A DNA stretch of 64,000 nt from Marsupella aquatica (Eukaryota > Plantae > Marchantiophyta): assembly GCA_973895155.1 (NCBI GenBank), contig OZ316898.1:5815079-5879078 (forward strand). Reading direction: 5' to 3'. The stretch's first letter is position 1. Each line of letters begins with the position of its first letter. The position numbers and the translations under genes were made by a program. The notes below the pieces were generated by a model, which saw only the letters and a list, made by a program, of their open reading frames with translations, was not told the DNA's origin and made no database searches. Below, one piece after another: positions 1 through 64,000 of the stretch.

Positions 1-272
1 GAACGATATGAAACAACGGGAGTCTTGAGAGAGAGAGCGAGAGAAGGTAGGAGATGAAGACTATTAGGTTCAGCACGATTTGTGTCGGCGGGGGAACGGA
101 ATTGCGATGCAGTGGAAAGTGTAGATGGTGCCGGCCGACGTCTTTCTGCTTTATCGCAGGACTAGTAACGCAGCTGTATTGTTTTGGAGGATAAGCTGGG
201 GCGGTGACCATTTTGGTAGCGTGGTGAGAGGCTGCGGGCGTGCGTGCAGGCAGGCAGGCAGGCGATCGCACC

Positions 273-3200
273 ATGGGGTCGTCTCCGGCGCTGAGCACTG
301 GACCTGCGGCCCGGACGGTGGTGCTCCTGATGCCTCAATTGGCGGGGCCACATGCATTTGTGGCGCCTTCGGCGACGGGCGGTGGTGTTCCTCTGCCTTC
401 TTCTGCTTCTTTGCCGTCGGTGTCCTCTTTTTCTGCTGGTGCAGCTAATGGTGCTGCCCCTGGTGCAGGTTGGTGCTTTGCTTCCACTCAGTCCGATGTG
501 AGTTTTTGAAAGTGAAAGTCGTGTCCGAATTGAGAACTTGCTGTCTTCTTTTCTTTCTGAACTGCCTCTTCTTATTTTTTGTCCATGCTTGGAGAATGAA
601 TTTTGTCGCATGAGTTCGGGATTATCCTCCCTAGTCTATATTTGTATGGGCGTTTTCATTTGCACGAGAAGTGGAGGGCCTCATTTTCTCCCGTTGAAAT
701 ATTTAAAAACTGAGCTGTCACATTTGCATCTTCAAGGTTTTCTGGTTCAGGTTGTCTGTTACTCTTCTTTCATACGGTCAGTGTGAAGAGTAGACTTCGC
801 TTGCCAATGCTCCACGCACAATCTCGTTTTCCCTCAGTCTGAAGGAATGCTTTTCTACAGTAGTCGACCTGCCATATGTTTGTCATTAATGTAGTATAAT
901 GTATTGTGTTATGGGCTTGACGTGGAGGCACCTGAATTTAAAGGTGATCAATGGTGATAGTCTTGGATAATTCACCCATAGGCTCTCAGGTCTCAAAAAA
1001 TGTTTCGTTCACTTAAACCACATGTGATAAAGTTCCTGCACAATCACTGCTTATCCATTGAAAATGCGAGTCGTGAGTTTGTGATGCAAAATTCATTTTG
1101 AGTTCTCCCGGGAACATATTTCTGGCAGGATCGATGACGGGAAACTCCATGTCAGTGCCCAAGCCCTTGGATCCAAAATGTCTCGAAGCGTTGTTCGGTT
1201 ATGCTCGCCTTCTGTTTGCTCAACCTCACAGGGGCAAGGTATCTATTCCTGGTCTACAGCCCATAGCCTATAAGACCTTGTCTCATCCTCCTTGTTCTGC
1301 TAACAGAGCATCTGGGCTGCAGAAACCAGTGCACTCTTGTTATTCATTTTACGTGCACTGAGTTCTATTTAGAAATCCTTGGTCGTATCCTCGATTTGGT
1401 AATGATGAGCAAAGCTTTGTACAGAGTTGCTTTCTGGCCTTCTCTGTCTTGATAACGAGGTTCAAAAATGCTGTGTTTGTTGGCGATCCTGTTCTACAGC
1501 TTGCTGTTCTAGGAGGTGCTGGAAATAAAATGCACACGATCACCAGTTGGGACCCTGGTCAACAAACACTCGAGTCGGTAAGGGAACTGATAACTCTGGC
1601 TATATTCTACGCCCTTATCGTGCAAAAGCACAAATTTCCGTGGCTGCTAAGATGCTTGTAGCCATCAGAGGTGACCAGTCCCCTTTTGAAGGAAACATTG
1701 GAGAGATCTGGCAGCACTCTGCAGTCTGAATTGTACGGCACTGTTGTTTTCCTCCGTTAAACTTGGAATCCTGTCCGGGAGACCATGGAGATTACTAGAA
1801 CGAGTTTCTTGAAGCTGGAATTCTGGAGTTAGGGTGTCTTGGAGTTAGCAAGTACAGTTTACAAGTTGAGGAGTATACTTATGGTTCTCCTACGGGATTC
1901 GCTGCAACCTGCAGATTATGAAGGGGTTCTCTCAGTGGAAATTGTCAGAACAGGATTTTACAGCCAACGACCTGCAGTTCGGTATTCAGGAAGCTATTCA
2001 ATTGCTCTTCCAGGCTCCTGTGGATGAAATGGAAGATGAGAAATCCAAACTCAAGAGCAACCCCGTGGGGAACTCGCAAGAAACTGTCGCGTTGCCAGTG
2101 AAGTCTATCTCCGAGTTGTGGAAAACAGCTCAAATGGCGAGGGCAAGGCTTTTTGTGATTATGGCCGAGAACTGGTAAGAGCCTTTATAATGGAAGTACC
2201 AAGTTGGTTATGACTTCGTAGCCTTATCCGTCACGACGTGTTAAAGTCAGTGTGTTCCAAAGGTGCTCCCTTCAGATGATTGTTGAAGCACGAATAACAT
2301 GAGTTGTTCGTCTTGTTCGTTTTCTCTTTTCGGAAGGGGTGCAGGTGACTCTATAGACTTGTACCACAAGATGGTTCTTTCTGCTCTGATGAAGACTGAT
2401 ACAAGATCAAGCAGGGTGGAATGCTTCGATATATTACTCATGGGCTTGAGCAGTTCGGATATGTACTCCAACACGTGCGTGTGCATGCAAGATTCAGCTG
2501 TAAGTCACTCAATTCGGACAGGTCCTCTCATCGAAACTACTGCGTCTCTTAGACATGGCGGCAAGTACAGAACTCTTCTGTGCCAAGGAAATAACGGATG
2601 TAAATGACAATGGCTGTGTTCTTGCAGGCTGGCATTCGTCTCTCGGCGTCCTGCTACAAGCTTCCACCAGCATGTACAGCTGATCTCCTTTTGGACCTTG
2701 CATACCTTCATTTTGAACTGTCGGCTATTGCTGTGAAAGGACTAGCAACACCATTGGCGAAGCAACGGATGGATGAGTCAAGTTGCGGTGTTTCTTCATT
2801 GATCAAGCAGGAACACAAGGAGGGGTCATTGGAACTTAACCTTTCTTCCGATAGTGATTTGCGACTAGTTCTATACCAATCGTCTACCTTCGCACTGACA
2901 GGTTGGAATTTGTCTGTTCACATGCCTTGATTCTTTCATCCATTCTGCAGGCCCGTTGAATGATAATATTGTGCTCGTAGATTTCTATTGTAATGAATTA
3001 AGCATGGAGATTAGCCCAAGTCATTTAAGCATCATTTCGTGGCATGAATGTTTCATTTTGAATGGCCGTCATCCAGATTGGTGTTTTAGAGCCTCACTGT
3101 ACATTTAAGAGGAGGGACATTTCTTATAGTTTTGTCTGTCGAGTGGCTTATACTCTATTTCTTGTATGTGTTGGTCCTGAAGGTGGTTGCTGTTTCACTC

Positions 3201-6200
3201 CAAATGGAGGCGAGTTAAGAAAGTCTAGAACTGTTTTTCTCTATCGTGTAAATAGGCGAATTCCAGTGCCTCATCTTATGGCCTTGCCTTGTACTTCAAT
3301 TGCACTGGCTTTGCTTGAGATACCTCATTCAAGATCCGCTGCACACTTTTGGGAGACCGTAAGGCATGAAGACGCAGATACTGAAGGGCCTATTGTTTTA
3401 GCACTTTCGTCTGAAAGAGATTCACTGTCTGTCACACATCTTTTGGTATGGCGCTTGGAGAGGTTTTGGTTGCATGTACTCAAATTGAGGGATGCCTCTG
3501 ACGCTATGAAGGGGGAGTCATATTTCAAGGTAGAAGAGCCAGCAGATGACAAAGGAGCTACCCTATGTCAGGTAATGGGATGCATTGAAGTACGACTTAA
3601 GCGTTATGAGATATGGTTTGAATAGTGGCACTTTCGAGAATGCTTTGAGATGATCTGTTTTTGTGCTCTGATTAAACTTTTGCCTAATGCATACCTCTGA
3701 CAATTGGTGGATCGTGGTTGACAGGGGGCTCCTCTTTTCTCGCCAGATAGTCTGATAGCCTCCATAACTGGAAAGAGGTGCGACGACACAATTGATAGTT
3801 GTGGACAAGGGACCCCTCTTTTCGCGCGGGATGGCCTAATGGCCGCGATGTCTGGAAAGTTATCCGATGAAAAGCTGTTTGTAAACAAGAAACGTGGCTG
3901 TGAGGAGCTTGAGGATTCTGCAAATCCGTGCTGTGGTCCTAATCTAGCTATACGCGAAAAGAAAGGCTCTAAACACCTGGAACGCCCGAATCGATGCATC
4001 CCGCCAACAAACTCAGAGACAGTCATTGGGGGGCCAGATAAACACTCTGCTAGCCTAGCAGCATTATTGGCTCCAATCAGGTGAAACAAGTCTCTCGTCT
4101 CACTCTTAGGGTTATTATCGCTTTTTGACCGAATGGGTAGGATAGGACATTGTGTAGCACATGCTCTTCTGTGGGATGGAACTGAACATTTTTTGAGACA
4201 GCATGGAGCAGCGCGTCAGTCAGGGATCGTCTATGTCTATTATCAGGGACAATTGGTTTAAATCCTGTAATCAAAGTTTAATAGCTTTGGGTCTGTCAGT
4301 TTACCAATGTTCTTACCATAGTTCCTCCAGTGTGTGTTTGTGTTATGGTGAGATTTTGCAGATCTGTGTTCATGTCGGAAGATCCTGCAGCTGAGCTTGT
4401 GAATACTGCAACTACAGTGAGTTTCTGCCGTACATAAGCTGTGCGCTATCAAGGATGCCTTGTGGTCAGAATATCGAGGCTAAGCTGAGGGAGTAATAGA
4501 TCTATTAGTCTACGTAAATAGTCCAAACATGCCAGACTCCGAACTTGATTATACTCCAAACCTAAAAGTTCTAATGCACAGTTTCTTTTCAATTGTACAG
4601 TATGTTGCGCGGTTGCTAGAGTTGACGGAGAAGAATGATGGATCTCTCTTTCCTACTGCCGCAGATATGTGAGTTATTCTCATTCTCTTGATCTCCGCTA
4701 CGTAAGTTTTGAAACTGCCTTTGAGTACTTCGGATATGGGTGGTTATGTAGCTCTACGTCTTTATCACTTGTTACTTTATCTTTCCGATAATCATTCCTG
4801 TGCTTTCCTTTGGTAGGGCTTCCTTTCTGGCGACAAGCAGATTTGTAGATTAGTCTGATAGTTCTTAGATATGACTTTTTGTCCTTTGTTGCTAGACAGT
4901 CCTGTAGCCCGAAGGGAACTATACAAGAAGATGTGGTGGGAGCTGAAGCGTCTTGCTAAACGTACTCGCAAGGATAAGACTCAAGGGCAGGAAGATCTTG
5001 CCCAAGCAATTCGTGCTGCTAGAGCTGATTTCAAGATCTCAGAGCACCGTAAGATTCAACCTCCAAGTGCTTTGACGCTTCTAGCAATCCAGCATTGTTT
5101 GGGAGGGTTGTTATATCTTATTTCTGCGGTTTTGAGGTTGCTACAGTTCTCATGACGTCTCGTTTTTAGTTTTTTAATCATTTAGTTATTTGTTCCTGGT
5201 TTGCGCAATATTGTAACGTGACTCTCAATCTGGCTTTTAGATTTGGGTGCTAAATCCTAAAATTGCAACTTCCCATCTCGTTTCTCATTTCAAAATGAAA
5301 CAGAATTGCCGCAGCCACTGCCTGCGCTGACTGACAAGCCTACGGAGCATGTACATATCAATAAACGACGGAGATGTGAGGAGGTTCCCCGTGACATCCA
5401 TGGTCGGCCTATTTTTCCTATAAAACTGGGGCCAAGCTTACAGGTCTATGACCTTGGAAACGTGGTCTTTAATCGACCTGCATTTCACAGTGAAAAGTAC
5501 ATTTGGTAAGGATTTTGGAGGAACAAGATTCCTTAAAGCAAAGAGCTTGAGATATCTGGTCTGTGTTCTGTTCAGAGTAGGTTAGATTGTCGGATGTAAG
5601 TGTTTACACAACCCATTTATCTTGCGAGCTCTTGAGCAGACGATAAGTGCCCACGATCTGGAATAAGCTTACACCTTTTCTTGGGGTACGGAAGGAAGTT
5701 AATGCCTTTAGTGGGTTCTGGAGCTTGCCTGCGTTTTGTTCTGAACCTACGATATTTCCTGATGGCACCTAATGAATGCAGGCCTGCAGGGTATAAAAGC
5801 AGACGAGCATATGCAAGTATGCTAAACTCTGAGAATCGAATTTTCTATTGGTATGTAATTTTTGGTCCAAGTTGGTTTGATTGTAAGGTCTTGTCCGCCA
5901 TTGTTACCAATTTCGTGCAGCTGACTGAGTCGCTCAATTTTGCACAAAAAAGAATTGTATTTCAACTTTTATGCTTTTAAGTGTAATACATTCCTGCATT
6001 CTAAGTTACACAACGGTGATGTCGAAAACCTCCTCATGAGGTGCATTTTGATGGGACAGGTGCGAGATTGTGGATGATGGTCAAGCCCCTGAGTTTCGTC
6101 TGACTCCAGGTCTGCCTTTTGTATGCTCAGTTGATGATATTATACAACTATATGACGTGTAGAGATGCGAGAGAGAGTAAAAGTGTTGAACTACCATAGC

Positions 6201-7377
6201 TGTTTGTCTATGGTGGACTATGTACATGGTCGACCATACTTCAACTCAAACTGAAATTTACCTCATTTTGTTGCAGAGGACGATGAGAGCAACCCTGTGG
6301 TTGGTATATCTGCGACTGCTGTTTGGACCGTTGTTGTGAAGCGTGTTGGGGCTCTTCGACTCGAGGAGGGTGGCAAGAAAACCTTTGCCAATGTTTCAGG
6401 TAAATGTGTTGTTGAGTTATTGTGACGGAATCTGTCGTCACTTTACTGGTCTGTTCATCCATTGCTCAAGCAGTTGACAAAGTTTGTTCAATTTGTGCAA
6501 ACAGGTGGGGTTTCACTAATCAATATGTATTGTCTGACACTTGAGCAGGACCAGAATATTTTGGGTTTGCTAACCCGACGATTGCACGGCTGATACAACA
6601 ACTGCCCAATTCGGACAAGTGTTCTAAGTACAAGTATGTTCTGTAGCTACTGCCTCCTATTTCTTAAAATTGTCCAGAGCTAGCTTTAACAAAGCTCACA
6701 TCGTGAGTAGTGGTTCCAAGATTGCTTCTTACCGCTAATGGCCAGGTTGGGAACCCAATCGTTGTCCTCAAGGATCATTTTGCTGAGTCAAATCGTGTGT
6801 ACGGTTGAGATCTTTAAAGTAAATGAACTCAATACTGGATGCGCAACTTTCTTTGATTGAGTTACACTGGCATAACATGAGTCGGAAGATTTGAATCTCG
6901 ACTGCTTTGTTCTGCAGACGCCAAGATTACTTTCCGAATGTGCCGATGAGGTCAACCGAGTTGGATGCCTGGCAGGGCGTTGCAGCCAGTGAAAGCGCAT
7001 CCAGTCCTCAGAGGAAAGAAAACATGACAGAGGGCAAGGAGGAAACTCAGGTGCCTCCGGCGCCCCAAGAGCATGGCAGTGATCACGAGATGACAGATGT
7101 TGGGGACAGAGCTGATCAGGATGAGGCTACTGATGTCCCAGAGGAAGACGGAGTGCGAGTACACAGGCAGGATACTGGAAGCAATGAAAGTGAGCTGCGA
7201 GGAATGTCTTGGGACTCTGAAGAGTTTAGAAAAGCGTTCTCAAGGAGACACAAATTAGGCCTTGCAGAATTCTCAAAACAATTTTTGGCGAGTAATTCGG
7301 GAAGTTTGTTTAGCTATTATTGGTCTGCCAAGTTGAAAAGGGCTGCAGAAACAGTTGAGCTCGATGGTAGGAGGTAG
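273..7377 (+). CDS. Multi-exon gene for a protein with C-terminal FYRN + FYRC (FY-rich) domains, TBRG1-like module; long N-terminal region unassigned
   Basis: GT-AG exons read in phase. 5304-5505 gives RPIFPIKLGPSLQVYDLGNVVFNRPAFHSEKYIW; ~5782-5850 gives PAGYKSRRAYASM...FYW; ~6060-6108 gives CEIVDDGQAPEFRLTP (FYRN). ~6277-6399 gives SATAVWTVVVKRV...NVS and ~6549-6633 gives GPEYFGFANPTIARLIQQLPNSDKCSKY (FYRC). The last exon ~6919-7377 ends in TAG. Exon 273-468 joins 1129-1238 in phase. Further exons at ~1915-2174, 2345-2497, 2628-2901, 3257-3570, 3726-4080 and 4898-5047. Structure near 1500-1730 and 4100-4700 is unresolved. Confidence 0.75.
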
Positions 7378-9789
7378 ACAGGGTACTTGTCTCAACATGG
7401 ATGTCCGCCAGAGTCCGTAAAGGTCTTGCGAGTGGGCCGGGTGTGGTGTTCCTTCAGGTATGCCAGATGGCATAATGTACAGTTCTAGGAAGGGACTCCC
7501 TTTCACTCGGTAGTTTGCCTACAGTAAGGCATGTACATAGAGCACACAGAGCTAGGAAGAAACACAAACATGGTCAGTTTAGTGATCCGATTTTGCATTG
7601 CAGAAGCTGCTGCAAATTGTGCAAATTGTTATTGGAAACGGAAGTGTAATATACTGGTACTGTTCCTCGCCACGAGTGGGGTTGCAACTCTCGAGGCAAA
7701 GCTTAAAACTCAAATAGGTGCTGTTGCAAAATTGCTAGATCTTTGAGTCCTTCATACATTTTATCAGTACGGGATGTCACTTGGATCATGAATGAGTTTT
7801 GTTCATTCCAACACGTGTAGCCACCAACAGCCATCAATTCACGGTGACACCAAGATTCATGTAGTGCACAGCATGAGGAAGCAACGACGGCTACAGTGGT
7901 AGGACTAAACAAGTCCGGGAGCCCGCTTCCGTGTCGACGACACTGGCGACAGTGTTGATCGGGACAGACTCAATCGTCACGAGACCACACATAACATCAG
8001 ACGGAAGAGCAACGTCTTGTTTGCCACATTGCCTAGATGAATATTACCTCAACGTTAATTTCCCAGTCCACTTTCCAGGACACAAGGTTTAGCTGGAAGA
8101 CTGAGCAAACCTTTGCCAGCAACATGGAGTTGCCGAATTCTAACCACTACAGGAAACACGGAGGCCAAGCACCTCCAGTGGTTACGCATTGGTATACACT
8201 AAAAGTAGTTCTGACCAAACCGCTTAATTAAGCCCAGCTTGGCTGCCCGGGTTTGCCTTCGTATCCACACAGGTTTTGGAGTGGTGGAGTGTCGTTCGAT
8301 CCTACAGGGACCTGTGACTCTGGCGGACGGTGAACGGTGGGAGGCTGATCTACAGACATAGAAAGGCATTAAATATGAAATAAAAAATGAACTCCTGATG
8401 ATGAGGTAGGATTGACTAATAAAAAATGGGAGTTTCCTTTGTCGTATTTTCGATTGCTTGGATGGCAAGCGATGGCGGGGGCCGGCCTTTGAGCATCTAG
8501 GTCCAATGTACAAACCTATCTCGCACTGGAGGGTTGCTCCTTGGGATGTGATGTTGGGGATTTCCTGACTACTTCATGGTTTTGTGACAATTTCCCGAAA
8601 TGTTGGATTTGACTTCGGTCCCGTCAAAATTGGCAGTCAGGAGGTCGATCCCAAGGCAGGGGCATGGCCAGGCCGGGAGTCGGCGATCTTCCGATCCGGT
8701 TCTGCCTTTTTCACCCGAGGCATATGGGCTATACAAGGAGAGTGACTCTATATCGTCCATAGCGAAGTTGATGTGTGCACGGTGATACTGTCTTCTGTTG
8801 TGATAAGTTTTTGAGGTGAACGAGTTCCTGTACTACTGGTACCGGCCGGCCTGAGAACGCAGCCTGCAAGTTGTTTTCCATCGCCTTTAGCCGGAGGGCT
8901 ATCCAACGAGTGCTGGTCGAGTTGGCAGAGCGAGGATCGCTCTTGTGGGTAGCCGCAACGGTGTAGGTGCAAGAGTATACTCGCTCCCATGTGTTTTTGG
9001 ATTTTGACAGCGGCACCTGGGACAGAACTCAGATCAGAGCATTGACCTGTATGTTTTCGTAGAAACTCTCTTCTCGGATCTGTTGTCAGGAAACATTAGG
9101 TCACTCGCGACTTGCGTTACATATTGGTCGAGCATTCATGTGAGGGCTTGGTCATCAAGGAAGGTGCTTGCCTGATCTGGAGACTCATGCGATCGGCGGC
9201 GCAATTCCTTGATGACTAAGCCCCCAAATGAGTCCTTGACTGTCCTGTTAGAACCGTCTATGAGATCGCAATCCTGAGGCATGAAGATCTAGAGCAAGAG
9301 CAAGAGAATCTGACTTTCAAAGTCGGGTGCGTATATCCGTTCTGTTCGATTGCATGATCGGAGAAAAACAGTCGAGTGTAGATGTAAACAACTTTTTGAT
9401 CTGTTTTGCAGGTGCCTCTGCTTTGAGACTAGAGTGTTGCATGTTTGGATGCATCCAATAATTTTTCAGTAATCCGTGAGTGTTTGATACCACTGGAAAG
9501 CTCAAGAGCTTTCTAATGTTATCGAATTTGCTCCCAGAGGTTTGTGTAGACCGACAATCAACCCCAAGCTGATCTGAAATGCAGGTTTCGGAAAACACGA
9601 ACTACTGTGATTGATTTGAAAATGGGAGAAATGAGGCGGGGGCGTGAGGCTTCCTGGCCAATAGGAGTTGAAGTTCAAATTGTCATAAGTTGACGACTGC
9701 ACTTTTGGTCCGAGACTCAAAACCCCCTGCCACAATTTCCGTAAAGAGGTACCGAGATCCTTCCTCTCTTTCTCTCTCACCCTCTCTTC

Positions 9790-11310
9790 GCCAGCCACTG
9801 TCCAACCAAAACCCCTGTAGTCCTTCGGTCCATAAGTATCCCAACAGTCCCTCCACCACGCCTTCCTCCTGCTTACCAATCCCAAAATCCTTCAGCAATA
9901 GATCCAAACACGTCCACGCTTCGAACGCAAAAGCCGGAAACTAGTTCCCCGCCCCCTGCGAGTACCTCAGTTTGCAGAACTCGGTGTGCAGCACAGTTTC
10001 GTATTTTGCTTTCTCCGAAAACGTGATGCGAAGACCGCCGTTGCCATTGCTTCCACCACTATTGTTAGCCTGAGACTCGGGACTTGAGAAGTACGCACTT
10101 ATCCAAAGTGCTTGGAGTTGGGCGATGAGAGGCGTGCTGATGGTGAGCACGCACGCTGCAAACGCTATGCTCTTTCCTCTAGCAGGGGCCGGAGGAACCA
10201 TGAAGCGGTAGAGGCGGTAGGGTCTAAGGGGCGCTGCACGATCTTTACCGTAAGCTTGGATGGGATTACGCGATTCGAAGCAGGACGGATGGACTCTTCA
10301 AGATAGAAAGCCGAATCACGATTTCGTGGTCCGCTTTCAACACAAGCTTGGAGTCGTCGTCGGCGATGGCGGAAGGAAGTCCGAGGGACGACGGCAAAGA
10401 CTCCGGGACGAAAGTCACACGGGGCTTCCACTTCCAACCCGTAGCGCAGACCAGAGCATCAGTCGGTAACTCGACGCCGGTGTCAAGATGGACGGTGTGC
10501 GGGGACAGGTGCGTGATATCCGCTATCTGGACGGTGCGATGGACGGTGACGATGGACGATGGACGGTGAAGATGGATACTGATGACGGTGACGTCGGCTA
10601 TATGGACGGTGACGATGGTGGATGGACGATGGACGGTGAAGATGGACAGTGATGATGGTGACGTCGGCTATATGGACGGTGACGATGGTGGATGGACGAT
10701 GGACGGTGAAGATGGACAGTGATGATGGTGACGTCGGCTATATGGACGGTGACGATCCACTATATCAACGGTGACGGTCCGGAATCTGTGGGGTGATTGC
10801 GCCTACCTAACCTAGTCGCCCCCATCCACGTCGGGTCCGTAGTCAGCGTCAGTTTGGCGGTTTCCGGGTAACCATTCAGCGTCCTCAAGTCCTTCTCCAG
10901 TATCCCAAAGAAGGAGCGGACAATCGTCCTCCCGATGCCGGTTCCATGGAGAGCCCGTCTCACCAGACCCCCGAAACCCTTCGACCTCCCCCCATATGCA
11001 CGGGCTGAACCAGGTTACCAACGCAGGCTAGCTTCTCGAGCCATAACTTCAGCGGTGTCGCGTGAGTGGGGCCGTGGGGGCCATCCATATTGGGCCATGA
11101 CCAGACTGATGACCGGATGATCATGTCGACCGGGGTGCCGCGACTGGCGTACCCGTATACCAGGTCCAATGCAGATTTGGAGCCCCCCAGGACGACGATG
11201 CGGGTGGCCGTTTTGAGGGTGGAAGCGTATTGGAGGTGGTCACATGAGTGGAAGAGGGGGGTGGAGAAAGAGTCGATCCCGGGAAACCTGATCACTTCAG
11301 CCGGCCTCAA
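9790..11310 (-). pseudogene. Frameshifted, N-terminally truncated flavin-containing monooxygenase (FMO-like) of ascomycete type
   Basis: Ordered motifs across frames: FPGIDSFSTPLFHS, IVVLGGSKSALD (NADPH Rossmann), GHGPIWMAP-like segment, TPLKLWLEKL, TWFSPCIWG, HGTGIGRTIV, IADITHLSPHTVHL, DALVCATGW, PYRLYRFMVPP, SIAFA...QALWISAYF, YETVLHTEFCKLRY, LDLLLKD, RRKAWWRDCWDTYGPKDYRG. Several frameshifts and stops; no N-terminal FAD-binding GxGxxG seen. Confidence 0.8.
10551..10756. repeat. 70-bp tandem repeat (~3 copies) inside the FMO relic
   Basis: ggacggtgaagatgga starts at 10561, 10631 and 10701. Confidence 0.9.
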
Positions 11311-12034
11311 CTTTACATTCCAGAGGCGCGCTGACGTTCCTCAAAATTACACAGGAAAAATTATGGACTCCCACTCCCAATGGACGGTACCGTGGTGGAG
11401 CACAGTACCCCTATTGCATTCGGTTGCTCTCACATCCTCTGTCTTGCTGATTTTTGGAAAGTCTTTGCCGATAGAGTTGTTCCTCTATAAGTGCGCAATC
11501 CCAGGAAGAAGCATCCCGTGTGTGAATGCCGGTGTGCATCACGTGATAAGTGCAAAATTGCCAATTGTGCATTATTGACCAGAGCTACAGTCCCATGTGC
11601 TATGGCCCCTCTTCAGCGAGCGTTCTTGTGACTTCCACCCTAAACTGTATATCCTTGCCTAAAACATGATCCCCTACAATATAAGTGCAATTTTACTCTA
11701 TGGAAAAATCCCACGCACTTATGGGTCAATATAATTAGATGGGATTTGTGCACTTGCTGAAGAGTGCCTCCTTCACACTTTTGGACCACTCAAACTATAT
11801 GTATCCAATTGTCAAAGTCAGGATTCCAAAGGGAAAAGACCTAGTAAAAGGGGGGAAAGAGTAAAATGGAGAGACCCAGGAAGACCAAAGAGGCCTCACA
11901 AGCCGAGAGTCCCAAACAAACCCTTAAGAACTATTAGCCCACCAAGGAATAGAGAGAACCAAATCCTTAGTCCCAGGAAAATTGAAAAGACTACCCTTAG
12001 TATTAGAGCTCTGGAATACCCTTGTGAGGTTGTA

Positions 12035-12329
12035 GTGCGAACAGGCCCAAAGTTTTTCAGGCCTGTTTGCACTTACAAAAGGTGCATAAAAGGTGCAAAC
12101 TCAGGTAAAAATGGATGGAAGAACGGAACATCTTGCATTTATCTAGGATTTGCACTTATAAAGCTCTGGGATACACTTGGAAAGTTGAAGTGCAAACAGG
12201 CCCAAAGTTTTTCAGGCCTTTTTGCACTTAAAGAAGGTGCAAGAAAGGTGCAAGAAAGGTGCAAACTCAGGTAAAAAGAAAGGGAAGAACAGAAGGTCTT
12301 GCATTTATCCAGGATTTGCACTTATAAAG
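12035..12329. repeat. Imperfect direct duplication (~130-140 bp units), probably TE-derived
   Basis: gtgc(g/a)aacaggcccaaagtttttcaggcct...tcttgcatttatc(t/c)aggatttgcacttataaag at 12035-12163 and 12190-12329. Confidence 0.7.
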
Positions 12330-13788
12330 TGAGCCCTTTAGAGAGAGTATTGTCTTGTACGCACTCGAAAACTGGTCTCTCTCGTATTCAGCTTCCTTAG
12401 TATCAGCGGACGAGTCTTCGGTTCCTACAGATTACAATGAGAACAACGTTCTCAATTGGATGCATGAAGCGATCCCACGTTGTTGAATGCAAGCACTTGC
12501 GAACAATCCAATTCTGCATCTAAAATGCTGTCGCCTGGTGATTCTCCTCGACATCTTTCAAAATTCAAATCGATGGACCGTCGGCCGTCTTTCGAACGTT
12601 TTCCATTCCGGTGCATTTTCATGTCGGTTCAGAACGGGACTCGTTGTTTCACGATCTCCTCATCGAATGCTGCTGTTGTGCTCGAAGAACACGGCATAAG
12701 CAATAAGAAAATGTACTACGGTCACATTATGGACTCTCAAAATTGTGCGTCAATGTCGGATTCTGATTCTTGGAGGAGAAAATTTCAATCGGAACCGCAC
12801 AGACTATAGTAAGATGTTGTGGTGCCCTGTTTTTTTCGTTCAGAAAGACGAGCATGAGAGTTGAGGCTTAAATTTGTAACACCAGCCGCCTGTCTACTAC
12901 AGAGAGTTTGCTCGATACACCCGTCGCAAGAAGTTGATGGTGAAGATTGAGATACCATGAAGAATCACAAATGCACAACGTCGAAGAAAGGTACTCTCGT
13001 GTGAATGTCATGCATTTTCTGATGTGTGGCATGCATAGAACGACACCCTCGCCTTCTGCCTTGGCTAGTTCATTGCCGTTCACTTGAGAAGAACCGCAAG
13101 GTGCTGTTCGACCCCGCTCTATATCATGATTCAAAAATCCAATTCCGAGTTTATCGCATAAAAAATTGCACGCTTTTCATTGAAACTCCCCGATCCCCGA
13201 AGTGCCACTCCGTATCGTGCCCGAGACAAATTGTTGGTTCTGGCAATTATCGTAAGACAAATCACTGCAAGATTTCCGGACTCCCACCACAATCACCAGT
13301 TTCATGAATAGACTAAGGAAATAACTGGCACAGACGAGGCCTAGTGCTCCCAGAGGCTGAATCATGTGATTTTAAATAAGGGATCGAACTTGATGGCTTC
13401 GGGTTTCTCTTTGTGGCAGGAAAGACAAGCAGAAGCAGCTGCTGATGGTTACTCAATCTAAATATTCTAATAGCCAACTTTTATTGTGCTTTTCTTCTTA
13501 GGTAATGTCTGAAATTTCCATGACAATGCTTGTAATGTGACGATCGGAGGAAGGCTAAAGGCTACAAGAGTCTCCAGAGAATCTGAGAGTTTGAGTTTGC
13601 TCACTGAAAGGAAGTCAGATATATAACGCGATGGAAGCGAGTGTAATTTCTTGGTTGGAAATTGCCGCTGGACGGAATGGATGCGATGTCTGTGCTGCTT
13701 TCAAACACGATTATGAATTCTTCACGGCCCTCTGTGAAAGGAAACAGCTTCCGGCCCTGTATACATGGAACCCCATGATTAGATTTAT

Positions 13789-14073
13789 AGTGCACGTCGA
13801 AGGAACATCTCTTTGGGGAGTCTGACAACTCGCAGTGCGGTCCCTTCTCCGACAAGTAAATGCACAGTGTCGCTCTTCAGGTACCCACGAGAACATTGGC
13901 TAGCCCTATCTCTCGCATGATTTCACAGTCAGCTACACCTTCGCGACGTTAGTCTCGATTGGAAATTGGTCTACTTAGATGCATTCTTAATCTGGTCCAG
14001 ATTAAGCAGAGTAACCATGGTTTTGTCAGAATTGTCGAGATCAATAATAGCTCAGGCTAAATCTGGTGTCTAG
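13789..14073. repeat. Diverged inverted duplicate of 18478-18787
   Basis: For example ctcttcaggtacccacgagaacattggctagccctat (~13873-13909) occurs as its reverse complement at ~18667-18703. Flanks align at roughly 80% with one indel. Confidence 0.8.
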
Positions 14074-14517
14074 ATCATTTTAATTAGACTGAGAATAGTT
14101 TGGACCATACTAGATTCTAGTGACCTTGACGTCATCTTTAAAATTGAATCGTTGACAACACAATATCGAGCACAGTTTGTTTTGTATCTGTCAGCGTCCC
14201 ACTTGGGAGAATTGTTAAGCTCTACAGAGGAAATGTTATAATTGTGTGGGGCCACTTAACAAAGCTTTGTGAGCACTTGCGACTTCAGCCGCAGAGTTTT
14301 GTGTGATGTTAGAGGAAAACATGAGAAGCCGTAATTGAAGTTTTGAAACCAATACAGAGCAGAAAGTTTGGTCAATCATGACAGTCTTGTTTGCTGAATC
14401 CTTGCACGGGGAGCACTTGCTTTCATATTGGTCTCTTGGCTTAGTTTTAATAACTCGTGGCCGCGCCAGGAAAGAGACATGGCAGGCAGCAAGGACGGGT
14501 GCGAGCAGCAATCAATC

Positions 14518-17500
14518 ATGATGCAGTCACTGGGTTCGCAAGACAAAGAAGTGGACATCACTGACGAACAAGAAGCGATGGCGATTGTCACGCCTCTCCC
14601 CCGGTAACTATTTCCTGGAGGCTTTAATATGTTCACTGTGGAGCAAAAACGTTAATTTACGAGGTTTGGCATAGAATGTGTACACACTCTTGAATATGAT
14701 ATCTATTGTCACGGAAGTCAAGTACTCATCGGAGCTCTCCAATTGTTCGGAATGTGCTAACGAAAGTAAGGATGCTGTCCGTACTATGAAGCCCCTCAAC
14801 TAAAGTTTTGTGACTTTCTTTTTGTGTCTTGGGCAGGAGGGAGCTGTTCCTCATATGGTAAGCGGAGCATATACACCCATTTGATTTTATCTACTTTTTT
14901 GATTTTATCTACTTTATATGATTGGAAGAAGAAAAGAAAAGAGTGAATATTCTCAAGTAAATCATGCAAAGATCCGGCGGGCCATGCGCCAAACAGTACA
15001 GTAGATATGTTTTAAGCTCAAAAACAGGGGATGAATCCTGCTATAATCCCGATCTGCAAATGATAGTGTATGGCATTATGCATATTTTCCTGTGGATTTG
15101 AATTAACAGAAGATATCTAAACTCTCGTCTCCACTTCTTTCAGGATAATCCACGCCAGCCAAGGGTTCCAGACAACCATGTTATTCCCCATGGTAATGCT
15201 TGTTCTTGCCGATTGCTTGTTGCTTGTTATACATGTTTGTTGACAGGAAGGGTTAATTTGTCCAACTTAGAATCGCGTTGCGTCCAATTGTGGAGTAAAT
15301 CCGGAAGGCATAAGAGGAATAAAGCACGGTTTAAAAATTTAGCTGGTGAACGACTCAATTAGGGTGTGTAGAACAGATCTAGTTTTAAAAACTGGCAGTT
15401 GCGTTTGATCAAGAATATTGATAAGATGAAGATCTACTCTTGAGCTGACTTTAACATGCTGGAAGCTAGTACCCTGTGCCCAGTTGGTGTTCATGGTGGA
15501 GAAATATGGAAAGGCCGGGAAGCACGGTCATGCAGTAGGATACAATGCTGGACTCTTGGTACGTAGTAAGTTCGCCCCCTTCCACTGATGTCTAAGGTTC
15601 AGCATTCACCATGATTTTGCTGACTTTCGTGCATGTGCTGAGTTTTGTCAGTTCAAACTTATGACATGATATACTTGTTGCGAGCAAATTAGAGATCAAA
15701 AGTTGGTGTTCACCCGCACCTGCAGCCCCAGCATCAAGAAGCATGAACACGTTTAAATTGAATTTGTTAAGCCCGGTGATATCCTTGAAGCTTATCCTAG
15801 ATCTGGGTAATATTGAATTTTGTTGAGCATGCTGCTACGAATCTTATCCTAGATCTGGAAAATATTGAACTTTCTTGAGCATGATGCTAAGTCGAGACCT
15901 GAACGTACTCCAAATACCGTGGAGGAAAACTAGTTTGCGTAACGAATACTGTAGTTGTGATGTGCAGGCTTCTCTCTTTCCACTGGCACAGGTGTGTTCA
16001 GCCGTTGTATGGGGAGTTGTGTCCGACAGATATGGCCGGAGGGTAGGTTGATGTCCTTCACTTCTGACTTCAGTCCCAATTCTTTCATCTTGCTTTACGG
16101 TATCTGAGAAAACTCAATCCACGGACTGGAGCTATAACTGACTGGGGGTTCTGATTTGTAGCCATGGCTTGCGTTCGGAAATATTATAAGCGCAGTCTCT
16201 TCTCTGCTATTGGGCCTCAGTCAGTCATTTGCGAGTGCCTGCCTAGTACGGTTTTTCGGAGGATTGCTCAACGGAACCATGATTATCACCAAGTCGACGC
16301 TTGGCGAATTATGTGATGGGTACTGATCACATTCCTTCCCACACTAGCAATAATCAGGGACACTCGAACAAAATCTTTGAGGAACAGTCAACTAGTTTCC
16401 TGAATAGCCAACACTTTCCCTCTCCAGCACCCTCTTTGGAGTTCTATACACAGTCATGTTTGTATATAAATTTGATTTCTTAGGCAAAAACGCTGTCGTT
16501 GAGTATTTAATAAACTATTCAACGCCAGATTCAACGTACCTGTAGAAATTTAGACGGAGAAGTTATGAATGAAAATATCATTGTATGCATCAAGGACCAA
16601 TAGGGCCATGGGACCAACAGTGAACAAATTCGAGTTGATCTTCACGGGCGTCTTCTGACAAATTTGGTGGCCTACAGATGAACCCATACCAGATGAGGTC
16701 CCGAACTGAGTATTGCCGTTAAAATAGTTACACCCAACACCAATATCTATGATCTGGAGAGCATCATGCAGTTAGGATTATTTTCCTTCCCGTGTCTTCT
16801 TTAATGACTTGATATATATGTTGATTTCTTGCACAGAACAAATCAAGCCAAAGGTTTCGGCATACTGAACCTTGCGTGGGGGATTGGAGCCACTGCAGGC
16901 CCTGTCGTTTCGGGAGTTCTGGCAGAACCTTGTGCACAGTACTACAAATCATCCCCGTGCCCGGTGTGGTTCCAAACATATCCATTTATGCTTCCCTGCC
17001 TGAGTGCCACACTATTTTCATCCGTCGCCGTATGGGCATCACTGTTGCTAAAAGAAACGAATCCACGGAACGACTCTAAGAAAATATCGTACGAAAAACT
17101 CCCATTTCAAGTACATCCGGATGAAAGAGACTGTACTTCCAAGTCTCACTCGATTCCAATTGAGCCACAAACGAAGGAATCCCAGTATCTTACAGCTGCC
17201 TTTTGTAACGATCCCAAGACAGAGTTAGAAAGTGATCAGATCAAAGACGTAAGCTCCAAGCAGAGATTGCTGGTTTTAATCTCGACAACGCGTCAGGAGG
17301 AAATCGGCAAGAAGGATCTCGGCTGCTCTACACCTTGTCTTACTTCAATTGATATTGCAACTGCTGATTCTGACCTGCCCCGAAGCTCCTGGATTCCGAC
17401 AATTCCGTTCTCAATGTCGATATTGAAAGATCGCGGTGTGCTCCTATCGTCCTTCTGTTACTCTATGACCGGTTTGATTTTCATCATCACAGGTGAGTAC

Positions 17501-18294
17501 TTACCTGAATTTAATTCGAAATTGCTCTGTACTGCTTTGTCGCTCCGAACCTCCAGAATGTAGCAGCCAAGTGAATTGCATTGCCCTCGAATTGCACTAT
17601 TTCGCACATTGTCTTTTCTCGGCAAGTTCTGTCTGCATTTTGCCCCTGCTTAGTTCCAAACGGCTTGAAATGCAATTTATGTGAAGTTAAGTGATAAAAC
17701 TAATGTTGTGTTTGGCAATTCCTTGCAGACGAGTTGTTTCCAATGTTTGGAGCGTCATCCCAAACAGTCGGAGGGCTGGGATTCAGCTCTGCCGATCTAG
17801 GCCTTGCTCTGGGAGAAGGAGGAATAGTTTTGTTCGTCTACACTCTTCTTCTCTATCCTCGAGTTGCAGAGCGTTTGGGACCTCTCCGCTGCTTCCGCTA
17901 TGGCATTCTCGGTTGTATCCCAGTCTGGTTTCTCTTCCCTGCTTGCTCCATGCTCGATGGGCATCCCACGCTTCTCTGGTCATTGCTCCTGTTCACCATG
18001 TCAGCCCGGAGTGTTGTGGGTTGCACAACATTCACCGGAGTACTGATTCTGGTGAGCAATTCTGCCACATCTGAGAACATGGGAACTGTGACAGGGCTGA
18101 GCCACAGCTTTTGCAGCTTCTTCAGAGCCATAGGCCCGGCTTTTGGTGGTGCCCTTTGGTCCTACACATCCACAAAGAGCTTCCCTATGCATCAATTTCT
18201 GGCCTGGGCCATTGTCTCTGTGCTATCTATTGGCACCTACGGTTTATCTTTCTTACTACCGCCGAGTTTAGTCCATCCCAAGGATAACAGATGA
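14518..18294 (+). CDS. ZIFL: Major facilitator superfamily transporter, ZINC INDUCED FACILITATOR (ZIF1/ZIFL)-like, 8 exons
   Basis: join(14518..14603,14837..14857,15144..15192,15484..15558,15968..16042,16162..16319,16837..17492,17729..18294), all GT-AG and in phase. N-terminal TPLP, GYNAGLL, MFS motif A (WGVVSDRYGRR), RFFGGLLNG...K..LGELCD.TNQAKGF, YPFMLPC, GGLGFSS, RAIGPAFGG. Confidence 0.9.
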
Positions 18295-18477
18295 CAACTT
18301 CGACCTGTTGTACAATACAGTAGCTCCCAGGGAAACTGACACAGACGAAACGAAATGTGCTCGTTATTCTGTTGTAAACGAATTCAATTTAAAGATGTTG
18401 TAAACGAATTCAATTTAAAAGATGACAGCAAGGTCACTAGATTTTAGTCTGGTCCAGCCTATTCTCTGTATAATGGG

Positions 18478-18787
18478 CTAGACACCAGAGATAGGCCGGA
18501 ACCATCATTGATCTGGAGAATTTGGTCAAAACCATGGTTGGTCTGGTTAATTTGGACCAGACTAAGAACGCACTTAAGTAGACCAATCTCCAATCGAGAC
18601 CAACGTCGTGAAGGTGTAGCTGACTCTGAAATCATGCGAGACATAAATGGGTTCTTTGATATAATCATAGGGCTAGCCAATGTTCTCGTGGGTACCTGAA
18701 GAGAGACCCTGTGCGCTTACGTTTCGGAGACGAGACCACAATACGAATTGTCAGACTCCCCATAGAGATGTTCCTTCGCCGTGCACT
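18478..18787. repeat. Diverged inverted duplicate of 13789-14073
   Basis: Reverse-complement match to 13789-14073. Confidence 0.8.
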
Positions 18788-20235
18788 GTTTTATCTCTGT
18801 GACTGGAAGAAATCCATCGGATCCGATCCTTCAGCTATGCTAAACCATGAACGTTTACACATCTGAACTTGAATCTAGCGTAGAACGACTTTGTGAACAG
18901 AGTTGATCAGGCCTTGCAAACTGAAGCCTCCGAGAATTGGAAGCTCTGCTCACAAGTCTGAGCTTCACAAAATTGAAACTTTGCAAATCATCAACTGAAA
19001 TGGAAGATTACCAAAATTCTATCAAAAATTCAAACTGGAAGCGATAAAGTCACTTAGAAAATGCTTAGTGTTTGATCTTTAAACTGTGAAAATAATTTTT
19101 ACTGGTTTGAAACTGAGACAAACTTCAAGCTACGATGAAGTACTGATTTTTGTGAAGTTTTGCGGAATCGGGCTCCATGTCAAATGAACAATGTCGCCTC
19201 TCCAGACTATGCTGAAGAGACCAGGCTACCATTTTCCAGAGCTTTATCAAATTCTTCACTAATTTGGAACTGTATCACCACCAAGCCGTCTCAAGTTGAA
19301 ACATTCTTCCTACTAGAAGACCCAGACAACACAAGTGGGACTGACTGCGTTAAGCCAATAAAACAGAGCAGTGTTTGACCAGACTGCGCTATAAGCCAAC
19401 TAGCCTGATTACACATTCCTTGAAGTTAAATAGAGATGAAGACCAAAGAAAATATTGCACAAAAATGAATTTGATGCTATCTCCGGTTTGTACTTGCCTC
19501 ATTCTCTTACTTGTTCACCCTCACAATACCCTTATTTAGAGTCCTGTCCTTATTTTTTAGTCCACTTTTATCTTTATTTGGAGTTTTGGTCTAAAGGTGT
19601 CACTTAAGACCATTAGCCATTAAAAGTAGCTTGTGTTCACGATTTCTTGGTAAGATAGAACTCCTTTACGGAAAGTGGGCCACTACAGCTTCATTAAAAG
19701 AAATGAGTGCAAGAAATGAGTGCAAGAAATGTAGATGTTACTTACAACAGCCCTAAAAAATACACAAATTGTGTTTCTCCCGGGCATTAAGCACTCCACC
19801 CAGCCTGCTCAAACCTTATCATGAAGGCCTAAAGTGACAAAAACGATTGTCATGAACCACTGGATACAAAATACTGGTGGGTCATTTACATACATGACGC
19901 TATTGTTTAGAATGTAAATATTGATTAATCAGCTAGTGTAAGAAGATCATTTTTGGAAAGATCAAATTTTAAAAATAATTTTAAATTTTTTTTGAAATCC
20001 AAAATGTGTGAACAAGGTTACATTTGGGTTTTTACCATTCCCATTCTTTGTTATTTTTGTTGTTACGTAGTTTCTTTACTATTATCTGGTAGAACAAATT
20101 TTGTTGGCATGGCTCCAAACCAAATGGAAGTGTTTGTGAAAATGTCAAACACACATGGTAGTGTCTATGGCAAAAATAGATGGCGTGACACAACCACAAG
20201 CCAGGGATTTTACAAAAACTTGTCATTGGGGATAG

Positions 20236-20529
20236 CTCGGGGGTCTCACTATATGGATGTCTGCCTATCACATGCGGCATTTTTAGGCCCCGGACCCCCT
20301 AAAATGTAAGAAAAAAACAATTATTTTCAACCCCTATAAAGTTAGAATATTCTTGGAATATTCTAATATTTTTTATAAGTACCCTAATGTTCTTATAAGT
20401 CTCAAAATTGGATTTAAAAGACCCTATTGTTCTTCTCAAAAAATTCTTAAGTTTTTCATTTGATCCAATAAAATGACCCTATATTTTATCGCACATGATG
20501 TGCCATTTTTATGGAAGTGAAACCCCCAG
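20236..20529. mobile_element. MITE, TIR CTCGGGGGTCTCACT, 8-bp TSD GGGGATAG
   Basis: Starts ctcgggggtctcact and ends agtgaaacccccag. GGGGATAG at 20228-20235 and 20530-20537. Reverse-complement homolog at 62646-62942. Confidence 0.85.
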
Positions 20530-22951
20530 GGGGATAGTAAAGCTTCTATAACACAAGCCCTATGCCCATGCGTTACACAGGGCAAGGAGGGCCGGCCCAG
20601 AGGCTGGTACATTTATGGGGCAGAGTGGGGACGTAATATGCATCAGGGGTGCTCATTTAATCCATCAATGATCAGGGAAAACAGTCAAACAAATCCAACG
20701 GCCGTGGATCTTTCCTGTCCAAGAGCTTTTTTTGTATTAGAACAAAGGACAAAAAAATGCAGGATCCTTTATTATAGCTGTAGATAGTGACTGACCAAAT
20801 GAGAAAGGTGACCACCCTACTTGTTTTGCCTGATCGTTTTAGAAATGCAGTTGTAAGTAACGTGAAAATGCTTATTGCATGTCATTTGAGCAGTTCTTCC
20901 CCAAAAAATGTCAAGATCAATAATTATGAGTATTCATTATAGCATTCAGAAATTCATATTTAGTAATAAACTGAGGGTAATTCAAGCAAAAACAACATAG
21001 TCAGTGCCTAAACCACGGTTAACCTCAACTTGTTGTATTCTTTCATCTATTTTGCTTTTTCCAGCACACAGGCTCTCCACATTATTTCTTCTTGTGTGAA
21101 ATCAATTATTTCTTCTTGTTTATTGTTATCTCTTAATTTATTTTTGCAAATTTTTGGTGTTAGCCAATAATCTTATCATGTACCTTGCATGTACTAACTC
21201 TCAGTTTTTCTAGATATTCAATAAAATGGATCCCTTTTGTAGTTGTTTGTCATTTTTACTTTTTTTCGGACATAGTCACTGCAGATAAATTTATTGCGGT
21301 TTGTACTGTTCGTCAATTTGTGGGTTTGTTGGGATATTGCCTATATTTGTATGAGTTTGCATTTGTTTCTTGCGTTTAATTATTGGATTGTTGAAACAAT
21401 GCAGTGACTGAAATCACCCTTGCCTAGCTACCATGGCTAACCCATCGCTAGGAGTCTGGACTATATAGCATGAATTTAAGAGGTAACTTTGGGAAACTTA
21501 AGGAAATGTCTTTTCAGGCAAGTTTCTTCTGATTGGTCATTGACGTGGAATAGCTTGGTCTAAATTATTATCTGAATTTCACTTGGTTTTGCTTTTCAAA
21601 TGCATCTCATTCCCAAATGACATCTTAAGGAATCGCTTCTAAACTTTGCTTTCATGGGATACTTAGCTGAATGACCAACGACAATTAAATCCAATGCTCA
21701 ACATTATCAATGGCAGTCAACAAGACAATTGGCTTTAAAATCGTATTGCAGTTCTGTTCTGGGCATGTTTTGATCGAGCGGGGTTTTGAGGAGCACTGAC
21801 CATAAAGACAGCATACTATGTGACCTTGCCAAGACCTAGATTGCCAATGGTGGCAAGTTTAATTTGGTACATTAGTTCTCACTCTACATGTTTTGATGTC
21901 CAGTGTCTTGCAAGATTGGACCCAAGATTGGACAAGTTTTGAGGAACAATGTTGTTTGGTTTTGACTAGCTACCTCTTACCTTGGCATTTAGATTTATCT
22001 TGTTTTTCTCTGCAAACTAAGTTTCTGTTCCAAGTGCAAGTTTTACAAAGTTTCTAAAACAGACCATGGACACGGGCATGGACATCCAATTTGAAAAGTC
22101 ACCATTCTATCTGGCTAGAATGGGTACTGGTCTATTAAGCACAAGTTTTCCAAGCTTTTTGAATCATTTACGCTAGGGACATCCAATTTGAAAGATCATC
22201 ATTCTATATTGCCCAAACTAGTATGAGTACTGCCAATGCATGCCTTGTAATACGGGGAAGAGTGCTGAGTGCAAAATGTTTGAGTTTCATACACTAATGA
22301 ATTGTTGAAGTTTGCAACCTATTGGGACAACCTGTTGTGCAGATATTTATGTCCCTATTCAAGAAAAACATTGATTTGCTGTTGGTAATATTTAACCCAT
22401 AAAATATCCTTTGAAATTCATTGTGAATTAGAATAGAGGCAGCACAACTTTTGTAAGGATGGAGTTTGACACTTGCAAAGATAGAATTGTATGGTTTTAG
22501 GGTGTATGGTGCTGGGATTGACAATTAATTCTACTAGTGCAAGAGAAATTAAAGGTCATCATTGCCACTTGCAAAATATCTCTGAAGTTAATGTTCAAGA
22601 AACTACAACATACTTTGGAAAATTGTGTGCATTGAAAAGAATTGCAGAGCTAGGTCATTGAACAGGCTTGAATTTCTCAAGATCCTTTCATGACATTGGG
22701 ATTGTAAGTTTAGATCCAAGCAACAATTAGAGAGAAATATAAGTTAAGATGGATCCTTTAAACATTGGTTGTCTCAAGAAAAGAACTGAGTCTTTTGATA
22801 GTTACATTGAAAGACAAGATTGACTTTTTGGGGGATCTTAAATATCAATATTAATTTATATATAATTAAGTTAAGTTAAATCATATTAATACAAGTTCAA
22901 TCCCAGATTCAATATATTGGGTTAATTAATCAATCAATCACATATTGTATA

Positions 22952-23214
22952 CTCGGGGGGGGGGGGGGGGGGGGTGGGGTCACTATATGAAGGGTCATAC
23001 ATCACGTGCGACGGTTTGGGTCATTTATGACCCCCCTAAGTCACTTTCTAGAAAGTTGTACGACACCAATCATGTGATGACACGTATGCATTTTGCAATT
23101 AAACAACCCTATATTTCCATAGAAGACTTAATAAGTCTTCCGCCAAAACCATTTAAATGGCCCTACACTTCGTCGCACATGATATGCCACTTCCATGGAA
23201 GTGACCTCCCCAAG
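22952..23214. mobile_element. MITE of the same TIR type, 8-bp TSD ATTGTATA
   Basis: Starts ctcggg...ggggtcact and ends agtgacctccccaag. ATTGTATA at 22944-22951 and 23215-23222. Shares gtcgcacatgatatgcca...tggaagtga with the other copies. Confidence 0.85.
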
Positions 23215-25522
23215 ATTGTATATATTGTCATCAATTGAAAGGACATTCAAACAACTTTATAGTCATGTTTAACCTATCATCTGCTTTGATATATATGCAT
23301 TGTCAATTTTCAATTTACAAAGAATATTATTTGATTGAGGTTCTTGAGGTCTTTAAATATTTTTGATTTAAATCTGATTTGTTTCAGTCCTCAAGTCTAG
23401 CCATTTTTGTTACAAACCCCCATGATTGAGGGGTCTTTTCCAAAATTCCAGGCACCACAGCAGACCATGTCATTGTGATGCGCAACAAACACAACAAGTC
23501 TTTGTTGGGAATTAGAATAACAGACTGTCACCTTCTTCTTTGCGTCAATTTGGGAGAAAATTCTTTGTTGATGAAATTTTTTAACAAGTAATCACTTTAA
23601 TTGATTTTTTAATTTCCTAAAAATAAAATAATTCAACAATGACCGTAATCCTGTAAAAATGACAGTTAGTTATATAACTACCCAAATATTGTCTAGTTTT
23701 TCACACTTACAGAGAATAATCTAACCTAGTTAGGAATATCCTGAAAATGTACTTGTACTTGTCTTCAATTGGTCTTGGTATTTATCCTGGAGTCAAGCTC
23801 GGGGTAAATCCAAAGATAGCAATGACAAGAGGAAGACTGATAGCTGCTCAGCAGTTGGCAAGGTAACTTCTTCATATGACTGCTTATTTTTAGTTGATAA
23901 ATGTAATCATGACAAGATTCCTTTGGCAATTGTGCATAAACTATTTTAAAGTGGAAAATTTTTGGGTAGTGTCAGATCAAGACAAGCTAATTGAAACTTG
24001 AATATGTGCAATGATTTACAAGAAGGCAAAGTTCCAGTGATTGTTGGTGTGTAGTTGCAACAGACTTGACCAAATGTAGAAACCTTGACACCTCGCTTGA
24101 CACTAGGCATCTGGAGTAGCTGGGGGAGCAGCTTGCCAAGCAAGTTGAAAACCAGTTAAATTAGATTTGAAGTTCTAGGTGCCCTTTCATTGTATTCACT
24201 TGCTGCTATGAATGTTTAGTATTGTGAGAACTAATAAGAATAGAAAGAACCAAGGAAAATTTTCAGATATGGGGAAATTGGACTCACTGGCACTAGTATG
24301 TACTTGCATGGCCACAATTTGTGTACAAGATTGCAGTGAAGTTGATCATATAAATGCAATCTAAATCTGCAAATGCTTGAAGGTATTCAAAGTCTTCTTA
24401 GACTTTATCACAAAAATGGCCATCATTGATCCCCATGGCTGAATTTGTGTCATTACTAAATTGTCAAGGTTTCAAGGACCAAATTCTAAGCTTGAGCCAT
24501 GGTTAGCATTAAGACTGCTGGCAACCTTCCCCAACAGTGCTCAATTCACCAGTGTAATAAATCTATATGAGCTCCATTGTTGTAATCATATCTCTAAAGA
24601 CATGATGCCACTTTGAACTCCACTCAAAGCAAGCTAGATCAGAAAGTTGCATCCCATTTGCTTTTCCCACAAACTCCACTCAACGGCTCAGCAAAAGATT
24701 TTGTTGGTTCCTTCGTTCCCCAACTAGAGCAAAGCTCAACGCTTGACACATGATACAATTTTGTCCAATTGTTTAAATTTTTTCACTCATGTCGTTCATC
24801 TCCAAACATATTCAATTTTTAAAGACAGTAAAACACTAGCTTGTTGACAATCTGGAACATGTATGAGGATGTTGACTAAATATAGGATGGATGGATAATT
24901 CTACTAGGCAAAAAATTGAATGGAAAGTAACACACTTTAGATGCTTAGTTTTCCAGGAAAATCCAAAATAGAAGAAAGAGTGGAGTGAAAGATTTACGCC
25001 GGTACATGTACTGTTCAATTGAGTATTGAGAAAGAGCAAATATTTGCATCAACTGAAGCTGTCATATAGTCTTGGGTTAATCCAAACTTTTGCAAAGAAG
25101 ATTTTTGACACTCATTTCGGATCAAGAGGTGTGATCAAATTGCTCTCTATGGTTCTCAGGATCAATGCACTTGCAAGTAGTGGATCAATGCATTTGCAAG
25201 TAGTATTTCGTCACACCTGATCCTCTCTGTCTTTCTCTATCTGCTCTCTCTTTCTCCTTGCTGTGTGTTTGTGATTCTTCCTATTTGATTCTTGCTAAAC
25301 AAAGTAGCTAGGGCCGGGGTCCATGAACTAATTGATCTTGATTCAGATAATTATTCATACACTATCTTTATTGTTAATTCATTGTGGAGCAAGAATACAC
25401 ACTTGGATACACATTCTTATCCGGGATTCTTATTTGTGGCTAAAAATGTCGATGTGGCCACATGGCGTCCAAGGTGGTGCTAGAATTCTCTAGAATTCTC
25501 TTTTGAATTCAAAAGTCAAAAT

Positions 25523-26174
25523 TCATCTTGACGTCAATCAATAAGCCTCTAGCGTCATCCTGGTGTCTAGCTCATCCAGCCTGCCTTCTTTGGCTACATA
25601 CAATTTGTTGCTCAGAAAGTGAAGAACCTCTTGACTTGATCAAGGATTGCATTAGGTCACATCTAGCAATTGAATGTTAAATTCTCCATTTTTGTATTCT
25701 CCAGGTTGTTTGAATTAAGTTTTGTTTCTTATTTCATATCATTTGACTTTTGAATTCTAGCACCACTAGCCACTTCCCATGGGGTTTTCTAAATGAATGA
25801 CTGACAAGGTTACCTAAAATTTAGATTTTTTGCAAAAAAAAAATACTAAAGACCACAAAATGTTTTGTGCGATCCAAAAAACTAGACATGTTTGAATCAA
25901 TGCAAGAAAAACAATTAGACCTGTACTTAGAAAAATTCAAAATTCAAAAGTCAAATGATATGAAATAAGAGACAAAACTTAATTCAAACAACCTGGAGAA
26001 TACAAAAATGGAGAACTTAACATTCAATTGCTAGATGTGACCTAATGCAATCCTTGATCAAGTCAAGAGGTTCTTCACTTTCTGAGCAACGAATTGTATG
26101 TAGCCAAAGAAGGCAGGCTGGATGAGCTAGACACCAGGATGACGCTAGAAGCTTATTGATTGACGTCAAGATGA
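25523..26174. repeat. Near-perfect inverted repeat, 234-bp arms (25523-25756 and 25941-26174), 184-bp spacer
   Basis: Arms are reverse complements with about 4 transition mismatches (counted by eye). Confidence 0.9.
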
Positions 26175-27603
26175 GGAGCTTGAAAACTTGCTTTGGAGGG
26201 TAACAAGAAGCTTTGGAACTTGTTGATGAGTATCAATGTTGATACTTGAGAAGCGGAAAGAGTCCGGATCCTGCAAGCTAGGACAATCTGCTCATCGATC
26301 TCTTGGTGAGGACCACTGCTGATGAGGATATGTTTTTTGGATCATCCTACACCTTTATAATGTAGCATACTCAGGACATCTCTAGCCATTTTCCAATATC
26401 ATTTTAGCTGCACTTAAGCTACAATATTTTTATTACAGCCATATAGTGCAAATTTTCTAACATTCAACTCTTGGTCTCTTTACAGTGTTGAATGAAATTT
26501 GTATTAGTTCCTTTACAAGTATTAAAGTTTGCAAGTCCACCAATAACTGAAAATTGGTCTTCTTTTGGGGGAAATAGTTGGTGATTTCATTGAGTATTTC
26601 CTCATTGCAAGTTATGAAATATCATTTGAAAAGATGAATAATGAAAACAATTTTTGAATTTAACCAAAAACAATTTGAAAATTGCTATCAATTTCGAGAT
26701 AGAGCGTGAATTACTTAGCGAATGATATGGCCAACCAATGTGTTGTATGCTCGAGGATTGAGTCTACTTCCATTCTAGAGCTTGTACATGTAACACATAT
26801 CTACATATATTGATGAGTATACGCACATACTTGTACTGGTAAACACGGATTGATTAATGAGTGTACCCACATGGCTCCAATCTAGAGCTTGTACTTGTAA
26901 ACACGGACAGATTATACGACACTGATGGGACCCACGAATTTACTTTTTGGCTCTTCCTTCGCACTTTTATTGGGACCAACTGGCTAAGGATACATATGGT
27001 ACATTTTGCAGCTATCTACAATCGATGAATGTACTGAGAGAGACACCCCAGATGTCTGATCGCCTGAAGAGAGATTAATCGCCCTCCCCGTAGCCAGGAG
27101 AGTCATGCGCAAGCAAAGACAGCACAGCAGGAGAAATGGCTAGAGATCAAGCGAGACTCTAACAGCTATGACCTTGACTGGAGTATTGACTGTCTGGAGA
27201 AAGTAGCTATCAGTCTCATTCGTTGTCTGGTTTCTGTTTATCCTTTTCCATCACTCGAGCTTCGAGACCCAGGTTCTATCCCGCAAAGCTAAGTTGCGAC
27301 AGCTTCAGGATCCCCACTCAACGATCCCCACTCAACGCTGTTTTCTGCAAAATCACTCAACCGCAAGTACGAATTGGTAGGTGTCACTGGCCGTCTGCGA
27401 GAATTGACAATTACAATGCGATGATGGCTGATCCTGTATTCTGCTAGCTATATCGACCCCATATTGACAATTAAGTACAATTGGATGAGGTGCGATCGTA
27501 GTTGATTAGTATAGCTAGCTGTTGATTCGTATCTCGATACTCAGACGTAGCGGATAGTGTGCTCGATCAACTTCCGTTTGAGCGGCAGTGATCTTGACTG
27601 CTC

Positions 27604-28096
27604 CAAGTGAGCGATCCAGTGTTTGGTCGCTTCTGGTCTTGGGGGAACGCAAGTGAGCGATCCAGTGTTTGGTCGCTTCTGGTCTAGGGGGAACGCCGGC
27701 GCTCTTTGGTGCTGAGAGGACAGCGACTCTCTTTTCTCACTTGATTACTATATATTTCCTTTCAGTGAAGTGAAGCGTGTGCGAGCATTCTCATTTTGCT
27801 GTTCGACATTTTTAGCGTGACAGTAGGGGCCAGGGTTCGTGAGAGCTTCCGCTTGTCTTGCTTGCGTCTCGATGAAGAGCCGAGCAGTTTAAGAGAACGA
27901 ATTGGGGATTCGAGCAGCAGCCGGTCAGCGTCAATACTGACTGTGATCATCTCGCTGCCTGAGAAGGCTGATTCATCAGAAAGCGCATAGCTAAGAGAAG
28001 AGAATTGAGGGATCGGAGACTGTGATCATCTAGCTGCCTGATAAGGCTGATTCATCAGAAAGCGCATAGCTAAGAGAAGAGGATTGAGGGATCGGA
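27604..28096. repeat. Two tandem duplications upstream of the F-box gene (46 bp x2 at 27604-27695; 79 bp x2 at 27939-28096)
   Basis: caagtgagcgatccag at 27604 and 27650; gactgtgatcatct at 27939 and 28018. Confidence 0.85.
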
Positions 28097-28136
28097 GAGA
28101 ACGTGAGAAGGAACATCAGTCTATAAGCCACGAAGA

Positions 28137-29330
28137 ATGGAAGGGGAGAGAATGGGGGTGATGACGAGCCTGAGGACTCTACCAGACGAGTGGGTGGAAA
28201 AAATTGTGCTGCGGATGCCATTTCCATCGATTTGGAAAGCTCGACATCTGTCGAAATCATGGCGGGCGAGATTATCGCCAATTTCGTCACTAGATGACGA
28301 TGAAGAGATGAAGCGCCTTGCAGTATTTTTTCAGAGACAAATGGTGGAGAATAGGGTGTTCAAGAATTGGCCGTCGTTTTGCCCTGTCGGTTTTACATCA
28401 GGGAACGATCTCATCGGTTATCATCAAGCATCTCACACTTGGCAGACACTACCATCTTTGTTTCCTACGGAAGCTTTCCTGGACGTTCCAAGTCTGCAGA
28501 TAGAGGGAGCCCTCGTCTACGGGATCGCAGATCACGAGGGGCCGAGTCCCTGCCTGAAACTGGTGTATGTGGGCAACATTTTGACTCACGAGTGGAAAAT
28601 ACTGCCACATCTCCCTTACGCTTGTCACAATCATGTATGTTCCGTCAAGCTGCTGAGCACTGCAGACTCATACAAGTTGCTCGTTGTCTCTTATGACATC
28701 TTTTTCTTCGATCTAGAAGAGATATATCCCCTTCCAAACACATCTTCTGTGCACGTGTACGATTCCAAGTCAGAGACGTGGATTACTTTGGGTTCGGACA
28801 TCGAACTAGACGATCTTGACATCGAGGTTGAAGCTTCTACGGTGTATCTCGATGGCATGCTTTACATCATGATGGACAACCTCTTCGACTTTCTGCTGAA
28901 GTTGAACGTGGGAGACTTCAGTTCTCCCAATGACATTTCAACGGAGAAGCTCGCATTGATATTCGAAAGTGAGGAAGTGGATCTTACAGTGTATGGCTCC
29001 TTCCAAACCAAGTTGGTAGCTTGCAATGCGGATCTTCTGGTTATCTTGATGGAGGACGTCAGTTTTACTGTACGGATAATGCAAATTGATCTGGGGACAC
29101 ATGTGCTATCGGAGGTGGCTCGCTGTGAGCCTGCTGCTTTTACCTTGGACATGAGCAACATTTGTCTCAGGGAATTGAATTGCTACTTCCTGCAGATGGA
29201 AGTGGACGGTGTAATGCTGGCATATGACAAACGCAAAGATGAGTGGAGTTTCTTCTTTATGCCCAGGGATCCCTATGAATGGAATGACATTACCTTTCAG
29301 CCTGGCTTGAATCCCTTTATTCGAGTATAA
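28137..29330 (+). CDS. Intronless F-box protein (397 aa) with a divergent kelch/FBA-like C-terminus
   Basis: N-terminal F-box LRTLPDEWVEKIVLRMPFPSIWKARHLSKSWR; internal VGNILTHEWKILP, VYDSKSETW and VYLDGMLY motifs; C-terminal FQPGLNPF. Confidence 0.9.
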   Translation: MEGERMGVMTSLRTLPDEWVEKIVLRMPFPSIWKARHLSKSWRARLSPISSLDDDEEMKRLAVFFQRQMVENRVFKNWPSFCPVGFTSGNDLIGYHQASHTWQTLPSLFPTEAFLDVPSLQIEGALVYGIADHEGPSPCLKLVYVGNILTHEWKILPHLPYACHNHVCSVKLLSTADSYKLLVVSYDIFFFDLEEIYPLPNTSSVHVYDSKSETWITLGSDIELDDLDIEVEASTVYLDGMLYIMMDNLFDFLLKLNVGDFSSPNDISTEKLALIFESEEVDLTVYGSFQTKLVACNADLLVILMEDVSFTVRIMQIDLGTHVLSEVARCEPAAFTLDMSNICLRELNCYFLQMEVDGVMLAYDKRKDEWSFFFMPRDPYEWNDITFQPGLNPFIRV

Positions 29331-30981
29331 GTTTTCGGTCTATAGGAAGATCGAATAGATGTGGACACTCAGGTGAATAAATCGAGATCAACGATGATTT
29401 ATATCTCGATATGGGAAGGTCTGTAGCACTGTGTTGAGTGCACTTTAGTTTTATGTCAAATGTGAACGTGAAATGTGATATCTGCCTGTCCAGAAGTCGC
29501 GAATGAATGCACAGGACAAGCCTGAAAGACACCATCACTTTGATTCAAGTAAGACACGTCTTGAATGGTTACAATTCCATGCAGTTATGCGCAATAAAGT
29601 TTTTGGTCTTTAACATTGTTTTACATCCAAGTTTTGCTTCACTTATATCGGTCATTGAGATTGTCTGAGCTTCTATGGCATGAAATTTTGTTTCTCTATG
29701 AGTTAACTCCCTGATGAGGGACTTTGCGCGCGTACGTGTACCGTATAGATAGCTTCTTTTCTGGGCATCAACTTTGACGTTGAGGGGATGCTCACGAGCT
29801 GGCAATATACTTGCAACGGTGTGAATTGAGCAAATTTACAGCAATCCATAGAGAGCGTAAATCCTAATTCCATTCAGATTTTAGTATGACCATGAGATAA
29901 GCCTCCCACAGCTCGTCCTCGACAGTATAATTAATTATGCTTCGAAGTTCGAACATACCTAGAGGAAAAGAAGAAATAATTGTGGAACATTTGTCATCGA
30001 CAGTCCCTTCCAGAGGGAGATGGAGATTTTAATCTTGTTGAGCAGTCTCAACTGGACAAGTAGATCGAGTTTACGAAATGAGGCAGTTCTTGTTCAGACC
30101 TTAGTAACGAATAGGATTCTAGATTTACAAGCCGCTTGTCGACTGCACTGTACTTGAGTCCCGGCTAGAGAGACACGGCTGCTTATACCAGTGGACCACT
30201 GAAATATATTCAGAAGGAAAGAAAAGATATTGATACCAATGGATCACTGGAGTAAATTGACTAGGAAATGAGAGACAAATCAGTGCGTCTCCTTCTCAAC
30301 TTCCCGTTTCTACACCTCGTTCTGAACTTCCTTCCCTCTTATAGTCGCTCCTAACGGTCCGGATGTTTCGCACCTGGATGTTCTCCCACCGTTCTACAAT
30401 AGATTGTTTCGTCTATTTTTGCCAACTGAAGCCAGACAGAGGCAACGTATAATTTAGTACCGTGTGCTAATATTTGGTTTTCTAATTAGTATAGTGTTTC
30501 TTTTCTAATGAATTTGCTTGAAGAAGAGCACGTACGCGAGTTGTTTTCATTGAATTCATGGTCTAACTTGCTTGTGTGTCTCTTTCCGAATTCGGGATCT
30601 CTGCGTAGCAAGAATAACGCTAATTAGTGGGAAGATGAACATAGGTGCCCGAGTTGCTTTGATTAGAGTTCAGGGTGTTAATTGTGTGTTTCTTCCCTAA
30701 TTCAGGATCTCCGCGTAGCAAGACAGAACTAGGTTAATTAGCGTGAAGAATAAGTGATACTGATTGACCGGGAGGTGCTTGCTAATATCCTAAGAATTAG
30801 TTAGTGTACCCTGTTTATGTGTCCCAATGACCCTAATGCATGTCATTCTTCTTTCATTTTTATTACTTTTTAATTCTAAAAATGATACCCACCTTCCCAT
30901 ATGATTTTTTTTTACTTTCAAACAGTCCCTACATTGCAAAGTGAGTCTTGAAGAAAAAATTTGCTCAGAACATTAATTCTT

Positions 30982-31549
30982 ACAGCTTTTTACTAACCCG
31001 TCCCCAAATCACTTGAATTTGCTGACTTGTCCCCTAAACAAATTTATTTATCACCTTGCCCCCCATGTCGTATGTGGGTTACTTTTACTCGCGATTGGGT
31101 TCAGGGTGCAATGTTGTGAGACGCCATAGGCTGAGCTTAACTCGCCGGGCTCTCCTTTAGCCCCCATTCCCTTCTCCCCTGCCCGACACCATCGCAGGCC
31201 CGGGAGGACTTAAAATGCGACTCCACTGAAGAGTCGCCCTTCCATGCCATCCCAAAAACAACTCGCTGCCTCCCGAGGGCTCTTTTGGAGGGGCGACCAG
31301 TTTTTGGGAGGGACAACCAGGAAGGGGAAGGCATGTGATGGTGTCGGGCAGGGGAGAAGGGAAGGGGTTCTAAAGGAGAGCCAGGCAAGTTAAGCTCAGC
31401 CTATGGCGACTCGCCATGTTACACCCTAAACCCGATCATGAGTTAAAAGTTAATCCACATACAAAATGAGGGCAAGGTGATTAATAATTTTTTTCGGGGG
31501 CACATAGGTAAATTCAGGTGATTTGGGGGACAGGTTAGTAATAAGCTGT
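30982..31549. mobile_element. Foldback-type MITE with ~220-bp imperfect inverted arms
   Basis: acagct...gtccccaaatcac...gccataggctgagcttaact...cttctcccctgcccgacaccatc is mirrored by gatggtgtcgggcaggggagaagg...agttaagctcagcctatggc...gtgatttggggg...agctgt. No clear TSD. A similar terminus starts at ~62954. Confidence 0.75.
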
Positions 31550-34500
31550 TCACAAAACTCTTTTGAGATTTCATAAGCCCTCTAATATAATTTGTAAGTA
31601 GGATGTGAAATTTTAATAATTATTTTATTGGCAATGATTATTCAATCAATCTATTTTAGGTCTATTATCATGATTCAATCATTGTAATTAGCAATGTTAT
31701 CCAATAGGTTTGGGGGGTGAAATTAAGCTTTGACAATACCAACATGATGCCCCAAGAAGTAAAATAAAAATCTCAAGCTCCAAAACCTTAAAATAGTATG
31801 AAGTGTGAAGACTCCATGAATAGTATTCACCTTTGTTTTTCCTAAAACCCTATCATTAATAGTGTGACACATAATGAAGACTGAATGAATAATACCTTCA
31901 TGTGTATTTCTACTGCCGACCTCATTGCTAGATTTTCTTGACGATTTTCTATTCAATTTATTCAAGAAAAAACCAACCACACAATGTCTCACTATATATT
32001 AGACTACAATTCTTTCGGTCAATAAACATACCAAATTTCAGTATCTATATACTAGTGGCTAACCCTAAACAAAAGCACAACCTAAGGGAAACTCGCAACC
32101 ACAAATTTCTTCCCCTCCTTGCCTAGCAGAATACTTGATGGGCCCCTCTAGCTAAGGATATTCATGATGAGCCCCTTACTTTTCAAATATATTTAATGGG
32201 CCCCTTGTCCCTGTAACCCTTTCTCGGGACCTGTCATATTCTTTTCAATTTCCATTTTTGAATTGTAACATACTATACAAGTATCTACCTCAGTCCACCA
32301 GATGTACTGCAAATTTATTTGGTAAATTCAAAATTGATTGGAATAACAAAAAAGACAGCCCTCACTAACTAAAATGAAAATCAAAATAATAACCCGGATA
32401 ATAACCAAATAAAAATGAGCCGTGGATTGAAATAGAGATGCACCATATAGTATCCTCAAGATATTCACCCCATATGCAGGTTACTTTGAGATGTGAGGTA
32501 TTAATTAGTAAGAGCAATCTATACGCTGCTCTGCTGGTCAGGCATGGCTAGTCCAAAATTGAAAACAAGGCTGGGTGGTAAAGAATGAGGAAATGTCACT
32601 ATATAATTTCATTTCCTGTGTCCAGTACCAGCTGGAACAAATGTGCACTGGCTCGTGTACCCTGCCCTATCATAATTAAGTTGGTTAGTGCCATTAATAA
32701 ATAATTACAAAATTCATGCCCGACGTCACAATTTGACCTCCAGAACACAATGGGCTGAAAAAGTTATCAGGGTGAGGAAATTATTTTCTAGACATGGTAG
32801 CCTAAACATTTTTATTTCAGGTGAAATACCCCTGGCCAGGAAAAGGTGTTTTCAGCTGACATGGGTTGCAAACATTTGATTTGGCTAGGTCTACAAGCAA
32901 GTACAGGAAGGAAAAATAACTGTCCAAAGTTGAGAGCCCGGTTGAGAATCAACGACAAACCAAGTTAGCACTAATGTGACTCTATTGTTTATTATTGTTG
33001 CCAACCAACTGCAGGGGTATGGGTCGGGTACATCTGGAAGCCCCGTGGGACAACGCATCCATACGCCTATACCATAATTGGGATAGGGCCACGTCCATAC
33101 ACAAAGGAATGATGCAAACAGGTCAAAGACACGATTAGGAGCTATTGAACAAGTAACCAGACAATGTGAAGATTTGAAGCCGGTACTTGTGCGTCAAACC
33201 GTATAAACACATTATGAGGTATGTCTTACTGTATAGATGGACCGAATTATGTAATCATGCCAACACAAGGAAGGTCTAAGAAATTCAGTACACTCAGGTT
33301 CAAACTAAAGTCTGGCACATTTGAAAAGTTCAGTGCACTTTGGATTGGGCAGCGATGAGATCTCACGATGTGGCAATCCTAATCAAGTTTGGCACAAGGT
33401 ACGTTTGGCTGAAGATACGTCTTTATCTGAAAAAAATTATAATTACTTTGCCACGGAAGATGTTCAAATTAATTATATTGTCATTAAATTTTGTATTTAT
33501 AAATATATCATAGTTTTGTATGAAGATAATAAAAATTTAATAATATAACAAAAGTGGAAATATAGAACAACAATGACATTTTTGTAAATATAATAGTAAT
33601 AATAATAGTATTATAAATTAGAATATCTTTCATGACAATGTAATTAAAAGTTGTTATCTAAAAATCAGGTGGACTTGTGAGCTTCACCATGGTGAGGGAT
33701 TTTGGGTGTGATAGTGTCTTTCTGGTTTGCTGGATGGCAGCTTATTGGTGGATTACGCCCTTAATTGGTGGGATTTTGATACACCTTGACATGTTTCTTT
33801 TATTCGTTGTTTCACTTGGACATTATGATCCATAGTAGTCCTGGGTGATTTGGTTTTGCGTTTAGTCCTTGATTTGTCCTGGAAATTAGTTAATCCTCTT
33901 TTCTGGATTCTTGCAAGTGAACATTTGCCCAGATCCCAGGTATTTGCTGCTTCTCTTCGTGTTCCTTTGGCGGGGTCAGCGCTCTTCTTTAGCACTAGTT
34001 GCTTATTTGGGTTTCTTTGGTGTGTGATTTGTTGTTACTTTTTCACAAGTAGTTCACCCTTGTATCCTTTGCCCCCGGCTGAACCTGGTTCTTGGCCTTT
34101 TGATTGTTGTTGATTACGGACCCCACTAGAGGTCCCTTCCAAAATTCCTGGCACCACATCGTGCCATGTCAACAACAACCTCAACAAACAAGACCGGGAA
34201 CAAGACTCGTCAGTTTTGTGAATCAAACTTATAGTTTTCATTTGTGTTTGTATCAATTTGGGTGTAAATTTTAGGACGCCGTGCCATAAAAAGAAAAGTC
34301 AAAATATTGGAAATGCAAAGAGCAAGACGATTAAAACTGTCACTATGTAACCATTTTAGTTACATTTCCAATTTTAAAACTTAAATTCAAAGATTTATAA
34401 AAAATATTTTTCATATAATAAATAATGACGAATAACTAACGTGATAACTTCCTTGTTAAACCGTAACTCCCGGTATGTAAGGACCTCTCGTATTGTACGA

Positions 34501-37358
34501 CCATTAATGTTGGGAAGAGCACATAGAAACCCAGGATCGGGGAGGAGGAATGGCTGGAATCTTGAAAGTTCATCGAATTTTATACTCAAAACAAAAAATA
34601 CCTAGTCGTAGATCCCATTGAGATCTTTCTTTTGCACCATAGATCGTCTTCTAACATGGATGAATAAGATTTCTAGAGGCATTACAAAATGGATAGCAAA
34701 GATCGTAAAATCAACAAAATCGACGGCTAAGAAGGCTTGGATTTGTTTAATTTTTCATCTGAAAAATATTAACCCATTTGCAAAACGGACAGAACCCATC
34801 CATAGATCTATTTGAGATCTTTCTTTTGAGCCATAGATTGGCCATTATGATGGACGGACGAGATTTCTGGAGATAGAGAAATGGAGACGGCTCAGATCGA
34901 CTCTTCCCCCTGATTTTATTAGCCAAGGGGTCCACGAACTAATTTGGCTGTTAGTCCGGGTCTTTTATTGGGTGTTACCTTCCACATAAGTAAAGTGCTC
35001 CTTTCAAGAAAATTAATTCAGTCCACTACAAAAAAGTACAAATATGGTCTAGTGGATAGAATAAATACAAAAGATGACCCCCTAGATGACCGAAGGCCAG
35101 TGAGCCCGAGCAGTTCACAGCCCATGACCCTTAAAAGAGCCCGAGCAGTTCACAGCCCATGACCCTTAAAATGCTGACGGGTTACTAAGCTTAAACCCTC
35201 CTAGCTTGACTTGAATCAGTGTCAAAACTTATGCAGCCTATATACAAAGTACCTTGATCTGTGCTAGTAACAAACTAGACATTTAAACCAGTGAGGCCTG
35301 TAACACCAACTTTGTCACATTCAATATTCTGAACAGTACCATGCCTAGCATACAATAAGAATTTAAATAAGATCTGGGCCATTTCTACAATACTATTGCA
35401 TACAATCGGTTCTGGGGCCATTTTAGGGCCCCCTCGTCACTTCATCTTAACAAAGTTCAGCCAACTACAGAATCTCGGGGCCAGGCTGATGACCTGAAGC
35501 CTGGAATACAAAGTAAGAATCACAAGGAGGGTTTACGCAATACAATATAAAGGAATAGGGTTTATGCACTTGAAGTACTCACGCTGAGGATTTACACAAT
35601 AGAGCATGGTCATTCCAATTCCTTCCCTCGTTCGTTAAAGTGTTTGAAAGCTGTGGTATTATATCATTTTGAAATTTGCTCAAAGAGTCATTATTTTGAT
35701 ATAAAGTACTGAAAAGTGAGAATTTATTGTATTGTTTCAAATGGTAAATGGGGACAATTGAGGCACAGTTTCTTGGTTTGGGAGTAAGCGGTCAAGGACA
35801 CGAGCGTAGTACCCAGCAAGATTTTTTTAATAAACATGTAAGGACCGAAGTGAAAAGGGACAACATTGGAAACTAAAATTCTATCCAAGTTGAAAAAGGG
35901 TTATCCAAGGGCTGGCAGAAACAAAATGCAAGAAACATATATGGGGGCGATTCAATTGATTTTTAAATGGAAAATTAATTAACAAACAAGACAGCCCTAA
36001 TATATATGTTGATATAAAAATTACAAAACCAGCCAAAAAGTTGACCTCGGGAGACTCAAACATAGATGCCAAATATAGCAGCATCAAAAGGACGCAATCT
36101 ATCTATAAATAAACATTATTACAATCAAAACAGATTCCCTGGGTCGCCTCTAGAGACTGAGTGAAACTAAGGGCATGAATAAAAGTGACAACAGATATCA
36201 AAAGAGGGGGGAGAGATGGATGAGACTGGAAATAGCCAGCCAGGTATGTTTTAGTGGGAGTTATTTTTTGTCCTCACCTCTATTAATTTACGAATGGGGC
36301 AAATCAAAGACTCAAATGGGGCAAATCAAAGGAAGACTCAAAGGAACTAAGAGTTTATGCAATACAATATGAGTACTTAAAAAGGAGGGTAGTTTGGTTT
36401 TTCTTTTTCTTTTTCTTTTCCTTTTTCAATACAATAGTAGTACTCGAAAGGAGGATTTCCGCTAGCCGGTAATATTCACGGTTCAGGGTTTATTCAGGGT
36501 TCAGGGTTTATGGGATGGGTGCGATAAACATTTTATTGATTGAGACTTACTGTAGGGTCTCGAGCATACTTAGAGAAAGCGAAGAATTGTCGAGGGTTAC
36601 ATCTATCACTCAGAGCCCCCGCCTTCCCTACCGGACGGAGCTGGGAATTTGGAGCTGATATTAATATCGTTCGAGAACCTCAAAACTCCACACGGACCCC
36701 CTCTTCATTCACGAAATGAGGCATATCCAAGATGGCAGCATTTTAGAGATACAGAGCTGCACGACTAGTAACAAACACTGGATCTCCAAGACTTGGGCTT
36801 GTCGATCGCACTTTAGTTGAGTCCAGGCTAGAAAGAGGAGTAAAGGCCTGGCATTGACCATCTAAACAGCTAAGCCAGCGCACATACAGATCGTACCTTC
36901 TCAGACTACAAAGAACCTCTACATTCACATCTCTCAGTAGTCATGCAAATTCAGACATCTCGCAGTAGTCATGCAAAATCCTTTGTGCTGCAGATGCAAA
37001 GGCAGTAGACCAAAGGTAGTCCGTGAACAGTCGTCGGAAACCGCTGACGATCAGCAACATTCGAACATGCTAATGAGACATAAGGAAGTTTCACGTACAC
37101 ACTGCAGCCATCAGCAGTGGCACAGTAACTGAATTTACTGACAATCATACCTTCTAAACACTCGATATCGACAATTTGCAGATATCTTATTGGGTTCCCT
37201 CAAATTTACAGAGAGGAACACTTTTGATTTGACAGTCATAGCTTCTAAACACTAAATGTACCATAATGCTGTTTCAAATCGATATTGCCAATTTGCAATA
37301 TCTTATTGGGTTTTCTCAAAACCTATTTACAGAAAAGAACTAAAGAAGCTCGTAGTAG

Positions 37359-37910
37359 CTATAAATTACTATTGGATCTTGTGACCACACTCCGAACGCC
37401 TGACGCATACAACTCGTGATCGTTCGCCAATCTCTGTTTGTTCTTAGCAGCCAAGATCCTCCGTTTCTCCGAAGCCGCTAATGCCCGTTTCTCAGTAGCC
37501 TCCAATATCGACTTCCTCTCAGCTGAACGAGTTGAGTATCTCACCAAGGCACACTGATCTCCTTTCCCGTGATCCACAGAAACCTTCGTCGTCTTGCCGG
37601 CATTCGCATCCTTTACCACTTTCGTATTCATGTCAGAGTTGGCAGAAGGCAAGGGCGAAGGCGAGGCACAGGTCTGTAGTAGTTGGAGATAGTGAGCCAT
37701 AGGCTCGTCATACCCTCCTTGCTCCTGCTCCCAAAACATCCTGCGCAGCTCCGTCTTCAGATCCTCCTTAGAATCATGGCCCGCAAAATCTCCTCCAACT
37801 CGCAGCCTCTTGTGCACGCCTCCCTCAAATGACAGGGCCCATAATCCCCCATCGCGTCTCGCTATATACAGTCGCGCCATGGTCCTGCCTTGTCGTCTCC
37901 TCTCGTCCAC
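37359..37910 (-). CDS. Hypothetical protein ORF (183 aa), no recognised domain
   Basis: Open frame with protein-like composition in otherwise AT-rich DNA; no motif recognised. Confidence 0.3.
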   Translation of the reverse strand: MDERRRQGRTMARLYIARRDGGLWALSFEGGVHKRLRVGGDFAGHDSKEDLKTELRRMFWEQEQGGYDEPMAHYLQLLQTCASPSPLPSANSDMNTKVVKDANAGKTTKVSVDHGKGDQCALVRYSTRSAERKSILEATEKRALAASEKRRILAAKNKQRLANDHELYASGVRSVVTRSNSNL

Positions 37911-38614
37911 AATTAACTGTACCCGCCGCTAGGTCTCGCAAAGCCAAATAATTTGGAGTTCAATTACCAGTTCCGAACGCACATCATCTGCAGGACTGAC
38001 GCTATCAACAAGCCCCTGCGATCTCCTTTCCTCGACAACGATCTACTGTAAGGGTGCAGCCAGGTGCAGATGAATCCTATAAGTCAGTATATGTCGCCTC
38101 CGCGTAGAGAGATCAGGTCACAGTAGTGATGGTGCTCAGGGCTGCTGCTAGTACTCGGAAAATTAAGAAGGACAAATAATGGGGATATATATAGTAGTGC
38201 GTCGAGAGATCAGGTCATAGTAGTAGTAGTAGTGGTGCTCAGGTGCATTGGATCCCCTGTTGTTTCCTTCCCCTTACAAGGAACCCATTGTTGCCCAGTA
38301 TTGATACATATTTGAAGAAAGCTCGATTGGGGCGTAGGTGACGTGGAATCAATCGGGCCGCTGAACGAGCTCGATCAGTCAAGCGTGATCAGTCAAGCGT
38401 GACATGCCCACATTTCCGGGCACGGTTTGATTTCACAGTTCATGATCATTTTTCTCATTCCAAGTGGCGAGCATGTCACGGCTAAATGATCGCGCTGGTG
38501 GAGCTGACCGGATTCCTCGTCACGTCCACCCATCGGAGATCAGGAGTCAGCCAGACTACAAACGCGACGGCTGCAGTACCAGCTACCTTGTGGAATCCAG
38601 TAGATTTGACAGAA

Positions 38615-38866
38615 ACACATGACGATGATCAGTCGAAAGCTTGTCCCTCAAGTATTCGTTCTGATACACTTGACGATGATCAGTCGAAAGCTTGTCCCTC
38701 TAGTATTCGTTCTGATACACTTGACGCTGATCAGTCGAAAGCTTGTCACTCTGCTATTCGTTCTGATACACTTGACGCTGATCAGTCGAAAGCTTGTCAC
38801 ACTGCTATTCGTTCTGATACACTTGACGCTGATCAGTCGGAAGCTTGTCACTCTCCTATCAGTTCT
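38615..38866. repeat. 51-bp tandem minisatellite (~5 copies)
   Basis: gacg(a/c)tgatcagtcg starts at 38621, 38672, 38723, 38774 and 38825. Confidence 0.95.
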
Positions 38867-39208
38867 GGCCATGGCAGTTTTATGGACTTCGCGATTTGGG
38901 AATTTTGGGCTTTGGGAAGAGAGGAGGGATGCGAGATGAGAGAGCAGTGGAGGTTTAATTGCAGGGTAAAATCGGAGCTATACTCGGCGTTTAGTTTATT
39001 TCATCTTCGAGGTTGGCATCTCAGCAAAGACGGGTCCGGGAGGGAATATCTCCTTTAATGTTGATGAATTGGCCTTGATCCTCGCCCATCCTATTTTTAG
39101 TGTCCTACTAGGGAGGGTACCTCCAAAAGTAATGAAATTTTACCTACCCACCCCATAAATTAATTAATTCATTTATACTCTTGGACTCAATTTGGTACAA
39201 GGGTACCC

Positions 39209-39540
39209 TGTTAAGTATTGCTCTTAGTCTTGTGACTCATAGGTTACGGCACTTAGGCTAACCACAGTTAGAATCTTACCTGAGTTTAGGTTAGTCGTGT
39301 GTGACCTTGTATATACCAGGGCTAGTGTAAGTCGCTGGTGGGTGGTGTTTACTCATTGTAACGGAGCAACTTGAGGAAGAGGGAGAGCATGTATGTTCGT
39401 CTACTCTTGAAGTAAAGCTTGAGTGTTCGTGTGGACGTAGCCTTGGAGAAGAGGTGAACCACGTAGAGATTGTGTCGACTACGTGTGCATGGAATGAGTC
39501 ATGGTTGTATGGTCGTTGCGAATGATGTCTTAGTTCAACA
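39209..39540 (+). repeat. 5' LTR of the outer Copia
   Basis: tgttaag...ttcaaca; about 9 substitutions versus the 3' LTR. Confidence 0.97.
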
Positions 39541-39542
39541 AT

Positions 39543-39554
39543 TGGTATCAGAGC
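39543..39554 (+). promoter_or_regulatory. Primer-binding site (tRNA-iMet) of the outer Copia
   Basis: TGGTATCAGAGC, 2 nt after the LTR. Confidence 0.95.
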
Positions 39555-41269
39555 AAGCCTGGGAGGTGACGTTGAGGTGATCAAAATTTTCGTGACGTGT
39601 TGGTGACGGTTTTTTCCAGCAGTTAGAGTCGGTGGATTTCACGGAGTTCCGTCGCATGGAACTTGGAGGTGTTGGGCTCAACGAATAGATCGAGGCAAGG
39701 GCTATCTAACGGTGTAAAGAAATCTTTGAACGGAGTTTGTGGTGCTGAGGAATTCATGTTTCCATCGTTCTGGATTTTTGTGATTCGTGTTCGACGGTTT
39801 TCTTCGACGGTTCTTTCGGGGGGGACCTGAGATCGTTTACTCAACGGTGTGAGATTTGCGGTGGACGAGGTGACGCATGCTATAGCTCAAATTGTAGATC
39901 GGGCAAAGCTGATCGTTTTGGTAGTTGGTCTACTGTCGAAGGTGTAGCGAGTGCGATGTTCCGAGCAAAAGAGCCGTTCTGAGTTTCTGACCGGCTATGA
40001 AGTTTTTTTTTTACTGAAGCGAGGTTTCTTGTCGTTGCGTTCGACTCGGAGGAAGATTTGTGAAGTGCTACGGCTTATAGGAGAGCTTGCGGCAAGCCGG
40101 TCGTTTTGAGCTCGGGATTAGCACTTGACGCGGAGAGGGGGAGACACAACGGAGATTTCTACTCTGCTGGACCAGTTGACGACAAGGAGGCAAAATCCAG
40201 AAACATTTGTCTTCCATCAGCGGCACTTTTCTCGTCGAAACGGCAAGGCAAGAGTGTTATTTTTTGCTTGTAATCGGCAATTTTTATTTGGGGTATTTTT
40301 GGCTTAGGTTAGGGCTGGATTTGTGTGTATACACACAAATTGTGTGCATACCCACGGCCCCCGTCCTTATCAAACCCTCCTCCCCCTCCCGCGCGTATCC
40401 TACCGCAAACACGGCCTCGGCAATTGCCTCCGTCGCGCCGGCCGGCTGCCCTCGCCCCGTCGCACATCCTCCCGCCGTCGTCTCCCTCCCGCCAGCCTCC
40501 TCCAAAGCGTTCGCCCTTCGAGAGCCCTCCCTGCCCCGACCCCGTGTTTTCCCCCCCAGCCGGCAGCATTTCGCGGCTGCAGTATTCGTCTCGCCATTAA
40601 GCGAGTACGCGGCTGCGTATAGCCGCCCGATAGTCCTGCACCGCCGTATTTTAGTAAAGGGGCTTAACACCCCCTTTAGGCCCTTATTTTTATTTTTCCC
40701 CACTCCTCATTGATTATGCCTTGTGCCGGGACCTGTCGCCCTCCGATTTAACCGCTCCGACAGGGGGAACGGCCCCCTGTGAGACCTGCCGCACAGTCCA
40801 AGGAATATTCCAAAAAACCAGAGAGCTGTTTTTCGGCCTTTAGTCGAAGATTCCAAGGTCCGAACGGTAACTTTTTTCGGATCTTTTTTGGCGAGGACGT
40901 AGTCACTGAAGCTAGCAACGCGGTGCACCACTCGATTTGCATTTCCGACGACGGGTGGTACTTGGAATTTTTCTTATTCCCCGAGGTGGTCAAAACGGGG
41001 GAGAATTTTTTGAGTTTTACCCACCTCGACCGAAAACGTGAAAAGGTTTTTTGTCGGAACTCGGTTTCGATTTTGGATTTCAGCATTGGCTTGCTAGGTT
41101 GGTGGGCTAAGTGGCAGTGACAAGTTTCAAGTTTTTTGAAAAGTTGCAAAAAACGATATTTTTTCGTAATTTGGATTTTGAGTCAACGAGAAGGAAGGAA
41201 GGAAAAAGCGATAAAATAATATAGGGAGCAACACAGCAATAGCACGTGGAGAACGTTGGGAGGACAACG

Positions 41270-44200
41270 ATGGCATCCAAGTTTGGAGGTGTCAAGTTTG
41301 AGGTAGAAAAGTATGATGGGCGCACGGATTATTTGCTATGGGAGAAGCAGGTTAAGGGAATTCTTCGTGCTATGGGCCTAGATCATCTGCTATCGACTCG
41401 GGAGGAGTCTAGCAGTGAGGAGGAGATCCCGTTGAGGAAATGGAGGTAAGAGCAAGTGATCGCTATGAATGCAGTTATGTTGTATTTGAAGCCGCATATC
41501 ATTAAGAAGCTGGACGACTACGAGGATTGTGTATCCTTATACAAGGCCCTCAGAGAGAAGTACTACCGAGAAGATGCCTCAGATCGGTTGTACAAGAAGT
41601 CTCTCTTGATGAGCTTGAGGCTAAAAGAAGGAGGCAAGCTTCGAAATCACTTGGATGAATTCGACAGCCTAGCTGTAGATTTGTCAAATCTTGGCAAGGG
41701 AGTGGAAGATGAAGATAAGGCATTGCTTCTTCTCAGTTCCTTACCCCCATCGTATCAAGGTTTGAAGCAGGTTCTCTTGTATAGAGACCTCAAAACCATT
41801 TCATATGATGAGGTGGTAAGCTCTTTGCTGTCAGATGATGCACAGAAGAAACTGGGTCATGCCCAAACACCATCTTCATCTGGCAGTGCATTGAATGTGA
41901 ACCGCGGGAGGACTCAACAGAGGATGACTGGCGAAAACAGGTCTTTTTCATAAACATACCCCTCACGGAATAGAGGCAAGGAGAAGGCTCGGTCTAAGTC
42001 TAGATCCAGGTCTAGAGAGAAATCTCTAGAAAGGAAACCAATTATATGTTGGAAATGTAACAAGCCTGGCCACATGAAACGAGACTGTCGAGTCAAGCAG
42101 ACTCATCAACCATCAGCGAACGCAGCCACTGATGTTGATATGATTGACTTGCTTGATGATAAAATCTTGTGAAGTCCAGATGTTGCCCTTTGCATTTCAT
42201 CCAGTGACAACGGTGATGAATGGATTTTAGATTGTGCCTGTACCTATCATATTTGTTGTATGAAAGAGTTTTTTACTTCTTACTCAGTATCAACCGGTTC
42301 CGTGTTGATGGGGAATGATCATCCTTGTCAAATTGTTGGAATTGGATCCGTGAAAATTCGGATGTTTGATGGAGCTGTGCGAACAGTGAGTAATGTCAGA
42401 CACATACCTGACATGAAAAAGAACTTGATTTCTCTTGGAATGCTGGAAGCAAATGGATGTCGGTGGAGTTCTGCTGATGGTATTCTTCAAATGTCAACCG
42501 GAGGCAAGGTTGTCATGAAGGGTAAGCGGCACAGGAATCTATACTTGTTGGAGGGCAACGTGATTTGTGAAGAAGCCAATGTAACTAGATCTCAAGGCGA
42601 GATGACTCAGTTGTGGCACTGCAGATTGGGACACATGAGTGAAAAGGGTTTGGCGGTACTTCGTAGGAAAGGACTTCTTTCTAATTAAGAATCTACTAAG
42701 CTAGATTTTTGTGAACATTGTGTGCTTGGGAAGCAACACAGGAGAACCTTTGGTGTTGGAACTCACAATACCAAAGCTATACTTGAGTATGTACATAGTG
42801 ATGTGTGGGGTCCAACCCCAACTCCCTCACTTTCTGAAAAATTGTACTATGTCACGTCCATTGATGATTACTCAAGGTATGTATGGATCACATTTCTACA
42901 CGCCAAGTCTAAAGTTTTTGGCACTTTTAAGAAGTGGAAAGCCCAAATTGAGAATCAGACTGGATCCAAAGTGAGATATCTTCGATCAGATAACGGCGGG
43001 GAGTACAGTTCAAGTGAATTTGAACTCTATTATGCAGAGCAAGGGATTACTCATCATCTCACGACAATTTATACTCCTCAACAGAATGGTGTTTGTGAGC
43101 GGTTGAACCGAACACTATTGGAGCGATCGAGGAGTATGTTGAGCCAATCAGGTTTACCACATGAATTTTGGGCTGAAGCTATAAATACGGCCACTTATTT
43201 GGTAAATCTTTTTCCTTCAAGTGCAATCAATTTCAAGACGCCGTTTGAAATGAAGTATGGACGGCACGCAGACTATCAGGTTTTGAGAGTCTTTGGAAGT
43301 GATGCATATGCTCTCACACCTAAGCAGAATCGATCTAAACTAGATTCTACTTCCAAGAAGTGTCTTTTTCTTGGTTATCAACCAAGTGTGAAAGGTTACA
43401 GGCTCTGGGATCCAGAAGCTTGTACGTTGCTTGTCAGTAGAGATGTATCCTTTAATGAATCCAGATCATCAAAGGAGGGGGAGAATGCTCAGGCTTCCCA
43501 TACTGACAAAGGTAAATCTCCTATCCTGGACCATGTTGTGGGGGAGATTGGTCATGAGAGTTTTCATGACATAAATGAAAGAGGTGCTCCGAGAATGGAG
43601 CTGGTTCCAGTAATGGAACAAGAGGAGCAGGCTGTTGTTGGAATACCTCAAATTCAACCAACAGAACAAGATCAACCAGAATTATCAGCTAGAAAATCGA
43701 GACGTACTACTCGAGCTCCTACAAGGTATGGACAATGGACAGATTCATCAAGGTTAGATGATGTTGACATTGCACCTGATGATGATGACAGAGCACTGAT
43801 CTTGGAAGAAGGAGAACCTTCTTCTTCTCATGAGGCGTGCATTTTAGACGAGAAAGATGAATGGAATGCAACGATGCAGAGGGAGTTGCAATCTTTAAGT
43901 GACAACAGAACATGGAAGCTGGTGCAACTGCCAAGTGATCAACAAGTGGTGGATAGCAAGTGGATTTACAAGCTGAAGGACAACTCTTCAGATGGAGGGG
44001 ACAAGATATACAAGACAAGGCTTGTTGCCAAGGGATTCACTCAAGAGAAGGGAGTGGATTACAATGAGGTCTTCTCTCCAGTTGCCAAGTATTCCACGAT
44101 ACGAATTTTGTGTCAACTTGTTGTGTTTTTTGATCTGGTGTTAGATCAAATGGATGTTGTTACTATTTTTCTCTATGGCACCTTGGAGGAACAAATTTTC

Positions 44201-44820
44201 ATGAGGCAACCACTGGGCTTTGTGAAGAAGGGCCAAGAGAGTTTAGTTTGCAGGTTACTTAAGTCCTTGTATGGATTGAAGCAAGCTCCTCGACAGTGGA
44301 ACAAGCGGTTTGATGATTTCATGTTTGCACAAGGATTTACTAGGATGGTGTATGATCCTTGTGTGTATACGAAATCAGTCAAGAATGGTGTGTTTGGTTT
44401 GCTCATTCTAGTGCTCTATGTGGATGACATGTTGATTGCGGCTAAGGATCAAACTGAGGTTGACTCAAAGCAAAATTGAGTTCTGAATTCCGAATGAAGG
44501 ATCTTGGGAAAGCCAAGAGGATCTTAGGTATGGAGACTACGAGGAACTTTGAAACTGGACAGTTGTGGCTGAATCAAGGCAAGTATGCTGAAAAGGTACT
44601 TGCAAGATTCAACATGGAAAATTGTAAGCCAGTAAGTATTCCTTTGGCTCCACATTTCAAGTTATCATCGGTTTTTTGCCCCACGGATCCAGTGGAGAGA
44701 GGCTTGATGACTAAGGTTCCTTATGAGAGGGCAGTGGGCAGTCTAATGTATTTGATGACATGTACCAGGCCTGATCTAGCCCTAGCAATGGGCAAAGTGA
44801 GTAGATTCATGTCAAATCCA
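41270..44820 (+). pseudogene. Outer Copia gag-pol, 5' part (Gag, zinc knuckle, protease, GAG-pre-integrase, integrase, RT)
   Basis: KFEVEKYDGRTDYLLWEKQV, CWKCNKPGHMKRDC, WILDC, LWHCRLGH...CEHC, HSDVWGP, RSDNGGEY, QQNGVCER, YKTRLVAKGFTQ, LYVDDML. Stops at 41447, 41951, 42170 and 42686; frameshift near 44465. Breaks at MSNP. Confidence 0.93.
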
Positions 44821-44821
44821 A

Positions 44822-45150
44822 TGTCACACCATTCTGAGTAGTGTAGTAGTATATCGTGCTATTAGAGTATGTACATTTGGTATGAGTGCTATTGGAGCCG
44901 ATAAGGTTCTGTCAGGTTTGTGTGAGAGGGTACTTCTCACTTGTGAGGCATTGAAAGGTCATCTTTCAATGTTGAGCCTTGGAGAGAGAGGAGCTTGAGT
45001 GTGGCTATGGTGGCTGTGAGCTCCGCTTGTGTAACGTGGATTCCTTGAGTAGTGCAAGGTGCATTGGCTTGACATACGTGTGTGATCGGTTCGGTGCGGG
45101 ATCGATGGGGTATTGTTGACCGAGATCGTTGTGCCGATTGTATGGAGATT
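44822..45150 (+). repeat. Repeat A1 (329 bp) of the Gypsy element
   Basis: Matches 60429-60757 with about 5 substitutions. Confidence 0.95.
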
Positions 45151-45162
45151 ACATTGAAAGAT
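45151..45162 (+). promoter_or_regulatory. Candidate self-priming site (PBS equivalent)
   Basis: ACATTGAAAGAT is the exact reverse complement of ATCTTTCAATGT at 44961-44972 inside repeat A. No TGG-type tRNA PBS is present. Confidence 0.65.
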
Positions 45163-45420
45163 CACATTCGAAATGTGCTGTACGGACTGTGCGGACAGAA
45201 GTTCGATTGATTGAGTTGTTGACGGTTCGTGGTAGCTCGGATCATGTGTTGTTATCGAACAGATCGTTGGTATCTTGACCTGTATCGTTGTTGTCCGATC
45301 GGCCTGCTTCCCGATCGATGTACAGATCTGTGATTGGTGACAGGTTTTGAGTTGGAGGTCGATTGATGATTCGTGGAGGAAAGCGAATGTTGAGTAGATT
45401 TTGGACAGTGGAAGTCGATC

Positions 45421-45510
45421 CGTGAGGCTTCAGATCTGATTGCCGGCTACTGTGAGGCTTCAGATCTGATTGTCGGCTACTGTGGGGCTTCAGATTTGAT
45501 TGCCGGCTAT
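45421..45510. repeat. 30-bp tandem repeat x3 in the Gypsy 5' leader
   Basis: tgtgaggcttcagatctgattgccggctac units at 45421, 45451 and 45481. Confidence 0.9.
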
Positions 45511-45749
45511 TGTTGGACGATGTTGGCAAGGTGTAGGTGAAGCGACGGCTCTTTTCCTGAAGGAACGGAGCTGCCAATGCCCCGTGCGACGGTATCATCG
45601 TTTCAGTGAAAGAAACGAGGGTCAAAGGTGTTGAATCAAGCTGCTGCCAATTCTGTGGAAGGGCTGCGTTTTTCATGAAGGAAATCGACAGTTTTCGGGA
45701 GCTTTTCATGAAGGAAGTAGTTGTTTTTGGGGTTAGGTGTGAGGCGCAC

Positions 45750-46056
45750 GAGGTCACCCATCCCGAAAGTGCTCGCGCAAGGCGACGCGTGAGGTCACCC
45801 ATCCCGAAAGTGCTCCCAACCGCGAACGCGAAGTCACCCATCGCGAGCGCAGGCAGACGCGAGGTCGAGGTCACCCATCCCGGGGCTATTCCGGGCCGTG
45901 AGCGCGAGGGGAGGCACAAGGTCGAGCGCGAGGAGGTCACCCATCCCGGGGCTATTCCCAACCGCGAGCGCTTAACTGGCAAGTTCTCATCCCACCTTGT
46001 GTACACACAAGCTTTGACAACTTGTTGTTTAGATTCAAGCGCCAGGGGGCTTTATA
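45750..46056 (-). promoter_or_regulatory. 5S rRNA-like (type 1) Pol III internal promoter with upstream TATA, plus four extra box-C copies
   Basis: Minus strand 45990-45931 reads ATGAGAACTTGCCAGTTAAGCG-22 nt-GGATGGGTGACCTCCT, with the same spacing as plant 5S box A/IE/box C. TATAAA at 46056-46051. Further GGATGGGTGACCTC copies at 45867-45880, 45791-45804 and 45750-45763, and a variant at 45830-45843. Confidence 0.75.
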
Positions 46057-46517
46057 CATTTCCCGGTTTGTTTAGAGGCCTATTCTAGGCCAAATCAGAG
46101 GCTGTTTTAGGGTTTTTGATACTTCTGAGTCCATCTAGACTCACAGATTGAACCAATTTTGCCTTGGTTCTCATCTACAACATTGGAGTGCCATTGTGAA
46201 GCCTATTATGAAGGCTCTTCCTTGAACCTTATGCACATTGTCATATTGATTTGCATTGGCTTTTGTGTGGAGAGTTGAATGGTATCCATTCTTGTTTCTG
46301 GATCCTCTTCACACATGTTTCCTGTTTATGCGCCATGTTAGTTTCGTGTGGGCGCTTGATTCCATAGGAGTGATCCGGGTTTGCAACTGGACATTCTAGT
46401 GTGCTGTGTATTTCTCTCTTGGTGATGTTGGAGTGATGCCCAACACACCATGGTGAGTGCTTGTGGTGCTGACAGGGATAGATTGCCCTTAGGGTTAGCA
46501 CATAGATTAGGTTAGGG

Positions 46518-48906
46518 TTGGTCACCACGGATTCTTCTGGTGCTATTGGATTACCCGATGGACGACGGACCGGTTTCACTTGGAGTGGGGCACAGTTTCG
46601 GCCAGCGGCATTGGTAGTAGTCAGCAGTGCAGCTTCAGACAGTGATTCTGATGAGGACTCAGTGACCAGTTCTCCTCATCATCAGGTGGTTGCATCTTTG
46701 TTGTGGGATATGGACGAGATGTACGGGGCTACAAAGGGCCCACGACGATACTCTGGTGTAGTTGGCACAATTGATCTGGATGACTTCATCCAGGAGTTTG
46801 ATACGTGGTGCGATATGCAGACATTGCATAACGTCATGTTGTTTACCCCTTTCATGGCATGGAAGGGATTATTCCAGCATTTGGAGGGGCCACCCATGGA
46901 TGACTACCATGAGTTTCGGAAGGCTCATTTGGTTGAGATTGAGGCATGGAGGCAGCATTGGTCGCCTAATTACATGTCCATCACCTATGGCACTAGTGTG
47001 GCTGCCCAACCCATTGCCACAGCTGCTGCTTCTTCTAGCAGCACTAGCCAGAGTGGCACACCATCCACCAGCAGCACTCCAACAGCATCCACCACTACTC
47101 CTGCCGGTGTGATTGTGACAGGAACTAGAGTTGCGCCAGCATTTAATCCTATGGTGGAATTCTTTGAGGTACTGAAGCAGAACTATCAGGGTGTGAAAAC
47201 TGATAAGTTGAAGGGTCTTCAAGAGTTCCAATGCAAGACTGGAGAGAGCCTACGTGAGGCATACACACGTATGCGCAGATTGATCACTGTCACCAAGGGA
47301 GTGACAGAGGCTCAGGCAGTCCAGTTTTGGTATGCAATTCTGGACAGAGAATTGCGACGCAGAGTGAGAGATGTCACTCTGCTTAGGGATGCAGATCCCA
47401 CATTAGCAGTTGTTTTCACCCTTTCTGAGCGCATTGAACTCAATATGGTGAATGAGAAGGTGGTGACTTCCGGATTTGCCAAGGAAGCACCAAAGGCTGC
47501 ATCTACATCCACACCACAGCCTACTGCATGGAAGAGCCAGAGGGAGAAGCCTATTGCACGAGAGTCTACCAGCCAGAGACCTGTGCCCTCTTATGATGGA
47601 CAGCAATCAGGATGTTGGACCTGTGGTGGGGATCATGCACAGAGATATTGTCCAGATCATAGAGGATCAGGGGGAGCATCAGCGACAGTGTAATCACTGT
47701 GGAGCTCCTAGACACACCAAGGATAGGTGTTTCTCACTCCACCCTGAGTTACGGAGAGGAGGATCCCGTACACATGATCAGGGAAGAGGAGGAGGAGGTA
47801 GAGGTGGTGGACGTGGTCGTGGCATGCCACATGCAGGGAGACAGGGAGGTGACGCTGCCCCTGCTGTAATCATAGATCCAAAGGATGCTAAGATTGCTCA
47901 ATTGGAGCAACAACTAGCTGCCATGGCTAGTTCCCAGGTGAGACCTAATTCTGGTGATGGGGCATCTACATCCTATGGACCTTCCACATCCCATGGTCCT
48001 TCCACATCTTATGGAGCTGATGGAGACCTTGCCACCATGGGATTCATGTGTGGCACTGCACATATTGATGCATCAGCAGCTTTGACACATGGGGCAGCCA
48101 AAGCTCTTGAGCCCCGAGGAGCAGTAGTGGAGTTAGATCCACAAAGGGGGGATGCACGTCGGCAGATAAAGCTTCCTCAGTCTTTTACATTGTCAGAGAC
48201 AGTTTAGACTGCCTCTATGAACCCGGTTCGGACAAACCCTGATGTGGGTAAGTTGGCAGAATCAAGTAGTGATGCAGTAGGGATGACAGGTACCTTGCTG
48301 GGGGCGGCTACTGCCATAGTACGCACCCCATTATTTTCAGCGACAGACATGCTGAACTTGGCAGTTGGTCCTGCAGAAGTGTTCAGATTGGCAGCTACAC
48401 TCTGTGAGGACACTCCAGTGGTTGCTTCCCATGCAGAAGCAACTTGCAGTGTTGATGCAGTGAAGACCATGCCACCTACTGCTACTAGTGAGACATGGCA
48501 TGCAGCAGCAGCGAGGTTGGTGGATTTACCAACACGCCCTGCATTTGAGAGGACTAGGTTTAAACCTAGTGTTGTGTCATTGGATAATCGGAGTGGTATC
48601 TTCCGATTAGTTGGGCCTCCTGGAGCAGTATACCAGCCAGAGAGAGTGTTACTGGATACTGGTGCTCAGCCCTTGATGTTGGGGAAGTCTGCCATACGTG
48701 GATTGGGATTGCGTCCAGAGGATTTGGAGGATTGTCCCTTTCCCATTCAGACTTCATTGGGGGGACCTACACCTACACAGCATATCACCAGGAGACCACT
48801 TGATTTGAGGATTCAGGAAGGTCATACCACAGATAGCTCACAGATACAGGCGCGAGCTATTCTGACTAAGGCAGAGTCATATGATGTGTTGGAGGGATGT
48901 ACAGTG
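46518..48906 (+). pseudogene. Gypsy gag (two CCHC knuckles) and aspartic protease, interrupted by the inner Copia
   Basis: Retrotransposon gag QCKTGESLREAYTRMRRL; knuckles CWTCGGDHAQRYC and CNHCGAPRHTKDRC (frameshift ~47690); in-frame TAG at 48205; protease VLLDTGAQPLMLG. The frame CTV|LYPMGF rejoins across the Copia insertion. Confidence 0.88.
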
Positions 48907-49327
48907 TGTTGAGCATAGACGACGATCGCAACGGCAAGCCCATGAACCATCCAACGCACAATAGTCGACACAAGAGATACGTGGTTCACCTCCTTGAGGC
49001 TACGTCCACGGGAACACACAAGAGAGCTTTACTGAACTCTAAGCCCGTCGGCTATACCGAGTCTCCACAGTGTAAGCTCTCCCTATCTCTCAAGTGGCTC
49101 CATAACAATGAGCCTTGGTTCTACCTCTCCAAGCACACATGCCTCTTATGATATAGTGTGCAACTTAGTTGTACCTAACCACATAGTTGTACCTAATCAC
49201 GTAGTTGTACCTAACCACATAGTTGTACCTAATCACGTAGTTGTACCTAACCACGTAGTTGTACCAACCCACGTTGTTGTACCAACCACGTCATACCTAA
49301 CCTAGACGTAAGAGTAAATACCCAACA
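48907..49327 (-). repeat. 3' LTR of the inner Copia (contains an 18-bp tandem array at ~49166-49290)
   Basis: Identical by eye to 54980-55400. Confidence 0.97.
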
Positions 49328-49518
49328 ATCTTCCCCTTGACTCTGGTCTAGGGGAGAGTAATACTGCCAATGTATATGATCCCTCAGCGGGAAGTTCTGG
49401 ACAGAAACCAAACCGGTTTCCCTCTCTAACTAGAGCAAACCAGAACTAAGCCGTAGCCTAATACATAGGAATGAGGAAGAGCATATATCAGTAATTACAA
49501 TGAATGTTTAAGAAAACT

Positions 49519-52500
49519 CTACTTGTGATGCAATTGCAAAACCTGCAATACGTCACGGTGTCTAGAGAAACTCTCCAAAGGAATCACTTTGGTAAATGCG
49601 TCAGCCGGGTTGAGTTTACCATCAATCTTGACTAGCTCAAACAAATTATCAGACACAGCCTGCCTGATAAAATGGTACCTGACGTCAATGTGCTTCACTC
49701 TGCTATCCATCACCTGGTTCACAGCAAGGTGGAGTGCACTTTGACTATCACAATGGAGCTTCACATTCCCCTGTGGCAATCCCATTTCAGTGATAAGTCT
49801 ATCCAACCAAATCGCTTCCTTTGCTGCTTCCGCAGCTGCAACATACTCTGCTTCTGTAGTAGACTGAGCAATACACTTCTGCAAAGTAGACCTCCAACTT
49901 ATGCATCCACCGCCAAGTGTGAACACGTATCCTGTTGTTGATCTCCTTCGGTCCAAATCTTGTCCATAGTCAGAATCTACATAGCCAATCAATGATCTAG
50001 CATTCTTTGCATTCGCATCAAATAAAAGACCATGATCCACGGTACCCTTCAAGTACCTGATAATCCACTTCACTGCTTCCCAGTGTACCTTCCCTGGATT
50101 CGACATGTACCTGCTCACCTTGCCCATAGCCATGGCAAGATCAGGTCTAGTGCAAGTCATCAAATACATGAGACTCCCCACTGCCTTGTCATATGGAACC
50201 TTTGACATCAACCCCTTCTCTGTGTCATCCGTAGGACAGAACGCTGATGATAACTTGAAGTGTGGAGCCAACGGGGTACTTACTGGCTTGCTATTCTCCA
50301 TGTTGAACCTTGCAATTACCTTCCTCGCATAACTGCTCTGCGTCAACCATAGCTTGCCAGCCTCCAAGTCCCTAGTGATCTCCATACCCAAAATCCTCTT
50401 AGCTGGCCCTAAGTCCTTCATCTTAAACTCTGCACTAAGCAGTGCCTTGAGCTTAACAATCTCAGACCTATCCTTGGCTGCAATTAGCATGTCATCCACA
50501 TAAAGTACTAAAACAATGAACCCAAAGACAACATTCTTCACCGGTTTCAAATACACACAAGGGTCAAATACACTTCTGTGAAAACCTTGTGACCGAATCC
50601 AATCGTCAAACCGCTTGTTCCACTGTCTTGGTGACTGCTTCAACCCATACAAGGATTTCAGCAATCTGCAAACCAATTCCTCCTGTCCTCTCTTCACAAA
50701 ACCTAGCGGTTGTCTCATGAAGATCACCTCTTCCAATGTGCCATAGAGGAAAGCTGTGACAACATCCATCTGATCTAGGAGCAGACCAAACATTACAACA
50801 AGTACACACAATAGTCGTATTGTAGAGTACTTAGCAACTGGTGAGAAGACCTCATTATAATCCACACCTTTCTCTTGTGTGAATCCCTTTGCTACCAATC
50901 TAGCCTTGTAGACCTTCGATCCACCTCCTATGGAATTATCCTTCAGCTTGTAAATCCACTTGCTGTCCACCACTTGCTGACCCTTAGGCAGCTTAACAAG
51001 CTCCCAAGTTTTGTTGTCCTTTAGTGACTGCATCTCCGTTTGCATTGCTGCAGTCCACTTCTGCTTCTCCTTTGAAGCACTTGCCTCATGAAATGAAGAA
51101 GGTTCTCCTTCTTCCAAAATTAACGCATCACCCTCATCATCAGCTGTAAAATCATCCTCTTGCAGTTGAGATGAATCAACCCACTGTCCATACCTTGATG
51201 GAGCGCGTACAGTGCGACCAGATGTTCTTCTAGCCGATGACTCCGGTTGATCTGCGTGTGCTGGTACAATTTGAAGCTCAACAGCATCCACTTGCTGCTC
51301 ACCAGCATCAACAAACTTCTCTGGTTCCTCTGGCACAGGAACCAGCTCCATAATTGGAGCAACTCCTTCTCTCCGGTCATGCACCTCATAACCAATCTCC
51401 CCTCAACGAGATCCGGGATAGGAGATTTTCCTTTGTTAGTACGGGAGACCTGAGTATTCTCCCCCTCCTTCAATAATCTGGATTCATTGAAGGAAACATC
51501 CCTACTGACAACGAGCTTACAGGCAATAGGATCCCATAGCCTATAGGCTTTCACACCACTCTGGTACCCAAGAAAAACACATTTCCTGGAGGTAGGATCC
51601 AACTTGGTCCTATTCTGCTTTGGTGTGAGAGCATATGCATCACTTCCAAAAATTACCAAGCCATGATAGTCTGCTTGCCGCTTATAGCGCATCTCAAACG
51701 GCGTTTTGAAATTGATAGCACTAGAAGGAGAAAGATTTACCAAATAAGCTGCGGTATTGACAGCTTCTGCCCAAAATTCTTGTGGTAAACCTGATTGGCT
51801 CAACATACTCCGTGACCGCTCCAACAGTGTCCGATTGAGCCTCTCAGCGACACCATTCTGCTGCGGAGTATAAACTGTGGTGAGATGGCGAGTTATCCCC
51901 TGTTCTGAACAGTACTCTTCAAATTCCATTGAAGTGTACTCCCCGCCGTTGTCTGACCTCAGACTCTTCACCCTTGTATCCAAACACTTGATCGTGTTTC
52001 CAGTCTGATTCTCCACCTGGGCCTTCCACTTCTTAAAAATGGACAAGACATCAGACTTATGTGTCATGAAATAAATCCACACAAATCTTGAGTAATCATC
52101 AATAAATGATACATAGTACAACTTTCCAGAGTGTGAGGGAGTCGGGGATGGACCCCACACGTCACTATGTATGTACTCAAGAACCGTTTTGGAACGATGA
52201 GTTCCAACACCAAAAGCACGACGATGCTGCTTTCCAAGAATGCAATGCTCACAAAACTCTAATTTACAAGATTGCAAATCAGAAATGAGTCCATTCTTCC
52301 GTAAGATAGCCAAACCCTTCTCACTCATGTGGCCTAGCCGTGAATGCCACAGTTGAGTCATCTCCTCGTGAGACTTGGTTACATTGGCCTCTCCACATAC
52401 AGTATTGCCCTGTAACACATACAAATTCTTTTGTCTACTCCCCTTCAAAATCACTGTCTCTCCCGACCTGACTTGAAGTTCACCATCAATAACGCTCCAT

Positions 52501-52790
52501 TGATGACCATTTGAATCCAACACACCGAGTGAAATCAGATTCTTACGCATGCCAGGTACATACCTGACTCCGGATACTATGCGCACAGCGCCATCAAACA
52601 TTTGAATCTTCACAGACCCAATTCCCTCAATTTGACAGGAGTGATCATTTCCCATCAGAACTGAACCGTTTGAAACAGAGTAAGAACTGAAAAACTCACG
52701 AATGTAACAAATATGAAAAGAGCAAGCACAATCAAGAATCCACACATCATCTGCTCTCCTAGATGACGTGCACAGGGCATACCCCCGGCT
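49519..52790 (-). CDS. pol: Inner Copia Pol (PR-IN-RT-RNase H), one frameshift near 51400
   Basis: WILDC, LWHSRLGH...CEHC, HSDVWGP, RSDNGGEY, YKARLVAKGF, LYVDDML, GYVDSD, HIDVRYHF, NPADAFTK. ORFs 51120-52745 and 49519-51384 join through a G-run that is one base short relative to the outer Copia (GEIG motif). Confidence 0.92.
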
Positions 52791-53825
52791 TCATAAAACA
52801 TACTCATCATTGAGTAAATCAGCTTCTCCATCAGCCCTAGCCACATTTGCCGATGAAGTTTCCGCTGCCTTTCCCTTACAGTCTCGCTTGAAGTGTCCAA
52901 CTTGGTTGCACTTCCAACATGTCACCTGCCTCCTCTGAGGGGATTTACCCTTGGACTTAGATCTGGATTTAGATCTAAACTGGGTTCTACGGTCCCCAGT
53001 TGGTCGCTGCATACTCCTCCCACGGTTAACATTGAGGGCAGCACCAGATGATGAAGGCTGTGACGTGATGTGCATCTTCTGCTGAAGATCATCACTAAGC
53101 AGAGAACTTGCCACGTCATTGTATGAAATGGTATCCCTATCACGATGCAACAACACTCGTGATAGGGACTGGTAAGATGGAGGCAATGAACTAAGAAGCT
53201 GCAGAGCCTTCGTCTCATCATTCAAAGTCTCCCCAAGGTTTTCCAAGTCAACGACCATATCGTTGAAAGCATCCACATGGTCTTGCAACTTCGTACCAGA
53301 TTCCTTCATCCTGAAACTCATCAGTTTGTAGGAAGTGTAGAGCCGGTTCGACAACTCCTTGCGGTGATACTTGCTCTGCAATTCCGCAAACAAGGACATG
53401 CAATCCTTATGTGCACCTAACTGCTTGATGATGGGAGGCATGAGATAGAGTGTAACACACCACACTCCCTGCTCCTGCATGCGGTCCCATTGTTTCTCAT
53501 CAACATCATCTTCACGAGGGCTCAGCAGTTGGCCCATCCCTGACGCATAAAGCACTCCCTTCACCTGCTTCTCCCATAGCAAGTAGTCAGAGCGCCCATC
53601 ATACTTTGTCACTTCATACTTGGGTCCCCCAAGCTTGAAAGTCCCCATCTTCTTCTTTACCGTGAGCTCCGGTAGTAGTACTGCTTCCTCCACCACACGC
53701 CGCACCAGTGATGGTATCGGTGTCACGTGCTCTTCCTCCTGCTCCTCTCTCTGCCCCTGAAACCTCCGCGGTGATCCTCGTGCTTCAAGTTCCACGTCTT
53801 CGAAAAACTCCTCCGAATCACTCAT
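52791..53825 (-). CDS. gag: Inner Copia Gag (344 aa) with zinc knuckle
   Basis: KYDGRSDYLLWEKQV, LLSSLPPSY, CWKCNQVGHFKRDC; ends at a TGA in frame with pol. Confidence 0.92.
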   Translation of the reverse strand: MSDSEEFFEDVELEARGSPRRFQGQREEQEEEHVTPIPSLVRRVVEEAVLLPELTVKKKMGTFKLGGPKYEVTKYDGRSDYLLWEKQVKGVLYASGMGQLLSPREDDVDEKQWDRMQEQGVWCVTLYLMPPIIKQLGAHKDCMSLFAELQSKYHRKELSNRLYTSYKLMSFRMKESGTKLQDHVDAFNDMVVDLENLGETLNDETKALQLLSSLPPSYQSLSRVLLHRDRDTISYNDVASSLLSDDLQQKMHITSQPSSSGAALNVNRGRSMQRPTGDRRTQFRSKSRSKSKGKSPQRRQVTCWKCNQVGHFKRDCKGKAAETSSANVARADGEADLLNDEYVL

Positions 53826-54979
53826 ATGAGAAAGTCACAAAAAATGTTGTTTTTCACAACTTCTCAAAAAACTCGAAACTCAACACCGCCGCGTAGCCCA
53901 CAAAGCTAGGAGTCCAATACTGAAAACCAAAATCAAATTTGAAATTTGACGGAAAAGTTATTCAAATTTCGGTCGAGGTGGGTAAAACCTTGGGAAACTC
54001 CCCCGTTTTGACCACCTCAGGGAATAACCGAAATACCAAGTACAACCCGTTGTCGGAATTGCGATGTGATTGGTGCGCTGCATTGCCAACTTCAATGGCT
54101 ACGACCTCGCCAAAAAATAACCAAAAAAGTTACCGTTCGGCGGATGAAATCTTTGTCGGACGGTCAAAAAATAGCTCTCTGGTTTTTTGGAATATTCTAT
54201 GACCCTTGTACAGGCCCTGTGGGAATTTTGGAAGAACAATCGAGGGGCTGACATGTGTCCTCGAACCCCCAAAACCCCCTACCACCCTTCGTCGTCGAAA
54301 TCTGGTCGCGCGCGCAGAAAATACACACGGCAGAATGTACCCCTCGACACCAAACGCAAGATATCTCACTCGGGTTTTGACGAAATCAAGATCCGATTTC
54401 AGATTTGGAAACTAGACTCCGAGGCGATGAAGATCGATATAAGAAGCACCCAAAACGAGGAAAGAACGAGGGAGAAAAAAATTGGTAAAGATGACAGATT
54501 TCTCTCAATTGCCATAGCCAATTTCGAATCAGTTTTTCAAAGAGAAAAAAATGGTACCTTGTCAACAACGAATGTTGATCAATTGCACTTGGTGCCGTCA
54601 CCAAGTCCAACAAGGTAATTGATTTTGCTTAGCCTTCCTCTTTGCATCAAAGAGCCAATCCCGGACTCAAAAACAATCGTCTTGCCTCAATCTCTCCGTT
54701 GAGTCAAAACACTTGACGCTTCTCCCTCCGAGTCGATTGCCAACTTTCTTCACAAAATCCAGAACGACGAAAACTTAGATCTCTCTGCACCACGAGCTCC
54801 GTTCAATGATTTCTTCACACCGTTAGAAAACTCTTGCCCTGATCTATCCGTTGAGCCCATAAACTCCAAGTTCCATGCGATGGAACTCTGGATAATCCAC
54901 CAACACTCAACGCTGGAAAAACCGTCATGAAATCCCGTCACGAACACACGTCACCTCCCAAGCATGCTCTGATACCAAT

Positions 54980-55400
54980 TGTTGAGCATAGACGACGATC
55001 GCAACGGCAAGCCCATGAACCATCCAACGCACAATAGTCGACACAAGAGATACGTGGTTCACCTCCTTGAGGCTACGTCCACGGGAACACACAAGAGAGC
55101 TTTACTGAACTCTAAGCCCGTCGGCTATACCGAGTCTCCACAGTGTAAGCTCTCCCTATCTCTCAAGTGGCTCCATAACAATGAGCCTTGGTTCTACCTC
55201 TCCAAGCACACATGCCTCTTATGATATAGTGTGCAACTTAGTTGTACCTAACCACATAGTTGTACCTAATCACGTAGTTGTACCTAACCACATAGTTGTA
55301 CCTAATCACGTAGTTGTACCTAACCACGTAGTTGTACCAACCCACGTTGTTGTACCAACCACGTCATACCTAACCTAGACGTAAGAGTAAATACCCAACA
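54980..55400 (-). repeat. 5' LTR of the inner Copia
   Basis: TG...CA; followed on the minus strand by the tRNA-iMet PBS. Confidence 0.97.
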
Positions 55401-55861
55401 CAGTGCTCTACCCCATGGGATTTATTCTTGATTTTTGGGAGGAATCAGTGTCATATAGACCTGATTGGCAGTCAGGAGATGCTCGATTGAGCAAATTGCC
55501 AGTGAGATTTAGTGGACCTGTGGGAGGCCCTAAATCCACACCATTGTCTTTGGCAGCATTCAGTGGTGTAATTGCTGGACCTGATGATTTGATTGAGGGT
55601 AATGCGCATGCAGCCGATGTTCCACCATTGGAGGAGTCTCATGAGGAGCACATCATGCGAGGATTACCTGTTGGCAGTGTTGTGCCACCAGTGTGGGGCA
55701 CTGCACAGGCCTTGCCACAGGCAGCAGCACGATTGGTACATGATGCATGGCGTCATGCTTTTACACCATAGTCAGGAGCAGAGCAGTCTCTTGCAGATGG
55801 ACCTGTGACTCTTTCACCATTGGATACCACTCCTATTGCTTGGCAGTATCCACCGGAGGGT

Positions 55862-56812
55862 ATTTGTTTGTTGGATCTTTTTGGTGGGATTAGCACTGGA
55901 TTGGCTGTTGTTCTTCAGGCAGGAATTCCTGTGCGTCGTTATTTGTATGTGGAGACAGATGAGACAACACGGAGGGTCTCATTGCGACATGTGGCTATAT
56001 TGGTGGATAGATATCCACAGTTGCTGCCATTGGATGTTGTTCGTGGTTATCAGCATGCACTACATGCTGATATTTCATTGCTGGGGGCGGATCATCTACA
56101 TCGTGTTGGCCCCATTGATTTGGTGATTGCTGGTTGGCCATGTCAGGGCCAATCTAGAGCTGGCATTGGGCATGGACTTCATGATCCACGCTCTGCATTG
56201 TTTTGGGAGATGTTACGGGTGTTGCGTCATCTCCAGCTACATCAAACACAGGCTCCAGCATACATTTTGGAGAATGTGCCATTGTTAGGTGATGATCGTA
56301 GTCGGATTGTTGCCAGTGTTCACCAGGTGAGGTCTTGGATTGGACCTGCTGTGTTATTGGATGCTGCACGTGTGGGTTCTCGTGCACATCGTCCATGCTT
56401 GTGGTGGACTAATTTGATCCCATGTGAGGTGCTGAAGCGCGCATTTGACAGCATTCCACGCTCACCAGCCTTAGTGGTGGATGATATTTTGGATCCAGGG
56501 CGTCGTGCACAGGGTGTGACCCAACCTGATAGACCTCCATTGGCAATGGTCAATGCATTTGGGTGCCCACGTTGTGCATTACCCACTCTTGTAAGCCACT
56601 CTGTTTCATATGCATTCAGAGCAGGTGGCCTTGGACTTGTATGGGACACAGCTCTCCAGCAGTTAGTGGAGCCTACTGCTGATGAGAGAGAGCGTGCTAT
56701 GGGATTTTTGACTGGCACCACTGCAGTTGCCTCTGTATCACAGGGTTTGCGGCGCCAGGTTCTTGGTCAAGCAATGGATTTGAATTGTTTGACTTAGATT
56801 ATCAGCTTGGGA
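55862..56812 (+). pseudogene. DNMT3-like DNA (cytosine-5) methyltransferase domain within the Gypsy pol
   Basis: Motif I LDLFGGISTG; II YVETD; III ADI; IV IDLVIAGWPCQGQS (catalytic PC); VI ILENV; VIII SRAHRPCLWWTN; IX ERERAMGF; X RRQVLGQAM. Same frame as the protease tail and RT, broken only by point stops. Confidence 0.92.
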
Positions 56813-57145
56813 GTAGCTGAACAGTTGCGGATGCGCTCTGCCGGAATTACTGATTGTCCCTTGGTGAGCTTGCGGTCCACTGAGACAGTATTGACCATAG
56901 CTGGGGGCGAGCAGACAGTCCATGGACCTATGACAGGATTGGCGGCTGGACAGATTGTTCAGCAGGAAGGGACTGCTCAATCTACTGCTAAATAGCAATC
57001 ATTGGCTATCTCTTCTACCCTACAAAGAGATATTAGGGATTTGGTGGAGAGTTGGGAACCACAGCTTGGCCCTAAGTTAACAGGGGAGGAGAGACGTCGC
57101 ATGCATTGATTCCTGAAGAGTTATTGAAATTGTTTTGCATTCAGC

Positions 57146-58470
57146 ATGAAGGATTTGGGGACATTGAAGGGCACTGGTATTCAGATTGAATTGGCTAGTG
57201 ATGCGCCAATCTTTCGTAGACCATACCGTTATAGTGACATGGAGAGAGCTCTGATTGAAAGCAGAACTCAAGATTTGTTGGAGGCTGGATTGGTGGAGAT
57301 TTCATATGGGGAGTATGCATCTACCACAGTGATGCCAGCCAAAAAAGATGTGCATGGCAATTACACAGATAGGCGCATGTGTGGTGATTACAGACCTATT
57401 AATCGCCAGACAAAATCTGATCGATATGCCATGCCCACACCTGAGGAGATCTTTGATGCTGTGGGGCATGCAAAGGTTTTCAGTTCATTGGATCTGAGGG
57501 CAGGGTACCATCAGCTTCCAATTAGGCATGCTGACAGGTCCAAGACAGCATTCTGGGGGATTGATTCTTATGGCAAAGATCGTTTGTATCAGTGGTTATT
57601 CTTACCATTTGGGTTGAAGAATGCACCAGCTGAGTTCCAAAGAGTCATGGATCGAATCCTTGCAGGTTTGGATTTTGTCAGATGTTATATTGATGATATT
57701 TTGGTCTATTCTTCTACTGTGGAAGAACATCAGCAGCACTTGCAGATTGTGATGGAGAGATTGAGAGCACATGGGTTGAAGCTCCATCCTAGCAAGTGTA
57801 AGTTCTTCCAAGACCAGATTGAGTATTTGGGCCACACTATATACCCAGGGGGATTGGGTGTACAGCAGACTAAAGTGGAGGCCATTACACAGATTCCTTG
57901 TCCTACTGATGTGAGTAGAGTTCGTGCATTCTTGGGATTGGCGAGCTACTACAGGAGGTATGTTAAAGGATTTAGCCAGCTTGCTAAACCTTTGACCATA
58001 CTCACTAAGTTGGATCAGGAATGGATTTGGGGTGATGACCAGGAGCATGCCTTTCAGGAGTTGAAGCAAAGGTTGGCATCATCCCCTATTTTGAGAAGAC
58101 CCATTTCATGCAGACCATTTCAGCTACACACTTGGAGTGGAGTAGGACTTGGAGCAGTGCTGACTCAGAAGGATGATGAGGGGAATGAGTTTGTTGTGGC
58201 TTATGCCAGTAGATCAAACAATTCAGCAGAGGCTAAGTATAGCTCTTATGAGGGAGAGTATTTGGCAGCAGTGTGGGCTGTTGCACACTTTCGTTGCTAC
58301 TTGTTTGGTAACCCCTTCACCTTGATCACTGATCATCAGCCTCTTAAGTGGTTAATGGAGTCTGACAAGCTTACATGGAAGCTTGCACGATGGGCATTGT
58401 TGTTATAGGAGTATGATTTCCAGGTGGTGCATAGGCCTGGAAAAGTGAACTTGGATGCAGATGGATTAAG
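57146..58470 (+). pseudogene. Gypsy reverse transcriptase and RNase H
   Basis: RMCGDYRPIN, LDLRAGYHQ, KTAF, LPFGLKNAPAEFQR, YIDDILVYS, FLGLASYYRRY, GLGAVLTQ, VAYASR, TDHQPLKWL, HRPGKVNLDADGLSR; TAG at 58406. Confidence 0.93.
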
Positions 58471-58698
58471 CCGCAATCCATGTACCAGTCAGCAAGATGA
58501 GACTGGAGCTAGATGGCATGATGAGTCAGATAAGGAGATGGTGCCAGGATGGCATGCATCTGCCTTTCTTTGTTGGGTGCCAGCATACAGTGGATTTGTG
58601 GACTCTACCTCATTGGATGGAGTGGATGATGAGTTTTCAGATGTGGATGTTGGTGAGGTAACTTCTGGACAGCAAGATATTCACAATGATGTGAGAGT

Positions 58699-60117
58699 GT
58701 GGAATATCTGCGCAGTAGTTCTATTGTTGGCAGTGTTGATGCCAAGGAACGTGACAGGGTTCTACAGAGAGCCAAGAGCTTTCGATGGGAGGGAAACCAT
58801 CTTTTGAGAGTATTGCATGATGGTAGGATGTTGGTGGTACCAAAACCATCACAACGAGTACATTTGGTGCGACATGCGCACGAGGAGTTGGGTCACTTTG
58901 GTGTGAAGCGCACTTACAGCTTGCTGCAGACATAGTATTGGTAGCATGGTATGCACACTCATGTCCAGCAGTTGATAGCTAAGTGTGTGATATGTGATAG
59001 AGTGAGAGCATCATTTAATGCTCCCACTCCCCAGTTGCACCCGTTACCGATCATGGGTTTGGGATATCGTTGGAGTTTGGATTTTGCTGGTCCATTACCT
59101 CTTACCCAACGTCATAATCGGTATGTTGTGGTCATGGTGGAGCACTTCTCCAAGTGGATTGAGCTAGTGGCGTTGCCAGATAAAGCCAGTGGAGGAGTTG
59201 CTGCTATATTTTTGGATCGTGTACTCAGTCATTTTGGAGCACCAGCTGAGGTGTTGACTGATCAGGGAACTGAGTTCCATGGAGAGTTTGAGAGTTTGTG
59301 TGAACAAGCTCTGATTGATCATCGCACTACCTCTCGTGATCATCCTGAGGCAGATGGATTAGCTGAGAGAGTTGTGCAAACTGTGAAGAGAGGATTGCAT
59401 AAGTATGGCTTGCAGATTGGTCATCTGGGAGATTGGGATCTCCAGCTACCTTGGTTAGCTATGGGCTACCGTTTCAGTCGGCAAGCATCACTTGCATCCT
59501 TCTCACCCTACTTTTTGCTCTATGGTAGAGAGCCAGATTTGCCAGCAGCTATTCGTCGTCATGCTGCACCAGTTGTGAACTTGGATGATCCTGATGTTTG
59601 GGTCAAGGTGTGTTCAGAGAGAGCACGGGTATTTCAGAGAGTGATGCCCATGGCTTTTGACAACCTTGCCATTGCCCAACATCGTGATACTTTGAGGTAT
59701 GCCACTATTCGTGGAAGAGGTTACCGTGCAAGCATTCGACGATTTCATCCTGGTGATCATGTTTATTTACAGCAGACAGCACCCACGACACTTGATGTGA
59801 CCACAGGCCGGACAATCTTACGTGTGCGTGAAGTGTTGCCTTCTGGTGTCCTGATGTTGGAGGGACGCGATGGTATGGTTTGGAAGGATCATGTGCGCAA
59901 TTGTGCACCATGTCACCTTCCCAACATTGATAGTACAGTAGATCCAAGCTTGGCACATGTTCGTGCTGGCTTGAAATGTATGTTGTGTAGAGCTGCTCAG
60001 GGAGCAACTACTATGTTGATTTGTGATAAGTGTTCTAGAGGATGGCACATGTCATGTTTGACACCACCATTGCAGGTGATTCCTAGTGGATCATGGTTGT
60101 GTCCTCAGTGTCAGTGA
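58699..60117 (+). pseudogene. Gypsy DDE integrase with C-terminal PHD finger
   Basis: HHCC zinc domain (HEELGH...CVIC); D in SLDFAGP, D in LTDQGTEF, E in GLAERVV; C4HC3 PHD CMLC...LICDKCSRGWHMSCLTPPL...WLCPQC at 59977-60111. TAG stops at 58933 and 58942. Confidence 0.92.
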
Positions 60118-60277
60118 AGCCGACTAGTTATCATTTGTGTTCTCTTGGCAGATATGGATTGCAGGTAGGTGATCGATGGGGCTCACTTGCATCCGGCTTC
60201 CTGATCTTCACACCTAAAAAGGTGTATATCAACCTTGTAGAACTCATGGCTAGCTAGAGTTAGGGGACCTTACTCCC

Positions 60278-60289
60278 AGCTAGGGGGGC
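60278..60289 (+). promoter_or_regulatory. Polypurine tract of the Gypsy element
   Basis: agctaggggggc immediately precedes repeat B1, with an imperfect hairpin upstream (60250-60283). Confidence 0.75.
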
Positions 60290-60896
60290 GATTGTGGGCT
60301 TTGGACATGTGTGAACATGAGTTCCACTTGTATTCCATTCTTGTATTTGTGATGTGGCAGTGTGACTATGTCTGGATGTATGTGACAAGCGATGTATGTT
60401 GTGTAGCGATATGTATGCGCACGACAGCTGTCACACCATTTTGAGTAGTGTAGTAGTATATCGTGCTATTAGAGTATGTACGTTTGGTATGAGTGCTATT
60501 GGAGCCGATAAGGTTCTGTCAGGTTTGTGTGAGAGGGTACTTCTCACTTGTGAGGCATTGAAAGGTCATCTTTCAATGTTGAGCCTTGGAGAGAGAGGAG
60601 CTTGAGTGTGGCTATGGTGGCTGTGAGCTCCGCTTGTGTAACGTGGATTTCTTGAGTAGTGCAAGGTGCGTTGGCTTGACATACGTGTGTGATCGGATCG
60701 GTGCGGGATCGATGGGGTATTGTTGACCGAGATCGTTGTGCCGATTGTATGGAGATTGATTGTGGGTTTTGGACATGTGTGGACATGAGTTCCACTTGTA
60801 TTCCATTCTCTTGTATTTGTGATGTGGCAGTGTGACTATGTCTGGATATATGTGACAAGCGATGTATGTTGTGTAGCGATATGCATGCGCACGACA
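60290..60896 (+). repeat. Right terminus of the Gypsy: B1 (60290-60426) - GC - A2 (60429-60757) - B2 (60758-60896)
   Basis: B1 and B2 differ by about 4 substitutions and a 2-bp indel. A2 matches 44822-45150. The B1/A2 junction is the palindrome GACAGCTGTC (60423-60432). Confidence 0.95.
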
Positions 60897-61475
60897 CCAG
60901 GGAAGGTACATTGGGAGGCTGTGAAATGGATTCTCAGGTATCTTAAGGGCACAATAGACTATGGTCTGCTGTTTGATAGTAGTTCAAACAAAACCAAATC
61001 TTTGGTTGGCTATGTAGATTCTGACTACGGAGGCTGTCTGGAAACAAGGAGGTCAACTACTGGGTATGTCTTTACTCTTGGAGGAGGATGCATAAGTTGG
61101 AGATCTATCTTGCGGAAGTGTGTATCTCAGTCTACTACAGAAGCAGAATATGTTGCAGCAGCAGAAGCAGCAAAGGAAGCAATTTGGTTGGATAAGCTGG
61201 TCACTGAGATGGGATTGGAGCATGGAAAAATGACTCTTCATTGTGACAGCCAAAGTGCGCTTCACCTAGCTATTAACCAGGTTATGGATAGCAGGGTGAA
61301 ACACATTGACATCAGGTACCATTTTATTAGGCAAACAGTGTCTGATAAAATGTTTGAGCTAGTCAAGATTGATGGAAAGCTCAACCCGGCTGATGCTTTT
61401 ACCAAAGTGATTCCTTTGGAGAGCTACTCAAGACACCGTGCTACTTTGCAAGTTTTGCATTTGCAACACAAGTAG
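60897..61475 (+). pseudogene. Outer Copia pol, 3' part (RT tail and RNase H)
   Basis: PGKVHWEAVKWILRYLKGT, GYVDSD, STTEAEY, HIDIRYHF, NPADAFTK. Confidence 0.93.
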
Positions 61476-61679
61476 AGTAACTTAACAATATGTAATTTCT
61501 ATATATGGGTTACTCAATCCTGTTATGGCTACGGCTTAATTCTAGTTAACCTTTAGTTAACCTTAAATGGTTTTTAGGGGGACACCTATGGTTTTAGGTG
61601 ATTGTCTAGAATTTCCCGCTGAGTATCTCATATGGATAGTAGAAATTGCAGTCCCCAAGACTAGAGTCAAGGGGGAGTT

Positions 61680-62011
61680 TGTTAAGGATTGCTCTTAGTC
61701 TTGTGACTCATAGGTTACGACACTTAGGCTAACCACAGTTAGGATCTTAGCTGAGTTTAGGTTAGTCGTGTGTGACCTTGTATATACCAGGGCTAGTGTA
61801 AGTCGCTGGTGGGTGGTGCTTACTCATTGTAACGGAGCAACTTGAGGAAGAAGGAGAGCATGTATGTTCGTCTACTCTTGAAGTAAAACTTGAGTGTTCG
61901 TGTGGACGTAGCCTTGGAGAAGAGGTGAACCACGTAGAGATTGTGTCGACTACATGTGCATGGAATGAGTCATGGTTGTATGGTCGTTGCGAATGACGTC
62001 TTAGTTCAACA
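61680..62011 (+). repeat. 3' LTR of the outer Copia, preceded by PPT aagggggag (61669-61677)
   Basis: Matches 39209-39540. Confidence 0.97.
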
Positions 62012-62645
62012 TACCCCCCATGCCTCCCCATTGGTCATAAGAATGTCCAGACCCAATACCAGAGTTCTTGGTTGAGGCCTCAACCAAGGGGGTTGCCCTA
62101 AGTGTTGTCCATGGGGAATGCAGGGCCATTCCAAAAGGGTCACAGTTGGGATGGAAGGGGAGCACATTAGGAGGTATTGGGGCCAGGTAGAAATAGAGAG
62201 TTAATTAGTATAATCCACTAGCCCAATGCGGGTGCATGGCACAATTGTAGTTGATAAGGCAATGCCCATCAAATAAGACAAAGGAATATACATGAGACAA
62301 TGAATGTTATTGGGGGCAGTGTTATTGGGGCCAATGAAGTCATTGGAGCCCAAAAATGTCATGGACGCAAACAAAATGATTGAGGACTAAAACTGCCATG
62401 GAGGAAAGGAAGTGTTGGAGTGGGTGTTACTGATGCCAGAGTTGATGCAAAACCTAGTCATCCGCCAAATCAGGCCATGGCAGTATGTGGTGCTGCTCAA
62501 CACACATCAGGAGGGTGAGCAAGGGTGAGCTAGAGTTGCAACAAGTTTGTCCATGGGGAGGGGGAGGTGATGTGAGGGACAGGCCAGGCCGGATCAAGAT
62601 GGGCAAGGGTTGGCTGTCATTTTTTCTACTTTTCCCCATATTTCC

Positions 62646-62942
62646 CTCGGGGGTTTCACTTCCACAAAAATGGCATATCACGTGCGACGAAGGATAGGGT
62701 CATTTTATTGGTTTTAATAGAAGACTTAAGAATTTTTGTAAAAGAACAATAGGGTCTTTTAAATGCAATTTTGAGACTTATAAGAACATTAGGGTCTTTT
62801 TAATCCAATTTTTAGAATATTCCAAGAATATTCCAACTTTATAGAGGTTAAAAAATTAAAAAAAATTCTTACATTTTAGGGGGTCCGAGGCCTAAAAACG
62901 TCGCAGGCGATGGGGAGGTCCCCATATAGTGAGACCCCCAAG
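62646..62942. mobile_element. MITE, TIR CTYGGGGGTYTCACT, 8-bp TSD ATATTTCC
   Basis: ATATTTCC at 62638-62645 and 62943-62950; reverse-complement homolog of 20236-20529. Confidence 0.88.
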
Positions 62943-64000
62943 ATATTTCCCTTACAGCTTTTCATAAATCTGTCCCCCAAATCAATCGAATACATTGATT
63001 TGACCCCCAAATAGAATGGTGATCGATATAGCTACACTGTTGACCATAATTAGTGTCAGTAACACTAATTCGAGAGCATCCATCTTCCGGGTCTACTTGT
63101 GAATGAGTGTTAGTCACACAAATTCTGAGCAAACACTAATTTCGTGTACTTCAAATGTATGTAACACTAATTGAAGTGACTTTTTGACTCGTATCACGCA
63201 GTGCGAGAATGCTGGGATTTCAAGTGTTCAACCCCCGGTTCAACCAGGCCTCTCATCACAGGCTAGCTCTTTGTTAGGGTATTCAGTTTTCACTCTCATT
63301 CAGGCGAACATTGATATATTGATGAGCACAATGTGAGCTGACAGAAAAAGATCCCTAATAGATGCTTTAGCCTCCATGACTATAGAGCTCTCCGCAGTTC
63401 CAGATACTCTACTGTTGGATGGAAAATAAAACCTCCAAAAATGATTGCGCGCAGGAGTAAATATTGTGGACCCCTCAAATCCCAAGTAGATACTCTAGCC
63501 CTCCATGACTACGAGCTTTCACCTCTAGATGCTCTATAGTAGTATGTTGCACAAAACCTTTAAACAAAATATAAAAAATAATAATTTTGAAAACCAATAC
63601 CAATTAGTGTTATTTTTGCTTCCGGATCAAGGTCACATAAATTAGTGTGGCATAACACTAATTAAGACCAACATCATTCTAGTGCTAGACTACTTTAACT
63701 TATTAAAAATATATATAAAAAACTAAGTTATACTATCACTCTTAAATTTATTAAATCATAAATTTTGTATAAGATAATAGAAATATAAAATAATTATAAA
63801 ACTTGCAATCATGGAGAATTGAAGCGCACCACACTCTGTGCCCAAGTACAACAAGACTCGGGCCGAGAGGAGGTTGCGGTTCATAAAATGATTGTTTAAA
63901 TGTAAAATAGCATTTGGTTCTGCACAGCAGATCTATGTGATGCAGTGGTAGAGAAGCACAGTTGGCTCCTTGAGCTCGTGAGTTCAAACCGAGCATAAAG

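Follow-up and report, generated by a model that had tools for sequence, protein, structure and literature searches.

Split direct repeats in a green-lineage Ty3/Gypsy family point to integration through a palindrome inside the LTR

What kind of enzyme, acting on what DNA intermediate, could leave a retrotransposon with Ty3/Gypsy genes bearing split direct repeats of the kind found in DIRS-order elements? The question is raised by a copy in a 64,000-nt stretch of Marsupella aquatica DNA (the window, whose coordinates are used throughout), a decayed, dead member of an old green-lineage (Viridiplantae) Ty3/Gypsy lineage. Segment A stands alone at the 5′ end (A1, 44822-45150) and the 3′ end reads B-GC-A-B, two complete identical LTRs being absent. 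The GC spacer separates B1 (60290-60426) from A2 (60429-60757) and gives GACAGCTGTC at 60423-60432; A2 directly adjoins B2 (60758-60896), the right end of the insertion. All four segments lie on the plus strand, both B arms end in CACGACA, and the element runs from TGTCAC, the start of A1, to CACGACA. A1 and A2 are 98.5% identical over 329 nt, B1 and B2 are 95.7% identical with a single 2-nt indel, and the window holds no further copies of either segment. The initial annotation had described this arrangement correctly, and its borders for the whole span (44822-60896) hold as well. The 16 kb between them, however, are not all Gypsy: a separate, younger Ty1/Copia element is nested on the minus strand (48907-55400; 421-bp LTRs 100% identical, TSD CAGTG) and takes up ~6.5 kb, which leaves ~9.6 kb of Gypsy proper. 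The proposed target site duplication (TSD) of about 4 bp reads CCAA on the left (44818-44821) and CCAG on the right (60897-60900), a match at 3 of 4 bases with a single G>A transition. Since the homologous site in a related nested Copia reads AATCCAGGG, the left repeat was originally CCAG and the window TSD is 4 bp.

The coding content, all on the plus strand, has the pol domain order of Ty3/Gypsy elements, protease (weak)-RT-RNase H-integrase, an order also seen in intact relatives. A leader with tandem repeats and gag-like ORFs (45163-48216; ORFs 46518-47693 and 47476-48207, neither with a Pfam match) is followed by a protease region with a weak Asp_protease_2 match (48217-48906), which the nested Copia interrupts. 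Beyond it lie a C5 cytosine DNA methyltransferase domain upstream of RT (55805-56797; PF00145, E = 4.5e-11), reverse transcriptase and RNase H (57146-58408; RVT_1 5e-35, RT_RNaseH 1e-29), and a DDE integrase core with a C-terminal PHD finger (58951-60117; PF00665 rve 4e-13, PHD 1e-10). The window RT is 83% identical to a Calypogeia fissa protein and 49% identical to an RT protein of Klebsormidium nitens, and its integrase has 614 related clusters at E < 1e-30. The PF00145 domain recurs in Closterium (L005, L006) and Scenedesmus (P0223). In streptophyte members, pol encodes a Dnmt-type methylase in addition to protease, RT, RNase H and a PHD-bearing DDE integrase.

Split direct repeats in the order A1...B1-A2-B2 are shared with PAT, Ngaro and TOC1 and are a hallmark of the DIRS order (PMC5890265, PMC8557442), so that a tyrosine-recombinase element of DIRS/PAT/Ngaro type merely carrying Gypsy-like genes might account for the layout. 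We regard this as extremely improbable. DIRS-order elements rely on a tyrosine recombinase and leave no TSD behind, whereas the window family has TG..CA ends and a constant 4-bp TSD, the footprint of a DDE integrase. A Phage_integrase match was found neither in window-copy ORFs of at least 120 aa nor in the polyproteins of intact relatives, and these relatives carry an rve integrase with an Integrase_H2C2 zinc finger. The rve domain, the 4-bp TSD and this negative search together identify the enzyme, as far as sequence can, as the DDE integrase that had been proposed.

Where, then, are the ends that reverse transcription would produce? A polypurine tract, AGGGGGG(C) (AGGGGGGC), lies immediately 5′ of B1 on the plus strand (60282-60289). 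Immediately 3′ of A1 we found no tRNA-type primer binding site (PBS) and, in its place, a 12-nt site (45151-45162, plus strand; ACATTGAAAGAT). It is an exact complement of 44961-44972 within A1 (ATCTTTCAATGT, plus strand), a match seen in 2 of 20,000 shuffles of A1, and in the predicted fold the two segments pair as primer and PBS; 44961-44972 can also pair with 44949-44957 as a 9-bp hairpin. In five lineages, the 10-14 nt that directly follow A1 can pair with a segment within it. Besides the window, L001, L088, L005 and L090 show primer/PBS covariation, in that the sequences differ among lineages and the pairing is kept; a TTGAGCC motif beside the priming site is constant in the three liverwort copies. 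In Tf1/Sushi and plant Tcn1 elements the 5′ end of the RNA folds onto a PBS adjoining U5 and self-primes the minus strand (PMC6317226). We interpret the site after A1 as a putative PBS of the Tf1 type, with 44961-44972 the likely 5′ end of the RNA. Tf1/Sushi and Tcn1 have ordinary LTRs and a chromodomain, whereas the window family has permuted repeats and a PHD finger. To find a putative self-priming PBS with covariation in five lineages is new here.

Because the polypurine tract precedes B1 and the putative self-priming PBS follows A1, the LTR defined by reverse transcription is B+NN+A, as had been claimed, with B its 5′ part (the start of U3) and A its 3′ part (the end of U3, R and U5). Two further claims are also supported. 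The inserted ends derive from the internal palindrome GACA-GC-TGTC, present at 60423-60432 as an uncut copy of the putative integrase cleavage site. At the A2|B2 joint (60751-60766), ..GGAGATT|GATTGTGGG, the end of U5 abuts the start of U3 with 0 bases lost or added, when judged against the A1|PBS and PPT|B1 borders; in the window, then, the joint consists of the two cDNA termini without a base change.

The same anatomy is found throughout the family. All eight resolvable copies from assembled genomes have the layout A...B-NN-A-B: the window copy, two from Calypogeia (L001, L088), three from Closterium (L005, L089, L092) and two from Scenedesmus (L090, L091). A B-A-B 3′ end is present in ~21 distinct metagenome copies, picked solely by integrase homology and probably of moss origin, although many are too decayed for the palindrome to be visible. 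Copies with intact ends have TG..CA termini and a 4-bp TSD; L001, L088, L005, L090 and L091 carry perfect TSDs (in no particular order ATGT, CTTT, TCCA, CGGC and GGGC), which with the imperfect one of the window makes six. The CA-NN-TG core at B1/A2 recurs in L001, L088, L005, L089, L090, L004 and L017, and every intact palindrome has a self-complementary spacer of 2 nt, GC or AT. Of the two arms B is invariably the shorter, at 96-211 nt, and L001, L088 and the metagenome copies keep the polypurine tract. Some ten distinct copies have just one B at the 3′ end, two of them with a lone A upstream (A-genes-B); such copies may have arisen directly, through cleavage of both palindromes, or later, through deletion between B1 and B2.

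Ordinary LTR pairs at related loci, which the initial annotation had named as the mark of a one-off event, were not what we found: the permuted layout extends across the family, from liverworts to Closterium, Scenedesmus and the metagenome copies. Apart from the oddity of the locus itself, nothing speaks for a one-off rearrangement, an aberrant reverse transcript or an assembly artefact in the window. Layout, ends, TSD length, palindrome and priming sites are shared by many independent insertions from at least four genera, and repeats diverged by 1.5-4% are not an assembly duplicate. We consider this reading, which had a vanishingly small chance, refuted by the related loci.

The A|B joint had been expected to be invariant, but it varies. 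It consists of the end of U5 and the start of U3 with 0, -1, -2 or +2 nt or a 4-nt filler, a net range among copies of -2 to +2 nt. Two Scenedesmus copies, 99.6-100% identical to each other in A and B, still differ at the joint, which argues that it forms anew, through imprecise end joining; the 4-nt filler in L091 looks templated. Such variation between near-identical copies is, again, new here. The anatomy and its conservation, the primer/PBS covariation, the variable joint and the missing permutation described below are properties of the copies themselves.

The A-genes-B-A-B layout points to an ordinary DDE integrase that opens a small palindrome within the repeat once the reverse transcript has had its two ends linked. 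The RNA would start within A1, its first ~12 nt would fold back onto the sequence that immediately follows A1, priming the minus strand as in Tf1, and the plus strand would be primed by the polypurine tract ahead of B1. RNA start, self-priming and polypurine tract, so placed, would give a linear cDNA with the LTR B-NN-A at each end and with termini unlike integrase ends. The integrase would then recognize ..CA-NN-TG.. inside the LTR, which resembles two abutted LTR ends, and two 3′-processing nicks after CA, one on each strand, would create CA-3′OH ends with 2-nt 5′ overhangs, to be inserted with a 4-bp stagger. The true cDNA termini would be joined imprecisely, either before cleavage (in a 2-LTR circle) or after it, to form A2|B2. 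Finally, the palindrome used would be that of the PBS-proximal (5′) LTR, yielding the only permutation able to replicate again. We infer every one of these biochemical steps, the RNA start included, from sequence, and consider it probable that the DDE integrase uses the LTR-internal CA-NN-TG palindrome in its 5′-LTR copy and that the cDNA termini are joined.

If host end joining simply made a symmetric 2-LTR circle, and integrase opened either of its identical palindromes at random, the geometry seen in the copies would fit, and so would the imprecision of the joint. Such a circle predicts A...B-A-B and A-B-A...B in equal numbers, however, and a lone A stands at every one of the ~14 5′ ends that could be resolved. 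The first permutation is present in 8/8 genome and ~21 metagenome copies, and the second in none of them; even with all 8 single-B copies whose 5′ end is unresolved counted as hidden or collapsed A-B-A...B, the ratio is ~29 to 8. We therefore think a symmetric circle unlikely: the mechanism must favour the 5′-LTR palindrome. This absence, too, is new here. Of the other permutations that had been named as possible, A...B exists, in the A-genes-B copies, and A-B-A...B does not appear. As a guess, the bias may arise because the 5′-LTR copy is double-stranded long before the 3′-LTR copy. Weighing against the 5′-LTR reading that we prefer are the missing permutation, which forces on it an extra bias that it does not explain, the ~10 single-B copies and the decay of many metagenome copies.

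The geometry that had been proposed holds, whereas a circular intermediate would be one route only; an identical product would result if the linear cDNA were cut first and its outer termini joined afterwards. The 5′-LTR palindrome would be cleaved on linear cDNA, the new ends inserted and the original termini joined by the host, with no circle at any stage. The small losses and fillers seen at the joint do resemble break repair, and a palindrome near a free end, as the shortness of B (the 96-211-nt arm) places it, might be preferred; on the other hand, each insertion would break the chromosome, at a cost, and the 5′-LTR bias would likewise go unexplained. We hold this order of events to be doubtful. 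It is also conceivable, but quite unlikely, that reverse transcriptase makes the joint: the plus strand, on finishing, would jump end to end between templates, leaving the U5 terminus for that of U3, and copy B as far as the palindrome, with no ligation of blunt ends. B would then be added after A on one side only, naturally, and template switching can gain or lose a few bases as at the observed joint. This route is purely theoretical here, nothing obvious rules out a mirror-image switch of the minus strand, and the 4-nt filler of L091 fits host polymerases equally well.

The layout itself had been seen before. KnitGypsy-Dnmt3 of Klebsormidium nitens was reported to have repeats arranged DIRS-like, A-coding-B-A-B (de Mendoza et al. 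2018, PMC5890265, Fig. 4c legend). In both elements a DIRS-like layout, known for Klebsormidium from the published legend, is set on a Gypsy body, and Gypsy-type pol is accompanied by a cytosine methyltransferase, Dnmt3-type in KnitGypsy-Dnmt3 and C5 (PF00145) in the window; the window copy is from a liverwort, with its lineage also in Closterium and Scenedesmus. That account describes neither PBS and PPT nor palindrome, TSD or mechanism (PMC5890265), and in the literature we found this 2018 mention and no published explanation of an A...B-A-B Gypsy layout. A PHD-bearing Gypsy element of Chlamydomonas reinhardtii, Gypsy-7a_cRei, has the PHD finger in common with the window element, as judged from its published description, and a figure legend (Fig. 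6A) refers to 'LTR subparts' and describes a right LTR whose final 8 bp are missing from the left one; the element transposes in laboratory strains, one of which has gained 86 insertions (PMC9940879).

Cleavage of the kind proposed has parallels. The PFV and HIV-1 integrases cut the ..CA-NN(NN)-TG.. palindrome of abutted LTR ends (PMC1180852, PMC1905944), which the inferred cleavage in the window family would resemble. The retroviral palindrome forms where the cDNA termini meet, and its cleavage does no more than regenerate normal linear DNA. In the window family it is the LTR itself that contains the palindrome, and the joined cDNA termini form a non-palindromic junction that persists in the provirus. 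Abutted inverted ends with a 2-3 bp spacer are also the active substrate of the rve-related DDE transposases of IS3/IS30/IS911-type circles; these are DNA elements without reverse transcription, in which the junction is transient and absent from the integrated copy.

With the evidence evenly balanced to our minds, the family may represent an ancient DDE-integrase lineage, extending from chlorophytes to liverworts, that never integrates its linear cDNA ends, keeps a permanent att palindrome of abutted ends within the LTR, must have its true termini joined, and has a built-in use of the 5′-LTR copy only. If so, it would constitute an obligate circle-type (IS-like) integration pathway inside the Ty3/Gypsy group.

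Split direct repeats, A and B, give the Ty3/Gypsy element at 44822-60896 of the window the order A1-genes-B1-NN-A2-B2, where NN is a 2-nt palindrome spacer. The repeats recognized in the initial annotation were reproduced in position: A1 (44822-45150) is 98.5% identical to A2 (60429-60757), which directly abuts the right-hand repeat, B2 (60758-60896), and B1 (60290-60426) is 95.7% identical to B2. The palindrome at B1/A2 (60423-60432) reads GACAGCTGTC, its GC being the spacer. The 16-kb span had been taken as a single element, and in this respect the annotation requires revision, as a minus-strand Ty1/Copia element is nested at 48907-55400, leaving about 9.6 kb for the Gypsy element proper. 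This young Copia (421-bp LTRs 100% identical; 5-bp target site duplication [TSD], CAGTG) is inserted in the protease region of the Gypsy, which itself broke the pol gene of a plus-strand host Copia (about 39411-44821 and 60897-62027) between ..SRFMSNP and GKVHWEAVK. The young nested copy shares 74-78% identity with the older host Copia, so the Copia family was active long after the death of the Gypsy. The Gypsy coding region contains gag-like ORFs with no Pfam match, a weak match to an aspartic protease, a C5 DNA methyltransferase (PF00145, 4.5e-11; domain at 55805-56797), reverse transcriptase (RT), RNase H, and an rve integrase with a C-terminal PHD finger, and no tyrosine recombinase was found in it. 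Stops or frameshifts split it over several ORFs, and the window copy is therefore dead. Its 5′ leader holds two short tandem-repeat sets (45425-45510 and 45750-45973), of about 29 nt in three copies and 41 nt in four copies with the core GAGGTCACCCATCCCG.

Understanding this layout requires a definition of the LTR as reverse transcription would produce it. B1 lies directly 3′ of the polypurine tract (PPT), AGGGGGGC. At the other border, a tRNA-type primer binding site (PBS) is excluded after A1 because no TGG is present at its start. A TGGTATC located ~120 nt downstream agrees with only 7 nt of the tRNA-Met type PBS and was dropped in favor of a self-complement situated right at the A1 border: the 12 nt after A1 (45151-45162) are exactly complementary to 44961-44972 within A1, a match obtained in only 2 of 20,000 shuffles of A1. 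Among fetched loci with related elements, self-complements of 14 nt (Calypogeia L001), 12 nt (Calypogeia L088), 13 nt (Closterium L005), and 10-12 nt (Scenedesmus L090) are found at the same border, each with its own sequence, and primer and PBS pair in the predicted folds of all five elements. The primer and PBS covary in the three liverwort copies, and a neighboring TTGAGCC motif is invariant. This arrangement is like that of Tf1/Sushi elements, in which the RNA, with its 5′ end folded onto the PBS, provides the primer, and like that predicted for plant Tcn1 (PMC6317226). Covariation is good evidence that U5 ends at the end of A and, accordingly, that the reverse-transcription LTR is B-NN-A; the RNA would start at the self-primer. 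The geometry proposed initially, with an LTR of B+GC+A and element ends drawn from an internal palindrome, is thus upheld by the repeat and priming-site anatomy. We also considered A+B as the true LTR, with a truncated 5′ LTR and an additional B, and rejected it, as the PPT|B1 and A1|PBS borders are kept in every lineage. In two liverwort copies, a complement of the self-primer lies upstream of it, giving a 9-14 bp hairpin in A (window 44949-44972; L088 about 3991-4014) that is absent from L001, L005, and L090.

The window element terminates in TGTCAC...CACGACA. Comparison with an empty site, the equivalent position in the nested Copia, which reads ..AATCCAGGG.., indicates that insertion duplicated 4 bp, as had been claimed for the TSD; the duplicates now read CCAA on the left and CCAG on the right, one transition apart. 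The absence of the GC spacer from the genomic junctions, also part of the original description, was confirmed at both ends.

Relatives of the window element are widespread. RT identity to the window is 83% in Calypogeia fissa, 57% in Marchantia, 49% in Klebsormidium, and 45-49% in Closterium, and at E < 1e-30 relatives of the integrase-PHD region fall into 614 clusters, including the chlorophytes Haematococcus and Scenedesmus. DNA was fetched around homologous proteins, blind to repeat structure, and every genome copy with readable ends (8 of 8) has the permuted layout. The B1/A2 site is GACA-AT-TGTC in L001 (TSD ATGT) and GACA-GC-TGTC in both L088 (TSD CTTT) and L005 (TSD TCCA), the latter with all repeats 100% identical, and a CA-GC-TG core is present in Scenedesmus L090 (TSD CGGC) and L091 (TSD GGGC). 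Closterium L089 and L092 are represented by 3′ halves only, with no TSD seen, and no interpretable terminal repeats were found in Marchantia L002, Haematococcus L003, metagenome L006, or Closterium L087. A metagenome contig, L004, has a unit, the genes, a second unit, and the start of a third, the unit being B-GC-A with GACAGCTGTC. A further 80 metagenome loci, probably of moss origin and including many duplicates, were picked by integrase alone. Requiring ≥80% identity lost almost all of these copies, which were regained by mapping a library of A/B segments; after deduplication, B-A-B follows the integrase directly in ~21 distinct copies, and another 10 finish in one B. At every intact palindrome, the spacer is 2 nt long and self-complementary (GC or AT). 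The permuted layout is a family trait, and the readable genome copies display neither the ordinary LTRs nor the random termini that the initial annotation had named as counting against its reading.

Several features of individual copies deserve mention. At L089, the permuted Closterium element has as its neighbor (15919-21463) a chromodomain Gypsy of the ordinary kind, whose 369-bp LTRs are normal and 98.4% identical; this neighbor provides a useful internal contrast within one genome. Within the last 25 nt of B, Closterium L089 and L092 carry a long stretch of purines that lies 4-8 nt short of the terminal CA; in L005 a shorter stretch, ~11 nt upstream, is all that is present, and liverwort and Scenedesmus copies have no counterpart. 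Both Scenedesmus elements, L090 (8562-8759, 21252-21410) and L091 (14150-14337, 27151-28373), lie within ~172-bp tandem-repeat arrays, which may reflect a target preference, perhaps via the PHD finger, or sites where copies survive. In two cases, a pair of copies that have clearly diverged from each other have a common flank beyond the terminal B (L027 after 5981 with L080 after 7385; L014 after 2720 with L058 after 11492), which reflects either ancient segmental duplication or recurrent insertion at one site in another repeat. Between pol and the PPT, L004 has two added ORFs (12150-14759; 661 and 192 aa, no Pfam match) that are possible extra genes.

The A2|B2 joint, at which the inferred U5 end abuts the U3 start, had been predicted to be invariant, and it is not. 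It consists exactly of U5 end and U3 start in the window, L005, and L092, lacks 2 nt in L001 and 1 nt in L088, and has 2 nt added in L017. L090 and L091, with A 99.6% and B 100% identical, differ precisely here (..CCCTG|TGTGCAG.. versus ..CCCT-atcc-TGTGCAG..), and the joint is therefore not inherited through RNA. Judging from these sequences, it is remade at each insertion by imprecise end joining, as expected if the RNA ends within A2, such that B2 is never templated by B2.

With an LTR of B-NN-A, linear cDNA would be B-NN-A-genes-B-NN-A, and the provirus would correspond to this molecule with its termini joined (A|B) and one palindrome opened. A nick after CA on each strand of CA-NN-TG would create a double-strand break with CA-3′OH ends and 2-nt 5′ overhangs. 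Such ends are the usual 3′-processing product of DDE integrases. Removal of the overhang bases during repair would agree with the loss of the spacer from genomic ends, and its constant self-complementarity fits symmetric recognition. In circles of IS3, IS30, and IS911, the ends abut across a spacer of 2-3 bp and serve as the substrate, and the LTR-internal palindrome of this family resembles their junctions. Retroviral integrases can cleave palindromic LTR-LTR junctions (PMC1180852, PMC1905944). Every step proposed for this family is inferred from anatomy.

The order of events is constrained by a missing permutation. A simple 2-LTR circle with two identical palindromes, either of which is opened, was the model first proposed; opening at the 5′ LTR would yield A-genes-B-A-B and opening at the other would yield A-B-A-genes-B at equal frequency. 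Although A-B-A-genes-B would be unable to replicate again, insertion should leave it equally visible, yet neither a scan of all loci for A...A pairs lying a short distance apart 5′ of the coding region nor the A/B segment map revealed a case. A lone A is present at all of ~14 resolved 5′ ends, and the ratio of the two forms would be ~29:8 even if all single-B copies with an unresolved 5′ end were of the second kind. The geometry of the circle model stands, but not its opening without 5′-LTR bias, and absence of the second permutation suggests that integrase is steered to the PBS-proximal palindrome. It is possible, by inference only, that the timing of double-strandedness is the cause: the 5′ LTR would be finished by ~0.5 kb of synthesis after the second strand transfer, the 3′ LTR would stay single-stranded until the plus strand traverses the whole element, and the 5′ palindrome would be the first stable double-stranded site. 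Methylation was rejected as a cause, as CG and CHG sites are both lacking from the palindrome with the AT spacer. A circle represents one event order among at least three candidates. Other routes were discarded because each would yield A-genes-B, not A-genes-B-A-B: a cut made before the second strand transfer, an integrase that blocks strand displacement, second sites of priming, and an open circle like that of caulimoviruses. Copies with A-genes-B do occur (L038 and L086, with a lone A upstream and B ending in ..GACA followed by unrelated flank), and may be products of cleavage at both sites or of a B1/B2 deletion that came later.

The layout has one brief mention in print: the Fig. 4c legend for KnitGypsy-Dnmt3 of Klebsormidium notes a DIRS-like repeat arrangement with Gypsy domains, and the paper offers no mechanism (de Mendoza et al. 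2018, PMC5890265). Our literature search found no published account of the palindrome, self-priming, joint, or integration route. Gypsy-7a_cRei, an active PHD-bearing Gypsy in the Chlamydomonas v6 paper (PMC9940879), is described in its legend as having 'LTR subparts' and a left LTR without the last 8 bp of the right LTR; this element may be related, its B being very short. Permuted elements are not mentioned in the main plant classification (PMC6317226), and LTR-finding software will miss or mis-annotate them because it seeks two matching terminal repeats. By genes, integrase, ends, and TSD, the element is Ty3/Gypsy; the defining feature of that group, two complete terminal LTRs, is not present in it, and its likeness to DIRS elements is in repeat layout only.

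In the standard view, integrase uses both termini of linear cDNA, and a 2-LTR circle is a dead end. The provirus described here could not be made from linear cDNA ends; the joined termini are kept inside and its own ends come from an LTR-internal site. If true, this would be a natural case of end-joined cDNA serving as a productive substrate, and would tie the integration of retroelements to the chemistry that rve-related insertion sequences of bacteria carry out at circle junctions. The methyltransferase lies between protease and RT in liverwort and Closterium members (L005 8948-12139) and between RNase H and integrase in a Scenedesmus member (P0223 residues 1956-2053), a difference that points to two captures or to rearrangement. 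Nearly all members checked combine the methyltransferase with the permuted layout; none was detected in L004 pol. By encoding a cytosine methyltransferase and a PHD finger, the family has a biology that touches epigenetic silencing.

Follow-up and report, generated by a model that had tools for sequence, protein, structure and literature searches.

Gypsy retrotransposons that carry a DNMT3-type DNA methyltransferase (DNMT) have been described as KnitGypsy-Dnmt3 in Klebsormidium nitens (de Mendoza et al. 2018, PMC5890265), and streptophyte elements of this kind are named Gypsy-DNMT3 in a preprint (10.64898/2026.05.21.726589). The legend to Fig. 4c of PMC5890265 describes DIRS-like A-coding-B-A-B repeats combined with Gypsy-type domains, and according to that paper retrotransposon DNMTs methylate CG sites de novo and may act on the elements' own cDNA. 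Its text makes no mention of a PHD finger, a target duplication, a palindrome, a leaky stop or self-priming. Other retrotransposons also carry chromatin-related domains. REM1 of Chlamydomonas, as cited in PMC6673714, is a PHD-bearing green-algal Gypsy element. EpiLTRs, which occur in Euglena and Collodictyon, combine a DAM domain with a DNMT4-like DNMT and a chromodomain, and are termed complex epigenetic toolkits by the authors of the same preprint (10.64898/2026.05.21.726589).

Here we describe a broken Ty3/Gypsy retrotransposon at 44822-60896 of a 64,000-nt window (the whole stretch of DNA analysed) from Marsupella aquatica. Judged by its sequence, the element is a member of the published Gypsy-DNMT3 kind first described in Klebsormidium nitens. 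An earlier note on this DNA had proposed that five traits occur together here: a methylation writer, a chromatin reader, an antisense Pol III-type promoter, tRNA-free priming and circle-type termini. Four of these (DNMT, PHD finger, priming and termini) are recovered by our analysis, but the antisense Pol III promoter is not. We consider it highly probable that the locus is an inactive copy of an abundant bryophyte Gypsy-DNMT3 family, in which DNMT, PHD finger and split repeats are found together because all were inherited from an old green-lineage clade. Shared descent, rather than linked adaptation, is the simplest reading of their co-occurrence.

Organization of the Marsupella copy

Transposons are nested at this locus: an outer copia contains the Gypsy element, which in turn contains an inner copia. 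The Gypsy insertion interrupts the coding sequence of the outer copia. The inner Ty1/copia (48907-55400, minus strand) is foreign to the Gypsy element and is young; its 421-bp LTRs are 100% identical and it is flanked by the target duplication CAGTG (48902-48906 and 55401-55405). Without this nested copia the Gypsy element comprises 9.6 kb, with the order gag-PR-DNMT3-like-(conserved stop)-RT-RNaseH-DDE integrase-PHD. The copy is dead: its pol frame is broken by eight in-frame stops, the integrase lies behind a frame shift, and the nested copia interrupts the element. Its bryophyte family is extremely abundant, as seen by contig mapping. All oriented features of the Gypsy element given below lie on the plus strand unless stated otherwise.

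The gag ORF (46518-47693) encodes a zinc knuckle of the form CX2CX4HX4C and is 45-58% identical to the gag of related loci. The pol frame starts at 47476-48906 with an aspartic protease (LLDTGAQ; PF13650, 0.0017), contains an in-frame stop at 48205 and is interrupted by the nested copia. Reverse transcriptase and RNase H occupy 57146-58405 (RVT_1 5e-35, RT_RNaseH 1e-29), followed by a DDE integrase with an rve core (58951-59976) that is frame-shifted relative to the reverse transcriptase. The pol order PR-RT-RNaseH-integrase, the Gypsy-type reverse transcriptase and the DDE integrase are all present (RVT_1, RT_RNaseH and rve matches; RT tree), as in Ty3/Gypsy elements.

The proposed DNMT3-like methylation writer was well founded. 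An intact 330-codon ORF at 55805-56794 (to 56797 with its stop), with premature stops on either side (55769 and 56795), is predicted to encode a C5 cytosine methyltransferase that matches PF00145 at 4.5e-11 with a score of 43 bits (cut-off, 22 bits). Among solved structures the top matches are without exception DNMT3A/3C/3B (8.5e-12), with HaeIII and DRM2 ranking behind. Distant relatives retain the catalytic Cys, the ENV motif and other motif residues without change. At E<=1e-30 the DNMT is matched by 222 clusters (50% identity), many of which are polyproteins of 1000-3400 aa. The proposed chromatin reader can also be recognized as a domain, since the C-terminus of the integrase carries a predicted PHD finger (59977-60111; PF00628, 1.1e-10, with matches among PDB structures), and a chromodomain is absent from this position. 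The nearest solved fingers are those of CHD4, KMT2D, PHF21A/BHC80, ATXR5, DPF3, AIRE and UHRF1, and the finger resembles readers of unmodified H3. Unmodified H3 is the mark bound by the ADD domain of DNMT3.

In host DNMT3 enzymes, ADD and DNMT are paired in cis, and the earlier note had seen an echo of that arrangement in the element. In the element, however, an in-frame TAG (56993-56995) with CAA TCA next to it on the 3' side lies between DNMT and RT; this stop is conserved and is a candidate read-through site. At this position TAG/TAA-CAA-YYN is found in 25 of the 27 bryophyte-type loci. The stop is conserved and has a read-through context, and therefore DNMT and INT-PHD would be separate products in the bryophyte lineage, unlike the cis pair of the host enzyme.

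Terminal repeats and priming

The element has an A...B-A-B repeat layout, with A alone at the left end and B-A-B at the right. Repeat A1 (44822-45150, 329 nt) starts TGTCAC and is 98.5% identical to A2 (60429-60757), with 5 differences. On the right, a polypurine tract AGGGGGGC (60282-60289) directly precedes B1 (60290-60426, ending CGACA), which is followed by GC, A2 and then B2 (60758-60896, also ending CGACA). AGGGGGGCG directly 5' of B1 is also present in Calypogeia, Sphagnum and Riccia, and a G-run occupies the position of the tract in the chlorophyte-type relative L006 and in Klebsormidium. The B1-A2 junction is a palindrome, GACA-GC-TGTC (60423-60432), which is a putative integrase cutting site; a CA-NN-TG palindrome is found at the B/A junction in every related lineage examined. 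The CA-GC-TG palindrome holds CHG and CG-adjacent sites. At the A2/B2 join an LTR end abuts an LTR start, and two complete identical LTRs are not present at the ends of the integrated Marsupella element. Its termini are TGTC...GACA, bounded by a 4-bp target-site duplication that is imperfect in this copy, CCAA on the left (44818-44821) and CCAG on the right (60897-60900), where the reading frame of the outer copia resumes. Contigs of copia copies that are without the Gypsy insertion read on from CCA into GGGAAGG (loose ends 44820/44821). Perfect 4-bp duplications flank the relatives L001, L002 and L019 (relatives show AATG, ATTC and AAGG). The layout A1...B1-GC-A2-B2, together with these ends and the duplication, agrees with the circle-type termini that had been proposed.

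Priming independent of tRNA, also proposed earlier, is supported by sequence complementarity. The first bases 3' of A1, at the position of a primer-binding site, are ACATTGAAAGAT (45151-45162), which is without a TGG... start and instead complements repeat A itself; we take it not to be complementary to a tRNA 3' end. With ATCTTTCAATGT (44961-44972, within repeat A) as the 5' arm it forms a 12-nt perfect complement that was equalled in 1 of 2000 shuffles, and no tRNA gene was found anywhere in the 64,000-nt window. Complementary arms of other sequence are found at matching places in L001, L019 and L028, and the arms covary in three bryophyte lineages, although no complementary arm was found in L006. 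These covarying arms support a predicted self-priming without tRNA in bryophyte lineages. The 5' arm of the duplex may differ from the RNA 5' end.

We propose a life cycle in which the true LTR of the element would be B+A. The RNA would start ~140 nt into A, and its 5' end would fold onto the site just 3' of A and self-prime, as in Tf1, such that reverse transcription would yield BA-internal-BA. Joining of the ends of this product would create the exact A/B junction. The DDE integrase would then cut the palindrome within the LTR, leaving CA-3'OH ends with 2-nt 5' overhangs, and the permuted form would be inserted, presumably tethered to histone H3 tails by the PHD finger of the integrase. The DNMT would be produced together with gag-PR, ahead of the leaky stop, and might methylate DNA, possibly including the element's own cDNA as was proposed in 2018. 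The end-joined intermediate may be a 2-LTR circle, a concatemer or a templated product, which would look alike in genomic copies. Every A/B join seen is exact, a precision that end-joining repair would not usually give.

The leader array and the distribution of the traits

The leader contains a four-unit array (45750-45973) whose units carry a motif derived from 5S rDNA, GGGATGGGTGACCTC when read on the minus strand; the 16-mer GAGGTCACCCATCCCG occurs in the array in four copies. The last unit presumably extends ~70 nt with 5S-like sequence. The reverse complement of GAGGTCACCCATCCCG shares 15 nt with a plant 5S rDNA primer (PMC8704621). Further array-bearing copies occur in organisms A and B, some of which have extra units (a joint from 45943 to 45769, and 31 and 15 contigs at 45857). 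The array could in principle be a working Pol III unit, similar to that of Cassandra, whose antisense transcript would regulate the Marsupella element; the fourfold identity to 5S rDNA, the longer last unit and the recurrence in other copies with added units would fit this. However, Rfam gave no 5S_rRNA match on 451 nt, neither at the gathering score nor at E<=10, and no T-run terminator was found downstream of the array on the minus strand. The motif is also absent from all 86 loci examined, ~45 of which are related elements. Furthermore, contig depth of the leader is about ten-fold below that of gag, and runs X5 and X10 contain almost none of it. A functional Pol III unit is therefore very unlikely, and what the earlier note had taken for an antisense promoter is an array of a 5S-derived 16-mer. 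The array is limited to the leader of one subfamily and is held by a fraction of the family, and it is probably a lineage-specific acquisition.

The remaining traits are distributed much more widely. DNMT, PHD finger and the A...B-A-B layout occur together in Calypogeia, Riccia, Sphagnum, moss metagenomes and Klebsormidium nitens. For example, the GACA-NN-TGTC junction and a 4-bp duplication are found in Calypogeia (L001) and Sphagnum (L002 and L019), three Riccia loci (L004, L022 and L033) have the B-A-B layout, and the Klebsormidium locus L089 has the order PR-DNMT-RT-INT-PHD, a B-A-B layout and the junction GGCA-GC-TGCC. Chlorophyte-type relatives have the order RT-RH-DNMT-INT-PHD, i.e. the DNMT lies between RNase H and integrase, and the sister clade of this type includes Haematococcus. 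One of these relatives, L006, has tandem LTRs with GACAGCTGTC within the LTR. In the RT tree Gypsy-DNMT3-type elements form one clade, with a support of 99, against Gypsy elements that are without DNMT and PHD and have ordinary LTR pairs. A streptophyte-type grouping that includes Klebsormidium has 88% SH-aLRT in what is a quick tree with Klebsormidium on a long branch. RT identity between the bryophyte element and the K. nitens copy is 42-56%.

This distribution bears on whether the element is an accident of the locus, with DNMT and PHD finger as host fragments or pieces of nested elements and B-A-B as the product of local rearrangement or tandem-LTR recombination. Such an origin might be suggested by the transposon nest and the degraded state of the copy. 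However, PR, DNMT and RT are in a single reading frame once the nested copia is removed, and at least five other genomes or metagenomes contain independent insertions that have the same order and termini, with their own target duplications. These insertions refute an accidental origin, to which we assign a negligible probability.

The earlier note had instead read the traits as linked adaptations, in which a persistent circular cDNA would be self-methylated by the DNMT and then inserted into PHD-chosen chromatin. Part of this stands, as the outcome that the note had named as its refutation (traits scattered over the tree, or confined to this one locus) is not what was observed, with DNMT, PHD finger and split repeats co-occurring across a deep clade (liverworts, Sphagnum, moss metagenomes, Klebsormidium and chlorophyte-type relatives). 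In addition, the catalytic motifs of the DNMT are conserved, the DNMT adjoins INT-PHD in the chlorophyte-type lineage, and the PHD finger is similar to readers of unmodified H3, the mark bound by DNMT3 ADD. The methylation activity reported, and the cDNA self-methylation suggested, in PMC5890265 would also fit. However, descent alone predicts co-occurrence within one clade, the position of the DNMT differs between the two subclades, and a Pol III trait is not family-wide. We prefer inheritance because a nested lineage (L037, L038 and L054) keeps the PHD finger and the palindromic junction GACAGCTGTC without a DNMT, because a conserved stop parts DNMT from RT in bryophytes and would make writer and reader separate products, and because the 5S-like array is missing from the 86 loci and belongs to the leader of a single subfamily. 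Linked adaptation is consequently an unlikely explanation, and inheritance within one clade fits better. A specific coupling of writer, reader and permuted ends, in which end-joined (circular) cDNA would be methylated by the element's own DNMT, made in abundance along with gag-PR 5' of the leaky stop, before the PHD-tethered integrase opens CA-GC-TG, we regard as quite unlikely; were it true, new copies would land pre-marked in chromatin picked by the element. Under the preferred reading of shared descent, DNMT, PHD finger and split repeats recur jointly across green plants and algae without strict coupling.

Comparison with known retrotransposons

The Marsupella element is most like KnitGypsy-Dnmt3, with which it shares a DNMT3-type domain inside a Gypsy pol and the A-coding-B-A-B layout, the CA-GC-TG junction being common to L089 and the Marsupella element. 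It differs in belonging to a bryophyte, in which the family reaches extremely high abundance, and in the 5S-derived array in the leader of its subfamily. Like DIRS/Ngaro/PAT-like elements it has split direct repeats (A1...B1-A2-B2) in which the B1-A2 join reproduces an end-to-end junction; however, it has a DDE integrase, TG...CA-type ends, a 4-bp target-site duplication and a Gypsy-type RT. Membership of the DIRS order was rejected given the target duplication and the lack of a tyrosine recombinase, as Pfam gives rve and no phage-type integrase in the element. A histone-reader module on the C-terminus of the integrase, which presumably tethers integration, is shared with chromoviruses and REM1-type elements, to which Marsupella-type elements add permuted repeats as well as a DNMT. 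Since their integrase C-terminus bears a PHD finger and no chromodomain, membership of the chromoviruses was rejected.

As in Tf1/sushi elements, 11-17 nt after the 5' repeat complement a stretch within the repeat and there is no tRNA-type primer-binding site, but in the Marsupella element the upstream arm is only a candidate for the first bases of the transcript, by analogy. With Cassandra TRIMs the element shares 5S-derived sequence within a retrotransposon; in contrast, its array consists of antisense fragments, lies in the leader rather than in the LTR and gave no 5S match in Rfam. Finally, EpiLTRs are likewise LTR retrotransposons that unite DNA methyltransferase and chromatin-reader domains, but they were assembled independently.

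Anatomy of the element and its methyltransferase, PHD finger and leader

ORF listing together with Pfam and repeat searches established that a Ty3/Gypsy retrotransposon spans window positions 44822-60896, where it interrupts a copia coding sequence whose outer frame breaks off at 44821 and continues from 60897. ORF listing and Pfam place gag with a CX2CX4HX4C knuckle at 46518-47693 and an aspartic protease (PR) up to 48906, and Pfam places a C5 DNA methyltransferase domain (DNMT) at 55805-56794, RT and RNase H at 57146-58405, a DDE integrase (INT) from 58951 and a PHD finger at the integrase end at 59977-60111. Less a nested copia the element measures ~9.6 kb, and PR, DNMT and RT then fall in one frame. 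This copy is dead, as its pol frame contains eight in-frame stops (48205, 55769, 56795, 56993, 57107, 57125, 58406 and 58805) and a frame shift precedes the integrase. The nested Ty1/copia (minus strand, 48907-55400) inserted very recently, since its 421-bp LTRs are 100% identical, it is flanked by a 5-bp target site duplication (TSD; CAGTG) and it has long open gag and pol ORFs. It carries an 18-nt tandem repeat in its LTR (49127-49323) and exhibits 72-82% DNA identity to the outer copia (42395-44821 and 60897-61478).

The DNMT3-like writer and the PHD reader named in the earlier note are both present. The DNMT domain scores 43 bits against a Pfam cut-off of 22. Among solved structures it matches DNMT3A, 3C and 3B best (from 8.5e-12), with M.HaeIII and plant DRM2 far behind. 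Relatives of only 37-46% identity share, with little or no variation, the motif I glycines, the catalytic Cys, ENV, the GSxAHR block and motifs IX and X. The integrase-terminal module is a canonical PHD finger (Pfam, 1.1e-10), for which the closest solved fingers are those of CHD4, KMT2D, PHF21A/BHC80, ATXR5, DPF3, KDM5, AIRE and UHRF1. Most of these fingers bind the H3 tail in its unmodified form, and that the finger of the element may do the same is a lead.

An antisense Pol III promoter that had also been proposed was not confirmed. The leader contains four units carrying GAGGTCACCCATCCCG (45750-45973), with three 30-nt tandem units (CTGTGAGGCTTCAGATCTGATTGCCGGCTA-like) upstream at 45422-45513. 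In reverse complement, this motif agrees over 15 nt with a primer located in the plant 5S rDNA coding region (PMC8704621), so the array is likely derived from 5S. Neither 5S nor another RNA family was matched by Rfam in the whole window at gathering scores or in the leader at relaxed E-values, and the 5S model stayed blank even at E<=10 over 451 nt. A search with the 12-mer, allowing at most one mismatch, found no further occurrence in 733 kb comprising the window and 86 loci (~45 related elements). Contigs from four public sequencing runs give a rough measure of depth: in organisms A and B the leader (45126-46260) is covered ~1/10 as deeply as repeat A or gag, and it is nearly missing in two other of the four runs. 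Because the 12-mer does not occur elsewhere in the loci, contig depth of the leader is low and the Rfam 5S model does not match, the array is best read as a leader acquisition specific to a subfamily, with a promoter role a candidate at most.

Termini, priming and a proposed integration route

The direct repeats of the element are split into the layout A...B-A-B, consisting of A1 (44822-45150), B1 (60290-60426, followed by GC), A2 (60429-60757) and B2 (60758-60896). The element ends are TGTC...GACA, with CCAA on the left flank and CCAG on the right. Copia contigs without the Gypsy insertion read CCA|GGG; the original target was thus CCAG, and one G later mutated to A. A polypurine tract, AGGGGGGC, directly precedes B1, and thus the true LTR is B+A and the join of A2 to B2 sets LTR end against LTR start. 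The circle-type termini reported earlier are therefore upheld by the repeat layout, the ends and a 4-bp duplication, with the same layout seen in relatives. The contig loose ends listed do not resolve the 5' boundary of the family. Standard LTR finders would call A1/A2 as LTRs, overlook B2 and find no matching TSD, so that annotations probably contain too few members of the family.

Priming without a tRNA had been claimed as well. A search of the window with ARAGORN yielded no tRNA genes. The first 12 nt past A1, 45151-45162, pair perfectly with 44961-44972 inside A (1/2000 shuffles). Arms are also found in Calypogeia (12 nt, in sequence unlike those of the window), in the Sphagnum-type copy L019 (17 nt, yet another sequence) and in locus L028 (10 nt). 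Each arm pair is the sole stem of at least 9 nt in its region, and the downstream arm always begins with AC, at the first bases after A. As the arms differ in sequence yet stay complementary at the same place, their covariation supports a conserved self-priming pairing of the Tf1 type, the likeness to which consists of complementarity between an arm inside A and the bases just after A. The upstream arm would represent the RNA 5' end. Priming without a tRNA is favored by the covarying arms; an arm looked for in locus L006 was not found.

We propose that the RNA would start ~140 nt into A and then prime itself, and that reverse transcription would give BA-internal-BA with ends ATTG.../...GATT, not TG...CA. 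These ends would become joined, and the join is exact in every copy seen. Integrase would cut after each CA of the CA-GC-TG palindrome, so that the CA-3'OH ends are recessed and 2-nt 5' overhangs remain, just as at processed retroviral ends, and insertion would then yield A-internal-B-A-B with a 4-bp duplication. The joined intermediate may be a 2-LTR circle; genomic copies are compatible with other joined forms. L006, an ENA metagenome contig of 16102 nt whose ends overlap by 55 nt so that it forms a closed loop, has two 795-nt LTRs in tandem with a G-run ahead of the LTR and GACAGCTGTC located 208 nt into the LTR. Two readings fit: an assembled 2-LTR circle, or an assembler that walked through B-A-B.

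Relatives with the same package

A DNMT search named close relatives from Calypogeia, Marchantia, Riccia and Sphagnum. In a separate search of cluster representatives, 222 clusters matched at E<=1e-30, many of them polyproteins of 1000-3400 aa. Loci retrieved for comparison keep the domain order and ends of the window element. The Calypogeia locus L001 exhibits A...B-A-B with TSD AATG and junction GACA-AC-TGTC. The same holds for Sphagnum locus L002 (TSD ATTC, junction GACA-GC-TGTC) and in L019 (TSD AAGG), and B-A-B is present in three Riccia loci (L004, L022, L033). Among 80 metagenome loci from an RT profile search, all bryophyte-type loci covering the region have PR-DNMT-RT, plus INT-PHD where covered. 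Klebsormidium nitens (L089) has PR-DNMT-RT-INT-PHD and B-A-B with junction GGCA-GC-TGCC. Chance juxtaposition of DNMT and PHD at the window locus was rejected, as the same order is found in independent relatives. Contigs of organisms A and B contain the family in extremely high numbers (10317 and 5115 pieces over window 44700-48950; runs X1, X2, X5 and X10). It is also present in air and biocrust metagenomes, and transitions dominate the differences among its copies.

A sister lineage, which takes in Haematococcus lacustris, has the order RT-RNaseH-DNMT-INT-PHD. Its DNMT is homologous but follows RNase H and precedes integrase, rather than lying between protease and RT (loci L005, L006 and L088; polyproteins P0125, P0139 and P0150). 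The precomputed Pfam column omits PF00145 for the Haematococcus entry L088/P0314, for which tblastn detects a DNMT sharing 48% identity with the L006 one. Since this column under-calls chlorophyte-type DNMT, "PHD-only" counts from it were not used, and Pfam-based censuses will undercount DNMT-bearing elements of this lineage.

RT trees place the DNMT/PHD-bearing rows in one clade (98-99), apart from Gypsy elements without DNMT and PHD, which have ordinary LTR pairs where enough sequence is available. DNMT, PHD and split repeats thus recur within one clade and are neither scattered over the RT tree nor unique to this locus, and their co-occurrence, judged from sequence, argues for shared descent. 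The Closterium locus L087 (PR-DNMT-RT-INT) ends right after the integrase beside another gene, and terminal repeats were not seen in it. P0280-type polyproteins have 271 residues past the rve core with no PHD match, which is only suggestive of a lineage with DNMT but no PHD.

Coupling of the traits and comparison with known systems

Three metagenome loci, from soda lakes and elsewhere (L037, L038 and L054), are nested in the chlorophyte-type group. They encode INT-PHD and carry GACAGCTGTC where the 3' repeat starts. tblastn found no DNMT match anywhere in them, and only 754 nt separate RNase H from integrase; they were kept as DNMT-less on both counts, a DNMT being too long for the RT-to-INT gap. 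L038 is an old copy (A repeats 80% identical) in which B2 was not found, its layout being suggested solely by the palindrome at the A2 start. As these loci have PHD and palindrome yet are DNMT-less, PHD and palindrome do not need DNMT. Furthermore, the location of DNMT between protease and RT in bryophyte-type elements and between RNase H and integrase in chlorophyte-type elements indicates either two captures or a move within pol.

In 25 of 27 bryophyte-type loci an in-frame TAG/TAA followed by CAA-YYN occurs 48-51 codons before the RT match. In the window copy this conserved stop is TAG CAA TCA, with the TAG at 56993-56995 between DNMT and RT, and it occurs at the homologous place among L002, L004 and L007-L073. 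A stop followed by CAA-YYN is the TMV-type read-through context, and the stop at 56993 is likely a programmed read-through site. With such a stop, DNMT would be translated together with gag-PR, and INT-PHD would arise by read-through. Host DNMT3 pairs its ADD and catalytic domains in cis; in contrast, the element would have DNMT and INT-PHD on separate products. The five-trait observation in the earlier note was mostly right and concerns a real element, but its reading of the traits as linked adaptations is supported as a pattern that recurs across the clade and not as a mechanism, given the DNMT-less lineage and the stop between writer and reader.

Retrotransposons with their own cytosine methyltransferase are rare and, among the relatives of plants, had been known mainly from one alga. 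The package, to which the integrase PHD, a putative cutting site at a conserved LTR palindrome, a probably leaky stop and probable self-priming now belong, occurs widely in liverworts and mosses and reaches very high abundance there. The chlorophyte sister lineage, with DNMT elsewhere in pol, provides a comparative frame, also for how a DDE integrase makes DIRS-like split repeats, and DNMT-less relatives could be natural controls for what a transposon gains from DNMT. PHD and chromodomain fusions to retrotransposons are widespread. A 2026 preprint names "streptophytes (Gypsy-DNMT3)" and describes further LTR elements in which methyltransferases occur together with a chromodomain (10.64898/2026.05.21.726589). 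Earlier, KnitGypsy-Dnmt3 was described as a DNMT3 inside a Gypsy pol with key residues conserved and Ka/Ks <0.2, in a study whose abstract puts forward self-methylation of retrotranscribed DNA as something such retrotransposons could do (de Mendoza et al. 2018, PMC5890265). PHD is unmentioned in the main text or supplements examined of that study. The legend of its Fig. 4c notes the repeat structure of a DIRS element with Gypsy-type domains, beyond which a literature search for split direct repeats with a DDE integrase found none. Since the kind has already been published, the window element is a new bryophyte member of Gypsy-DNMT3 with some undescribed details.

What the first reader, a model, noticed from the sequence alone, without database searches (positions are those of the whole stretch)
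55862..56812. DNMT3-like cytosine methyltransferase built into the Gypsy Pol polyprotein
Seen: a C5-MTase domain with motifs I-IV, VI and VIII-X in non-permuted order and DNMT3-like motifs VIII-X (AHRPxLWWTN, ERERAMGF, RRQVLGQAM). It lies in the pol frame between protease and RT with no introns. Established: DNMT-carrying retrotransposons were reported in dinoflagellates and the charophyte Klebsormidium (de Mendoza et al. 2018); plant DRMs have permuted motifs, so this is not a captured DRM. Inference: a land-plant lineage of such elements, recently active, whose particle-packaged MTase could methylate its own cDNA or circle, or the target site.
Basis: partly seen in the sequence, partly recalled or inferred. 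Interest (0 to 1): 0.9.

Follow-up and report, generated by a model that had tools for sequence, protein, structure and literature searches.

The report
Gypsy retrotransposon carrying its own DNMT3 methyltransferase
A dead copy of a jumping gene in a liverwort-type genome carries its own DNMT3-like DNA-methylating enzyme. This kind of element was described from one freshwater alga, and it turns out to be an old, conserved lineage that also lives in land plants (liverworts and peat mosses).

Summary
Window 55805-56794 encodes a complete, non-permuted C5 cytosine methyltransferase domain of the DNMT3 type, by Pfam, sequence profile and predicted fold. It sits between the protease and the reverse transcriptase of a Ty3/Gypsy element (44822-60896).

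The element is the same kind as KnitGypsy-Dnmt3 of the alga Klebsormidium (de Mendoza 2018). It shares the domain order, the unusual A-coding-B-A-B repeats and the methyltransferase clade. Collinear copies lie in chromosome-scale assemblies of liverworts and Sphagnum, so this is a range extension to land plants, not a new kind.

- **Selection:** the family domain is under purifying selection (dN/dS about 0.1-0.14) and keeps its catalytic residues.
- **This copy is dead:** a Copia element is inserted in the protease. There are six decay stops and two frameshifts, and a catalytic arginine is lost.
- **New details:** a conserved leaky-type UAG separates Gag-protease-methyltransferase from RT-RNaseH-integrase. 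The integrase ends in an H3K4me0-type PHD finger. A sister architecture with the methyltransferase after RNase H occurs in green algae.

Self-methylation of the element's cDNA remains inference.

The scan had already flagged this family in at least seven other windows of this genome; one was followed up with the same conclusion.

The parts
44822..60896 (+). Whole Gypsy-DNMT3 element: 16,075 bp including the nested Copia, about 9.6 kb without it. It is inserted in the pol of an older Copia (39209-62011). Termini are TGTCAC...CGACA. The 4-bp target duplication is CCAA (44818-44821) / CCAG (60897-60900).
   Evidence: Self-BLAST. Copia B is contiguous across 44820|60897 when compared with Copia A.
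44822..45150 (+). Repeat A1, the 5' terminal repeat of 329 bp. It is 98.5% identical to A2.
46518..48207 (+). gag region with two CCHC zinc knuckles (CWTCGGDHAQRYC and CNHCGAPRHTKDRC). A frameshift specific to this copy separates them.
   Evidence: ORF translations. Homology to the gag of the Sphagnum and Calypogeia copies. No Pfam hit.
48217..48906 (+). Protease, N-terminal part, with active site LLDTGAQ. It is cut by the Copia A insertion.
   Evidence: the junction is read
48907..55400 (-). Nested Copia A. It is not part of the element and disrupts its protease. Its two 421-bp LTRs are 100% identical, and the target duplication is CAGTG.
55406..55768 (+). Protease, C-terminal part, and linker. 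It is in frame with the MT and is followed by a decay stop (TAG at 55769).
55805..56794 (+). DNMT3-type C5 cytosine methyltransferase domain of 330 codons with motifs I-X. The catalytic Cys113 and the ENV motif are present. The motif VIII second Arg is replaced by Cys198 (TGC at 56396). TAG at 56795 replaces a conserved Trp.
56993..57001 (+). Conserved in-frame stop with a leaky context, TAG CAA TCA (UAG CAR YYA). It marks the boundary between Gag-PR-MT and RT-RH-INT.
   Evidence: The TAG is invariant in a 4-way DNA alignment with Calypogeia, Sphagnum and metagenome copies. In L004 it is the only internal stop of a 7.1-kb frame. Six protein clusters end at the homologous ...ALSAT(K/Q/E) position.
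57146..58405 (+). Reverse transcriptase (YIDD) and RNase H.
   Evidence: PF00078 5e-35 and PF17917 1e-29
58699..60117 (+). Integrase: H2C2 zinc domain (58699-58932), DDE core, and a C-terminal PHD finger (about 59977-60114). It is reached after a frameshift specific to this copy.
   Evidence: PF17921. PF00665 4e-13 and PF00628 1e-10.
60282..60288 (+). Polypurine-tract-like AGGGGGG just upstream of B1. It is conserved in the Sphagnum copy; the Calypogeia copy has AGGAGGG.
60290..60426 (+). Repeat B1 (137 bp). It is 95.7% identical to B2 over the 139-column BLAST alignment.
60423..60432 (+). Perfect palindrome GACAGCTGTC spanning B1-end / GC / A2-start, in the form ...CA GC TG...
   Evidence: The same junction occurs in Sphagnum L002 and metagenome L004, and in decayed form in Calypogeia L005.
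60429..60757 (+). Repeat A2
60758..60896 (+). Repeat B2, the 3' terminus, ending ...GCACGACA.

Best explanation
**What it is (shown).** This is a degenerate copy of a Ty3/Gypsy LTR-type retrotransposon of the KnitGypsy-Dnmt3 kind. Its coding frame reads gag - protease - DNMT3-type C5 methyltransferase - UAG - RT - RNase H - DDE integrase - PHD finger. It is bounded by split direct repeats (A ... B-A-B) and a 4-bp target duplication. It sits in a bryophyte genome, most likely a liverwort.

The methyltransferase is an old, selectively maintained component of a Viridiplantae-wide element lineage. It is not a one-off capture. This particular copy is dead.

**How the family most likely works (inferred).**
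1. The main translation product is Gag-PR-MT.
2. Occasional readthrough of the conserved UAG CAR YYA stop adds RT-RH-INT-PHD.
3. The MT is therefore made in Gag-like amounts and packaged in the particle.
4. There it methylates cytosines of the newly made double-stranded cDNA, by analogy with DNMT3 and SymbioDIRS-Dnmt3 most likely at CG. I give this step odds of roughly 45%.
5. The PHD finger on the integrase is of the class that reads unmethylated H3K4. It steers integration to silent chromatin, so that new copies arrive already marked and lodged in a safe haven.
For: **Identity of the domain.** PF00145. DNMT3A/B/C are the best hits by sequence, by profile and by fold. The model has pLDDT 93.8.

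**Element anatomy.**

**Same kind as KnitGypsy-Dnmt3.**
- K. nitens GAQ93235.1 (P0210) and its contig L003 read CCHC gag - aspartic protease - MT, then a stop, then RT-RH-INT in the same frame.
- It falls on the same side of the single architecture split in the MT tree, a 74-row clade with SH-like support 97.
- The paper's legend describes the same A-coding-B-A-B repeats with Gypsy domains. I found these repeats in the window, Sphagnum and Calypogeia copies.

**Land plants.** Collinear copies lie on chromosome-scale Sphagnum and Calypogeia scaffolds. A gag-PR-MT fragment lies on a Marchantia polymorpha scaffold, and annotated MT hits occur in M. paleacea and Riccia.

**Selection.**
- MT amino-acid identity is 68-72% across liverwort and moss copies, with synonymous sites saturated. 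dN/dS is about 0.10-0.14, against 0.08 for RT and 0.055 for INT.
- The catalytic Cys is present in 229/230 members, the ENV Glu in 229/232, the RxR arginines in 228/230 and 223/229, and the motif I second Gly in 219/220.

**Readthrough stop.**

**PHD class.** The best solved relatives are CHD4 PHD2, PHF21A/BHC80, ATXR5, AIRE and KDM5 PHD1. From general knowledge, these bind unmodified H3K4.

**Precedent for activity.** SymbioDIRS-Dnmt3 domains methylate CG de novo in yeast.
Against: - No enzymatic activity has been shown for any Gypsy-borne DNMT3. The KnitGypsy-Dnmt3 domain gave no methylation in yeast, though human DNMT3B also failed in that assay.
- This copy cannot act. Its ORF is broken and it carries Cys at the RxR arginine.
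- I could obtain no read or RNA data.
- The substrate (own cDNA, host chromatin or RNA), the sequence context, the proteolytic processing and the readthrough are all inferred from sequence only.
'Liverwort' rests on nearest relatives and on earlier unchecked notes.
- dS is saturated, so dN/dS values are rough.
Confidence: 0.8

Rival explanations
1. The enzyme acts on host chromatin at or around the integration site, or genome-wide, rather than on the element's own cDNA. It would establish heterochromatin that shelters the new copy or dampens its own expression.
For: The MT is co-encoded with an integrase that carries an H3K4me0-type PHD finger, a chromatin-level pairing. de Mendoza 2018 discuss possible effects on host methylomes. 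This Gypsy copy has stronger CpG depletion (o/e 0.38-0.42) than the neighbouring Copias (0.63-0.73), though age and host methylation explain that equally well.
Against: The conserved UAG places the MT in the Gag-PR-MT product, not next to the integrase. After processing, nothing shown here ties it to the target site. The Klebsormidium methylome is plant-like despite carrying these elements. There are no data from this host.
Confidence: 0.2
2. The domain no longer methylates DNA in the life cycle. It would methylate RNA (the genomic RNA or a primer), or serve as a non-catalytic nucleic-acid-binding or dimerisation module in Gag-PR-MT.
For: KnitGypsy-Dnmt3 was inactive on DNA in yeast. The authors raise RNA methylation for the LINE-borne DNMT. 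Gag-like stoichiometry would suit a structural or nucleic-acid-chaperone role.
Against: All catalytic and SAM-binding motifs are kept at 96-100% across about 230 diverged members, which argues against a purely structural role. The fold and the best hits are DNMT3, not DNMT2 (DNMT2 E 1.6e-5 against DNMT3A 2e-25).
Confidence: 0.12
3. It is a copy-specific chimera or assembly artefact, in which a fragment of a host DNMT3 or DRM gene, or of a bacterial MTase, landed in one Gypsy copy.
For: None beyond the general frequency of nested insertions in this window.
Against: The same order and frame occur in independent copies from Sphagnum, Calypogeia, Marchantia, Closterium, Klebsormidium and many metagenome contigs. 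Motif order is non-permuted, unlike DRM. Bacterial MTases score far lower. Earlier notes of the scan list at least seven other loci in this genome (unchecked).
Confidence: 0.01

Closest known systems
KnitGypsy-Dnmt3 of Klebsormidium nitens (de Mendoza et al. 2018, PMC5890265)
   Same: The domain order is the same: gag(CCHC)-PR-DNMT3-RT-RH-INT in one frame, with a stop between MT and RT. The A-coding-B-A-B repeat layout matches the paper's Fig. 4c legend. The MT domains are intronless and under purifying selection, and fall on the same side of the MT tree.
   Different: The host is a land plant (bryophyte). MT identity is only about 35%. The stop is UAG CAR YYA about 66 codons after the MT here, against UGA about 16 codons after it in the K. 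nitens contig. A PHD finger on the integrase is present here. It could not be checked in K. nitens because the contig ends inside the integrase.
Animal DNMT3A/3B/3C catalytic domains (for example PDB 6W89, 6U8P, 8TCI)
   Same: Best sequence, profile and fold matches. All ten motifs are collinear. Target-normalised TM is 0.80 at 22-24% identity.
   Different: There are no PWWP or ADD domains. The region between motifs VIII and IX is longer (about 88 against about 63 residues). The domain is expressed as part of a retroelement polyprotein. No activity data exist.
Plant DRM methyltransferases (DRM2; NtDRM, PDB 4ONJ)
   Same: They are DNMT3-related C5-MTases of streptophytes.
   Different: DRM has circularly permuted motifs. 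Only the motif I-VI part aligns, and it aligns to the C-terminal half of DRM (query 96-220 to chain 229-347), at E 5e-13 to 5e-10 against 2e-25 for DNMT3A. This is not a DRM.
SymbioDIRS-Dnmt3 and split-direct-repeat DIRS-like elements (PAT/Ngaro type)
   Same: The A-coding-B-A-B repeat arrangement, and a DNMT3-type MT in the polyprotein.
   Different: These elements use a tyrosine recombinase and make no target duplication. Here there is a DDE integrase (PF00665), TG...CA ends and 4-bp target duplications in three independent copies. No recombinase domain was seen in the ORFs scanned.
Chromoviruses (Gypsy elements with a chromodomain at the integrase C-terminus)
   Same: A chromatin-reader module is fused to the integrase C-terminus, which implies targeted integration.
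   Different: No MT is known in chromoviruses.
EpiLTRs (2026 bioRxiv preprint 10.64898/2026.05.21.726589)
   Same: They are LTR elements that assemble an epigenetic toolkit of methyltransferase(s) plus a chromatin-reader domain.
   Different: Those elements carry a DAM-type adenine MTase plus a DNMT4-related C5 MTase and a chromodomain, in protists. The authors state that this acquisition is distinct from Gypsy-DNMT3.

Membership tests
C5 cytosine DNA methyltransferase (PF00145) | Pfam model above the gathering threshold | tested here: met
   43.2 bits against a cut-off of 22, E 4.5e-11
C5 cytosine DNA methyltransferase (PF00145) | Catalytic and SAM-binding motifs: I FxGxG, IV PC, VI ENV, VIII RxR | tested here: inconclusive
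   Motifs I, IV and VI are intact in this copy. The second Arg of motif VIII is Cys198 here, but R in 223/229 family members. The feature is met for the family and not fully met for this copy.
DNMT3 subfamily | Closest to DNMT3 rather than DNMT1, DNMT2, DNMT5, CMT, DRM or bacterial MTases | tested here: met
   Profile: DNMT3A 2e-25, DRM 5e-13, HhaI 6e-8, DNMT2 1.6e-5; others absent at E <= 0.01. The top 50 Foldseek hits are all DNMT3.
DNMT3 subfamily | Placement inside the DNMT3 clade in a phylogeny with host DNMT3, DRM and bacterial sequences | not testable with these tools
Only TE-borne relatives were returned.
DRM (domains rearranged methyltransferase) | Circularly permuted motif order (VI-X before I-V) | tested here: not met
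   Motifs are collinear with DNMT3A: I at 92-131, IV-VIII at 166-283 and IX-X at 372-402 of the profile.
Ty3/Gypsy LTR retrotransposon | Order PR-RT-RH-INT with a DDE integrase after RT, a gag with zinc knuckle, TG...CA ends and a short target duplication | tested here: met
   PF00078, PF17917, PF17921 and PF00665 in that order. CCHC knuckles and a DTG protease. TG...CA ends and 4-bp duplications in three copies.
Ty3/Gypsy LTR retrotransposon | Two identical full-length LTRs flanking the internal region | tested here: not met
   The repeats are split: A1 at the 5' end and B1-A2-B2 at the 3' end. This holds in the window, Sphagnum and Calypogeia copies.
KnitGypsy-Dnmt3-type elements | An intronless DNMT3 domain within the Gypsy coding frame | tested here: met
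   Same frame as PR and RT. The order in the K. nitens contig L003 is identical.
KnitGypsy-Dnmt3-type elements | DIRS-like A-coding-B-A-B repeats combined with Gypsy domains | tested here: met
   compared with the legend of Fig. 4c
KnitGypsy-Dnmt3-type elements | Purifying selection on the MT domain | tested here: met
   dN/dS is 0.14 against the Sphagnum copy and 0.10 against the Marchantia copy, with dS saturated. 38 of 40 columns that are at least 90% conserved are kept even in this dead copy.
DIRS order (tyrosine-recombinase retrotransposons) | A tyrosine recombinase instead of a DDE integrase, and no target duplication | tested here: not met
   A DDE integrase is present and target duplications are present. 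No recombinase hit was found in the ORFs scanned.

The most novel reading that the evidence does not exclude
Green plants, including living bryophytes, harbour an ancient Gypsy lineage that carries a complete 'writer plus reader' kit: a DNMT3 methyltransferase and an H3K4me0-type PHD finger.

- In this lineage the methyltransferase would be made at Gag stoichiometry through a conserved leaky UAG and packed into particles. It would pre-methylate the element's own cDNA.
- The A...B-A-B layout with a perfect CA-GC-TG palindrome would reflect integration from a circular or permuted intermediate, cut by the DDE integrase at that palindrome.

If some liverwort or moss copies are still active, this would be a tractable land-plant system, for example in Marchantia, for testing why a transposon would methylate itself.
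Probability: 0.2. Interest if true: 0.8.

Novelty: new member of a known kind. Interest (0 to 1): 0.6.

Why it matters
Cytosine methylation is the main way plants silence transposons, so a transposon that keeps its own de novo methyltransferase under selection is counter-intuitive.

The only described Gypsy case is in the alga Klebsormidium. A published opinion states that methylase-encoding transposons are absent from land plants 'such as tracheophytes' (PMC6338049).

Showing the same element kind in liverwort and Sphagnum chromosomes moves the question into genetically tractable land plants such as Marchantia. It also shows that the lineage is old and widespread in Viridiplantae:
- 222 clusters at 50% identity score E < 1e-30.
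- There are two domain orders.

Two features sharpen the hypotheses about mechanism. The conserved readthrough stop puts the MT in the Gag-PR product, and the integrase carries a PHD finger.

Tried and rejected
- **Reads and expression.** There are no copy-number, expression or methylation data.
- **Captured DRM.** Rejected, because the motif order is non-permuted.
- **Bacterial MTase or contamination.** Rejected. DNMT3 scores far higher, and the copies lie inside chromosome-scale plant scaffolds.
- **DIRS membership despite DIRS-like repeats.** Rejected. There is a DDE integrase and a 4-bp target duplication, and no recombinase.
- **All seven in-frame stops are decay.** Rejected for the stop at 56993, which is positionally conserved.
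- **Pfam on gag and the protease N-terminal part.** No hits. These parts were assigned from motifs and from homology to other copies.
- **Tree including host DNMT3.** Not possible, because the searches returned only TE-borne relatives.
- **Within-genome dN/dS between copies.** Not possible, because other windows cannot be read. Cross-species comparisons were used instead, with dS saturated.
- **Naming the host species.** No tool names it. The best named relatives are liverworts at only 57-76% identity.
- **Literature.** Six searches found no explicit report of Gypsy-DNMT3 in land plants. The held library is not complete.
Full report
**1. Is the domain there?**

Yes. The stop-free ORF is 55805-56797, 330 codons.

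- Pfam PF00145 matches at E 4.5e-11, 43 bits against a cut-off of 22.
- Against all PDB sequences the best hits are DNMT3A, 3C and 3B, at E 8.5e-12 to 5e-9. These lie far above M.HaeIII (6e-5), tobacco DRM (1.4e-4) and Arabidopsis DRM2 (7e-3).
- A profile built from 36 family members (alignment A2) sharpens this:
  - DNMT3A scores 2e-25 and DNMT3B/C about 1e-23.
  - DRM scores 5e-13 to 5e-10. It aligns only through its permuted C-terminal half.
  - M.HhaI scores 6e-8 and DNMT2 1.6e-5.
  - Nothing from DNMT1, CMT or DNMT5 appears at E <= 0.01.
- An AlphaFold2 model built on that alignment is confident, with pLDDT 93.8 and pTM 0.92. Its top 50 Foldseek matches in the PDB are all DNMT3A/B/C catalytic domains, at E about 1e-19, target-normalised TM 0.80 and 22-24% identity.
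- Motifs I, IV, VI, VIII, IX and X are collinear with DNMT3A, so the domain is not permuted and is not a DRM.

**2. Surroundings: three nested retrotransposons**

- **Outer Copia.** A plus-strand Copia spans 39209-62011. Its LTRs are 97.3% identical.
- **The Gypsy element.** It occupies 44822-60896 and interrupts the pol of that Copia. By comparison with the second Copia, the outer Copia sequence is contiguous across 44820|60897.
- **Inner Copia.** The Gypsy element is itself interrupted inside its protease by a minus-strand Copia at 48907-55400. That Copia has 421-bp LTRs that are 100% identical and a perfect CAGTG target duplication.
- **Reading across the insertion.** With the insertion set aside, the protease continues in frame (...GCTV|LYPMGF...) into the frame of the MT and RT.
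- **Order of the Gypsy parts:**
  - A1 repeat
  - a 1.4-kb leader
  - gag with two CCHC knuckles
  - protease (LLDTGAQ)
  - MT
  - RT (YIDD) and RNase H
  - integrase with an H2C2 zinc domain and a DDE core
  - a C-terminal PHD finger (PF00628, 1e-10)
  - a polypurine-like AGGGGGG
  - B1-A2-B2

**3. This copy is dead.**

- Besides the Copia insertion, the MT/RT frame has seven stops between 55406 and 58805. All are TAG or TGA.
- There is one frameshift between the two gag knuckles and another before the integrase.
- One of the seven stops, at 56993, is a conserved feature (section 6). The one at 56795 replaces a conserved Trp.
- Within the MT, 38 of the 40 columns that are at least 90% conserved in the family are retained. 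However, the second arginine of motif VIII (RxR; R in 223/229 members) is Cys, with codon TGC at 56396.
- From general knowledge of C5-MTases, this arginine contacts the flipped cytosine.
- A1/A2 differ at 5 of 329 positions and B1/B2 at 6 of 139 alignment columns.
- CpG observed/expected is 0.38-0.42 with a TG/CA excess of 1.5-1.6. The neighbouring Copias show 0.63-0.73. This fits decay of methylated DNA but does not say who methylated it.
- 'Recently active' is therefore not supported for this copy.

**4. The family**

- The word-index search found 254 relatives of the MT ORF with E <= 1e-5. Named ones come from Calypogeia fissa, Marchantia polymorpha, M. paleacea, Riccia sorocarpa, Sphagnum troendelagicum and S. 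tenellum. They lie on contigs of up to 49 Mb.
- The exhaustive representative search found 3,092 cluster representatives with E <= 1e-3 and 222 with E <= 1e-30. Many are 1,000-3,400-residue polyproteins.
- I fetched the DNA of several relatives:
  - The Sphagnum locus (L002, on a 23-Mb chromosome record) is collinear with the window through gag, PR, MT, RT-RH and INT-PHD. Identity is 68% in the MT and 79% in RT and INT.
  - The Calypogeia locus (L005) is likewise collinear.
  - A Marchantia locus (L001) holds gag-PR-MT.
- Against these copies the MT has dN/dS of about 0.14 (Sphagnum) and 0.10 (Marchantia). RT-RH gives 0.08, INT 0.055 and gag 0.14.
- Synonymous sites are saturated (pS 0.68-0.73), so these are rough values, but the domain clearly does not evolve neutrally.
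- Across about 230 MT domains the catalytic Cys, the ENV Glu and Asn, both RxR arginines, the motif I second glycine and the motif IX and X signatures are 96-100% conserved.

**5. Relation to the known Klebsormidium element**

- One representative (P0210) is GAQ93235.1 of Klebsormidium nitens.
- Its protein reads CCHC - aspartic protease - MT. The next gene on the 7.5-kb contig is RT-RH-integrase, in the same frame after a single UGA.
- This is the domain order of the window.
- Among all fetched proteins there are two architectures:
  - **T1:** gag-PR-MT-RT-RH-INT. It occurs in the window, the bryophytes, Closterium, Klebsormidium and some metagenome contigs.
  - **T2:** RT-RH-MT-INT-PHD. It occurs in the chlorophyte Monoraphidium neglectum and most metagenome polyproteins.
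- On a FastTree tree of 232 MT domains the two architectures are separated by a single change. All T1 rows lie in one 74-row clade with SH-like support 97. The window lies in a subclade with Marchantia and Calypogeia, and the Klebsormidium protein lies in the same 74-row clade.
- RT and INT-PHD of T2 elements align end to end with the window's at 43-45% identity, similar to algal T1 elements. This fits one element lineage in which the MT changed place, although no outgroup was available.
- de Mendoza et al. describe KnitGypsy-Dnmt3 as a Gypsy by its domains but with DIRS-like repeats (A-coding-B-A-B). They report Ka/Ks < 0.2 and conserved catalytic residues.
- I find exactly that repeat layout in three copies:
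  - window: A1 44822-45150, B1 60290-60426, A2 60429-60757, B2 60758-60896
  - Sphagnum L002
  - Calypogeia L005
- All three copies also show TGTCA...CGACA termini and 4-bp target duplications (CCAA/CCAG, ATTC/ATTC and AATG/AATG).
- A polypurine run lies just before B1.
- A palindrome lies at the B1|A2 junction. It is GACAGCTGTC in the window and a 14-bp version in Sphagnum. Calypogeia carries a decayed version.
- The window element is therefore a member of the KnitGypsy-Dnmt3 kind, not a separate invention.

**6. A refinement: the MT belongs to the pre-stop product.**

- In metagenome contig L004 the whole coding region (1022-8170) is one frame with a single internal stop, TAG CAG TTA at 5024. 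That stop lies between the MT and RT.
- Six different protein clusters (P0285-P0291) end at the homologous ...ALSAT(K/Q/E) position.
- The window has ...AQSTAK followed by TAG CAA TCA at 56993.
- In a four-way DNA alignment (window, Calypogeia, Sphagnum, L004) the TAG is invariant. It is followed by CAA or CAG (TAA in the decayed Calypogeia copy) and then by UCA, CCA, CCC or UUA.
- From general knowledge, UAG CAR YYA is the tobamovirus-type leaky context that works in plants.
- I infer that the family makes mostly Gag-PR-MT, and by readthrough Gag-PR-MT-RT-RH-INT-PHD. The MT would then be produced in structural amounts rather than catalytic amounts.
- Readthrough itself is not shown.

**7. The PHD finger**

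- The last 56 residues of the integrase ORF match solved PHD fingers of CHD4 (PHD2), KMT2D, PHF21A/BHC80, ATXR5, DPF3, KDM5A/B, AIRE and UHRF1, at E 2e-17 to 1e-9.
- From general knowledge, most of these read the unmodified H3 tail (H3K4me0).
- The finger occupies the position where chromoviruses carry a chromodomain. It is present in both T1 and T2 elements.
- This suggests targeted integration into H3K4-unmethylated, silent chromatin. That is inference only.

**8. Mechanism and its limits**

- **Shown:** the domain type, its fold, its conservation, its position, the element structure and its distribution.
- **Inferred:** readthrough expression, packaging, methylation of the element's own double-stranded cDNA (my best guess, about 45%), and PHD-guided integration.
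- **Rivals:** methylation of host chromatin at the target (about 20%), or an RNA-directed or non-catalytic role (about 12%).
- The only experimental precedent is CG methylation in yeast by SymbioDIRS-Dnmt3 domains. The Klebsormidium Gypsy domain gave none, which the authors call inconclusive because human DNMT3B also failed.

**9. Novelty**

- In the held literature the Gypsy-DNMT3 association is reported for Klebsormidium only.
- Two later papers refer to it as 'streptophytes' while citing the same paper.
- One opinion paper states that methylase-encoding transposons are absent from land plants 'such as tracheophytes'.
- I found no explicit land-plant report, but the library is incomplete.
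- My rating is therefore: a new member of a known kind, with a host range extended to bryophytes.
- Several features appear undescribed:
  - the conserved UAG
  - the PHD reader
  - the second architecture
  - the breadth of the family

**10. Earlier scan notes and unused steps**

- Earlier notes of this scan list the same kind of element in at least seven other places of this genome. One of them was followed up with the same conclusion. I could not read those windows, so copy number rests on unchecked notes.
I reached both independently.
Nearest relatives and the earlier notes point to a liverwort.

Noticed in passing
window 44822-45150, 60290-60896; L002 5742-14931; L005 1861-16900: The repeats are split direct repeats (A ... 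B-A-B), not two equal LTRs. The layout is conserved in three species, together with TG...CA ends, 4-bp target duplications, a polypurine run before B1 and a perfect palindrome (GACAGCTGTC) at the B1|A2 junction. The layout equals a 2-LTR circle of a B+A LTR element opened at the palindrome. This hints at integrase cleavage of a circular or permuted intermediate.
   Followed up: partly
window 56993-57001; L004 5024-5032; L003 4894: A conserved in-frame UAG with CAR YYA context lies between the methyltransferase and RT. It is the only internal stop of the otherwise intact L004 element. The Klebsormidium contig instead has a UGA about 16 codons after the MT. This implies Gag-PR-MT as the main product and Pol made by readthrough.
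   Followed up: partly
window 59977-60114: The integrase ends in a canonical PHD finger. Its best solved relatives (CHD4 PHD2, BHC80, ATXR5, AIRE, KDM5) read unmethylated H3K4. It takes the place of the chromovirus chromodomain.
   Followed up: partly
proteins P0125, P0139, P0150, P0323 (Monoraphidium neglectum): A sister architecture has the DNMT3 domain between RNase H and integrase (RT-RH-MT-INT-PHD). It dominates metagenome hits. The Monoraphidium protein also has a Tudor-like domain (PF21743) after the PHD finger.
   Followed up: partly
window 48907-55400 (minus strand): A Copia element with 100% identical 421-bp LTRs and a perfect 5-bp target duplication, so it is a very recent insertion. 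Each LTR holds a run of overlapping 18-bp-spaced repeats (49127-49323 and 55200-55396) that reads VVPNH... in one frame.
   Followed up: no
window 39209-62011: The outer Copia (LTRs 97.3% identical) hosts the Gypsy element, which hosts the young Copia. This gives three nesting levels and a relative order of insertion.
   Followed up: partly
L004 8505-9528: In the metagenome contig, the 3' end shows a 509-bp B+A unit repeated in tandem at 99.8% identity, with the ACAGCTGT palindrome at 8608 and 9117. This could be a tandem or circular form, or an assembly effect.
   Followed up: no
protein P0023: A 455-residue member of the bryophyte-type MT clade is labelled in NCBI as coming from a 'Candidatus Obscuribacterales' MAG, on a 2.4-kb contig. 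It is probably a mis-binned eukaryotic transposon fragment.
   Followed up: no
window 55406-60896 compared with 48907-55400 and 39209-44821: CpG observed/expected is 0.38 with a TG/CA excess of 1.52 in the Gypsy 3' part, against 0.63-0.73 and 1.14-1.24 in the two Copias. All in-frame stops are TAG or TGA. This fits deamination decay of methylated DNA.
   Followed up: partly
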